Part shown: piece after piece, positions 1-64,000 of the stretch
How positions within the stretch are numbered: the stretch's first letter is position 1
How the letters are laid out: each line of letters begins with the position of its first letter
Origin: Geosiphon pyriformis uo1
Lineage: Eukaryota; Fungi; Glomeromycota
Direction of reading: 5' to 3'
Assembly (NCBI GenBank): GCA_016748015.1
Contig: JAAOMT010000484.1
Coordinates: 309,410 to 373,409, forward strand
DNA length: 64,000 bases
The notes under the pieces: model-generated
What the model saw: the letters and a program-made list of their open reading frames with translations, nothing else
The model's database searches: none
Told to the model about the DNA's origin: nothing
Translations under genes and position numbers: made by a program

Positions 1-446
1 TTTTAAAAATAAATTAAACTTAGTTGTTTTTTTGTTTTTATTTTTATTATTATATATATATAAATTTTTATAATATAAAATTTCTGGAATTTTAAAATTT
101 TTGACAATTTTAAAATTTTTAATATTTTTGTTAATTTTCTTGGAATTTTGATATTTTTGAAATTCTTAAAATCTTAGCTAACATTTTTGAAAATTCTAAT
201 ATTATATAGTTTAATAATTCATATTATATTATATTTTATCTTCTATTTCTTTTTATTTATTTTATAAATAATAATATTTTGTTAAAATATAAAAATATAT
301 ATATTTTTTTTTATTACACAATTAATGAGTAAAGTCTAACTGCTATCTAGTATATAGAACCAAACTAAATGGAACAAACTAAATGCAGTTCACATACTTA
401 TTACATGTGGCCAGTTATTCAGGTCAAACAAAGCTATACTACATGT

Positions 447-3400
447 CTATATGAACAAAAGCATCACCACCCAAACCAAAAAAAAATGACATAGTCTGTA
501 TCTACCAAAGCTGACAGCAAAAGATTCAATAACATTAAGCAAACAAACTACCCCATCTAACAAATTAGACACCAAACAATGAGACAAGTCTGAAATTATA
601 CCACCATTTTTGACCAAGCCAGCCCTCTTCATATCTACTCTATGCTTGAATTTGATGAGCCATACCTTAGTATGAAACAATTTGACCATAAATCTAACAA
701 ATTTAGTAACAATCAATGCAGTCTTTCTCTTCTTCTTAAAAGCCAAAGCAGCTTCAGCATACCAATTTTTTAACACAAAATCCTTGTACATAGCAGTAAA
801 CAGACCTATGTTCGAAGAACATGCCAAAAGCAAACACAAGACAGCTAACATAAGTGAGCAGAAAAAACCCACCAAAAACATTCACCTCTTAGTAGCTTTA
901 GCCAAAACATTATCACAGAGTTCAGCATCATCAGAGCAAACAAAAGTATGATCAGACACCTCCATCTTCTCATACAGTAAACACAACACCCCAAAATAAT
1001 TCACATTGTATAATTTTTTCTTAACAACCACAGACAACTATCTATAAACAGCTTTCATCAAATAAGTGCACATGTTGGCCGAACTCTTACTAGTAAAACC
1101 AAAGAGCATGTAAGAGTCAGGATGTCAGACTTTTGAAGTAGCCACCTAATTTATCTTCTTAATCATGGCACTTGGAACAATATCATAACCAGAATCAGCC
1201 TCCTAATAAGCATGACAAATTGACCAAAAAAGATCACAAACAAAATGATGAGTATTGTTTAACACAGCAGTATTCTCAGCAACCAAAAAATGTTTCTGAA
1301 TTCCAACAAGTAGAGAAAATGGAGAGAAAGTGGCTTTTTCAGCCAACTTATCAGCCTTAACATTGCCCAGAACCCCTAAATGCCCTTTAACTTTCACCCA
1401 CCTAACTAAAATGTATTTTTTCTTGATGAGATCAACAATGTGTAATTGCTTAATCCAACATCGATTATGGAAGTCTGGTGCCATACCCAGAGACTCTGAA
1501 ACACAAGCATCAATTGCAGATTGGCTGTCTGAATACAGAACCACAGAACAAGAGGAGAAAACACACTCTAAGGCCAATACAATGGCTTGTAACTCAGCCA
1601 AAGTGGAGGACAAAAGCCTCTGGACTCTGATCCCAATACTCATGTCTGTAGCTGAGAAATAGGCAGCTGTACCATTTGCCACCTCAACCAAACCAGCACT
1701 CTTCAAGGAACCATCTGTGTAAACTTTAATACAATTTGACCAAATCTTCAAAAGACCCCCATGAACACAAACAAAAGCCTCAGAATTCAAGATATTCAAC
1801 ACTAGTAGTATATGGTCACTGACAAATACAACTTTTACAGAAGCATGCTCACTTATAAAATTAGCCACCAATATAAACCAATAAGGTACTGGGCCCCTTG
1901 GATCCAATTTTTTCCACTGCCAAAATGTTTTTCAGTCCAACACTCTTCTTTTCTTGTCTAAAAGCCTATTATCAAAAGCAATACCAAAACATCTCAAAAA
2001 AAGAACAAAATCATAAAATAAGGAATGACCCAGAATGTCAGACATTGGAAATCTGCCAGAATCACAAAAAGCACTGGGCAAATTGTTTGTCAAGAATAAC
2101 CCATTTTCCAACAAGATCCTCACCACACCAGCTAGAATATTATTCACTAAATTAACCCTCAACTTAACAGAATGCTGTAAAAGATTCAGAGGTAACCACC
2201 CCAGAACTTGTAAATTCAAAAATTTATATTCAAATAAATGCTTAAGAATGCCATGAACATTGAAAAAAAAATCAATGAGACCAATTTATTCTCAAATTGC
2301 ATTTGCTCAAATGAGTTTAAATCATACAAAGAAGGGTAATGTAAAGCTTCATTTGAAAAATCTCTTGATAACTCAGTCTTAGATTTGAGACCCTTCCTAA
2401 TCATAACATCCCACTTGTGACACACACCTGGTAAAACATAATTAAACTGCATCCAATTGTCTTTCTGAGCACTATATTTGAGAAAAACCTGACATCTGCA
2501 TAAGCCTGAGCCAAACTAGGCTTGAAGAGACTCTCTGTAGACAAAAAAATACCCAAGTACCTGTGTGATTCGCCTTATTTAGCAATTGAGATTGGCAAAC
2601 TATTAATTGAAAGTGAAGCAGTTATAACACCTTGATTAATTGAGATAGCCACTGTCTTATCATTATTAATAGAAATGTTATTGACAACAAAAAACCCATT
2701 AGCAATATCTAAAATGGCCTGTGTAGAAGCTTGACAGCTTCCAACCCAAATTGTGTCATCAACAAAAACACCAACAGCCAAAAAAGAAGTTCTTTCTCCA
2801 ATAGTCTCAACATGGCTCATTTCAGCCACAAACTTTGTATCAATACGGTAGCCATACAAGTGCTCATGTTTCTTAACTTTACACAAAAAAGGGTCATAAA
2901 ATATCTGCCAAAGGAGAGAAGAGAAAACCTCACTCTGATCCAAACTATTATGTACTATGTAATCATCTGAAAAGCCAAAATCTGTCATCACTCTGTTGAT
3001 ACAATTTTCATGAATACCACCAAAAAAACCAATAAACTGACTGCACATTTTGATACAATGCAAACTAGTCTTCAAATAATGTCAGTTCACAGAGTTATAA
3101 GCTTTGTGCATGTTTTGCAAAACCAACCAAAGTTTTCTATTCTTTTCCAGAGCATCCTCCACAACTGATCTAATGGCAAAAATTGGAGATTAAGTAAAAG
3201 TACCCTTTAATACTGAAAAATTGTCTCCACAAAGAACATTGAATCTACTGTATGCCAAAGAAATCTGATCAGAAAGAATCTTAAACAAAATCTTCTAGGC
3301 AGTTTCAATTAGAGCAATAGGCCTAGTATTGGTCAGGACATCATTCCATTCATAGGGTTTAGGGATCATCAAAACCCATGCTCTCCTTCAAGGAGTTGGA

Positions 3401-5070
3401 ACTGCCCCCAGGGTTAAACACAAATTCATCAGCTTTAAGAGACAAGACTACATCTTACCACCACAGTGCCTCCAAAGTTTATTAGGAATTCCTAATAATC
3501 TCACAGTCTTATCATTTGGCAAGTTATTAATACACAAAAGCAACTCATCCATATTGATCTTCTTTATAACACCAGAAAAAATATCATCAGGAACATGGTC
3601 TAAAGGCATATATTGATGGGACTAAAGAGCAGGCAACTTTGGAAAAACTGTCTACTTTCTTGTTCATTCTTCCATAATTTTATCCACTTTAAGCTTTACT
3701 TTATCAGACTCAACCACCAACTTATTATCAATCACTAAGTAATCCAAAACAACTTTACAAAATGGACAATTAAGGATACTCTTAATCATAAGTCCCTTGT
3801 CAGAACAGAAATTGTTTATACACCAGTCAATTGCTTTCTTAATGACTGCATTTTCAGATGTTTTTGATTCAAGGTACTTAGACTTCTGATATTTCTTCTT
3901 TATTATAGACAAATGTTTAACAACCTTCATCAAACTTACATTAATTAGAACTATGTTAGCAGTTTTAGAGACCTCCACTTCATTGATTTTTAACCAGACT
4001 CCAATGAGATAGTCAAAATTCAAAAAATCTCCAAAAACCCAAGCTTTAATAATTTTCACAATAAGCAGCTTCAATTTGAAAAACCTCGAAGATTGTTTGT
4101 TTTTCAAACAATCAAATGCACTATACCAATGTTTAAAAAACACCACATTAGCAGCCTACACCATAACATCTTTTAGTACCACCCACATTGTATTTAAATC
4201 ACCATTATTTCTTGTATCCTCAAATATGTTTGACTTTACTACCAACTTAGTAGAAACCTATTCTTCAAAACGTAACCAAAGAGCCTCATTAGCATGTCCT
4301 ATCTTGAACTTTCACTGGTCCAGATTGGCTTGTTTGCGAGCACTATTAAGATGAACATCTAAGAGTTCATCCAAACCAATCATAACTGAAATTGTCTTAT
4401 AATCTGTATCAAAAAATTCTGACATATTATCAATTTTATACAATATAATAGTAGAAGTAAGGTTCTTACTCACAAAAATAAAATCCAACACCTTCTCAAT
4501 GCCCTTAGAATTACTCCAAGTAGGGGCTTTGGCTAAAGAATATTCTTTAAATATATTGACCAGACCCAGATCTGAACAGAACTTGAAGCTAGCACTTTTC
4601 TTAGATCCATTTTCATTGAAGTTACCACCAATGATCATAAATGAGCTAGAATTGGCAGCCTTAGAGATCAAAGAGTTGATAAAAAAAGCTTGGCTAAAAT
4701 GTGTATTAACAGAAGCACCAGTATACAGACCCAAGATTGTAACCAAAAGCTTGTCTTTAAACAAAAAATGAACAGAGACCAGCTGACCAGGAATTTCATC
4801 TATCTTTGAGACATGTTGAGCCAAAAAACTGTTTATAATGATGACAACCCCAGCACCAAGAAAACCCACACTCAAACCAGAAGTGAAAATTTGAACCTCA
4901 TCAAACTTATTTATGATTCAAGGTCTAATATTAGATCTCAATTTGGTTTTTGTAACAATTGAAACCATATTCCTTAATTCTTTATACCAATGAACAACGT
5001 CTTTCTGCTTCACAGGAACATTGATACCTTTAACATTGCATGTAGCAAATTTCCAAACTAAATCATTCAT
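447..5070 (-). pseudogene. LINE ORF2 (endonuclease-reverse transcriptase-RNase H-CCHC), disrupted
   Basis: ATG at 5070-5068. Endonuclease ~4312-5070, RT ~2200-3600, RNase H ~1300-1720, and a C-terminal Cys/His motif (CLLC...SDHTFVC) at ~935-990. Confidence 0.88.
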
Positions 5071-7068
5071 TAAGAAGTAAGGGGAACTAACAGACCTAAA
5101 CCAGAACACAAGCAATCCAATCTTTCTAAAACTAACTCAACTGATACCTCCAGAGTCATCATCTTGGATTCCAAACCTCCCACCTTAGTGGTTAGAACCT
5201 TAGAACTACTTGAACTAAAATTAGCAACTGGTTCTGCAACAACCAAAAGAGAGAAAAGAAGAGATACCATTGTATTATCCAAAGTTATATCTGAGTCTAA
5301 ATTAGATGTACCAGATGCAAAGACAACCAAAAAAGAGACATAAGGTTTGAATGCCAAAGGCACCAATTCTACAAAGCTCAATTTTTTCAAAATAACTGAA
5401 ATCTAATCCACCAAAAGCTTCAAAGAGCACTCCAGAAAAGCCAATTGATTAACCAAACAGGAATCACCAAGAGAATTAGAAACCATTAAGACAGGTTTTG
5501 CACCTGAAAATAAACTAATACCTAAAAGATCTGATGAAACCACATGAAAAGAAGAATCACCAGCAATCTGGACCCAAGTTTTCTCACTAAAAGAAACTGG
5601 ATGAATGATTGGCACCTGCTTTTTCTTATATATATTGGCCAAATAAACCCAATCCTAAGGAGTTACTACTCACTTACCATGAACACCAGAATTCCCACCC
5701 AATAAACACTCTATAGAAAAATGACCAAACTGTTTGTATTGAGCACAATGGGCCAAAAAAAACTAGCCCAGCACAAATTCACACTCTTAAACACCAGAGT
5801 AAAACCAATAGCAACTAATTTAGATGCCTTATCAACAAAGCACACAATTGCACATCTATCATGTACATATAAGCTGGGATTACAGCCAATGAAACAAGTT
5901 TTTCTACCATACAATTCCAACAAATCAGAAAGATCATGAGCTGTAGTACCAACTGGAAGAGTATAAAACAATGCTCGATGCAGATCTCTGAAAACCCATA
6001 ATTGTTTATTATCAATGGCTTTTGCCACATGAACAGAATTCTTTTCCATGAAGACAGACCATCTAGCTGCAACCAAATCAGCTATTTCAGATGACTCAAA
6101 CTCCACTAAAGCTTTTTGCCACAGACCAATCAGTTGTATCTTGATTGATACAATCTTTCCAAACTTAGAAAAAACAGATTTTATAGCCGATTTAGAAAAA
6201 TCAACTGGAATCTTTTTGACAATAATTTTTTTATCTGAATGGCTGTTAACCTTTTTAAGATCATTATTTACCACAATTTTTTCACAGATTGCCAATTCTT
6301 TCATCTTATTTATGCTAGATTCAGAAGTAAATGAAGATTTGATGATCCTTGGGAATTTTGAGAAAGTAAAAGCTCTTTTAAAATCATTGATTCTATAAAA
6401 AATTTTTTGATTGAAATTATTTTATTACTATTGGTTTTTCCAGACACAACAGCCAACTCCATGTCCAATGTGAATAATCTAACTGGTCCAAAGCTATGTT
6501 TTTCCAAGACACATAATTTGGCTAATAACAGCTGATTGGACCCAACAAATTTAGAATTAGGAAGCACAATTTCAGCATCATCATTACTCAAGTTTTTGAA
6601 AAATGGTGTTTTCGGCAGCTGTTCCAAAATGTAGATTCTCATTTGTGTTTTTTTAGGAGTTACATTGTCTACTATGTCATCAGTCTCAGAAGTGTTAGAA
6701 TCTATGTAACTTGTCTCTTCAGCCACTATGTTGTTTATGTTTTCTATGTTGGACATCCCACTGATGCTGGTATTCTTACTTTCCACCTCATTATCCCAAG
6801 ACATCTTACATTTACCACAGTCAGTCTGTAAAATGTGGCCAGGAAAAGATCCAGCTGATGAATCTACAACAACACCAGTAACATCAGGTTTTTTTAATTT
6901 TTTGTAAGAGGGACCCTGAGAGTAGACATTTTCAATGCATGCTTTTTTTTTAGCAACAGACCAGAATTCCAACCCAGCCAAAACAGAACTAGAACCACCA
7001 GCAAAGGAGTCCACTGGTTTTATTGCAACAAAAATGAATATGTCAAAAGAAATAACTAAAGATAACAA
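5070..7068 (-). pseudogene. LINE ORF1 (RRM-containing nucleic-acid chaperone), disrupted
   Basis: Fragments 6310-7068, 5711-6304, 5403-5642 and 5070-5390. RRM-like IIVKKIPVDFSKSAIKSVFSKFGKIVSIKIQ...ALVEFE; heptad-like VLTTKVGGLESKMMTLEVSVELVLERL; ends in TAA at 5072-5070. Confidence 0.8.
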
Positions 7069-8296
7069 GAGAGAATGGAGAAAGGAAAAGCTAAATTTTC
7101 AGTAGTACAAATGTTTTTGTCATGGTCAAGGAGTTAACAGAAAAAATTTAATATTAAATATCAATTAATTATTATTTAATTATTTTTATTTTATTTTTTT
7201 TAATTAAATATAATTTTACTAAAAATTATGTTGTTTTTATTCTTAAATATTAAACTACAAATTTGGCTTATGTTTTATATATAATTAATTATTTAATAAA
7301 TCAAAAATATTTAATGTTTTAATTTTATTAAAGTACTTAATAAAAGTCTGTTTATTCTTAATAAATTTGTGCAATTATTTTTTAATTGTATTTTTATTAA
7401 ATTAATTTTATTTACTATTATAAAATACAAATTATATTTTTTTATAATTAATAACAATTAATTTATAATTTTTAAAACTATTTATATTAAATAAAAAAGT
7501 TTTTTTATTTTTAAACTAATTAAAATTTTTAAGCACAATAATAATTAAATTAATAATACATTTAATTTAAGCTTTAAAAAAAAACAAAATAATTATTGAT
7601 ATTTATATTAAAATTAAATTTAACAGCCAAAAAAAGGCAACTAAATTTACTAAAAAACTAATTTTTACAACTATAAATTTAATAACAACAAACAAATCTT
7701 ACAACTTAAATTTTAAAAAGATTATTTAAATTTATATGTATTTTTACAAACCAACTAAAATAATCAAAGCAAATATTATTAAAAAAACAATAATCTTAAC
7801 ATGAAACAAAAATTTAGTAAATTAATTAATAATTAATATTAAAAAACCAAAATATAAAACAGGTTTAATTATTTATCTAAAAATCTAAATTGCTAATTTT
7901 AAAAAATGTATAATTAAAAAAAGATTAATTAATTAATTTGGTCATAAAAATATTATAAAAAACAATAATTTTTTTTAATTAACAAGAAAATTTTTTTAAT
8001 ATTATTATTTATTATTAAAATTAACTAGCAAATAAAACAGTATTAACAGTTTTAAAAAACTTAAAATACATAATAAAATATTATTACAAGCTAACAAACT
8101 TTAGTTTAATACTTATAATTTTATTAAAACCATTTAAAACATTTTTAATTATGTTAAAAAAATGTTCAAAAGAATATTACATAAAGTTATAATAACAAAA
8201 ACAGAAATAATACAAAAACTACAAAAAACTTAACAATATTAAAAACAAAAAAATAATAATTTAATAAGTTTAATCTATAAAATAGTATTTAAGATA

Positions 8297-9881
8297 CCGT
8301 AAACTCCCGTGAAATAGCACCCCCTTACATCATCAATTTTGGATCGATTTTTTAGGGGGGTTGCTTATTCACGAGACTTTTTGAATACTTAATGCCTATT
8401 GGTCCAATGGTTAAATTATTCACTGTGCATATATCTATTACGAATTTCAATCGCGTCGCTAATTTATTGACCATCTGGTTGAGCCATTTCGTTAGTATTA
8501 GAAGCTGATATTTTGATTATTATAAATGTGGTGAAATAGATACTTGTGTGAAATGCAACAACACAAAAATAATACCTTTGGATGAGGCATGATTTCGAGC
8601 AGTATATACTGTAGCACTTGTAATGTTGATCTTAAGAAACTTGGGTTCATTGTAGCAAAAATTATCAAGTTGAGTTTCGAATTGGAAATTGGATACTATT
8701 GTTATGAGACTCAGAATCTTTACAAATTTCTATTTGATCAATATACTATATTAATTCCAAAGGATTTCTCATTTGTGATCACGTAAGCTCTTTGTATCCT
8801 AAACATGTGATTTGACGTATTCGTCTAATTTTTGGCACTTGTTCCCATTAAATTACTGTAGCAGAATTATCAATAAGAATTTCGACTGGTTTAGTGCCAT
8901 TAGGCAACGATTTGAATGAAAAAATCATCGAATTTCAAAGATTTATAATCCGATCTCGACTAGCATACCAGTATAATCTTTCTCAAATAGTCAATATGGA
9001 TGAAACTCCCATTTATTTTGACATGGCAGGTTCTACTACAATCAATGTAAAAGGAGCCAAAACTATTCAAATTCGAACAACTGGTAATGACAAAAATCGG
9101 TTTACTTGTGTCTTGGCTATAACAGCAGATGGCGGCAAACTCCCTCCTATGATAATTTTCAAAGGTGTATGAACTCCTCCTAATCTTCCCAAAGGCGTTG
9201 TCGTATATATGCATGAAAAAGCTTGGATAGATGAAGATTTGATGTGTGAATGGATAGATCAAATTTGGAACAAACGTCCTGGAATATCAACAGCATCCAA
9301 ACCTACCTCTTTACTTGCTATGGATTCATTTGAAGGGCACAAAACTGAATCAGTACGCCAAAAATGCAATGTTAATAATACTCATGTGGCAATTATTCCT
9401 GGCGGTTTAACATCAATTATTCAACCTTTGGATGTATGTATAAACAAACCATTTAAAGACAGATTAAGAGAAAAATGGCGATTATGGATGAGTCACGGAG
9501 ATTTTCAATTGACTAAAGGTGGAAATTTAAAAAAACCACAATATAATTTGATTTGCCAGTGGATTTTAGAGGTAGGGAAAGATATTCCTTTAGAAATGAT
9601 TATTAAATCATTTAAAAAATGTGGAATTTCTAATGCATTAGATGGAATTGAGGATGATTTATTATATAGTTCTGATACAGAAATTAGTAATCAAATTGAT
9701 GATTTAAATGAAATAGTAAATGAAGATAATATTTCTGCTGAAAAATTAGAATTAGATAAATAAATAAAAATTTATTTTGGTATATATAAAAGGGTTGCTT
9801 ATTCAACTTTTCTAAGACTTTTAGACTTAAAAAGGGAGGGTTGCTTATTCACAGGGATTGCTTATTTACGGGAGTTTACGG
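8297..9881 (+). mobile_element. pogo/Tigger-type (Tc1-mariner superfamily, DDE_1) DNA transposon, probably non-autonomous
   Basis: Terminal inverted repeats CCGTAAACTCCCGT (8297) and ACGGGAGTTTACGG (ends 9881), with TA on both sides (8295-96, 9882-83). Subterminal GGGTTGCTTATTCA-type repeats near 8358, 9792, 9838 and 9854. Confidence 0.93.
8894..9763 (+). pseudogene. pogo-family DDE transposase, catalytic half, with an in-frame stop
   Basis: NMDETP, RFTCVLAITADGGKLPPMIIFKG, AWID, MDSFEGH, IPGGLTSIIQPLDVCINKPFK, SFKKCGIS. In-frame TGA at 9170-9172. No N-terminal HTH visible. Confidence 0.92.
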
Positions 9882-12145
9882 TAATTTAGAATACAAATTC
9901 TATACAAAAAAACTTAATATTGTTCTTAGTAATTAATTTCAAATTAAAAAAATGTAAAAACTAAAAACAGGTTTAATATAAATTAATTTAATTTTAGTAG
10001 TTTTATTAAACACTAAAGTAAAAATTATTTATTTAAAAAATCTTTAATAACTTGTAATAATTTTTAAATACCAATAAATACAACAATTATAGAAAACAGA
10101 AAAAAATGCTTTAGTTTATATTTAATTGGCTTAATTCTTAAAATAAAGTAATTTAATAGGTTAATTAATTAAAATTGCATATAAAAACATAATTTATTTA
10201 GCTTTTAAAATTAATAATAATTAATTAAAATTTAATATATTAGAGAATAAAACCAAATATTAATTAAATTAAAATTTGGTTAATATGTTTTTAATATTAT
10301 TCAAAACAGACAATTGATTACTATTAATAGTTATAATAAAACTAAATATTATAATTAATAATAATATTGTAAAACTAAGAAAAAGCCAAAAAAAACAGAA
10401 AAAATCGACTTTAATATAATTAAAATACTGCTGAAAAAATTAGAAAAATATTAAAAACTTAAAAAAAATTGCTTTTTTATTATAATAGTTTTTCTTATTA
10501 TTTAAGCAATTAGAAAAAAATTGTAAAAAAAATAACAGTTTAAATATCAGTTTATAATTAAAAATCAAAAATTTTTTTAAGATAGTAGTAATTACATTAA
10601 ACCTATTTTTAATATATTACTTTGAAAGAAAAAAATTTTTTATTTAAAGCCAAAAAAAGTGTTTTAAAATTAATAAAAAACTGGTTTACAATAACATTAT
10701 TTAAGAAAAATACTTTTACATAATGCTATCAAGTAGTTTTTACAACTATAAGTGTATTTTTGGTGAAATACTACTAATAAATTCAAATATTATAATGCTT
10801 ATAGTTTTTTTATTTTTGTAATTATAAAACAAAATCTGTAAAAATTATTGGTTTCAATTTAATTTTTTCTTTTTTTTGAATTTTTATTTATTAAAATTAG
10901 TTTAAAAAACAACTATTAAAAAGTAATTAATATTTGTTATTAAATTACTTATGTATTTAATTTGCTTTTAATTAAATTTATATTGTTATTTTTTGTTATT
11001 TGTTAACTTATTATTCTAATTTGTAATAGTACTGATAAGTCCAGTTTGAATTTAATTAATAAAAATTTTTTGGTTGAAATTTTATAAGAAGTAAGTTTAA
11101 TTAAAATAAAATTTAATAATTTAAAAGTTAATTAGTTATTAATTTTGAATTAATACATGTAAAATCAAATTTCAAGTCTCTAAAACATAAATAATATTTA
11201 AAAATACTATAACAAAAAACATTCTAATAACACTAAAAAGATTTTTATTGTTTATTATAAACTACAAAATACTTTTAATAGCAATATAATTAACTGTCTT
11301 ACTTGATTCAATTTTTAATTTCGAACTGACTAAGTGATTTAAAGTTATTAAAGTACGCTTAAAATTATGTATTATTGTTTTTTAATTTTGTTATACAATT
11401 TTGATCTTTTATTTTTTTAAAAACAAGTTGTTACAAAGTAGAATTTGTCGGTGAAATGGTAATTTTGAAAGCGCATAATCCACATTTATAGTTGCCTTTG
11501 TTGTATCTAGAATAGATAGTAGACCTCATTTTGTCATAGCAAATTAAAAAAATTTAAAATACTAATAATATAATTCAAAAAAAGAGAATTAATTGAAAGA
11601 ATTATTAACTAAAAAATATTTAATTAATTACTAATTATAACAAAACAAAAAAAGTCTTGAAAGCAAATTTTGAAAAAATTTAACTAGAATTTAACAATTA
11701 GTAAAATTTTTTTTCTTTGAAATTTGTTTTAAAATCAATCAATTAATTTTATATAATTAAAATTTTCAATAAAATTTTAAAAGTATTTGCTAGCATCATA
11801 ACTCATTCAATTTATCAAATAGTAAACCAAATTTTAAGTTAAGTATTTCGGTCACTTCATATTTATTTTATTTTAAAAAATAATAAATAGTGATAGTAAA
11901 ATTTGTTATGGTAAAATAATATTTTAAATATGAATTTAATTTTAAAAAAGTACAATTTTTTTAAAAATGGAGTGGTATAAATTTTGCAATAAAAAAGTCA
12001 AAATAAATCACTGAGTTTAATATCAGAAAGATTTTGTTAATTTGATCAATCAATTTTTTGTATTTGAATTGAACATTTTTCAATTCTTAAATAATAGATT
12101 ACAGCTACAAATAAATAATGTAAAAAATTTGTATATTAAATTAAA

Positions 12146-12178
<33 letters not shown>

Positions 12179-13749
12179 TTTCAAAAAAATAATGTTTGTT
12201 TAATAGATGTATATTATATAAATAAATAATACTATTCTTATCAATATTCGAAAGTTTTTTATTAATTGGTTTTAATTATTTGCTATTTTTTTAAACTCAT
12301 TTAATTTTATATAAAAACCAGCCCAATAATAAATAAAATAAGAGTTTTAGCAAATAATTCAAAGTATTAAATAGAATCTTTAAGCAAATTTTCATCAATT
12401 TATTCTTAATTTTGGCACAAAAAGTTCATAAATCGGTCCAAACAAGAAGCAAATATTATTTATTAAGTTAATAAAACAATTATATAATTAATATTTAAAT
12501 AAAACTCTGTAAATATCAAAAATATTTATAAATTTTTGTATTTATCTAAAAGTAATATTGTTTTTAACTCGGAGTTTAAATAAGTAATACATAAAAAATA
12601 AATAAAAAATTTTGGTTAACATTTTAAAAAAATGATTCAACTTTAATAAATACTATATTGATTGCAGTTTGATCAATAATTTTTGAAAAAATTGCCATTT
12701 ATATTTAATTTTTATGGGTATAATTAATTGCATTGAATAAAAATTAATTTTGAAATAAAATATTTTTTGTTTTTTGATTAATGGCAACAAATTTTATTAT
12801 TAATTAACAAAGTTCAAAATAACTAAATAATAATACAACAAAAGCCATATTAAATTAATTTATAATTAATTAAATTGTTTTTTTTTTAATAAATTACAAA
12901 TCAATTGTTTAATGTTAAATATATATACAAAAATAGGTCTTGATCATTATTGTAAATTTTTTAATTTGCTTGCAAACATTGAAATTTTATTAATATCTTT
13001 AAAATTTTAATAAATACTTAAAAATAAGAACAAAAAAGCAAATAAGCAAAAGCTGTTTTTTTAATAATTTTAAATTAAAATTTATTTAATTAAGTATTTT
13101 TAGATTAAAGTTGTATTATTAACATATTTAATTAAACTTTTATAAAATGTTTAAATTTATTAAAAATTTTCACAAATTTTATTTTTTGTTTGTAATATGT
13201 TTTTAGGTTTTAAGATTAAACAAAAAAATTTCTTGTTTTTTGTTTAAATTATATAAAATAGTATTTCAATTAAAATAAAATAAAAATAATTTTTTTTTCA
13301 AAAATACAAATTTAAACAAAAAAAAACCTGCAATAAAATAAACTGATAGCATTTGAAAAAATATAAATTACAAATAAGTAAAAAATAATAACTGGTATTA
13401 ATTAAATTAAAAAGTTTTATTAATGGTAAAAAAAATTCTATTAATAAATTATATTGTAATTTAAAGTGGTTTAATTTATAATATAAATAAAAATATACAT
13501 TACTAATATACTGTAATAGATCCGAGTCTATAATACTGATTGGATGATGTAATTCCAATGTGAAAAATTCGAAACTAAAACATAAGAAACGTAATTATTC
13601 AAATTAGTTCTGTTAATAAAATCAATAACTTATTTATATTATTACAATCAATTGATTTTATTTTATTACAAACATATGTGCATTATAACTGATTTTATTT
13701 AAATTTTTACGAAGCATTGAACTTTAAAAATATGTATAATTATTATTAT

Positions 13750-14900
13750 TATTAATGTATAAAAATCAAAAATAAAATAAGTTTAATCACCAATTTAAAA
13801 AATCAAATTATTAATTTTAAAAAACTATATAGCCAGAAAAAAGATTAATCAACTTGAATTTAAAAATATTTTAAAAAGCAATAATTTATTTTGATTAACA
13901 AATAAATTCTAATATTATTTTTTATTACTAAAACTAATTAACAACCAAAAACAGTTTTAATAATATTAAAGAATTTAAAATACTTAATATCATATTATTA
14001 CAAACCAACAAACTTTAGCTTAATATTAAAAACTTTACTAATAATACCAAAAACATTTTTAATTTTATTAAAAAACACCCAAAGAGATATTATGTAAAAT
14101 TATAATAATAAAAGCAAAAACAGAAAAAAATATCAAAAATTTTTTTACAATCTTAAAAATAATAAAAAAATTCAGCTAACTTAATTTTAATAACAGTATT
14201 TAAAGAAACTTAAAAAACAAACTTTATACAAAAAAGTTTAATATTGTTTTTAAAACCAACTTTAAATCAATAAAACTATTTAGAAACTAAAAAACAATCT
14301 TAATTTAAGCCAACTTAATATTTGCAATTCTACCAAAAACCAAAATAAAGGCCATTTATTCAAAAAACTTTAATAACTGGTAATTGTTTTTTAAAAACAA
14401 AAATATGGTTTAATATCTATTTTATTAATTTAATTTTAAAATTAAGTAATTTATACATAAAAGCATGAATTTTTTTGCTTTTAAAATTGGTAATAATTAA
14501 TCAAAATTTAATGTATTAAGCAATTTAACTATGTATAAATTAGAATTAGCTTTGGTAAATATATTGTTATTGTTATTGTTATTATCTAAAAAATACTGTT
14601 GTTTACAGCCAAATTAAGATTGAACATTATAATTAGTACAGTTATGACAAAATTAATATAAATACCAAAAAACTAAAAAAAGCCAATGTTTTATTTTTCA
14701 TAGACTTTAAATTAAAGTGCTATTTTAAAAAACACCAAAACAAATATTTTTCAAAAAAGTTGATTGTTTTAAGTTAAGAGAAAAAAGAGTTGTTTTTTTG
14801 CTTTTTTGGTTATTTAAGCAGTAATAAAATTTTTTATAAAAGAAAAGTAGCTTAACTACTAGTTTTTTCTTAAAAATCTTGAAACTTTTTACAATAATAA
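13750..14900. repeat. Highly AT-eroded interspersed repeat, copy B (empty site for the pogo insertion near 14200)
   Basis: Collinear similarity with both flanks of the pogo element: cagtatttaaagaaacttaaaaaacaaactttatacaaaaaagtttaatattg. Confidence 0.75.
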
Positions 14901-15989
14901 AAGAAAAAGATTTGCTTTTTTTTTTTACTTTTTGCTGTGAATGTGGTTATAAAAATACAGAAAAAAGAAACAGTTATAATATTAAATAAAAAAACTAAAA
15001 AACTAAAAATTAAATGGCTGTTTTTTTGCAATAATGTTTTTTTTTAAACTATAAATTATACATATTTTGCATAATAAATTATTACTATCTTAATTAATTA
15101 TAATTATAATGTTATTAATAATATTACGTGTTATCTAATTTTGATGGTACACAAATATTATCTATGTTTTATTAAATTAACAAGGCATTATTATTGTATT
15201 TATAATTATTTTAACATTACAAAGCTATTTTTGATATTTAATAACAGATTATTTTGAAATGTTCCAAATTAATTTAGCACTTTTCATATTGGTTATGTGA
15301 TCCTACTTTATATATTTACATATTTTTTATTTTTCATTTATTTTTCATTTCTATTTTCTTCGTTATTTTAATAAGCCAATAAAAAGGTAAATGTTCTTTT
15401 GTTATTTGTATAACAATCTTCAAAGCCAGGAAAGAAATTAATAACACCATTGAAAAAAGAATTTTTCTGAAGTCTTTATTATTATTATTATTATTATTTG
15501 CTGTAATACCAATCATACAAAATACCATTTTGCAACCAATTTTTTTATATTATGACATCAGAGTTAATTTCTTGTGACTTTATTCAAGAAGAATAAATAG
15601 AATTCTTTGTTGTCTGGTTCTGTTGCAACATATCTTATACCAGCTTGAGATTATAGATTTTTATAAAAAATTTCGCTAGTAATATTTAAAGAATCAACGT
15701 GCCACAAGTTCTTTTTTTTCACTAAAATCAGTAATCAAATTAAAGTTTTTTGACCCAACGATAAAATTCAAAAAATTTTATTAGATTTTGACAGCTTTTG
15801 CTTTGCAAAAATAAAAATTTGAATATTTCAAATTCTGCTAAGATTCAGTTTTTCTTAACAAATAAATTTTAATTTTCCTAAAAAGGTTTCAATTCTAAAA
15901 AATCGTGACCAATGCCTAAAATAAAAATACTAAAGAGTAGCTTGATAATGCATATCAGGTTCAAAATTGTGACAATAAATATCTCCACC

Positions 15990-18010
15990 TTTTTTGCTCT
16001 CACATTTTTTTGTCATGTATTGCATTTTTTCCGAACTAACATCACAAGATGCAACCATTACCTTATTAAGAAAGGTTTCATCTACGCCCGTGTCTCTAGC
16101 GTCAGCGATATTGACTCAGGGACTTAAAGCCCTATTAGAACGGACCAGTTACGGAAGGATTTCCATTCTATAAAATTAGTGGATTTCTTTGACGATAAAA
16201 TTCCCGACGAGCACGAGTTTTTCCAGGATATTCTTCCTATCGACACTGTCTTAATCTGCAAAATCTAAGGATGGTGAGCAGCTAAATACAGTAGATAGCG
16301 TCAGAACAAGTAAAAAGTGCAAGACAGAAACCAGGAAAACGGCACCATGCAACAAAAAATACACTTGGGAGAATTTTCAACCGCACGTTGCTGGTCAAAG
16401 CAGCTCTTGAAGCGATGGATGGTTTAGTGAGATGACGTAATGGGGTGGAACAAATGGCGTTGTGTTGTTCAAGAAAAAGTCTTCTAGAGCTTTTGTCTGT
16501 ATCGGCATGCTCCTACGAGATTGTTTAGGTTTGGCTTCTGCCAATATGCTGACAGAACGAGACGAGGTTATTAAACGTAATACGTGGTAAAAATATTGTG
16601 TACCAACACATCATCGTAAATCGGTTTGTTTTCGCACTTTGTCAATGCATGTCTATCTACACAAGATAAAGTTTTTATCTACTTGAAAAGATTTTGAAGA
16701 CTACATTTTTTAATTTTTTTATAAAAAGGTAAATGCGTGCTATGGCCTTCCGTTATGAAGTTAAGCAGAAACAATAAGTGATTCTATCCACACAAGCCGG
16801 CAAACTTATATATTCTTGACAGACCAATAAATAGAAGTTTTCCTGGGGCCTATGAGGCACAAAACCCAAGCGGAAAGCTCTATTTATGCAATCTTTATTG
16901 ATTTTACCCTTCACTTGGTATTCCCTCTCTAAAGACGTACTGGTATATGGATGTTTTTATTCGAAAAAATAAAACTGACTGTCTCCACTTCAAATTGTAA
17001 AAACGCAGGATCAGACGACTCTACAAGGTAGTCTCACACATGCGAAAAAGGTTTGTATTTCTGTAGAGTGACATCTACAGAAAAGGAATCTTGTTCTTCA
17101 CCCGCGAGTTTGACTCAATTGTCATCCCGCCGTTTGAGATGTCGGACATGACCCGGAAAATGCTGTTGGGCACCTTACCATTTCGATAAACATCTGCTGG
17201 TCAAGGCCGATGAATTGGGAATTCGTTTTGTCATTCAAAATCTATCCAAACTTGCAGTCAGTGGTAATATAATAGCATCTGAGGATCTGAATTGTGCAAT
17301 TGCTGGCGGTAATGGACAGAGATGAAAATGGCGTTCTGGGATTCTCCTCCGGGCATTGCTTGACGAAGCTTTAATTCTCTCCTGAGGATTATGCGGGAAA
17401 TAGTAATCTTATTTAGGAATGCTTAGTACCTAATACAATCCATCTGACATTAAAGCTTAAGAAAAATATAGCATTTATTTTAAAAGAGCTCTTGAAAAAT
17501 TATTTTCAGAGGACACAAGTTATCTTGTAAAACTCGGTATGTGGTCCTCAGATTATCATTTAAGGTTGGATTTAGCTCTCTGGATGGATCTGTGGCAGCT
17601 ATTAAATGAAACAATTATTGAATTTGAATTTAGACCTATCCAAAACGAACAAAAGAGAGAAGATACTATCACCCGAGAAAGCTAAAAGGAATTTGCTTCA
17701 ACATATATTGCCCAGTAGACGATAGTCATTAACTGGAAAAGAATCAGAGGACGAAACGGTAGTTGGTTCTCATCATAAGATGACTCCAAAGATATAATTC
17801 CTCATATTATAAAACATGGAAAGCTCAATTATTGAACAATAAAGGTTTTGATTCAAGATCGCATCCACGTTTATTATATAGTGTACTTTGTGACATTGAG
17901 GATCCAGGGTTGGCCGATATCGCGAAGCGCTGAAAACTTTCAAATGAATTATTTTCGAAATTACGAATTACACATTGACGAATTTTTCAAGGGCTTTAAA
18001 GTTTCATATT
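15990..18010 (+). pseudogene. Decayed coding relic of about 2 kb, possibly Crinkler-like; family not established
   Basis: GC- and CpG-richer island in AT-rich surroundings with no long ORF. Begins with LTFFCHV, loosely like the CRN N-terminal TLFCLV motif. Confidence 0.35.
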
Positions 18011-18069
18011 CTCAATAATTTTTTCAGTTGAAAGTTTAGAAGGATTGACAATATCTATTTAGGGAGTTA

Positions 18070-18108
<39 letters not shown>

Positions 18109-21052
18109 GTAACTTCTTTGATCTTAAAAATTTTGTCGTGAACCATATCATGTTTTTTGATGGGATTCACATTTGCTTTTCTTGAGAGTTGTAATCATTC
18201 CAAGGATGAATTTGACAGATATTAAAATTCTGTAAATTACTCATTTGTTATGAGGAAATATGTGATTTTTCCAATAAAAATTTATAATTCTGTTGATTAA
18301 AATTTTACGAATAATTAATTAATCATTCTCAGAATAAAAATTTTTTTAATGATGATGATGATGATGATGATAGGGACAAATCAAAATGATCCTATTTGTA
18401 AATTTTAAGTTTTAAAACTTGCATTGCAGATTAAAAAGCGGATCGTACTTAAGTTTGAACATGGTGATTCTGTAAAAGTTTCGTAACATTGTCATCTTGC
18501 CCCTTTCACACTACGGTATAGGGCGTAAATTCCTTTGCCAAAGAATTATCGCTGGTTTTCACAAAAAATGATATGACACTCGCATAATAATAATAATTTT
18601 AAAAATTTTTTTATAAAATATGCGACACTATTTTGTAACAACGCGCTGCATGTCAAAAGCAGTTCTAAGATCACAGTATCAGCCACTTTCAAGCTGGTTA
18701 TTCTACAAAAAGTCATTATTTTAAAAATAAATGCACCTCAATCGGTTTTTAAACAAGATAAACAATCAGATATTTTTCTTGGCACGACAAGAATGTGGGA
18801 TAAAAGTATAATCAAAAAAAAATTTCTGTTACTAGGGTCTTTAAAGCCTGTGAAAAGGATTATTCAAAATGAAATGAACTATTATTTCCTTTGTTTTGCG
18901 ACTTTTTGTCTCTAATTTTGAATAATTCTTTATTGTGATAAAACATTTTGTTACTTCCTCAATTTTCTTTATTTGAATATATAGTAGTACAGTGGGAACA
19001 GAAAATTTCTGCAGGTACCTGCACTATCTACTTTAGCAAAACAAGAAATTTCTCATTTGTATCACTTTGCTGTTAGGAATTTTGGTTTTTTTTTTTTTTA
19101 ACAAATATGAAAATCTTTTATTGATATGATTAACAGCTGATGATTAACAGCAAGTCTTTAGATCATCCAACCCCCAGTGTTAACATCTGCCAGGGGTACA
19201 TGAAGAATGGTTGATTGACCTTTGAAATTTCTCAAGTAGGACCTTGTGAAGATTAACTTTCAGGGTTTATCAAGATCAGTTGCCAAAAGTTAAAGATTTA
19301 AGTATTCATAAAACATATTCTTCGAATTCGGTGAAAAAAATTTACCCGACAAAATTAGAATGTGAAAATTTAATCAGTCAACTTGATAATATATCGACAT
19401 TTTCTTCGGTGAAGTTATTTAAATTTTTTAATGATCCTAAATATGAACTTTAATAAATATTCTGTTTCATTAAAATAATTTTCACAGAATTTTCTTTGAC
19501 TAATTTTTTTCGGAACCAATCGAAAAATTTAATAATTGATATCTCAAACATACACAAGCTAGATAGAAACATTAAAGAATTCTTAGAAATTATTATCATT
19601 ATTATTAAAAATTTCATTTTGTCTTTGAAAAAAAATTAACAAGAGTAATTAATTCTAGATGAAGATCGGAGTTCATGATATTCGGGTTTTATTGATTTCG
19701 TTAAATCAAAAGAAAAATATATAACCCAATTTAGTACTTTTACATCTTGTTCTCTTAATGATGATCGATAATTTAATATAGTTCTAGCTCGAAAAGAACT
19801 TGCATCATTCGGTAGAGGAAAATTCAATGGTCTGGGAACCGTTTGGACTTAGTTATCATAGACTAATAAATGTTTTTTCTTTCCATTCCACGTGGCGTTT
19901 AAGTCAAGATTTACTCTCGGGATAAGGGTCTGTTTTAAACATAGTTTTTTTGAACTTTTAAAAACGCGACTTTTTAGGGTTTATTTACTATTTAATTTAT
20001 CTTTCATGCAGTGACATGTAATATGCTGATTAAAAATAAAAAAAATTGTTTGATCAGTGAATCACCAGCTTACAAACCATTTCTCAAGTTAGTATCTAAA
20101 TCAGTCAAAGCCTGGTAACAAATCGTCATTTAAACATAATTTTTTTTATCTAAAGTAAATATTGATTAAAACCACAGCATCTATTTTTAGTTAATTATTA
20201 ACCATTTTTTAAATGAAAATAATTAAACAAGACACAAAGAAAAATAATAATAAATTTCGATTAAAAACCCTTTACATATTATAATCAAATATGTAATAAT
20301 TTCCTTTTCTTCTAGGTTCTATTTTTAGAGCATTAATTACTAAAAGGGCAAAAAGAATTATTCTTTTGCTATTGATACGAAAATCCACTAAGAATTGCTT
20401 GATAGAACTCGAATTTAACATTAAAGTTCATCTCGGTAAATTTTTGTTATTTACTTAATTTTTTTAGCTCAAATATTCGGTTTAAACTTTTTTTTTTTTT
20501 TTTTCATAAAAAACCTTTTTAGTGTCCACGTGAAATCTGATCACAAGTAATAATCTGTACATTGTTAAACGAAAAGCTTTTTGTTCATTAAATAATTGAA
20601 TAAAATATCAACAAAAGTTCATAGTTTAAAGATACTGATGAGAAACGTTTCAGATAACTTGGTGTACAAGTTATGTAAGATTTGTACGACAATTTTATGA
20701 CCTCAAAATATTAACAGAAAAGTCTTTTGATTGAAATTAAAATTCTATGAAAAATTAATTTAGCATTGAAAGATGAAGTTTTAATTTTAATTTTTTTTTT
20801 TTTGAAAATAATCTTAAATTTTAGATCATTTGGCTTTGTGTAATAACACACACAATCTTTTGAAACCTCCATACTATGTAGATACCAAAGCCTTCGTGAA
20901 AGTAAAATAGGAATGAAACAAGGAGTAAAATCTAAAATTTTCGAAAAATCTTTCAAAGTTTTCTTTTCTTTCCTTCCCTTTCCTTTCCTTTCCTTCTCAC
21001 TATAACTAGAAATTAATATATCTCATAATTTAATTTTTCTAGTTAATTATCG

Positions 21053-21105
21053 ATAGATAGATATATAGATAGATATATAGATAGATAGATAGATAGATAG
21101 ATAGA
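21053..21105. repeat. (ATAG)n microsatellite
   Basis: Direct reading: atagatagatatatagatagat... Confidence 0.9.
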
Positions 21106-22116
21106 TTGATCATGCTTCATATGTTGAATAGTTGGATCCCTATTGAAAATATATCTAACCGTTCTTGGATCTTAGGCCAGTCTATTAAACACATAAGACA
21201 GTTATATTCATATTATACTTCCTAAGCACTCCTTTTGCAACAGGTCAACAGGTAGAATTTTCGATTCTTGAATCGAAAAATATACATTAGAAACTGGTGC
21301 ACCAATCAAAAACCTTTTCTTTTTCTGAAATGATTGAACTACCTGCATCTACCTTTCTTAAAAGAGTTAAACCACATACAAACATTTCAATTTTATGAGA
21401 TAATTTTAGATGAATTGAAAGAAATATTTAAAGTTTTTTAATTAAAGAACTTCCTAAATTTTGGTATAACGCTCATTTGATAATAAGAAATCTTTTTCGA
21501 AAATACCTTTTATGCGTAATTCTCTAAGAATACAAAAATTATACAAAGCTTTTTTTAATGCATAGAAACTCGATTAATTTCTCCTAATGTTTCAAAGTCA
21601 AACTTTTTACCTTTGTAAAAATTGTGAACAATAACCCAACAATCCCAATTTCGTGTTCACGAAAACTCAATAATGATAAATCTGAAATGAGCTACCTTTT
21701 TATGTCACAGCCTCAAATACCAGAATATTACCAAATTTGTTTCTTGCATTAATGCAATTTAAACGTTTCGCTCCTTACAGATTATTCTGTGTTCGCAGTG
21801 AACATTACCCCTTGCAGATTCTTTATGAATTCCAATTTCAAAAAAAAACTGAAACTTCTTGATTGACAAAATGAGTTTAATGTGGAGTTGATCATTAACA
21901 AATTTGTTCGAACGCCCATTCCTAACGTAATGATTAACATTTCGTTTAAATTAATCAAAACTTGTATGTTAATGAAAATTTTTCTTTCATATTTGCAAAT
22001 CACTAAAAATTTGAAAGTTTTTCATGCATGCAGAATTTTCTCTCTTCATGAAATTAAGACAAAGTTTATTAAAAAAAGAAATCAATCTATTTTCGTCTGA
22101 AAGTTAAAAAACAATG

Positions 22117-22124
22117 TATAAAAG
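22117..22124 (+). promoter_or_regulatory. Putative TATA box of the 1067-aa gene
   Basis: TATAAAAG 247 nt upstream of ATG 22364. Confidence 0.5.
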
Positions 22125-22363
22125 GACATCGAGTGAAAGTTGTTTCTTCATTCCTTTCGTATAATACGAATTATTCATTAGATCTCTTTAACACACCAAG
22201 AGAATCATCAAAAGAAAAATCGAAGATTTGGTCTTTAAAAACTCATTTTACTATCTAGTTTTTTATTTTTATTTTTTATAACAAAACTCGTTTTACATCT
22301 TTCATCCAAAAAATTGCATCCTATCACACATCACATTAATCAATATTCGGAATCAAACCACAA

Positions 22364-25300
22364 ATGAATAAACAAAATTTTTTCAGCCGTTCTTCAAGGC
22401 TTTTTCTCCTCGCTCTTCTCATCAACAAAGCCCTCTTGATCACCTCCATCCCAGTTTCAAGTTTTAACGGGAATGGTAACGGAAACGGAAACATTGGATC
22501 AGGAAATGGAAACGATAACGGTAACTTTAACTTGGGGGATTTTAATGGTAATAAAAATGGAAACAACAACTTTGGTGACTTGAACGGTAATTCCAATGGC
22601 AATGCAAATATCGGTAGCTTGAATGGAAACGAAAATGGTAACGCAAACTTCGGGAGTTTGAATGGTAATTCAAATGGAAACGCAAACCTCGGTAGCTTGA
22701 ATGGAAACGACAATGGAAATTATAACTGGGGATCAAGTAACGGTAATGCCAGTGGAAACTTTAACGGGGCATCCTCATATGAGTGGGGTACGGACAGCGG
22801 TAAAAGTAACGGTAAAAATAATAAAGAGGAGGGATCTAAATCCACTAATGGACTTTTGAACGGCCATTTCGACAGCGGTGTTGGTAATGGTAATTCAAAT
22901 GGTAATTCAAATGTGGGGTCAGACAATGGTAATTTAAATGGTAATTTCAACATCGGTAACTTTAATGGAAACTCGAACGGTGACAATAATATTGGGTCCT
23001 CAAATGGAAACCTCAATGGCAACGGAAATATTGGAGATTTTAACGGAAATTACAATGGTTTGGGAAATATTGGCTCATATAATGGTATTGGGAATGGAAA
23101 TTTGAATTCCGGCTGGACATCAGTTTCTGGTCAAGATGGCTCCAAGAGTTCTGGTAGCTCTAGTTCCTCATCCCAGAGTTCTGGCGTCGTCAAAACCACT
23201 TCTACCGTCCCTGATATTCCAAAAGTAGATCCCTCCAAATCAGAGACCAAAAGTACCACTGATGGGTCCTTCCAAATCCCTTCATTTGGTATCGGATCCA
23301 TTGGTAATGGAAACGGCAATGGCAATGGAAATATTGGCTCCAACAATGGAAATCTCAATGGTAATGCTAACGATGGTTCACTAAATGGAAACGGCAATGG
23401 TAACTTCAACATTGGCTCCAACAATGGAAATATCAATGGTAACCAAAACGATGGTACCGCCAATGGAAACGGCAATGGTAACCTCAACATTGGCTCCGAC
23501 AATGGAAATCTCAATGGTAATGCTAACGATGGTTCACTAAATGGAAACGGCAATGGTAACCTCAACATTGGCGGCGGAAACGGAAATTTGAACGGAAATT
23601 TGAATGGAATATTCACTACTGGCAGTACTACCTTTACCACTGTGTCAGGCAATTCTCCAATTGAAACAACCACCAAAAAGACCACCACCAAAGCATCCGC
23701 TCCAACTGGAACAGTCATTGTGATCGGCACAAAAACAAGCTCTTCCAGCTCTAGCACAGCAGCACCAAAAACCACCGTAATTTCTTCATCTTCCGGTAAT
23801 GGTAATGGCAATGGCAACGGAAACATTGGCTCAGGAAACGGCAATGACAATGGAAATGGCAACATCGGATCAGGAAACGGTAATGCCAATGGAAATGATA
23901 ACATCGGGTCATTAAACGGTAATGCCAATGGAAATGGCAACATCGGATCAGGAAACGGTAATGCCAATGGAAATGACAACATTGGGTCACTAAACGGTAA
24001 TGGGAATGGAAATGACAACATCGGGTCATTAAACGGTAATGGCAATGGAAATGATAATATCGGGTCACTAAACGGTAATGTCAATGGAAATGGCAACATC
24101 GGATCAGGAAACGGTAATGCCAATGGAAATGACAATATCGGGTCAGCAAACGGTAATGCCAATGGAAATGACAATATCGGGTCACTAAACGGTAATGCTA
24201 ATGGAAATGGTAACATCGGATCAGGAAACGGTAATGCCAATGGAAATGATAATATCGGGTCACTAAACGGTAATGCTAATGGAAATGGTAACATCGGATC
24301 AGGAAACGGTAACGCCAATGGAAATGATAATATCGGGTCAGCAAACGGTAATGTCAATGGAAATGGCAACATCGGATCAGGAAACGGTAATGCTAATGGA
24401 AATGGCAACATTGGATCCGGAAATGGTAATGCCAATGGAAATGGAAATAGTGGATCTAGTATCGTTATAGTTACCCCAACCACTACTAAAACACCGATTG
24501 TCTCATCAGTAACATCAACTTCCACAAAGACAATACCGGCCACCACCAAAACCACATCTACCACATTTACCTCAACTTTAACTCCTATTTCCGTTCCTAC
24601 AACTAAAACAGCAACTGTAATCTCAAGTGTAACTCCTACAACTAAAACAGCAACTGTAATCTCAAGTGTAACTCCTACAACTAAAACAGCAACTGTAATC
24701 TCAAGTGTAACTCCTACAACGAAAACAGCAACTGTGATCTCAAATGTGACTCCTGCAACTCAAACGACAACTGTGGTTATAAATGGGACTACTTCAACTA
24801 GAACGATAACTGTGACTTCAAATGGAGCTCCTTCGACTCAAACGACAACTGTGGTTATAAATGGGACTACTTCAACTAGAACGATAACTGTGACTTCAAA
24901 TGGTACTCCTTCAACTCAAACGACAACTGTGATTTCAAATGGAACTCCTTCAACTAAAACGACAACTGTGGTTATAAATGGGACTACTTCAACCAGAACG
25001 ATAACTGTGACTTCAAATGGTGCTCCCTCAACCAAAACGATCACTGTGGTCTCAAATGGGACTACTTCAACTAAAACGACAACTGTAGTCCCAAATGCGA
25101 ATCCTTCAACTACAACTGTAGTCTCAAATGCGAATCCTTCAACTACAACTGTAGTCTCAAATGCGAATCCTTCAACTACAATTGTCACCCCAATTATCAT
25201 TTCCACAACTAAAACAGCTTCTGCAGTTCCCACCGTAATCATTCCACCAAATGGGTCTAGCCCATCATCTATTACCAGCTTACCACCAGCTTCATCACCA

Positions 25301-25567
25301 GCTTCATCACCACATCCATCATCAGGGTCGACCTGGGATTCCAATTACGCAAGAAATCATGGCTACACTGGTACTTGGGGTCAATGGCAAATTGATAGTT
25401 TCTGTAATTCATACGCTTCCTTCTTGACCCCAGGTCACCTTTTGTACAACGTTCCAAATGGTTATGGCGCGTATAACCCTAATGCGAACCATGCCAATGG
25501 TTATAATGGTTATAATGGTTATAATGGTCATGTGTCATCATCTAATGATAAAAGCAAGAATCACTAA
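22364..25567 (+). CDS. Secreted 1067-aa protein: four Asn/Gly 13-mer repeat modules, Ser/Thr linkers, Thr-rich 13-mer repeats and an aromatic C-terminal tail
   Basis: Uninterrupted 3.2-kb ORF with a signal-peptide-like N-terminus (RLFLLALLINKALLITSIPV). Repeat consensus N-hydrophobic-G-x-x-N-G-N-x-N-G-N-x with synonymous codon variation between repeats. No C-terminal hydrophobic GPI signal. Confidence 0.92.
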   Translation: MNKQNFFSRSSRLFLLALLINKALLITSIPVSSFNGNGNGNGNIGSGNGNDNGNFNLGDFNGNKNGNNNFGDLNGNSNGNANIGSLNGNENGNANFGSLNGNSNGNANLGSLNGNDNGNYNWGSSNGNASGNFNGASSYEWGTDSGKSNGKNNKEEGSKSTNGLLNGHFDSGVGNGNSNGNSNVGSDNGNLNGNFNIGNFNGNSNGDNNIGSSNGNLNGNGNIGDFNGNYNGLGNIGSYNGIGNGNLNSGWTSVSGQDGSKSSGSSSSSSQSSGVVKTTSTVPDIPKVDPSKSETKSTTDGSFQIPSFGIGSIGNGNGNGNGNIGSNNGNLNGNANDGSLNGNGNGNFNIGSNNGNINGNQNDGTANGNGNGNLNIGSDNGNLNGNANDGSLNGNGNGNLNIGGGNGNLNGNLNGIFTTGSTTFTTVSGNSPIETTTKKTTTKASAPTGTVIVIGTKTSSSSSSTAAPKTTVISSSSGNGNGNGNGNIGSGNGNDNGNGNIGSGNGNANGNDNIGSLNGNANGNGNIGSGNGNANGNDNIGSLNGNGNGNDNIGSLNGNGNGNDNIGSLNGNVNGNGNIGSGNGNANGNDNIGSANGNANGNDNIGSLNGNANGNGNIGSGNGNANGNDNIGSLNGNANGNGNIGSGNGNANGNDNIGSANGNVNGNGNIGSGNGNANGNGNIGSGNGNANGNGNSGSSIVIVTPTTTKTPIVSSVTSTSTKTIPATTKTTSTTFTSTLTPISVPTTKTATVISSVTPTTKTATVISSVTPTTKTATVISSVTPTTKTATVISNVTPATQTTTVVINGTTSTRTITVTSNGAPSTQTTTVVINGTTSTRTITVTSNGTPSTQTTTVISNGTPSTKTTTVVINGTTSTRTITVTSNGAPSTKTITVVSNGTTSTKTTTVVPNANPSTTTVVSNANPSTTTVVSNANPSTTIVTPIIISTTKTASAVPTVIIPPNGSSPSSITSLPPASSPASSPHPSSGSTWDSNYARNHGYTGTWGQWQIDSFCNSYASFLTPGHLLYNVPNGYGAYNPNANHANGYNGYNGYNGHVSSSNDKSKNH
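23822..24450 (+). repeat. 39-bp coding tandem repeat, 16 copies of NIGSxNGNxNGNx
   Basis: Counted from the translation. Confidence 0.9.
24595..25180 (+). repeat. Coding Thr-rich tandem repeats (39-bp PTTKTATVISSVT x4; 39/78-bp TQTTTVVINGTTS-TRTITVTSNGAPS; 33-bp TTTVVSNANPS x3)
   Basis: Direct DNA and protein repeats. Confidence 0.9.
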
Positions 25568-27949
25568 TAGAAATCAGAATATTAGACACAGCTGGCTTTA
25601 AGGATATACCTTTGCCAATGGACATTGGGTATTAGATCTAATAGAACCGAGGTTAATAGAAGATAGTGTAATAATTGACATTTAGACATTTATATTCATC
25701 TTTAGCCAGTGATTTCAGCATTTTTTCACCTAGACTAAATCATCTTTGTACTATTCGTTGATTCGAGTAGCTGGTAAAATAATCATTAGTTTTTAGAAAT
25801 GCAAGTTTCAACATCAAATAACAAAAATAAAGTTTTAGGCTAACATTAAGCCAATTTGAAAAATTATAAAAGAGTTTTTTCGCTTGAATGGAATCTAAAT
25901 TTACCATAACGTTATGTGTGATAAATATTTTTATTGATATATCTGACTGATTTGCTCTGACTTCAACAAAAAGGATATAGAATCGAAAAACTATCAAGTT
26001 ACAAGCCAATAATAATGTTAATTACGGCCTTAGGCGAGATATTTGTCAAAGAAATTTAAAGAATCAAAAATTATTTGAAACACACATCACATATATCTTC
26101 AAATGAAAAGATCCCGATTATGAATTAAAGCCCGCAGCAAGAGTCTTTTTAAAAGGAGATTGTCAAATACTTTAAATAATATTAATTTAGTTTTAATGAT
26201 TAAAAATTTTGTTTTTGAATAATCAAATTTTAATTATAATTATATTTTCATTATTAAGCTTTAAATATTTATATAAATAGTTATGTTTACAATTTTAGCT
26301 GGGTGGGGTTGATTCAATTCACTTAATTAGGCAGAATTTTCATAAACTTTAACCCAGGTCTTGGCTAACTTCAAAAGGAAATATCAAAGAATTAGTATTT
26401 CTAGACTTGATAACGATCCTTCCCAGTAATTTTTTTCTTTTAAAAAATAGTTAGCATGATATGGGAATATAATCTTAACTATATTTGATTTTAAATTTTC
26501 CGATGATAGAATAAGAAAAAAAAATTTTGGGTAAAATAAAAAACCAACCCAATCAAAAAAAAATTACTCTGGAAAGAAAATTTAATTTTTTTTAAAAAAA
26601 TGATGTAGCTTTTCTCAGCCGTTTATTTTAATCATTACCTCTTGATTATTTCAATATTTTTATCTTTTTTTATTTTACTTATAAAGAGTTCATCAATGAA
26701 TTAAACGGTATACCCAATTAATTCAAAGAGACTTTATTTCGGTCATAACATATTCCATTTCCATCAAGATGGAATAATTATGCTAGAATGTCAAGTTTTA
26801 GATTATCATTATAACGCATACTTTAAGCTTACACCTAATGGTCAATTGTCTATAAACGAAGAAAAAAATTATGGAGATAAGAGTAAAATATCTTTTTAAC
26901 TCTAAATAACTCTTTATTTATAAAAATTTTTTAATTTTAAAAACAAAAAATAATATTGATAATGCATGACGCTTTATCTAGTGGTATAGAATTAGGTACA
27001 GGTGACAAGTCAGTAATAAGTAATATCCAGGATGACAAATTTCTTATCTCAAAAAAAAATTATTATTATTATTATGTAATAATTCAGGTACTTTTTAACT
27101 AAATGAAATTTTTAATGCTTGATTAGGATTAAATATCTCATATAATTATTTTCAAATAGGTTACTTATCATCGAAATACCTTCGCATACAATATTATTCC
27201 TCTAATAAGTCTTACCAATTTAAATATTCTATCTTTTCCACATTATATTACTTTAATATTTTTTACTTATTTCAATTATTATTAATATTTGAATATATAT
27301 ATATATATATATTTTAAAATATGAATTTTAAATAAAATAAAATTTTATTATTATTTATTCAAAATTTAATTAATTCAAAATTAATTATTAATATTTTTTA
27401 TTGTTATAATTTTTTTTTATAAAAATTGTAGTTTTTAAAATTTCTTAAAAATTATAAATACTTTTCAAAATTAAATTTATTTTGTAATGAAAAATTTTTG
27501 ATTTAATTATAAATTTTTTTTTTAAAATTATTATCATCAAAAATGTTTTTTTGTTTTTCTTTTAAATATTAAAAATTATTTAATTTTTAATTGTAATTGA
27601 AATTTTTTTAAGGTTTTAATTTTTTTTAGCAATTTATTTTTTTTAGATTATTATTAAAGTTTTTTTAAATTATTTGTATTTGCAATTACTTTAAAATTTA
27701 ATATTTTTTCTCTTTAGTTTTTTAATTATCAATACCAAATTATATGAATTTTATGTAAATTTAAAACAATAACAACAACAACATATTTTATTAAAATCAA
27801 ACTTGTTAATTTTTAAGAATGTTTTTAAAATATTTGGTAAAATCTAGTTGTTAAGTTAAAGTTTATTGGCTTTTAATAATATGTTTTTGTTTAGTTTAAA
27901 AATTTTGAATCTGTTAATTTTTTTTTTATTAATTAATATTATTCAACAA

Positions 27950-28170
27950 AAATTAATAAATAATTATAATAATAATATAATAATAAATTATAATAATATA
28001 ATATAAACAATAAAATAATAAATTATAATAATATAATATAAACAATAAAATAATAAATTATAAACGATAAAATAATAAATTATAATAATATAATATAAAT
28101 GATAAAATAATAAATTATAATAATATAGTATAAACAATAAATTAATAAAATATAATAATATAATATACAA
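27950..28170. repeat. AT-rich minisatellite (taaacaataaaataataaattataataatata-like units)
   Basis: Several imperfect tandem units. Confidence 0.7.
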
Positions 28171-30498
28171 TTACTTAAAAATTTGTTTTTTTAAAACCCA
28201 AAAAATGGTTTTCAATAAACAAATAATTATAATATAATTAAATTAATAATAATTTTTTTTGTATTATTTTTAAAATATGTATATATATAAAATAGTTTTT
28301 AACTTGAAAAAAATTTTTTTTATTAAATTTATCTTTTTTCAGATTACTATTTTTTTAATAAAATTTCATTAAAAAAATTAATTCTACTTTAAAATAAAAA
28401 TTATTATTTATTACAATTCTTATTATTAATAAAAATAATTAAAATTCACTTATCTTTCGTCAATGTTTATAATTTGACTTTAAATTCAAAATTTTAATAA
28501 TTTAAAAATTACTAATTGTTTTATTTTATTGAAGTTTACTAATTTTATTATCAAAAAAAAAAGAATATCACTTACATAATAAAGGTGAAAAATGTATTCA
28601 AACATCTAAGAATTTGAAATATTTAGAAAAAGATATCCAGGATCTGTTTCAAAAGAAAACACAAACAGAAGTGTGAAAGTTTGAGAATTCTTCTTAAAGA
28701 CAAAATATTAAAAGAACTAATATACAAAAATGTTATTTTAGTGTTTTGAAAATGACAAGTTTGTGATATCTCTAATACGAGATTGTTTTATTGTCATTTA
28801 TTTAATCTAGTGTCCTGATTTAGAAGTTTGAAAATATTTATTACTTTTGATTTTGTGAAGATTAGCTTACCATGAATAATATCTTCAATAAAAATTTATG
28901 TAGTACATCTGTTTCCAAATCGGAAATAAACATAATTAGCTGGAGATATTCGCCGCCATTGTACCTTATTGACTACCTTTGAGTTTATAATAATTGTAAC
29001 GCCTGCACACGTTCCTATGCTAGTACGATATTAATCAATGTCCAGTATAGTGGAACAATCGTACACACCTTGAAATGCATTCCCAAATGCGATTACAGTA
29101 TTTGAGCTCCTTTGGCGAGTCGCATGCAGAACTTATGCAATGAGTTTTGTCTTTGAATGTAAATTTTCCACAGCAGTCATCCCTGCTGTTGTTGACTAAA
29201 AAACCAAGCCTTCTTAAAGATTAAAGATGACGTAGGGGGATAGACATGAATGGTGCTTCTTCGATGTGAGCATATTGCGAGTCCACGGTTTTACAACTGG
29301 ATCACAAAACTTATTTTTTTTTCTTTCCTCTTCTATAACTTGCATTTTGTACTAATCTAGGATTATACGAAATGCAAAAAATCTTTGATTGTGCATTAAA
29401 TACAAATGCCCTATTCCACAAAGCGTCTGATCACTATACTACTTTTTTTGATCTTTTATAAAGAACAGCCAGACCATCATTATCTATAGCGATAAAGATG
29501 TGACGAAGAGAAGAATCATAAAGACTCGGTTGCGTTTGAATTGTAAATGTTTCTCAAAGGTGATAGCGATATTATAAAGCCAAGGAAGATACTCTTGGAA
29601 CTTTTTTTTTTTTTCAATATATTCACATTTATTGGAAGACCATAATATAAGAAGATATCAAAGATAAAGGTTTGAAATTTTTTTTTTTTTTGATTGTTCA
29701 ACCGAGTCCAGAACCTTTCACCTTTTTTTTTGAATGAAGTATGTTGCTAACCTATTACAAAAAAATAAAGATAATACTAATAATAATCTTATAAGCCATT
29801 TGAAAGAAATTCTTTATTGACTAAATAAAGATTATAATATTATGTTAATATGATCAACAAACTATTTACCTTTGAAAACCAACCAACCAACCAACCAACC
29901 AACCTGCTGTGAGAATGCTTTTTTGAAATTCATTTACAATAAATAATTTTGTGTATATTTGGGTCATATGGTCTTTTTTTGGCCAAAATATTTCTTCAGA
30001 ACGTTGTGGAATATATAGTCGTTGGAAGACATTAGTTAAATTCAGTATAGTTTCAAAGAAAGCTGAGATGATGATATGTTATTCTTTTTAAAAACAGAGA
30101 CTATCTACATAGCTTGATAGAAGAAAGTTTGGAATGAGAGGTTACGTCAAAGATGATCAAATAGGAAAAGGTTGAGCAGTCTCATAGGATATTTTGTGAC
30201 TTTTTATGATAATCATACAGGATCTTGGGAAAATTAGTCTTTTTACAGTAAAAATGTGTTGATTTATTTAAAACTTTTTTTTTTCTTTAGCTCTATTAAA
30301 TCAAGTCTTTGGGAAGTTTTCTGGCTCATATTTTCATTTAATTACCGTAGTGAGACGTACTGAAAATGATATATTACGAGGAAAAAGCTTTTGATCATTC
30401 TTTTTCTTATATATCTTAATATGAGCTTAAAAAATGTTTTTATATATGAAAAGAAAAGAAAAAATAATAATAAAAATAATAATAATAATAAAAATAAA

Positions 30499-30534
<36 letters not shown>

Positions 30535-31408
30535 TTATAAATACGGTCAAATTCTTATCTCAAGCCAATATTTTGACTATTAATTAACCACAAAACTAAT
30601 GAAATATGTGTAGCTTGTGTTTCGAAAAAATTGAACATTAATTGTGAGTTAATTAAATTTTTCTTTATAAAGGACAAAAGTTGTGTACCAAAGATTTAAT
30701 GAACCAACCATATTTTTTATAATTTTTTATAATTTTAAAAAATTTACTTTTTAATTTTTGATTACATAGTTAATTAGAAATAATTTTTTATTATTATCAT
30801 TATCTTCTAGAAAGTCAGTTTTATTAATTAAACATTCTTAATTAATTGTTAACCTCGAAATTTAGAAAACCTTTTAAGAAGTCAATTTATTTAATATGAA
30901 AAAATATCAAGAGTTCTATAATTGCGAATCTTTATCAAAAAAAAAAAAACTTTTTCATCAAAAAAATTTACTACCACGAAATGACCATGAAATTTGTTCT
31001 AAATAGAATAGAATTGGGAAAAAGAGATTTCTTGTTCAGCATGACATGTTGATTATTTTTAGATTTTTTTGACCGTTGTTACTTGGCATGTCAAAACATT
31101 ACAAGCTTTCCTAGCCACAAGTTAAACAAATATTTGCCACTCTGTTTTTCCTTTCTACGACAAAATGTACAGAAAATCAAAAAAGAATATTAAAATATGA
31201 AACTTATTGGCTCTTTGGAATATCACATTTTTCTGATCGTCATTTCATTATCGAATAAAGTAATTGGTACGCCCATGTTTCATTCTAAATAGAATAAACA
31301 AAACTTTATTTCATATCAGTTTACCCCAAAGACTAATCTGCGAGACCACATTAAATGCATAAATTCGAATGACTAATAAAAGAAGGTGAAGATCAAAAAG
31401 CAATCAAG

Positions 31409-31415
31409 TATAAAT
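31409..31415 (+). promoter_or_regulatory. Putative TATA box of the 107-aa gene
   Basis: TATAAAT 222 nt upstream of ATG 31631. Confidence 0.4.
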
Positions 31416-31486
31416 TGCGGACTGGAATGAGTAGTGCGTGAAAAATATTGGTACTTTTTACCTTGATTTTTTTTTTGAAAATTTCC

Positions 31487-31562
31487 ACTTTCCTTCCCTT
31501 CCTTTACTTTACTTTACTTTACTTTACTTTACTTTACTTTACTTTCCTTTCCTTTCCTTTCC
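31487..31562 (+). repeat. (CTTTA)n/(CTTTC)n pentanucleotide repeat in the presumed 5' UTR
   Basis: Direct reading. Confidence 0.88.
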
Positions 31563-31630
31563 ACGAACCTACCACCAACTAAAAATCAAACTAATCTTTG
31601 AATACATTGATTGAAACATAATCTCAAAAC

Positions 31631-31954
31631 ATGCAACAAAACACAAAAATGACTCACTGTCTCTTCACCGCTATTCTAATCTTCACAATACTTTTAATAA
31701 CATCTACCCTCTTTGTAAACTCATCCCCAATCACAATTACACCCGCACAACAAGCCGATGAAAACCGAAAAACAAATCCCACTATAGCCGCTCTAACGCT
31801 TCGTGACTTTATTCAGAAACGGTCGGAGGAAACTTTGATTTATAGTTTTGATAAACGGGATAATGGCATGACATTTGAATTTAAGAGGTCGGGAAATCCT
31901 ATTGATTGGGAAACAGAGGAAAAATATTGTGAAGAGGAAAGGTTGTGGTGTTAA
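31631..31954 (+). CDS. Small secreted peptide precursor with three Kex2-type KR sites (KEP-like)
   Basis: Signal peptide (CLFTAILIFTILLITSTLFVNS|SP), pro-region, then KR-SEETLIYSFD-KR-DNGMTFEF-KR-SGNPIDWETEEKYCEEERLWC. Start could be Met1 or Met7. Confidence 0.8.
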   Translation: MQQNTKMTHCLFTAILIFTILLITSTLFVNSSPITITPAQQADENRKTNPTIAALTLRDFIQKRSEETLIYSFDKRDNGMTFEFKRSGNPIDWETEEKYCEEERLWC

Positions 31955-34900
31955 CTCTCGAGAAATTGACTTTATCAACTAATTAGAATATAATTAATTA
32001 AATCTACTTAATCCTTGTAATTTTATAATTTCACCAGAGAGAAAGACCCGGTTGATTTTTAATTAATAGTTTTCTGTTTTGAATACCTATTGCATTTTTT
32101 AGAATCACTTTTCATCTTTATTGTAAATTTAGCTAATGCTCTTTAATAATATTTAGAAATTATCACAATTAATATCATAGAATTCTAGTAGAACCACTCA
32201 TTAGAACATTCAAAGCTTTACCAGTTCATCCATTCTATCTTTATTAATATCACCTCATAGTAAACAAAAAAGATTCACCAGAATTTGGAAAAAAAATATA
32301 TATATTTCCAAATGACGTAAATATATTTGAAATTGAGCTTGAATTATTATTTTTTTTTTTGGGGGGGGGGGAGGGCGGGGGGAAAGCTCATCATCTAGAT
32401 CATTGATTATTTTTGTTATCAATCATTCTTGCTCCATAGGGGGGATTATTAATTTCCGTTAAAGCTATTAATAAAACTTTTGAGTTTCAAAGTCCGAAAT
32501 AATTGATCCAATTGATGAAAAAATTAAATGAATTTATAAAGCCTTCAAAATTTAAAATGAAAATTATGATATTATTTTTTTTTTTAATTTGGATTTCAAA
32601 AATAATTATGTATCTTTAAATATTATTTTTGTTTTTTTTTTAAATTAATATTAAATAATAACTAAATAATTTCTTCACTTGAATAAAAAAACATTTCTTA
32701 TTCTTTAAAATTATAATATTTAATAAAAACATAAACTATTTAACTTGAAAATAATCTAAAATTTAATTTGTATTATTTAATATAATTATTTCTAATTATG
32801 TATTTTAATTGTTGTTTAGTTTTGTTAATTTTAAATAAAAACAATATAAAACTGTTTTTTTATAAAGTTTGTATTTCTTGAAATTAAGCTTGATAATTTA
32901 TTTTTTCATTATATATATTTAAATTTTTAAACCTGTTGTAATTTAAAATTAGTCTTTTTTTTACTGTTATTATATTTTGTTATATTTATTTTTGAAATTT
33001 TTATTAACATAAATTATTTTTGAAATTTTTATTATCAATTAAATTAAATTATTTTTTAATATATTTAACTTTATTTATTTATTTATTATTATTAACCTAA
33101 ATTATTTATAATTTTTATATTTTTTTTTTGCGATTGTTTTTATAAATAAAATTAAATAACATTTGATAATTTTAATTGATTAATTAATTATAAAAATTTA
33201 AAAATGAAATTAAATATTATATAATTTATTAAGTTTAAACCAATTTATTTATTTTTTGTTAAAAAAATCTATTAAAAAATAAATAAATAAATAAATATAT
33301 TAATTTTTTAATAATCATCTTTTAATTTTAATTTTATATTAAATAATTATATTATTATTATTTTTTATGTCTGAATTAAAATTATAATTTTACAATCAAT
33401 GTATTTTAAAATAAAATTAGTAAAAATATTTAAAATAAAAATAAAAATAAAAATATTCAAATTTATAAAACTAGAAATCGGTATTATTACTATTATTATT
33501 ATTATTATTATTATTATCGCTATTTAAATTAAATCTTAAAATACTTTAGTATTTATTGCCAATTTTATTTTAATATTAAAAAAAATTATTTTTATTTTTA
33601 TTAAGCTGAGAAAATTTTGTTTTAAATATTAAATATTCTGCTGTTAGAAAAAAAAAAACTCATCAAGTAAAAATAATTTATTTTAAATAATATTAAAGAT
33701 TCTAGAAGAATTTTATTTTTTAAAATCAAAAAAAAAAATTATTTACATTAAGTTAAACAAAAAATTTTTCAATTAAATTAACAGTATTATTTTAAATTTT
33801 AATATAAAATTTGTATACTGTTAACAAATTAAAATTTGAGGATAAAAATTATTTTTAATTTTTAATATTTTAATACTTGAAATAAATACAATTTATTAAA
33901 AAAAAATTCTTTTGTTTAAACCATTTCACAATTAAACACTGTTTAAAAAAAGTAATAACTTTATTAAACAAAAAGCGACAACAAAATTTAAAAAATTTGA
34001 AACTTATTACTATAATAAAAAGCATTTAAGAAATAAATAGCTAAATTTACTAACATTAATTAAAAATTAAAAATTAAATAAATACTTTTGATTACCAAAA
34101 TTATTTTATTAATAATGTTTGCATGTAAAAAAAATTCTTGTTGCTTTTCAGTTTTTTTTTTGTTCATTAAATATAATCTCAAATTGCAAGTTTGTCAATT
34201 GTTAATTTTATAATAGCTTAAAAACCAAATGTTAAAATTTTGATTTTTTCTGTAAAGTTATTAAATAATATAAGAAAAAATTACTAATTAAATCAATAAA
34301 TTTGTTAAAGTTTTTATTATTGTTGTTAATATTATAATTAATAAAGTTTTTATAAAAATAAACAACATAATTATTAATAATTAATCAAACATATTTTTTA
34401 ATATTAATAAATATTAAAAATATAAAAAAGGTGATTTAAAAAATTACTGATAAAAATTAATTCTCGCAGAATTTGTTTTGTTGCATACCAATTTTTTTTA
34501 TAAACAATCAAATATAAAAAATTTTTATGTGCGATATTAAAAGTATAAACAATACGACAAACAATTTGATATAATAGAAAAAACAAAAACAATTAACAAG
34601 ATTACAATTATTACAAAGGTTTACAAAACATTATTAACAAAAATCTTGAATAGTATTGGTAATTAGTGACTTAAGCAATTAATATTAAATTTAATTAAAT
34701 GATAGTTATTGGTTTTTGTTTTTGTAATGATAAAAAAAAGAAGTTGTGTTTTAAAAATTTTTTTAAGTATTCAAAATTAATTAAAGCTTGATAAATTAAT
34801 AATTGAACTTGTTAAGTAATGAGCTGAATTGTTTAAAAAATTAATTAAACAATCCATAAAAACTGATTAAACAAAATATTTTTGATTATAATAATGCTAT

Positions 34901-35165
34901 AAATTATACAAAAGTTTAATGATTAAAATATTAGAATCAACCAAGATAAAAGCTTCAGAATAAATATAATTTTGAATAATAAATTTTTAATACTAGCAAG
35001 TTAATTTAACTTTCTATAGATTATATATACAGTTTATTAATAAAGAATTGAAATAAAAACTATCATTACTTCGTTAAAGAATAAATTTAAATAAGTTGAG
35101 ACAAAATTATTTAATTTTAGTGTATTTATTAATAAGTACATGTTTAATAAATTCCAACATCATTT

Positions 35166-37273
35166 TTAGGGGTAAATATTATAATTTTGTAAATCTGTTT
35201 CACCTGTTTCATCTATCGGAGGTAATAAATGAGGTGACGTTGAATAATCTGAATTATGGTATGGGAGTTCCACAATATTTGGTACTTGGTCTGTATTTGA
35301 TTTCTCTTCTTTAGCGGCAAGATTCCGCAATTTTTTTAAATGAGAATAATCAACAATGTATTCGCGTAGGAACATTTCCAACACATTAAATCTAGCTTCT
35401 AGATGTCTAAATGCTGGATCTTGTGATTGTGGAGTATTATGAGAGGATGCAAATTTTGCTTGACTCACCAGTGGAATTATAGGGAATGTTTTCCGAAGGT
35501 GGGCCGATGATTTTCGAGCGAATACGCAGCAAAATATTTGTGCACATCCAAAAGGACGTAATGCGTCAGTACCTTTGATTTGTGTAAAATTAAGGTACGA
35601 ATAATAATATAAAACTAGTTAGTCGAGAAAATAACTTTTTTTTATTTTTAAGTTTTGTAAATAACCAACCGAAAATCGCTGTGTAAGCCGCAGCTGCTAT
35701 GCTCCATGCTCCCCCAAACAAGGCAAAAGCACTCAGAGCCTAGATTTTTAGAAAAAACACATTTTTTAAAATGATCCCTGGTGAGCTAATATTTTATTGA
35801 CTAGAAACTTAAAACGGTTATATGAAAGAAAGATATTAAAAAGAATGCTCACAGTTTTTGATCTGTCCAATTAAATTAAAACAAAGTTTTCACGTAAAAC
35901 AGGATTAGAACCATTCAAAATATCTTTAAAGTTACCCAAATTTCTGAAAATATGCTTGCTTGCTTGATAACTTACCTCTGCTCTGTTTCAACTTTGACTA
36001 AAAAGCTCTGCGGAAGAAGATTTACCGTTCCATAGGCCGATGTATCATTTATTGATAAGGGCGAGGTGACTAATTCATTGAACATGAGTCATTAATATTG
36101 CCGATCAATTCACATTGAATAGGGGCATTTTAGTTGAAATCATGAATTCTTTAAAACTTACTAAGTACAGTGTTAACCCAAGGCTCGGTTTTGCGTTTTG
36201 GTGGAATACCCAAAGAATTTAGAGCACTAGGTTGGATAATTTCTTTTAATGACCTTGTGAATTCAACCATTGTATTCTTAATATGGCAACGAAGTAACGC
36301 AAAAGTCGATTAAGATTTTTTTTTACGTATATATGCATATATCCGAGCTTTTGATTTTTAATACTTACTGAACGATACTAAAAAAATTGTGATCACCATT
36401 AAAGTTGATTAATACATTTACTGCGTATATTCAAAAAAAAACCCCCCACATCAAAATGAGTTAAAGTCAAAAATACCTACAGCTAATGGAAATGTATTCA
36501 TCGCAAAAAGAGATAACAAATAAACTGAATCGTTTTTATATGAAGATATCGAATTTTTCAATTCTTCAAATTATTTTTACAGAAATCAAAATTAGATTCG
36601 AATTCGAGATAACAATCTGGGAAGTCTTTGACAGTCAAAGAACATACCTCCATCATATGCTTGAAATAACAAAACTCCAGGGCTATTTGCGTCAAATTTA
36701 GAAGAAGTAACAGTCACCCCAAATTGGATGCCATAAATTTGGTCTTTTCGAGTTAGTGGGTATGCTTTTAAACTTCCTTCGGGATTAACAAACATTCCGC
36801 TATAACGGTCTGAATTATCGTAACTAATGTAATCTTGACAAGAATTTCCAGGACTGCCATCTTTTTCAATAAAAAATCAAAAAAAGGAAAATTAATATTT
36901 GAAACTCGTTAAACATTCAAATAATAAAAAGTGAAGAGTATGGTGCTGCTTACTTAAAAATACAAATTCACAAGTAAGTTTGAAGGGGTATTCTAAACGA
37001 AAGTACATATCTGCCAAATTATGCTTTTTCATTAGCGACTTTTTAATAATATAAACTCCAGATTCTAAAGTAAAAATTACCTGGAATCGGCAAGTAATCA
37101 ACCAGCCTCGTTGATTGTTTCAGAACTGGGTTATCTCCGATAATATCAATCAACAAAATGGAAACGAAACCCAGCATCAGGCCTAAAAAGAGTACCATTA
37201 TAAATGCACGAAAAACGACCAGTTGTATGGGTTCACTAGAACGATGGTTTCGAAAAATTCGATTAAAATGCAT
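35166..37273 (-). CDS. Multi-exon (about 9-10) two-transmembrane protein of about 415 aa; uncharacterised family, possible PAC/DEG-ENaC-like fold
   Basis: Hand-spliced with GT-AG introns: 37273-37081, 37010-36954, ~36860-36648, ~36563-36481, ~36277-36163, ~36070-35976, micro-exon 35862-35853, 35739-35670, 35572-35166. TM1 LVVFRAFIMVLFLGLMLGFVSILLI; TM2 ALSAFALFGGAWSIAAAAYTAIFG; C-terminal LEARFNVLEMFLREYIVD. Middle junctions are less certain. Confidence 0.82.
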
Positions 37274-37316
37274 TTTTAAAATTGAGTTGCCTTAGATGAT
37301 ATGAGAGCTAATTTAT

Positions 37317-38707
37317 TGCTAAAAAATTTGAATAATTGAGAAGGAAAAAGAGAAATTGAAAAACTCTTTAGCAGGTTCTGAAGGGATTAATTTGGGCCTA
37401 TGAACCAACACAAATCCTTCTTAAGCCATCCGCACAGGCGGTCCTTATATTGCAGTCGTTGGTTAAATCGTCAACTTTTGAGTTAAAGAAAATGATTGGA
37501 GTTGAAGTATTAATTAAAGTGGAGAAAACGGCAACTTGATGATTATCAAATACAGATCTATCCAAATTTAATTCTACAAAAGTATTTTCATTGATATTAC
37601 CAGTTAAAGCTTTATCAGGTATCAATATCAATTAGGTTATTTTTTTAGGTATAATATATCAGAACTTTAAAGACAGACTCTTTAATTTTAATCACGGCTG
37701 ACAAAAAGGGAAACTGGACCTAGAATTGACATTAGTCTTATTATTAGTTTATCATAGAATTTAAGTCTATTCAAACTTTTCTAAATTCATGCTAAAAAAT
37801 TTGAATAATTGAGAAGGAAAAAGAGAAATTGAAAAACTCTTTAGCAGGTTCTGAAGGGATTAATTTGGGCAAACCCTTCTTAAGCCATCCGCACAGGCGG
37901 TCCTTATATTGCAGTCGTTGGTTAAATCGTCAACTTTTGAGTTACAGTAAGATCAAAGAAAATGATCGGAGTTGATCTTTCCTTCGATTCAAATTAAAGT
38001 GGAGAAAACATTTTCTGACGGCAACTTGATGATTATCAAATACAGATCTATCCAAATTTGATTCTACAAAAAAGTTATTGGGGTCGGATACTTTTGCGGC
38101 GCTGTAATAAAATCTGCAAGATGATTATCATTATGTAACAAATTATTGTAATAATAATAGGGAATTGCTAAATCGACCCACCCGCAACACGTGATATTAA
38201 TATATATAGAATTTTAATATTTATTTATTAGTAATTCTAATAAATTAAAAATAAAAAATAATTTTTTCTTATATAAAATTGAATATAGATTATATATTTA
38301 ATTTTTTATTATGCCTTAAGTAATTTATAGTGTTTTATAATTAAAAACACTTTTTTGTGGACAACCATAATATTCGTTAATATGTTCCTATATATAGTTG
38401 AATACGAAACTATGACGTAAAATGATATCACGTGTTGCGGGTGGGTCGATTTAGCAATTCCCTAATAATAAAGGGCAAATTTTTTTCTTCCTAATGTATT
38501 TTCATTGATATTACCCGTTAAAGCTTTATCAGGTATCAATATCAATTAGGTTATTTTTTTAGGTATAATATATCAGAACTTTAAAGACAGACTTTTTAAT
38601 TTTAATCACGGCTGATAAAAAGGGAAACTGAACCTAGAATTGATATTCGTCTTATTATTAGTTTATCATAGGATTTAAAGTCTATTCAAACTTTTCTAAA
38701 TTCATGC
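37317..38707. repeat. Tandem direct duplication (copy 1 ~37317-37790; copy 2 ~37790-38707 with an insertion)
   Basis: Both copies start gctaaaaaatttgaataattgagaaggaaaaagag and end tctattcaaacttttctaaattcatgc. Confidence 0.93.
38160..38462. mobile_element. MITE, 303 bp, with perfect 38-bp TIRs
   Basis: GGGAATTGCTAAATCGACCCACCCGCAACACGTGATAT (38160-38197) and its exact reverse complement (38425-38462). AT-rich non-coding interior; TAATAATA on both sides. Confidence 0.93.
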
Positions 38708-39528
38708 AAAGTGTCCCAAAATTTGAAAAGAATCGAAATTTTGTTCAGTCAAACAATCACAAAGTATCATAATTGTATGAGAATCATTTTCAGATAAAGC
38801 TAGTGAAAATTTAATATTTCGAAACAATCAGTCTCATTTATGTTTAGATGAAATTCTGGATTAAATAAAGAGTTAAAAGTTTTTAGTGAAGATTACAAAA
38901 TAAGATTGTTACATTATATTATATAATCAAATCTTATTTTTTTGCTAATATTAGAAATTTTATCAGATTAATGAGATTTATTTCAATTGGGATGGGTAAC
39001 GTCAATGTGAGCATATGCAATGTAAATCTCTTATAATTTTTAGAAGGCATAAACTCAAAATAATCTTTGAATTTATTTTACAAATGGTCAAATACAATCA
39101 GGTAAGCACCAATTTTTTTCATAGAAAAATGGGTTTGGGGTTTAAACTCTCCGTAAATATCCAAGTTTCACAATTTCTTTGCCTAATTTTATTTCTTTAT
39201 AACCATTTTCCCAACAAAGAATAATACTGGATTCAAGCTTTAAATAAACTAGGGAATTATCTTTTTATGACGATTTTACTATCAAAAACAGAGTAAGCCT
39301 CAATTTGATGACTAGGTAAGGTTTAGCCTTGAAAAACTATTATTAGCTAACGAATCATTATTTTCTTTTTTTGGATTTTAGCAGATCTGCTCTTTCAAAT
39401 AAATGATCGATCCAAAAATACCTTGAGCTAATTCTGATTATCAAGGAAACTTTTTTGGGCTATTATTTGATTGTTAATAACTATTAATATCATCCTTCAA
39501 AGATATTAAAGATGAAGGGGAAAAATGG

Positions 39529-39537
39529 TATAAAAAG
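39529..39537 (+). promoter_or_regulatory. Putative TATA box of the 478-aa gene
   Basis: TATAAAAAG 198 nt upstream of ATG 39727. Confidence 0.5.
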
Positions 39538-39726
39538 AGAGCGAGATTTACCAGTTTAAAAAAGTTCTTCATCCAATAACTCTAAAAATCAAAAAGAATT
39601 CCCTAGTTAACCATCCCAATTTTCTTCCATCTTGATAAAAAATATCTCTAGTGATTTAAAACACAACTTGCCAATAACTTTGAAAATTTCAATTACCGAG
39701 TCTATAAAATTCTTAAATTCATCGAA

Positions 39727-41163
39727 ATGCAAAAAATCTCAATCACAAGCATCTCCTTAGCCATTCTTCTTTTATCTACTCTTGTCACATCCCATCCCTT
39801 CACCCTCGAAAAGAGAAGTAACGGAAATGGTAATGGCAACGGAAATGGAAATATTGGAAATAACAATGGAAACAATAACGGAAACAATAATGTCGGCTCA
39901 AATAACGGAAATAATAATGGAAATAATAACGTAGGATCCAATAATGGAAATAATAACGGCAACAATAATGCTGGCTCAAATAACGGGAATAATAATGGCA
40001 ACAATAATATTGGTTTTGGCAATGGAAACAACAATGGCAATGAAAATGGTTTCTCATGGCTCTACCCTAATTTTCCTTATAGAGGTTATTATGGTGCCTC
40101 TAATAATGGAAATAACAATGGAAACAACAATTTCGGGTCTTATAATGGAAACAACAACGGGAATGCAAATGGATATTACCCATGGGTTCTAACTAAACGT
40201 GATGGTAATGGAAACGGAAATGGCAATGGAAATATTGGAAATAACAATGGAAATAATAACGGAAACAATAATGTCGGCTCAAATAACGGAAATAACAATG
40301 GAAATAATAACGTAGGATCCAATAATGGAAATAATAACGGCAACAATAATGCTGGCTCAAATAACGGGAATAATAATGGCAACAATAATATTGGTTTTGG
40401 CAATGGAAACAACAATGGCAATGGAAATGGTTTCTCATGGCTCTACCCTAATTTTCCTTATAGAGGCTATTATGGTGCCTCTAATAATGGAAATAACAAT
40501 GGAAACAAAAATTTCGGGTCTTTTAATGGAAACAACAACGGGAATGCAAATGGATACAACCGATGGATTAAACGTAATGGCATTGGAAAAGGAAACGGAA
40601 ATGACAATGGCAATGGAAATGTTGGAAATAACAATGGAAATGATAACGGAAACAATAATGCCGGCTTAAATAACGGAAATAACAACGGAAATAACAACCT
40701 AGGATCCAATAATGGCAATAATAATGGAAATAATAACACTGGTGCTAATAATGGTAATGATAACGGAAATAAAAATATTGGGAATGGAAACGGAAATGTA
40801 AATGGAAACAATAATGTTGGTTCAAATAACGGAAACAGCAATGGCAATTATAATATTGGGGATAAAAAGGCTGCTTGGAATGATAATAATGTCTGGCATA
40901 GTTTTGATGGTAACAAAAATGGTGATTATTTATTTGGCAATTATTTTGGGAACTGGGCTTCAAGCTCATTCAACGGAAACCTTAATGGAAACAATAACAT
41001 TGGCTTTGGAAATGGTAACAATAATGGCAACGCCAACAATGGTTTCTTTAATGGAAATGGCAATGGAAACAATAACATTGGCTCATTAAACGGCAATAAC
41101 AATGGAAATAATAATTTTAGAGATTTTTTCGTCCCTGATGTTCCATCACCCTGGTCATATTAA
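39727..41163 (+). CDS. Secreted 478-aa Asn/Gly 13-mer repeat polyprotein with three Kex2-type KR sites
   Basis: Signal peptide (ISLAILLLSTLVTS|HP) and LEKR, LTKR, WIKR separating three repeat modules. Modules 1 and 2 are a near-identical 381-bp duplication. Confidence 0.93.
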   Translation: MQKISITSISLAILLLSTLVTSHPFTLEKRSNGNGNGNGNGNIGNNNGNNNGNNNVGSNNGNNNGNNNVGSNNGNNNGNNNAGSNNGNNNGNNNIGFGNGNNNGNENGFSWLYPNFPYRGYYGASNNGNNNGNNNFGSYNGNNNGNANGYYPWVLTKRDGNGNGNGNGNIGNNNGNNNGNNNVGSNNGNNNGNNNVGSNNGNNNGNNNAGSNNGNNNGNNNIGFGNGNNNGNGNGFSWLYPNFPYRGYYGASNNGNNNGNKNFGSFNGNNNGNANGYNRWIKRNGIGKGNGNDNGNGNVGNNNGNDNGNNNAGLNNGNNNGNNNLGSNNGNNNGNNNTGANNGNDNGNKNIGNGNGNVNGNNNVGSNNGNSNGNYNIGDKKAAWNDNNVWHSFDGNKNGDYLFGNYFGNWASSSFNGNLNGNNNIGFGNGNNNGNANNGFFNGNGNGNNNIGSLNGNNNGNNNFRDFFVPDVPSPWSY

Positions 41164-44100
41164 ATGACGCTAGGGAAATTTCTTATTTAGAAAACCAAGT
41201 TGTAAATTTAAAAATGAACTCTCTAGATTAGGCTGTGTAATTGATTAAAATTTTTATAATATTCTGAAAAAAAAATGTATTTTTGTGTTTATTTTTTATA
41301 TGTTTAAATTTCAATAAAGTTCGATTCAGATATAATCTTATCAAGATATTATTAATGGAATTTGGTAATATTTTATATGGATAAAACTAAATCAAAGTTA
41401 ATTATGGAAAAATTGTCAGTATTAGCGTAAAAATTTGGAATTTTAAAATTGGGTCATCTGCTAAAATACATTGATTGTATAAGGTCACAGGCAAAGGTAA
41501 TTTTGCGAACCAGCTAGACCAATTACAACTAATTGAAAGCAATTGAATAAGGAGAATGATTTATAAAGTAATTTTTGTGTACAAAAAACAAATTTGGCGA
41601 TCTAAATTTCAAAAGCGTAAAACAATCATATAGAAAAATAGTGCACACAGCAAGAATAGCTACTTTTTTCCATGCATGAAATAATTGGAATGATATTGCT
41701 TGTTATTCTATCCTTAAAAGAAATGGTAAGTTAAAAATCGAGGCATCTCACTAAACAGTTCCATTTTCTATGTAATAATGATTTGTTTAAAAGTCTCTCA
41801 TAGAGGTTTATTATAAATAACGTGACCTCCACAAACTCTAACTTATACTCATCATTTAAAGAGCTGAATTTATTTTATTTTATTAGTAAGCGAGAAACTA
41901 AGAGAATGTTTTTCAATTAAACCTTATGGAGCAAAGTTCAATCGAGGAACTAGATTGTGGTTAATTTATTACTTTTCCAGAATATGAAAAAGGAAGACCT
42001 GTTACTATATTTTTAACAAAGATAACTCATTATAGAAAATTTTAGTTGAGCGTGGGCGAAAAACTCACTCAACCTATCAAAGCACTAAAATACATGGATA
42101 TAAGGGTTGTTTTTTTTAGGGTTCACGGCTGAATAATATATATTTCTAAGGTAAAAGGTCTGCAAAGAAAATCTCGATCATTAGTTTTGGTGTATCGTCC
42201 ATTATCCACAATCAGCGTTGGGTATATTGGGAACTATCACCAAAAAAAGCTTTAATCGCAATTGGCATTTGCTTATTTCAATTCAAAATGAAAATTGATC
42301 TTCTGATTTTCGTCTCGACATTTTTAGAACATATAAGTGAACGCGATATTCAAACGTAATGAAATGATTGGTGAATAATTGAAATAGGCAATGAACTTTG
42401 GGATTATTAAAAAAAATTCTTACTATAATTGGCGGATAATCAAAGTTTTTGATAATCATACTTACCATCATTTATTATATTAATTTTTGACTTGAAATAT
42501 CCATAAAAATTATTTACTTTAATAAACTGTTTATTAAATAGTTGTAAAAAATCAATTAAGCCAACATTCTTCAACCATTTATTTTTATAATTATAATTAT
42601 AATATAATAAAACAACTTAATATCTTAAATATTAAAAGAAAGATTTCACCTATTGAACACATTATAAATTCCTTACAAACTCAAGAATAATTATCTGGTT
42701 TCAAAAAAATGTGGAGAAAAAAACAGTGGTTTTTTTTTTTTTTAAAAAAAATAATTTATCACAATTTCAAATCTTTTATTAAATATAATCTAGATAATAT
42801 TATAATTGTGATCAAACAGCTCTTTATTGGAAGTTAAAAATTCTTTCAAAATATTCTATTTCTAGTACAAGAAACGAAAAACAGATTTACAATTTTTTGT
42901 TTTTGTAATATTAAAAGAATTTTAAAAATTATTTCTTTTTATTCATAAATTTAAAAATCCAAAATTTTATGAAAAAAGTTGATAAAACTATATTTTTACA
43001 TTATTATACAAGTAATATTGCATAAATGCAATATTAAAATGCAAAATTTTAAAAAAAAAAACTTTTTTTGTTACTTTTGGATAATACTAGATTTTATAGA
43101 CTTGAAAAATAAATTTCTTTTATTAATATTAAACTTTATTATCTTCTTACAAATACAATAACTTATTTTTAACCATCTGATGTTGAGAACATAATAAAAG
43201 AACATAAATTTTTTGGTTTAGATATTATACTTACATATATTGAACAGGAGAAAAAAAATTATCTAATCTTAATAATAGTATATGAATTTTTAAAAAGAGA
43301 TAAATGAATTAGTTTCAAATAGTTTTATTTTTTCATTTTATATTTTTTTATCGAGTTTAATTAATATTAATATTATTCTTTAATTATTTTAATAATTTTC
43401 TTTTATAAAAGTTTTTTTTTAAAATAAGAATTAGGATGAAAATTTCTATTATAATACACATTCAATAACAACAATAATATAATTTCTGATAGCGACAATA
43501 TTAATGATCCGAAGATCACTCCTTTTTAATCGTTACATTGATTATTACGTGATTTAAAAACTGTACACTAAAGTAGAGTTAATCCGAAGCACCATAAAAC
43601 GTCCGATTAACGAGAGAGTGACCATTTAATATGGTATCTGTTCATAAAACTGAAATTTAGAAAGCTTTTCTAGAAATTTATTAAAATGTTCCGACATGGT
43701 TATTTCAATCACAAATTTTCATTCCATTACTGATGGAAAAGCGAGAACTAAATTAATATTGAAAAGCAAGAATCAAATAAAGATTTTAAGAATTTAAAAA
43801 CTGAGTTTGAGTACTATGATTTAGAAATGGCAAAAATGAAGCGTAAAATATTTTAATATCATTTGATATTTTATTAAGCTTGTTTTTGAAATGAATAAAT
43901 AGGGATTGACAAGGAGTGCTAAAAAAAAAAATGTTCATGATCTTTCTTACTAGTATTCTACAGGTTTTTTTATTGAGATTTTATAGAAAACCCTCCGGAA
44001 TCCTATTATTCCTTTCCCAAAAAATATTGTAATACAGAACTAAGCATTGGGATCTCATCCTTAAACTTTTTACCTTTTGTTGCACTCAATTTTTATGCCG

Positions 44101-44970
44101 ATATCTTGTTAAAATTTTAAAATTTCTTTTTGTTTAACCAACAAAATGTGTTGTCAGAAGAAAAAACATGCTTTATATTCCTTTTCTGGAAGCTATTAGT
44201 CTAAGGGTTAACGTATGCATTAATTTAATGTACGAAGATCTAGCATACGACTGAGACATTAAGTTTCAAACCTTCCAAAATTATTCTTCAAGATAAAATT
44301 TCTTTAATTGAATTATTCTTTAAAAAAAATTGGGGCGTCTTTCTGTTAGCCCACGCTATTGATACTGTATTCAAAGATCCTTAAATCGGATATTGATTTG
44401 GTTTATCATTCTTCAAGCAATGCAACTGAAACTCATTGTTTCCTAATTTCATACCTCAATACTTGAATTAAATAAATCTATCAAATTTTTACATTGTACA
44501 ACAATTTCAAGTATTTCATGTGTTCACAATTGTTCCTTTTTTATCCCTCATTAGGCCACAAAATCAAGCAAATGAGATTTCACACATTATTATTCCTCCA
44601 CCCAGAATTTTTGAGTTCGTGATTAGGCGTGCATATAGATGATGATCTTTACCAAAATTAGGTTCGAAAAGCGAAATCCTGTATTGTTCGAGAAAGCCGA
44701 TATAATTATCATAAACGAAGAGGGTTTATGTAGTCAGGGTCTTATGATACGAGTAAAAAGTTTAGGGGAAAAGGGGCTTAAATTAATTTTGTGGTGTTGT
44801 TTTAATTCTGCTTATTTATATAAGTTACTTCTTGATTTTATGGATGCCTTCTGACAAAAATAAATCTTTAAATTAATAGAGTTCATTCGATCAAGCATAC
44901 AGCCTTTTAATTCAAAATACTCATCATTATAACCAAAATTATTATTAATCATTCTATTAGCCTCAAAAGG

Positions 44971-45080
44971 ATGGGAAAATCTCACTCAAAACACAACCGT
45001 ACATCCCGTGGGGAAAAAAGACGAAGGGCTTTTCAATTTTTATTACGAAATACAGCAATAATACCATATAATTTATCTCA

Positions 45081-45113
<33 letters not shown>

Positions 45114-46299
45114 GTCGTCGTCGACTAAGATCACAAAGGATAATTTTTCAAGGCTAAAGATTTCAGGAGATCGCCATCAAAAATATATGTTCCCCGTTAG
45201 CGAGAATGAAGTGAGCTTAATGCAAATGAGACATTATTTATATCAAGAGATTTGGGAAACAAATTTTTCAGCACCTGTTGAGGAGTTAATGCGGAATCAG
45301 AATGCTCGGGTGCTTGATATTGGGTTTGTAAAATTATTAAATTATTATTATTATTTATCAAATTTTTTTTTAAATGTTGAAATAACTTTTTCATTTTAAA
45401 ATTTCCTGAAATACTTAAATCTAGATGTGGACCGGGAACATGGATATTAGAAAATGCTGTTGAATATGAAAATGCTACATTCACCGGGATAGATGTAGCA
45501 TCGGTGTACCCACAAGATATAAAACCCCCAAATACTGAATTTTGCAGGGTAAATATCCTCGATGGTCTACCATTTCCAGGTAAAAAAATTTTTTTTTTTG
45601 GGTAAAATTCTTGGACTCGCTTTATGATTTTAAACAAAAAGTTTCTTTTAAATAAATCAAACTTTGAACTTTTATTATAGATAACACTTTTGACTTTGTA
45701 CATTGTCGGGACATGATGTTTGTTTTCACAATGAGAGACTGGGAAGAACAAGTTATCCCGGAATTAATACGAGTTACAAAATCAGGAGGTTGGTTAGAAA
45801 TTATGGAAGGTGATATAATGTGGTACAATGAGGGGATCATTACAACCACTATTCGAAATCAAAGTTTGTATCTATTGTCATAAAGTTTTCTTCATTTTAA
45901 TCAAGAGATTGAAAAAGTATCTTATTAAACAAACATTCTTTTTATAAAGTCGTCGACTCAATACGTCAACAGTGCAATATCGAGCCAATAATAAGCCCAC
46001 ACATTTCTCAAATGATGAGTACAACAGGACAACTTTCTACTGTACAACAGAACGAAAGGTTGGCTCCCTTAGGAAAATGGGGCGGTGATATTGGAAAAGC
46101 AAACCTAGAGGTGGTCAAATGGGGTGCTGAGATTTTAGCAGAATTTATATCAAGAAATATGGGTTTCACCGAACACGAATATAAAGAGCTGTTAAATAAG
46201 GGATTCAATGAAATTGACAATGGAAAAGTTTTTTCGAAAACGCATCGTTTTTGGGCCAAAAAAATTTATTTCGAGCAGGATCTTTTTAAGGGATTTTAA
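44971..46299 (+). CDS. Class I SAM-dependent methyltransferase (fungal LaeA-like/Methyltransf_23-25 type), 4 exons
   Basis: Exons 44971-45323, 45425-45579, 45681-45863 and 45950-46299 join in frame. Motifs VLDIGCGPGTW, FTGID, LPFPDNTFDFVH, ELIRVTKSGGWLEIME, PLGKWGG. Confidence 0.93.
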
Positions 46300-48599
46300 G
46301 GAGATAGTCTAAAAGGTAAATAAAATGTTATAATTTAATTTGAGATCCTGATGCTGTGAATATTTGAATTTTAGAATACAATTTTTTTTTTAGTAAAACA
46401 TCACAAGTATAAAATATAATCTTTCACGTTGTATATATAATTTCACGATAAAATAATAAGATTGAAGAACGTTTTAATTGAACTTTTAAAAAAAGGTTTG
46501 CTTTGGATATATTGATGCAATATGTATTTCTAATCGATAAGCTAGCTTATCGATTTCAAACATCTACATATGTAACCTTTTCACGTAAAAGTGGTTTTTG
46601 TTTTTTTGATTAATTAAAATATTAGAGGAATATGAAATTTTCGTTTTCATATAATAAGTTAAAAAAAAATCCTCTAACACATTTTTCTCATGCTCAATAT
46701 TTTCATTACTTTGAAAATTTTTAAACAAAGTTTGCTAAAAGAAAAAATCACTACATCAACTATTTAATACCATTTATGATATTGTCCAAAAAATAAATTG
46801 AGGATAAAGTTCTTTTTGAAGTTTAATATTTATTTTTATGTGACGAGCCAAACAGTCCAAAGATATTTTAAGATAAGATAACAAAATTAAAAACAAGAGA
46901 ATTAGAGAATCTTGGTGATCTAAACCTTAAAGCAATCTATTAATAAATAAATTAAAGACCAAGAGTGAATGCCTAAAATTTCTATAGTTACAGAAATGTC
47001 ATTTCTCTCCCAAACAATTCAAATGATTTTTGTTTGGCATCCGATTTAAGCCTTTGAAAATTTATATATATTTTTTTTTGAAACTCATTGTTTTATTAGA
47101 AGTTAGCATAAGCATTGACAACGAAAATATTTAAAAAGACCAAATTTTCATTTTATTCAAGGTAATAATTTAAAAAAAGGAATAGTTTTCAAAAACATTA
47201 GAATTATTTTATCTCAGAGTTGGTTGGCATCCTTGCCTGTGAAAAATTAACGAGAATATTTGATTTTCTGCTAATTTTAATTTATTAATTTATTTTTGAC
47301 TTTTAAAATTTTTTTTTTTTTAACTTGAAATTAAAATTTCAGCTTTTATAAAAAGAAATAAGTCAATTGAATTTGGGAATTTTGATAATAAAAATCATTG
47401 CTCTCCTATTTTTCTTTATCATAATATTTTTCTAGATCATATTTTTGTATATCAAATTATTTAACGCTATTGCCTATTTAAGAAACACAGACGCTAATTA
47501 AGAATAAAATATTTTAATCAATCATATGATCAGTTTTTTTTGAAATTTTTACTATATGAAAAAAATCTTTCAAGTAAAAAGATCGTCCAAGTGGAAAGAT
47601 TGTTCGTTTGGGAATTTTCCATTCCCAGAAATCATGATGGTGAGTTTATTGAATTTCTTTTATTTATATTTTCGTAATCTGCAACATAAGGTTTTAATGA
47701 TCGTCATAAATCGTGATTCAACAAACTCGTCCTGTTCTGGGTACGTTTCCTTTCGTGGACAATTTTCTCGTTGATTGATGAGGTAAGATACTGGTCGACT
47801 TGAAATTTTTCTGTAATTTTTATTGAATTCCATTTTTCAATGTATTTTGATTAATTAATATTTTTTGCTCTTTTGTTCGTTTTTTAGATATGGTATTTAT
47901 ACTTTTCTTTCAATTATTGATCACAAGATGGAGAGTATCCATCTAGAATATGTACCGCCAAAATAAATATTCCGTCATTGTAGAACAACTCAAATTATGA
48001 AAGGAAGGTTTTACATATCATTTATAACTTGCATAATAATATTTATTTATAATGAAGAAAGTGCTATTGAGATACCTAAAATAAATATTCCATCATCTGT
48101 TTTTTTTATTGTCAAAATTGCTATTCTTGGATTTTGTAAGCATGAAGATTATTGGCCTTCCATATTGGTGACCCAAGATTTCCAAAAAATAAATCGAGAT
48201 TACTATAAAACCTTAATTCATTTAACTTTTTACCCAATGAAAAATATTGGTTTTTGGCGCCTAATAGTCCTGGCAGAAAATTAATGACGCAAAATGTTTT
48301 TCGCGAAATTTATGCCGTGCTATTTTTGCTTACTTATGATGTAGTACAATCACTTATTTATTTCCAATCTTTTAATTTATCCATTTTTTCACATTCCCAA
48401 CTCTGTAAATACTTTTGTGGTAACAGCAATTGAAATTACCAAAATTGACTGCTTTCCTGTTAACATTACGTTGCTATAGTTTACAAAAATGGCTGAATTC
48501 TGTATATTCATCGTCCTGGTTGCCCAACCGAAATTAAGTTGTGGCCAGATTGGTAAAATCGTTCACACAAAATTATTTGGTTATAGCAGCCGAAGTCAA

Positions 48600-48950
48600 A
48601 CCAGAAACACTTTTTTGTCATGGTCTCATGGGCAACTTATAGCACCAATGATGGATTATCTCTTAAAGCTGTATTTTTGAGCGGCGACGACAAGATTGGT
48701 TTCTACAAATTCAGAAAGAATTTAAATAGTCGTATCTATAATGAAACATTAAATAACCACCTTCATGACAATAAAGCAAGAAAGCATGGGCATCAATGGG
48801 TATTACAGCAGGATAATGATCAAAGCACACTTCTAATAAATATGTAATGATCTTCAAAGCAGGACTTCTACGTCATGTGTTGCCATGGACACATATAGCC
48901 CAGACCTCAACCGCATTAAAGTTGTTTGAGCTGTTTTTAATGCATAATGT
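48600..48950 (+). pseudogene. Tc1-family (DDE_3) transposase fragment
   Basis: MVSWA..., LNSRIYNETL, WVLQQDN and, after a frameshift, SPDLNRI. No TIRs located. Confidence 0.7.
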
Positions 48951-49696
48951 AAAGAAAAAAGTAAATATTAAAAATGATCGTTTTAAATAAAAATTAATAA
49001 TATTGGTTAATTTATGAATTCAATAAGTTAATTATAGATTATAAATTTTATTTTTATGTCTCTACAAAAGATTTTGTTGTTCATTAGATGATGATTATCA
49101 TCATAAACTAGTTTAATATTTTTATGGTAACTATAATATAATAATATTATTCAAATTTTACACTCAAAGAATTATTAAACATGAATAATAATGGATTGAT
49201 TCCAAGATTTTTTGAGTTATGTTTACATGATCACATTTTTGTTTTTGCTAGCATTTAATCCATAAGGTATATAGATATTCATAATTTCAAATAATTATTT
49301 CCACAAAAAATATGTAAGCAAAACTTGTGGGTTTTACAGCTATATCCACCATAATCTGAGTTAATCTAAAAGTGTTTCACTTTTTACAATGCAAAACAGA
49401 GCTCAATAGGAATATTAATGATGCATGTAACATTCTTTTTTGTTATCTTACTAAAAACAGGTTTGGTTAAACCAACGCAGTAGTTTACTTCCTTATAAAA
49501 CTTTTATATTATCTAAATTGAATTTACATGATAATTTAAAGTTTAATTAAGAATTTTTATATTTTAATATTGGGGTTATGTATAATAGTAAAGCACCTAT
49601 TTTTGAAGCATAAAAAAATGTAAAGTTTTTCTGCAAATTAACTTTTAATAATGCAAAATGCACATATCAAGATTTCTAATCAAATTTACTCCATTG

Positions 49697-50200
49697 AACA
49701 TTGCAGATTTTGGTCACACCTAATTCAAGTTAGTAAAGTGGAAAATTCTCAATTCACTTTTTTTCTATCCAACTCCTGAAGATTATCATAAGTAATTCTT
49801 TACTTTTTGAGGCGTAAAGCTTTTATGTTGTACATTAGATTATTTACCCCCTGAAATGGTCGATGGGGAGATTATGATGCTAAAAGTTGATTTATGATCA
49901 CTTGATGTTTTATGCTATGAGTTCTTATTCGGTGTTTTCCCTTTCGAAGATATGGCTGGATTAGCGGAAACGTACAAATGTATTGCAAATGTTGATCTCA
50001 AAATACCAGATCATATTTCACCAGAAGCTCAAGATATAATTGTATAGGTGAGTTGAGAATAAATCCAAAGAGTTTAAAAATGCTTTTTCTTTTAAAATTC
50101 TATAATATAATCAATTGCTACATTATTTATTGTAACATGACCTTAACAAACGCTTTTCTCTTGCCAAAATTGCCATTCATCCATGGATTATCAAGTACGA
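49697..50200 (+). pseudogene. Aurora/Ipl1-type kinase C-lobe fragment, unprocessed pseudogene
   Basis: IADFG, TLDYLPPEMVDG, KVDL*SLDVLCYEFLFGVFPFE, ETYKCIANVDLKIPDHISPEAQDII, HPWII. Has a stop and frameshift; intron-like spacers retained (GTGAG donor near 50048). Confidence 0.85.
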
Positions 50201-51429
50201 AAGGACAAGGTTGTCCAATGGACACAATTTACTTCCAAGGGAACCTTAGCGAATATAAGTTTCTATGGTATTCCGCAATCAATAGACTTTCATTGGATAT
50301 AACGTAAAAGTTCAATATTATCACTTTTTATTTCACAAAAACTGATGTTTTGAGGCTTTGTTATTTCATTCTAGCTCATTTGAAAAATTGAGTCAATTCG
50401 CTATAAAGGAATTCGGGTTATTAAGCTATCAAAGTCGACGTTTTGTTTTGAAAAGTTAAATACTTTTCTGATTTATTTCTAATCAAAAAAATTTAGATTA
50501 AATTTGCATTATTAATTGTTAAAATATTCTATATTGAGTTTCTAGAAAGACAATATCATAAACTTTGAAATTGATTACTAATGTTCAGTCGAACCAACTT
50601 TTTAGATTTTCTAAAAATACTTGATTTTGATTGTGTACTTGACGTTTTCCTAAAATATGCATATTAATAACCTTAAGCACTTTGTAAGAGGACATTTCTA
50701 CCACCCCCCCCCCCCCCCATGTTTGGCTAGGACTCAAATGGAGTACTTAGGGTAAAGCAATCGTATATTTTAACCTCATGAGTTTTGCTCCAACCAAATG
50801 GGATGAAAGTACTACTTTTGGAGTCCTTGACTTTGTTAGCCTATTGGTACCCTTAGTACTCCTGTTATTGGGGCATTGATTGATTGGGCGGGTGTAGCAG
50901 GCCTTCCCATACTTGGATCTCAGTATTACCAATGGAGCTGTCAGAAACTCGTGGGCCTGCGGGCAGTTGGTATGGTTATTGTCATGAACAAATTAACCTC
51001 CAAAATATAGTGACAAGAGCTAAACAATCATTGAAAGTTAGAAGAAATAAAATAAAATAATTTTCCAAACTGCCATCCCATAAAGACTTACCAGTATAAC
51101 CAAAATAATAGAAAATTTAACCTACGTGTGGTCAATTGAAGCGTAAAACCAAAACAAAACAACATTTGACATAGGAAAAACAGTTGGTGGCACAAATAAA
51201 AGAACAAGACATTCATTTGAATGACGTAGAAATTTTCTTTTGTAAGACATCAGATGACAGTGAAAATATTTTTGATCAACAGTCTTACAAAAGAAAATTT
51301 ATACGTGTGTCTTGTTTTGGCCTTGCTCATTCTGCTGTGCCAGCAACTGTTTTTTTCCTTATTATTTTGGTTATACTGGTAAGTCTTATGGAATGGCAGT
51401 TTGGAAAATTATTTTATTTTATTTCTTCT

Positions 51430-51640
51430 AACTTTCAATGATTTTTTACCTCTTGTTACTTATCTGAAGGAGCATACAGACTGGTCTTATACCGATTTCT
51501 TGAGGCTCCATTGTGATATCATCATTAATTCGCCGTCATTTTTCGATGACTGGACACTACTTAACAGTACTTGGTTCTGCTGCTTTAACTGAGTAGTAAA
51601 AGAGATTAGCCCAAACTGTTATGAAAAGAAGGTATAGTTA
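51430..51640 (+). pseudogene. Short coding-like fragment (YLKEHTDWSYTDFL...LNSTW) of an uncharacterised repetitive family
   Basis: Protein-like stretch ending in a stop and followed by a GT donor; no continuation found. Confidence 0.3.
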
Positions 51641-52811
51641 GTGATTTATGTGCTAACGAGGAGTGCCCATGATCTGCTGTCTACTGGACTTCATGGGAGT
51701 TCTACCCTCGCAATTTAGTAATTTTTGTGAATATTGAAGGTTTTACAATTCTTTGAAAGCCAATTCAATTCAATGAAAATCAAAAATTAGATTTTTAAAA
51801 TTTGATTAGTTTCTTATATTCTTTTTCCTATTATTATTATTATTATTAAAATCAATATATCTTAGGTTAAAATGATTTTTTTTATTTTTAGAATTTTTTA
51901 AAATTTAATAAACTCAACTAAAAGTACAATTTCTTTATTTTGATATCTTTTGTTATAAGACTAAAATTTTTTCTAAAATCTTTTCGATTTGGCTTTAAAA
52001 AATGATCTTGGAATATTAACACTTCAAAAAAGGGGAAATTTTAAAAAATTGATCATAAATTAACTTGTTGAATTAAAGTTTTTTTGAAACCTAAAATTCT
52101 GGATAAAATGTTTTATGATATTCTGATTAAAAGTTTTATAAAAAATTTAACTGAATTTTTTATGGTGTTTTTATACTCTATTAAATATATTGATTAGTCA
52201 CTTATCGGCATTTAATGATTTCTTTCATAGCGTCGATTCTCAAACCAATTTTTCCCAGACATTTTTTACTTGTCAGATTTAAATTCAATTTTTAAATCCC
52301 GAGCGAATTCATTCTTTGTAAAAATTAAGGACAGCGATTTATTTCAAAAATAAAACATCTTCCTGAAGATTGCTTCGAAAAATTAAATTTTGTTTTATCT
52401 AATATATTTTAGATTAAAAATTTTGATATAGTTGAAAATACCAATTGACATATAACTGGGATTTGTAAAACTAAATTAGGTAAAGGTGTGTGATTGAGAA
52501 ATCTTAAAAAATTTTTGGGTTGCTTAACATCATATTTAAGGAGGGAAAGGTGTCTATATAGCGTTGTTACTTTGTGTGGTTTAATTTCAAGATATTTCAA
52601 CTTGGATGTTAAAGATAGTACTCGTTAAATCAGCCAGTGAGAATAAAGGCGATTTTGGCGCAGAATTTAGAATTTCTATGCGCATATTTTGGTTTATAAA
52701 TTAAAAATGTCCAAATTAAAATTAAAATTCTATGTTAGGTAATTTTCTAATCTATTTACAACGTAAGGGGTCGTTTTGGTCACTTGTGATCTTCGTATTA
52801 ATCATCATAGG

Positions 52812-54816
52812 TCAACACGAATATTGGCTAGATCCTCGTCTCAAAATTCGACTAAATCCGGTCACGATAGGACTCCTTCTTTTATTTAATGTTGATACAA
52901 AATCTGCAGAATCGACAGTATTAACAATTACTGCATCGAACGAAGCAGATATTCGAAAAGTCTCTCTCCTTATCTTGGAGTCATTATCAGAATGATAATT
53001 AAGCCCTTCCGAATCAGAAATCGTGTCAAATTTAGGTGAGAAATTTGGAATCAATTGACGTGGGCTTGATGGAGCTGAATGAATTTCGGAAATAATTTGT
53101 GAATTATCATCATTGACAATGTTTAAATGCCAACCAAGACGACCAGGATGTGTCAAACTTTCATCAGTATGCGAAGAAGACCCAAATAAATCGATCGATT
53201 GGGTAGTTGTTTGAATGGCGTTTAATTGAGGGCATTTGTTTTTGTTTACAGGTGAAGTTGAAGTGATAGGTTTTTTTACGGATGGAATCGATGAATCAGA
53301 ATCATTCGAAGATGGGGAAGGACTATTTGGCCTTGAAGTAGTCTGATAAGGGCGACTTAATAATCGATTAAAAGTTTGTGCCAAAAGTTGACTTCTTTTG
53401 TGACGAAGAGTAGGAGTTGGCATCTCTTCACCTATTTGCTCCTGACTAGAACTTGTTATTTGCGAATCAAAAGGTGAATATGATGGATGATCATTAGTTG
53501 TTGATTGAGGGGTGCTGGACCGAGAATTCGACACGGAGAATGGTAAAGGTATACTGTTGGTGGATTCACCGATATCTGATTCGCTGATATCTGCATTAGC
53601 TGATCGACGAGAATCATCGCTTACTTCAACCGATGGATTTTCTTCCGAATTACTATTTCTCATGACATCATCATATGATGGAAGGCCACTGTCGAATCTC
53701 GCGGCGCCATTTAGCGAAGCTCCATCAGGAATGGAAGTTACAATTAATGGGAAAGGTAGATCGAGTTTCTTTTCTGTCTCATCTTCAAATGACATGATAA
53801 TCTGAAGACGATGTCGAACACTAATCAAAGGACTTTTTATAGTTGATCTCAGACGATTCTTTTCAGTGCCATTCCGACCTTGAACAAATGGAAGGTTATA
53901 AGTCAATGGATTATTCCAAGCATCTTCATCACGGGAGATCGTGAGAGAGGTTGGTTTTATTGGGTGAGTACGTTTCTTTTTCGTCGGCGGCGAGGAACGA
54001 TTCAATTGTACAGTTGCATCTATATGAGAGGCATCAATACCAAATTCCTGCAATTCTTGTTGATCAGGTAAAACTCTAGAAATTTATATATGAAGATTCG
54101 ATTAGTTTTTGGGGAGGGGGGGGATGAGAAAAAACATATATGGATTCCATTGAATAAGACACGTCAAAAATCAAAGATGCTAACCTGTAGTTTTCCAATT
54201 GCACCAAATCAAACTTAATTTTTTTCACTCGGCCTTGATCGCACATTGGCAATAACCTAATTCTAACCAACATTCCTTTCTCTTTTTCACCAACGATTGT
54301 GGGTATATCTATTTCATATTTTAAGATGTCTTTACGTTCTCCACGATAAACTTTTGTTGGTGGTGCCGGCAACAAATCTCGATTGCATGGTAAATAATGA
54401 CGTTGAAAAGAAATACTAAGATCGGTCTCTTCATCCTTGAGTAGAAGTGAGCTTGGTTGCACAACAGCAACGAGTTTGTATCGAATGAAACCGAAAGATG
54501 TGACATAAGTTTGTGGTAAATTCCCGCCCACGTGAAATTCATAGTCTAAATCGATAACACCTCGTGGTAAAAGACGTTTCTGGCAAATCACGTGATCCAG
54601 CTTCAATAAATTTAAGGCTGAAAATTGATTTATCCAATCAGAATATTCGGACTTTCCTTTCAACTTTATCGAAACCTGTTTAACCTTTAGAGGTCTCGAC
54701 AAAATGAGTCTTAGTTTACCAGCAACACGGTAAGTAGAGTCTTTATCTGGTGCTCCATACATAAACACATTATCGTGTTCTGGAAAAATTTCGAGTGCCA
54801 TGATTCCGTTATTCAT
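52812..54816 (-). CDS. Arrestin-domain (alpha-arrestin-like) protein with a long Ser/Pro-rich tail, 2 exons, about 631 aa
   Basis: Exons 54816-54185 and 54075-52812 join in frame (ENYR|VLPD). VAGKLRLILSRPLKVKQVSIKLKG, LPQTY...GFIRYKL, ISVRHRLQI, and an LPSY motif. Confidence 0.88.
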
Positions 54817-56007
54817 GATTAAGAAGATTAGATATATTAGAAGAAGAGTGTAGAGAAATTTTAGAAAAAAATTTTTTACAAAAAAAAAAAAAAAAAAAGT
54901 ATTAAATAGGGTAGAATTAATGATATTTTAAATGTAAAGTCTATAATTTTTGATTAAATGCTCGTGATGAGAGATTTTGTCTAGAAAACACTCCAGAGTG
55001 TTACTTTTTTTAAAATGAGAATATGAAAAAGAGATTAGAGGAAAGGGGGATTAATAATTTTTTTTAGTTTCTCCAGGGTTAAGCTCTTTTATTAACCGAA
55101 AAAGGGAGAAACGAAATTTTTGTAATCGAATACAAGATAAAAAGAAAATTCGCTGAGTGAAGAAACGAAACCATCCAAGCACTTTCTATATATACAAATT
55201 TTTTGCTTTATTAGAGAAATATGGAAGTCGATCTATCAGAGTAAATTTTAAAAAAAAAATCATTGTGATGAATTAACAACGTTTTTTCGGACAAGGATTT
55301 AGGAGCATAAATAAAACAATAAAACTTTATTAGATTTGCAATTGAATTGAACCAGTCAAACCACCAAAACATTTCACAAATGCATGTTAGTATCGTCATA
55401 CATATTTCATTTCCCCAACCTTGTTTCGGGTTTTACTGCTGGATACACGATGCCCATAATAGGAATAGTAGAAATGGGAACAATTGAAGGAAAGGTAAGT
55501 TTAATATTTCATAAATACCTTTTTTACATAACGTTTAAACGACAAGAGAAAAAAATATGATAAATTTCAAACAGAATGGAACAGATCGGGGGGAAGAACA
55601 ACAACAACAACAAGTGTGTAACCTGAAAAGAAAGAGAAGTGACTCGAGAGGCTTATCATAAGTGAAAAGCTAGAATCATGGTAATTTTGCATGCATGCAT
55701 TTCTTGACATGAGTAAAATGGTTCTTTGTTTGTTTTATTTTTATTTTTCCTTGATAGTTATTGTCTTTATCAATTTCTTAATTGCTATAATATTTTCTTA
55801 TTAAGGAATTTAAGAACCGAGAATAAGATACTTTTTTAAAAACGAGGAACCCAACAACACAAAATTCGGGTCAACAAAAAATTTGCCTTTTATCATCATC
55901 ATCATCACCACCCAACATATTTGAAAAAACTTTAACGAGAAAAACAAATTTGAAAAAGTTATCTAAAAATTTTATTAGAATCATAATTTTCCTATTATGA
56001 GAATTAG

Positions 56008-56038
<31 letters not shown>

Positions 56039-56580
56039 GCTTATTCCAAAATTTTGAAACAAAGGTTTTTGTTTTTATCTTTCATAAGTATTTTAATCAA
56101 AAAAGAGAATATCAAGGATATTTTTTGGGTTGCTTTTCAATTCTAAAAATAGCTTAAAGGAAAGCAAAGGATAAACTTTGTTGAAAATCTTTGTAATGGT
56201 CGTTTTTTGAAAAAATTTGATGTGTTAAATAAATTAAAATTTAGAAATTGGAATAAACATATCCGAAAAATTGTTACTATTTCCAAAATGTTACGTTTCA
56301 TGAATCATAAGAAGTTAGGCAATAAATATTTGTTCGCATTAGTTGATACGATTAAGATTACAATTATTTATCATTTCTAGTTTTTTTTGTTCTATTCTTC
56401 AACAACATCAACATGTGGAATTTCTTTCAGCCTATAGCAATTTCATTTCTTAACCAAACTAGGAAACCGAATGTAAGACTATCCATATTTAGATGAAGAT
56501 TAATATGTGTGTGCTAGGTTCATATACAATCCGGGTTGACTAGAGTAAAAATTATAACATTTAAGCAAGGTAAGAAAAGA

Positions 56581-56582
<2 letters not shown>

Positions 56583-56642
<60 letters not shown>
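56583..56642. repeat. (TTA)n microsatellite
   Basis: Direct reading; similar tracts near 12148, 18071, 30465 and 33490. Confidence 0.9.
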
Positions 56643-56643
<1 letters not shown>

Positions 56644-59600
56644 GCTTATTTTTAATTTTTTTCCCACTTTAAACTGTTTCAAGTTGAGTAACAAAAACCA
56701 ATAAGGATAATATTATTGTAATATCTGCTAAATATTTCTATTTTGTTGATGTTTCATATACATTGTTTTGATAAAAAAATCATGAAATCAAGTGATTTGC
56801 AATAAAATGCATGGCAAGAAAATTTTTACAATATATCACCTTTCTACTTATGAACACAAAGAAGCTTGAAAGATTTTGCAAAAATATTAATCGACATTTT
56901 TTTTATCCTAAAAGCAGAACACGTGCTTTAAATGGATTTTTAAATCGGGATAATAAACGAAAAATTTTATAGTAAACAGTAAACAGAGCAGCATTTATTT
57001 ATTTATTAACAAAGTTTTATATGCCAATAGTCATCTTTATTATGGTAAATACCTTTAAAATGAATTTGATTTTCATAAAGTTAAATTTAACAAACTAAGA
57101 TTGTTTACATCTGTGAATTTAATTAATGAAATTTTAAATGAAAAGCTATAATAATGTAATCAATGAAATATGAATGATTAAGTTAATATTCTAACTTATG
57201 ACAGGAATAACAAAAAAAAGAAAGAATAACAAAGGATGAATGATGAAAGAAGAAGGTTTTTACCGATAATAAAAAGAAATTATTTTTAAAATGTATGCCA
57301 TGCTGATTAGCACAACATTAATATTATATATTTTTTTAAAAATTGAAACAAAAAATTTTTATTAATTGCATAATTCTTTTTGGAATATATAAATAACAAA
57401 CTATTCCAATAAAAGCTAAAAATATTTTTTTTCATTTAATTCTTTGAAAATTTTTATTATGTAGATCGGTACAATGAAAGAATTGTAATTAATTCTTTTA
57501 AAAAATAATAATTCTTTTAAAAATAGATACATATAAATTTTAAAAAATAAAATAAAATAAAATAAAATAAAGTAAATATTTTAAAAATGATTTCCAATTG
57601 AAAATCATAAATAAAGTTTTTCATTCTTAAAAAATAAAAAACTTTGGAAAATTTTTAATTTTTTATATAATCATTAAAAATTACTAATGAATCATGAAAC
57701 AATATTACCATAAATAAATATAAAATTTTCATTGTTTGTGTAATAAAATATTAAAATTAGAATTTTTAATCGATTTTCTAGTCAACTCTTATTATCATCC
57801 ATCTCTTTGTATTGTTTAATTAAGAATATTGTGATCACTTTGTTCGTAATAACAAATATTTTTTAAATTTTTTCTTTTTTCTAAAAATTACTTTGTTTTA
57901 TAAGGTTTTTTCCTTTGTATAATAAAATTCTAAAAAGAATTTCTATAGGCAAGATTTAATAAAAGTCTTTCTATTGGTCTCTTTTTTAAAATATGGTTAC
58001 ATTTTTACATTAAGATTTTTTTGCAAGATTGCTGAGAAACTTTCAAATTCGAATTTGATAATATATATCACGTTTTAGTATTTATTAAGTAATAGAGTTC
58101 TCCAATGGTTTTCTTTTTTTCAACAAGTTATAGAAAAAATAACTCTCGGTTGATCTTTATTAATGATTTTTTCTCGAAATAACATGTCGTGTATTTGTCT
58201 CATTCATATAGAAATGTGTTTTTCTAATCATCAAAAATATATTTAAATTTTTTAATGATTTACTTTTTTCTCTTCTACTTCTTTCGGTCAGTCCAGATTT
58301 CACAAAAGGCTTTTTCAATCAATTACCTTTTCTTCTAACGATCTTCAAACATCTTCCCAATAGAGCGTTAAATTCTTTGTTTCATGATCGATTGTTTAAT
58401 GATGTGGTGTGACGAGTTGCGATTACTCCTTTTCTAAATATTTGATATTATGGAGCTTTCTATAATTGTTAAAGATTAGCCTTTAATTATACTCTTTTAA
58501 AAAATTGTGTTATTTGTTAGCCATCACCAAAAACCTAATATAAACAATCATTGCTTTTGCTAATTCCCTTGAATAGAAACACTTCTCCCCAATGGCTTTA
58601 AAAAGCAGGTTTAATAAAAATCTTTAAGGATCTACGATAAGATGCAATAAATATATTATTCTCCTTGATAAAGTAAATTTTTTTGACACATTTCGATCTT
58701 AATAGATGTACAAGATTTGTAAGATGTGTTCAAAAGATTTTTGCAGAGGTTTCTTGATTGTTAATTATTTTAGATTATCAAGGGTGAAGTATATAAAATT
58801 TTTTGAATTTAAAAAGTTTTCTCATAGAATCTTGGTCAAGTTAAGTTTATCAATTAAGGAACATGAAATTGAAGCGCTAATAATCAATAAAGGCCTTTTA
58901 AACATTGAAATTCATAGCTTGTCCATAAATATAAAGGTATTTTGAATTGAATTCAATTATCTATCATTTAACACCACCTTTTACGTACCAAAATTGAAAA
59001 GACAGACAATAACTAAACTAGATTTACCATTCTTAATGATATATAACAATTGTAACAAATATTACAACGGATATCTTTTGGAGTTTCATTCATTTGTCAA
59101 TCTACCATTCAATCTATATCGACTGATACACAGAAAAAGATTGGTCCAATTTAAAAATCAAAACGAATAAGTCTTATTCTCGTTATTTACTGGAGATAAA
59201 TAAATGTAGTAAAGCAAAAATATACACAAAAGATTTTTGTAAATTTTAAAAATAAATAATGATTAAAACTTTATTTTTTTCCTGCAGTTTCTTAGGAAGC
59301 AAACATAATTCTTGTGATATTTTCGAGAAACTCCAAATTTTCAATCATTTGATAAACCAAGAATTTTATTTAATATTGTTCCCTTTAAGTTTCGATGATT
59401 CAAGTCTTTTTTAAGTTATCAATAATAACAGGCTTGTGTTTAGGATCCGAAATTAAGAAGTGATGATTATTAGGAAATAATTATGATTTTAAAATTCATA
59501 GTTTTCTATTTATTTTGTCTGTCTGAAATTTTTCCAATGAAATAGGTAGATTTATCATTTTAACTTTGAAAATTTTATACTTTTCATATATATATATATT

Positions 59601-61570
59601 ATTTACCAATCCTCAGGTGGTAGTTTTAAACAAGAAGGCTCAAATGGATCAAAAGAAGTGTATAGGAAAAAGATAAAACTAGCCGCTAGTTGCGCCAGTA
59701 GAATTTTTATTATTGGTAAATTTTATTTTGGGCCATTTCTTTTTTTCCCTAAAATCAATTTATTTCAACCAAAAAGTAAAAAAACACAAATGGTATAAAC
59801 TCTACCTTTTTTTTTGAGTAAAATATCATTAAATCGTGGAATTGAATCTGACAATCTTGAAAGAAACTTTGACGTTTGGATTTTTAGATTATAATCTATT
59901 CTTTTATTAAAATTATGAATTCATTATACTGTAGCTTTCAGTCTACAAAAGGTTTGTAACTGTATTTTCAATTTAAAAATATAATTTTCGTAGAATAAAC
60001 ATATTTAAGCAAAAAAAGAAATGTAAACTAAAAAAAAATTATCATTTCTAATGTTTAAAAGCATTTTAAGTAAAATCTCTATCAAACTTTCAGAATTATT
60101 GATCTCATAAAAAAGTGTTCACTTCTTTTTACATCAATATCTAATAAATATAGACTCCAATTCGCAAAATTTTGGATTGCCAAGAAAAATTCTACCCTAA
60201 CCAATAAAATTTCATGAATACATCTATTTCGGATTGCAGTTATTTTGACTTTTCGCTTTGTTGTTCGTTATCAAAAATCTCCCAAGAAAAATTATAATTA
60301 TACTTTATTATGTTTTTTAGTAAAAACAAAGTTAACCAGTTAAAGAATGTTCAATATAATTATGAGTAAAAGATTTAAAACTTGGCAAAAAAGAAAGTTT
60401 TCTTTTTGATTGACCCTCGTATAAGAAAGATTAAATTTACCTAAATATTCAAAATATTCTAAAAAGAGTAAAAGAGGTTTTTTAATCTGAAAAAGAAATT
60501 TATTTTAGTATCTTTAAAAAGAGCTGGTAAAAAGGGGGATTTTAGCGAATTACGGTATTGTCGCATAGTTAAAGAGAATAAGACGTGTAAAAATATGTCA
60601 TTTTCTCATTTGAATAAATACATTTTTTATACTCTTTTATCACAAACTCTGAACAAAAAATGAGTCGAATTATTTGTATCGAGAGATGTGCGGGCTTATT
60701 TATGGGGTGTGTTTTCTCTAATTAAGCCACGTTAATGTTTAAAGGTTAGAATCAATGGAAATTTGCCGCCAACTCTTAAACTGTTAATCTTTATAGGAAA
60801 ATATCCATAAATGGCCAAGTTCAGAGAGTCTCATTGGAAGATAAAAATTAATTATGCAGAGTGAAGCTCAAAAGATATGCTTCCTTTTCTTTTGATATAA
60901 AAAAGAAGTATGAACTCTTTCAAATACCCCGAATTGGACATCAATTATACCACTAAAAAATAACCCTTGATCCGAAAAAGTTTAGTCATGAAATATACTT
61001 TATGAGACTATACTGTTCCCTATTCATCTCTTTATTCAAGTTTTTTAAATGGTTCAACACACTCATAACGTTTAAAAAATGATTCAAAGCTTTCAAAATA
61101 TTTTTATGAATTACAACAAAATTTTTTTTTTACAAATGATTAAAATCCAAATTTTCTTAACAAAATGATTGAAAAAATTAGCGAGGATTAGGGTTTTATT
61201 TAACTCAAATAACATTCACTCCTAGGTTGAGCGATGTCTAAACAAAATTCTTCAATTAATTAATTTATCAATAAAAAACTGGCGAAACGCAATCTTAAAT
61301 TGGAAAAACGCGAAGAACTGACTGTCATGTTTTCAATGGCAAAATATACTAAAGTTTTTCTCAAGGTTGCCTTTTATGTTGCTCATTTTACATGGTATTA
61401 AGTATAGTAGTATAGTCATGTCGAAATTTCACAAAGAACCATTCCGATCAACTGATCGACATAAAAGATACCCTAGATTTTTCTCAATTAGAACATCATA
61501 ATTCTCACGCACTAAAAAGATAAAAAAGAACCTTTTAACCAATTAAGATTTCTTTCCTCCCTTAAAAAAT

Positions 61571-63050
61571 ATGGTATCCTTAAGTGTAAAAATCCTCACA
61601 TTTATCGTCATACTCATTTCTTTATTTTTTCCCTTTTTGCGAGAGACTGCTCAGCTAATAGGAATATTTAGAACAATTCCAGCTTATGATGGTCATAAAA
61701 ATTGTGAAGTAATTTCAGGTAAACCCATGTTATCACAAATTCAAATCGGAGTGATGATTAATTCAATGCGAGGAAACTTGAATTTTCAGGAACAGAAGCT
61801 TGTGAAGATATCGTCATTCATCATCCGAGTGGATATGCTTTCATGGCTTGCTCCTCTCACCTCGAACGAACAGCCCAATATTGGCCTCCTCTTGGTTTAT
61901 ATAATAAAATGAATTTTCAGCCTCGTAATCAAGTTTGGTCATACAATATTGAAGTGAGGAATTTGAAAATATTGTCACTCATTGAATTCAACTTTTATAT
62001 TCAGTTTAAGATTTACCTCATTTTTTAGACGAGTGAACTTTCTCCTTTGACCCTGAAAAATTTTCCTGAAACTACGGATTTCAGTCTTCATGGATTAGGC
62101 ATTTATGAAGAAACAGCCGACCCTACCAAACTATATCTATTTTTAGTGAACCATCGACGTTCAGGGAGCGTTATAGAGGTATTTGAGCACACGATCGGGA
62201 CAAAGGAGTTAAGCCATCGCGAAACTGTTTCCCATGAGCTCATCGTCACCCCTAATGACGTTGTGCCTGTCTCATCGAATGAATTCTATGTGACTAACGA
62301 TCTTGGTTATAAAGAACCTGGAATCATGCGAGAGTTTGAGAGTAAGTTTTAAATTAGTAACTGAGACAGAGGTGTGAACCTAAATTTTTATTCAAACATG
62401 GCCCTTCCGTTTTTATCATATATAGTTTACACCAGAAGACCATGGGGAAACGTCGTTTTTCATTCTTCGATTACAAACACAACAGCTATCGTTGCCGGAA
62501 ACATAGCATATGCAAACGGAATCGCATCGAATTGGGATCACACCAGGCTATACGTTGCCTCCGGTATAAACGGGAAGATCATTATTTTCGAACGACGATC
62601 AGATAATCGTTTAATTGAAATTGAAAATGTCAACTGTGGAATTGTTATTGATAATATTTCTGTCGATGAAGAGACTGGTGAAATATACGCCGCAGGTAAT
62701 GTTCTTGAAAAAATAATCAAAAAATTTCTGTTTTGGGATTTATCCATTTTCAGCATATAAAACTTTAAACTAACATCAAAATAAACTTAATAGGAATACC
62801 CAAGCCGCTTATGATAGCTAAATACTTTAAAGACACTACTCGCAAAGCACCAAAACCTCCGGTCCAGATTCTTAAGGTATCAAATAACACAGCTGAAGAC
62901 AAATATTTAGGCAAAAAGTATACGATTTCAACAGTATTAGAAGATTCTGGTCATTTCGCTGGAATTTCTATTGCAGCAGTGGACAAGAAACGAAATACTT
63001 TGTTTCTTGGGTCAATCCTGGGCGAAAATTGGAAATGCAAACTTCCGTAA
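61571..63050 (+). CDS. Paraoxonase/arylesterase-like Ca-dependent six-bladed beta-propeller hydrolase, 5 exons
   Basis: Exons 61571-61718, 61790-61953, 62029-62341, 62426-62695 and 62794-63050 join in frame. N-terminal anchor, NC...EACEDI, FSLHGL, LVNHRR, SVIEVF, TPNDV, FYVTND, ANGI, DNISVD. Confidence 0.93.
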
Positions 63051-64000
63051 AAATGGTTGTGAAAATATCTTCCTCTGAAGAAATTGCAAAGGTTTATGAG
63101 TAAAATAAAATTCATAACCAATATTCGAGTGACGAGGAGATATCAAAAATTCACGCTGGAAAAACTTGTCAAAAATGAATCAGAAATTGTCCCTAAACCA
63201 AATATAAAACAACTCTTTACCATGGAAAATAAAAAGCCTTCGGACCATGATCTAAAACAAGCCGTTAAATTCTTGTTCATCTGATTCTTGATTTTTTATT
63301 TATCTCGTATTTCAACTTCCGACCTGATTACTTCTCTGTTAAAATCTCCAAATGAATATAGGCTAAAGTTTTCTGCATGGATTTTTACGTTTTTTAATTT
63401 GATCGATGTTGGATTAACTCAAGTAAATTTTAGAAACAAGATATTTGAGATTACTTTTTGATGGATTGAATCGATCCACCAATCAATGCCCAGAGAAAAA
63501 TTTCCAGGGTACCTTTTAAGTCCTCATTAATCTCAAGTTCCCATCCATTACATCTAAACCCTTTATTTCTGCCACAATGTTTAACTTTTTTAAACTTTGC
63601 ATGTGTCCTATCAATATCGTGTTATTTAATTTTGGCAATTATTTTTTTTTGGTAATAAATTGTCAAATTTCAATGTTTTTTAATGCATTTGAAGTAATAT
63701 AATTAAACATTTCATATGGTATCTTTTTTACTAAAGCCCATTTGAATTTTTTGCATTTTTCTCTTACATTATAAATGAAAAAATTTTTGCTTTTTTTCAT
63801 TGTTATTTTGTTTGTTGCAACCAAAAAACTTGATTTTTCATTAATTTTGATAATGTACTATTTTTATTGTATATGTTATTCTTGTGTAATTTTTATATAG
63901 TTATTATTAATTTTTGCATTTCTTAAAATGATTTTTTAAAACTGGCTAATGTATTGCCTAAATCTTTTTGTTTGCACTTGTTATTAGCCTAAAAAAAAAA

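Follow-up and report, generated by a model that had tools for sequence, protein, structure and literature searches.

Three intronless open reading frames, here called A, B and C, lie on the + strand of the window, by which we mean the whole 64,000-nt stretch of Geosiphon pyriformis DNA that was analysed. Gene A (22364..25567) encodes 1067 aa, gene B (31631..31954) 107 aa and gene C (39727..41163) 478 aa. Translation of the window bore out these single-ORF genes, which had been picked out at the same coordinates in a first, sequence-only reading, and found zero internal stops in them. Three genes fall on the same strand by chance in 1 case out of 4, and B and C are separated by a multi-exon-looking gene on the minus strand (about 35.1-37.6 kb). 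All three N-termini are signal-peptide-like, as the best 12-residue window contains 9-10 hydrophobic residues in each of A, B and C; these calls are a crude hydrophobic count, with the cleavage region judged by eye. Furthermore, A and C have in common a gapless 13-residue unit, N-x-G-x-x-N-G-N-x-N-G-N-x. The shared register of this unit, noticed at the outset, is confirmed by 31 strict matches in A and 21 in C, with a spacing of exactly 13 residues in almost all of them. Among the three proteins, KR dipeptides are present in B and C only.

Gene A is composed of four 13-mer arrays on Ser/Thr linkers, followed by a Thr/Val-rich stalk and an aromatic-rich C-terminus. Array 1 (22490..22762, residues 43-133; this and all other features below are also on the + strand) contains 7 units, array 2 (22871..23104, residues 170-247) about 6, array 3 (23330..23602, residues 323-413) 7 units with a 26-residue super-repeat, and array 4 (23822..24445, residues 487-694) 16 units. 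The stalk (24464..25243) is Thr/Ser/Val-rich and mucin-like and has a tandem period of its own, of 39 nt (13 aa), at 24595-25178. Ser and Thr together account for 26% of the protein, N for 22% and G for 18%. The whole 1067-aa translation contains neither a KR or RR site nor a hydrophobic C-terminal tail of the GPI type. A comparison of the stalk with the Geosiphon genome gave one weak match, on contig C632 (E 4.8e-8, 28% identity), and a word-indexed search of a 5.8-billion-protein set gave zero matches. Judging from its sequence, the stalk and the C-terminus are without a convincing relative and A is a one-off mucin-like mosaic within the repeat family described below.

Gene C begins with a putative signal peptide and short pro-peptide (39727..39816, residues 1-30) that end in EKR. 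They are followed by module 1 (39817..40200, residues 31-158), which consists of a 13-mer array, an aromatic insert and two more units and has a KR end, and by its near copy, module 2 (40201..40575, residues 159-283), which also ends in KR; the two form a 381-nt repeat with 90% matches. Module 3, together with the stop codon (40576..41163, residues 284-478), carries a diverged array and an aromatic-rich C-terminus. The KR sites are at residues 29, 157 and 282, and the composition is 42% N and 22% G. Hence, the early description of A as four modules with Ser/Thr linkers, a Thr stalk and no KR, and of C as three KR-separated modules, holds. The order of a signal peptide and then KR, as in C, is found in many paralogues, and contig C608 encodes the P-domain of a kexin-type proprotein convertase, with a score of 53 bits, which exceeds the cut-off. 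C has the appearance of a polyprotein cut at dibasic sites and seems to fit the class of Kex2-processed repeat proteins.

In B, the KR sites are at residues 63, 75 and 85, and cleavage at them would yield 12-, 10- and 21-residue peptides that do not repeat one another. Searches of the Geosiphon genome and of protein sequences found B to be single copy, without relatives and outside the Asn/Gly family. B is apparently an unrelated orphan, a small, putatively secreted protein that lies between A and C by happenstance. Its proposed role as a co-regulated component finds no support in this combination of a single-copy orphan and peptides without repetition.

The repeat family in the Geosiphon genome

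A search of the genome with the 13-mer produced 102 matches, which, grouped by hand, amount to about 55 open frames on 30 contigs. These frames are strongly clustered: at least 20 family pairs lie within 19 kb, compared to 0.44 expected under random placement. Among about 30 distinct signal-peptide-like ORFs that were read, we found KR-flanked modules, plain arrays and mosaics. The nearest paralogues of C are on contigs C584, C568 and C580, with 64-70% identity over short N-terminal stretches, whereas A reaches only 58%. No KR-type gene was found within 19 kb of the long frames C645 (1043 aa), C715 (960 aa), C379 (616 aa) and C630 (587 aa), and the other KR-type members have no A-like neighbour.

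The sequence-only reading knew of no described fungal system with this layout and named a clear hit to a described family as something that would speak against it. Such a family is in the literature, with a function that is putative. Schultz, Wu & Baumann 2022 (PMC8786786) described GN-rich IDPs, GpRIC1-3, from Geosiphon pyriformis with putative Kex2 sites, reported secreted GN-rich proteins with KR sites from Geosiphon, Paraglomus and Ambispora, and noted that such relatives were cloned as cDNA; GpRIC1-3 themselves are cited there from the Hoffrichter 2018 thesis and GenBank MH580277-9. On inspection, Pabra_AGL1 and Pabra_AGL2 of Paraglomus (PMC8786786 supplement) contain the same 13-mer. Our array profile matches KAG9291474, KAG9292667 and KAG9289063 of Geosiphon and CAG8643519 of Ambispora leptoticha with E-values of 4e-14 to 5e-5. 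Within fungi, the repeat family is restricted mainly to Glomeromycotina.

With about 55 frames carrying the repeat, the nearest paralogues of C on other contigs and the long frames unpartnered, the idea of a dedicated scaffold-subunit pair gives way to another one. The most likely explanation, to which we assign a probability of about 0.75, is that A and C belong, each in its own right, to a large clustered family of secreted Asn/Gly-rich repeat proteins and do not form a purpose-built pair. The apparent three-gene system of A, B and C would then amount to ordinary gene-family clustering.

Promoter boxes and a cDNA-like run

Each of the three genes is preceded by one TATAWAW box: TATAAAA at 22117..22123, 247 nt upstream of the A start codon, TATAAAT at 31409..31415, 222 nt upstream of B, and TATAAAA at 39529..39535, 198 nt upstream of C. 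The motif is found in 16% of 50-nt spans in the AT-rich DNA of the window, and its occurrence in A, B and C alone is therefore weak evidence. However, all of the 21 paralogues checked carry one between -80 and -250, with just four additional copies elsewhere in the 500 nt upstream of them. The box is therefore a real element of family promoters in general and does not single out the trio.

Sequences of both A and C are present in X1, a small, cDNA-like run of uncertain kind, the contigs of which give no expression levels. These contigs are colinear with A over 23270-25791, ending about 224 nt past its stop codon and leaving the 5' third of A uncovered. They also carry C-specific sequence, with loose ends that match window positions 40173 and 40239, just before and just after the module 1/2 junction.

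Selection on the repeat and its predicted fold

The units of A array 1 have a nucleotide identity of 64% and an N/G skeleton that is 98% occupied. The old arrays as a group behave similarly: their unit DNA is 61-65% identical and third positions are near-random, skeleton occupancy is 90-98%, and the 20 units that were aligned, part of a detected gapless run of 25, show zero indels. N or G is retained at 8 of the 13 unit positions. By this comparison of units, purifying selection acts on the 13-residue N/G skeleton.

Two AlphaFold2 runs on A array 4 placed strands every 13 residues, with a mean pLDDT of 56 and 65; the latter was the best of five models, and the remaining ones scored 36-51. The shape is a one-coil-per-repeat beta-solenoid of low confidence. 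VIA-align superimposed it on many unrelated solenoids with Z of 7.6-10.2, the nearest being generic beta-solenoids and beta-rolls, and a Foldseek search with the model gave no match. Neither Pfam nor NCBIfam has a family for the repeat, and the PDB has no sequence match to it. A profile search found the 13-mer in bacterial proteins whose C-terminal tails resemble VPLPA-CTERM anchors and in the Microdochium bolleyi hydrophobin KXJ90418 (E 4e-12, 8 units in register). Since the sequence is so low in complexity, it cannot be told whether these bacterial and ascomycete repeats are related to those of Geosiphon by homology or by convergence. Most probably, the skeleton folds into a tight polar beta-solenoid or beta-roll, which would serve at the surface or in the matrix as a hydrophilic module that may associate with itself.

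Alternatively, the proteins might be disordered, hydrophilic and of low complexity, serving as a hydrogel, as protection against desiccation or frost or as a sink rich in nitrogen, and the 13-residue period would be a trace of DNA slippage with no fold behind it. The published class was indeed described as IDPs with an amyloid-prone composition (PMC8786786), the AlphaFold2 confidence and the structural and domain searches are in agreement with disorder, and A array 4 and the array of L030 are recent DNA expansions. However, slippage alone does not predict that the same skeleton recurs in bacteria and an ascomycete, and the old arrays have kept their Asn and Gly positions in exact spacing over at least 20 units although their synonymous sites are near-random. 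We consider disorder rather unlikely, though not remote.

A still less probable explanation sees the modules set free at KR not as structural material but as symbiosis signals or effectors directed toward the Nostoc partner or other microbes. The GpRIC name and origin, as cited, point in this direction, as do the great expansion of the family in Geosiphon and the pheromones, toxins and plant-induced peptides that Kex2-processed repeat proteins (KEPs) of other fungi yield. On the other hand, the modules are 65-195 residues long, compared to 9-24 usual for KEP peptides of Dikarya, relatives occur in Paraglomus and Ambispora, which live in symbiosis with plants and lack a cyanobacterial partner, and anchored surface proteins and hydrophobins contain the same unit.

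Probable origin and role of A and C

As separate members of the family, A and C would follow different routes, which we infer as follows. The signal peptide would bring C into the ER, and a kexin in the late Golgi would cut it after R30, R158 and R283, freeing three soluble modules of about 125-195 residues, short stacks of 13-residue coils with aromatic-rich ends. A would stay uncut, with heavily O-glycosylated Ser/Thr linkers and stalk, and would expose its four arrays on the wall or within the extracellular matrix. A far-reaching extension of the solenoid model would make the 13-mer a new, unusually tight polar beta-solenoid (13 residues per turn, an Asn-ladder and Gly-turn skeleton, no hydrophobic core) common to fungi and bacteria, of which, in Geosiphon, Kex2-released mini-solenoids stack end to end into an extracellular polymer templated or anchored by wall-bound mosaics such as A. 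We regard this extension as speculative and rather improbable.

The original proposal was more specific: A would act as glycosylated scaffold or nucleator of one extracellular fibre, for which the KR-released C modules provide the polymerising subunits, similar to curli CsgB/CsgA or the long and short chaplins, with B possibly co-regulated. A and C do have the same register and the same strand, are 14 kb apart, have a TATA box each and occur in the same small cDNA-like run, and the predicted solenoid geometry would permit end-to-end stacking. However, the register is common to the entire family and clustering is the family rule, C resembles paralogues on other contigs more closely than it resembles A, a KR-type neighbour is missing next to the other long or mosaic members, B is an unlinked orphan and the TATA box is family-wide. 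The A stalk is without a convincing relative and, therefore, there is no conserved class of "scaffold". We find the proposal very unlikely, and co-assembly of A and C, though not refuted, is without support. Least credible of all is that the ORFs are non-functional, either chance frames in microsatellite-like DNA or decaying copies: long repeat-driven ORFs also exist on the reverse strand of A and C, and the exact A and C proteins are absent from the public protein collection, but chance is very unlikely to leave a frame of 3.2 kb open in DNA of about 40% G+C, the N-termini are signal-peptide-like with TATA boxes at family-typical distances, purifying selection acts on the N/G skeleton, the cDNA-like contigs stop shortly after the A stop codon and relatives have been cloned as cDNA.

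To our knowledge, no fungus other than Geosiphon has intracellular cyanobacteria, and as an outgroup it is of key importance to the question of how arbuscular mycorrhiza originated. The approximately 55 family genes, which are largely missed or mis-modelled in public annotation, could make up a major component, so far overlooked, of the cell surface or of the interface with the symbiont in Geosiphon. Should the skeleton truly fold, what is now called disordered low-complexity sequence becomes a defined structural module, found also in bacterial surface proteins and hydrophobins, and the role of the repeat proteins becomes testable.

Comparison with known systems

Curli CsgA/CsgB and the beta-rolls of YadA/UspA1-type adhesin heads and the Lolium perenne ice-binding protein are similar to A and C in having extracellular, imperfect Asn/Gly-rich repeats (Gln in curli) with one coil per repeat and expected Asn ladders, the coils of A and C being those predicted in a low-confidence model. 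The period is 13 residues in A and C versus 19-23 in curli and 14-15 in beta-rolls, there is no sequence homology to A or C, and A and C come without a dedicated nucleator gene. The recurrent linkage of a scaffold or nucleator gene with its subunit gene, as in two-component functional amyloids (curli, chaplins), is not seen here, given the unpartnered state of KR-type and long members and the isolation of the A stalk.

Class II hydrophobins with Gly/Asn-repeat N-terminal extensions or spacers (Kubicek et al. 2008, PMC2253510), such as the Claviceps multipartite hydrophobins, are secreted to the fungal surface and have Gly-Asn repeats, as the putatively secreted A and C do. Unlike them, A and C lack the eight-cysteine pattern and are almost cysteine-free, and the hydrophobin Pfam domain was found in neither. 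Rep1 of Ustilago maydis, a Kex2-cut secreted precursor of many related wall-retained peptides that form amyloid-like fibrils (Wosten 1996; Teertstra 2009, as summarized in PMC6339444), is a known fungal precedent for processed subunits forming a surface polymer. It has no evident sequence relation to A or C, its repellents are about 37 aa long and amphipathic and not polar Asn/Gly arrays, and, unlike the proposed pair, it needs no separate scaffold protein.

Rep1 is one of the KEPs, a known class (Le Marquer et al. 2019, PMC6339444), with which C shares a putative signal peptide and compact repeated units delimited by KR. In silico cleavage after KR/RR, for which the class definition asks at least four fragments, splits C into the pro-peptide and three modules and B into four fragments, but A, without a dibasic site, into none. 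The definition further asks that one pattern recur in at least three fragments and make up at least 15% of the protein. Here C has two near-identical modules and one diverged relative against a pipeline minimum of three (PMC6339444), and the peptides of B are not repeats, whereas paralogues L027, L035 and L039, with 4-7 near-identical KR-flanked modules, clearly show the pattern. The C modules, at 125-195 aa, are also far larger than most KEP peptides.

The closest system is that of the GN-rich IDPs/GpRIC. They come from the same species or subphylum, have an ER signal peptide, high Gly and Asn and KR as Kex2 sites, and their ORFs of 456-470 aa compare to 478 aa in C. Both A and C have the composition that defines this class (Gly and Asn each above about 15%, low Pro), and they resemble it in sequence by the profile matches and by Pabra_AGL1/2 inspected by eye, in which the 13-residue unit is identical and the 26-residue super-repeat of A array 4 is present as well. 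The differences are that PMC8786786 has three Geosiphon genes in a "small family", compared to about 55 open frames here, reports imperfect 4-5 aa repeats but no regular repeat, treats the proteins as disordered, and does not describe the mosaic of A with its four arrays, Thr stalk and no KR. What the present analysis adds is a 13-residue skeleton kept despite near-randomised synonymous sites, a low-confidence AlphaFold2 solenoid, the occurrence of the unit in bacterial surface proteins and an ascomycete hydrophobin, and the presence of A and C, missing from the public protein set, in a cDNA-like run.

Gene structures and genomic setting

All three plus-strand ORFs proposed by the sequence-only reading are open, and we regard the genes as real. 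The large Asn/Gly mosaic A (22364-25567, 1067 aa), the small ORF B (31631-31954, 107 aa) and the KR-divided Asn/Gly ORF C (39727-41163, 478 aa) are free of internal stop codons, and a crude hydrophobicity count gives each of them a signal-peptide-like N-terminus. The 13-residue unit common to A and C, N-x-G-x-x-N-G-N-x-N-G-N-x, was found in 31 strict copies in A and 21 in C, with a spacing of nearly always exactly 13 residues. The different use of this unit by the two proteins was also borne out. A consists of four arrays with Ser/Thr-rich linkers between them, followed by a Thr/Val-rich stalk, and has neither KR nor RR sites. C is divided by KR at residues 29, 157 and 282: a short pro-peptide precedes three modules, 128, 125 and 195 residues long, of which the first and second nearly copy each other (381-nt period, 90% matches). 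B carries KR at positions 63, 75 and 85, and its predicted released peptides are not repeats of one another.

The stalk of A is encoded by a 39-nt tandem repeat of its own (24595-25178; 13 aa, about 15 copies, 80% matches), which equals the Asn/Gly unit in length and is unrelated to it in sequence. Its alternating T-V-T pattern resembles the beta-aggregation-prone stalks of yeast adhesins. Asn/Gly modules regularly finish with an aromatic-rich segment just ahead of KR (about 40060-40200 and 41090-41160 in C, and the paralogue loci L026, L007 and L035), where runs of Trp/Tyr/Phe/His occur, for example GW repeats or ..SYWYKR. These ends could be solenoid caps or cross-linking sites. The long Pro/Leu/Phe-rich ORFs (up to 477 aa) on the opposite strand across A (22336-24564, minus) and C (39702-40847, minus) are by-products of the repeats and should not be counted as genes.

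The window forms the terminal part of a contig of 373,409 bases (assembly of 128 Mb in 792 contigs), and A, B and C occupy a repeat-rich, gene-poor compartment of it. AT-rich tandem repeats with an extremely low G+C content (7-14%) flank the genes at 27000-28500 and 32500-34500, and relics of transposons are present upstream (RNase H at 1203-1907, minus; DDE_1 at 9209-9763, plus). A multi-exon-looking minus-strand gene is situated between B and C; its ORF pieces gave no significant Pfam match. Each of the three genes has one TATAWAW motif, at -247 (A), -222 (B) and -198 (C), and a (CTTTA)n microsatellite of about 12 copies (31502-31560) lies 71-129 nt upstream of the B start, between the TATA box and the ATG. 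As a mark of the trio the box is weak because 16% of 50-nt spans of the AT-rich window DNA contain TATAWAW. It was present between -80 and -250 in 21 of the 21 paralogues checked, with just four extra copies elsewhere within 500 nt upstream. The promoter feature is therefore real and belongs to the whole family.

A clustered family of Asn/Gly genes in Geosiphon

A six-frame search of the genome with C returned at least 102 matches. Manual grouping of these gave about 55 open frames, spread over 30 contigs; these counts are lower bounds. At least 20 pairs of Asn/Gly frames are no more than 19 kb apart, against 0.44 pairs expected under random placement, and clusters comprise, for example, 10 frames in 125 kb (contig C580) and 6 frames in 43 kb (contig C773). 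The 14 kb that separate A from C are thus the usual arrangement for a clustered family.

Architectures were read from 26 loci with about 30 distinct ORFs that have signal-peptide-like starts, and contigs C715, C773, C630, C379 and others are represented by the match table alone. Three architectures were found. KR-flanked modules, up to seven near-identical copies of 67-93 residues, are encoded at L002, L007, L015, L026, L027, L029, L035 and L039, mostly with a ..KR pro-peptide directly after the signal peptide, as in C. Plain arrays without KR are found at L008, L016, L028, L030 and L031. The mosaics, besides A itself, are L019 (Ser/Pro linker), L034 (Lys-rich linker) and L032, in which a Cys-flanked array is combined with long acidic repeats. 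The last of these (2214-5345 of the locus, minus strand; contig C645 at about 770-773 kb) is a secreted-looking protein of 1043 aa. Its short Asn/Gly array lies between Cys-rich segments; acidic repeats rich in Thr, Gly, Asp, Lys and Pro take up the next 800 residues or so, and the end is again Cys-rich. Hence, shuffling has brought the 13-mer cassette into repeat proteins that are unrelated. At L015 (C580:218000-227999) and L017 (C580:248000-257999), Asn/Gly genes are interrupted by stretches of N, which are assembly gaps or masked bases, and the arrays there are probably collapsed or incompletely assembled.

Public annotation of this family looks unreliable. The exact B protein is present in the public protein collection, and the exact A and C proteins are absent from it. 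In the public Geosiphon model G9A89_006378 (P0001), an F-box-like N-terminal part precedes a C-terminal part with KR-flanked Asn/Gly sequence, which matches the KR-type genes of contig C580 at L007 and L017; the model is probably mis-joined.

The only public run with part of the region 22117-31990 is X1, which dates from 2019, has 46 million letters and is of uncertain kind. Within 21700-26400 its contigs cover 23270-25791 only, at a word depth of 33-394. These contigs follow the genome colinearly and stop about 224 nt past the A stop codon, with both flanks empty. The 5' third of A is uncovered, and such holes in the cover prove nothing. Because the depth is high for a small run and intergenic cover is zero, we infer that X1 fits cDNA and not genomic DNA. 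Sequence specific to C, at 40173 and 40239, is matched by the loose ends of two X1 contigs, so C is represented in this library too.

Conservation and distribution of the 13-residue unit

Four old arrays were compared: L028, L016, array 1 of A and module 3 of C. Their 39-nt units are 61-65% identical in nucleotide sequence, the variable positions are 17-25% identical in amino acid sequence, and identity at the third position of the eight skeleton codons, 45-51%, is close to random. The occupancy of the N/G skeleton is 90-98%, and in L028 the spacing is exactly 13 residues across 20 aligned units, inside a detected gapless run of 25. Only array 4 of A and L030 are recent expansions. As occupancy and spacing are kept despite the divergence of the unit DNA, the skeleton is under purifying selection, beyond mere slippage. 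Avoidance of N-glycosylation sequons was dropped as a test of structure, the fixed skeleton itself dictating where sequons can fall.

At E <= 0.001, a profile of the arrays matched only 135 of 1.84 billion representative proteins, named Geosiphon and Ambispora proteins among them. An ascomycete protein, KXJ90418 of Microdochium bolleyi (P0022; UniRef name hydrophobin), has eight in-register units between its signal peptide and a Cys-rich domain, which ties the repeat of Glomeromycotina to the N-terminal Gly/Asn extensions published for class II hydrophobins. Bacterial matches with 6-10 units come from Mesorhizobium (P0004, P0026), a Flavobacteriales MAG (P0009) and metagenomes (P0002, P0003, P0005, P0007). 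In the four metagenome proteins, a C-terminal globular part is accompanied by a VPLPA-CTERM-like tail, for which the NCBIfam scores are slightly under the curated cut-off. In every readable context the unit is extracellular. In such sequence, homology or transfer cannot be told from convergence for the bacterial and ascomycete copies.

Predicted fold and possible roles

AlphaFold2 placed a strand every 13 residues, with one coil per repeat, at low confidence: the pLDDT was 56 when no alignment was supplied and 65 (pTM 0.57) with one of 25 rows, the other four models reaching 36-51. A Foldseek search of the PDB with this predicted array fold found no match. VIA-align matched the model to many beta-solenoids and beta-rolls at a Z of about 10, among them UspA1, TibA, Ag43 and the ryegrass ice-binding protein, and to a curli CsgA at a Z of 7.6; these likenesses are generic. 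A PDB sequence search returned just one chance-level match, neither Pfam nor NCBIfam yielded a family for the repeat when A, B, C and the outside matches were scanned, and a feature search of the ESM Atlas gave no usable match.

Our preferred explanation, with a probability of about 0.75, is that A and C belong independently to the known GN-rich/GpRIC family, with C of the Kex2-processed repeat protein (KEP) type, and that they form no dedicated system. Gene structures, repeat register, family, selection on the skeleton, relatives in print and representation in a cDNA-like library are established by the analysis, and the course of events that follows is inferred. Both proteins would enter the ER. 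A kexin, for which the Geosiphon genome encodes a kexin-type P-domain, would cut C after R30, R158 and R283 and release three polar modules with aromatic-rich ends. A would stay uncut and carry O-glycans on its linkers and stalk; since it has no hydrophobic C-terminal tail, it is unlikely to be GPI-anchored. The arrays may form tight polar coils, that is, a hydrophilic and possibly self-associating module of the wall or matrix. For members of the GN-rich/GpRIC family such a structural role is the one we tentatively favor. Truly disordered behavior is less probable. The published GN-rich IDPs are considered disordered by their authors, who report only imperfect repeats of 4-5 aa and no 13-residue period (PMC8786786). 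Signalling or effector roles are somewhat more doubtful still.

Lack of support for a dedicated A-C pair

According to the sequence-only reading, A is the scaffold or nucleator and C the source of KR-released subunits of one extracellular polymer, with B as a possibly co-regulated peptide gene. The closest paralogues of C are on contigs C584, C568 and C580 (64-70% identity over short N-terminal stretches), and A is the sixth-ranked match to C, with 58% identity and a signal peptide of a different type. No KR-type neighbour is present within 19 kb of the other long frames, which are on contigs C645, C715, C379 and C630. The stalk and C-terminus of A have a single weak match in their own genome (contig C632, E 4.8e-8, 28% identity) and none among the word-sharing candidates scored from a set of 5.8 billion proteins. 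Thus, there is no recurrent class of scaffolds. B has no database homologue except itself and no paralogue in its own genome. A complex prediction that paired array 4 of A and module 1 of C returned a score of 0.00 (no answer), which counts neither for nor against a partnership. With nearer paralogues of C elsewhere, long frames without partners, no scaffold class and an orphan B, the polymer of an A scaffold and C subunits is therefore unsupported and, in our estimate, very improbable. A novel three-gene secreted system finds no support either; the trio is a case of family clustering together with an unrelated orphan.

Comparison with known systems

The statement that no fungal system of this kind had been described does not hold, as GN-rich IDPs, KEPs with Rep1, and hydrophobins with Gly/Asn extensions have all been published. 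The last were described for class II hydrophobins (Kubicek et al. 2008, PMC2253510), and the spacers of Claviceps hydrophobins are likewise in print. KEPs are a defined class (Le Marquer et al. 2019, PMC6339444) that includes the Ustilago Rep1 repellents, which form amyloid-like fibrils on hyphae (as cited in PMC6339444). The layout of C fits this class. However, C has just two near-identical modules and a diverged third one, and its modules far exceed typical KEP peptides in length.

The closest published counterparts of A and C are the GN-rich IDPs that Schultz, Wu and Baumann (2022, PMC8786786) reported from Paraglomus brasilianum and Ambispora leptoticha. The published GN-rich IDPs and GpRIC1-3 of Geosiphon pyriformis (GenBank MH580277-MH580279) have ORFs of 456-470 aa with KR motifs interpreted as Kex2 sites (PMC8786786), and GpRIC1-3 resemble C in their published description. 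The family is thus already in the literature, with at most a putative function, and the new points added here are modest: the selected 13-residue skeleton, its recurrence across kingdoms, the true size of the family and its poor annotation. Pabra_AGL1 and Pabra_AGL2, printed in the supplement of PMC8786786, have the exact 13-mer of A and C, share a 26-residue super-repeat with array 4 of A, and carry EKR after the signal peptide and HKR between modules.
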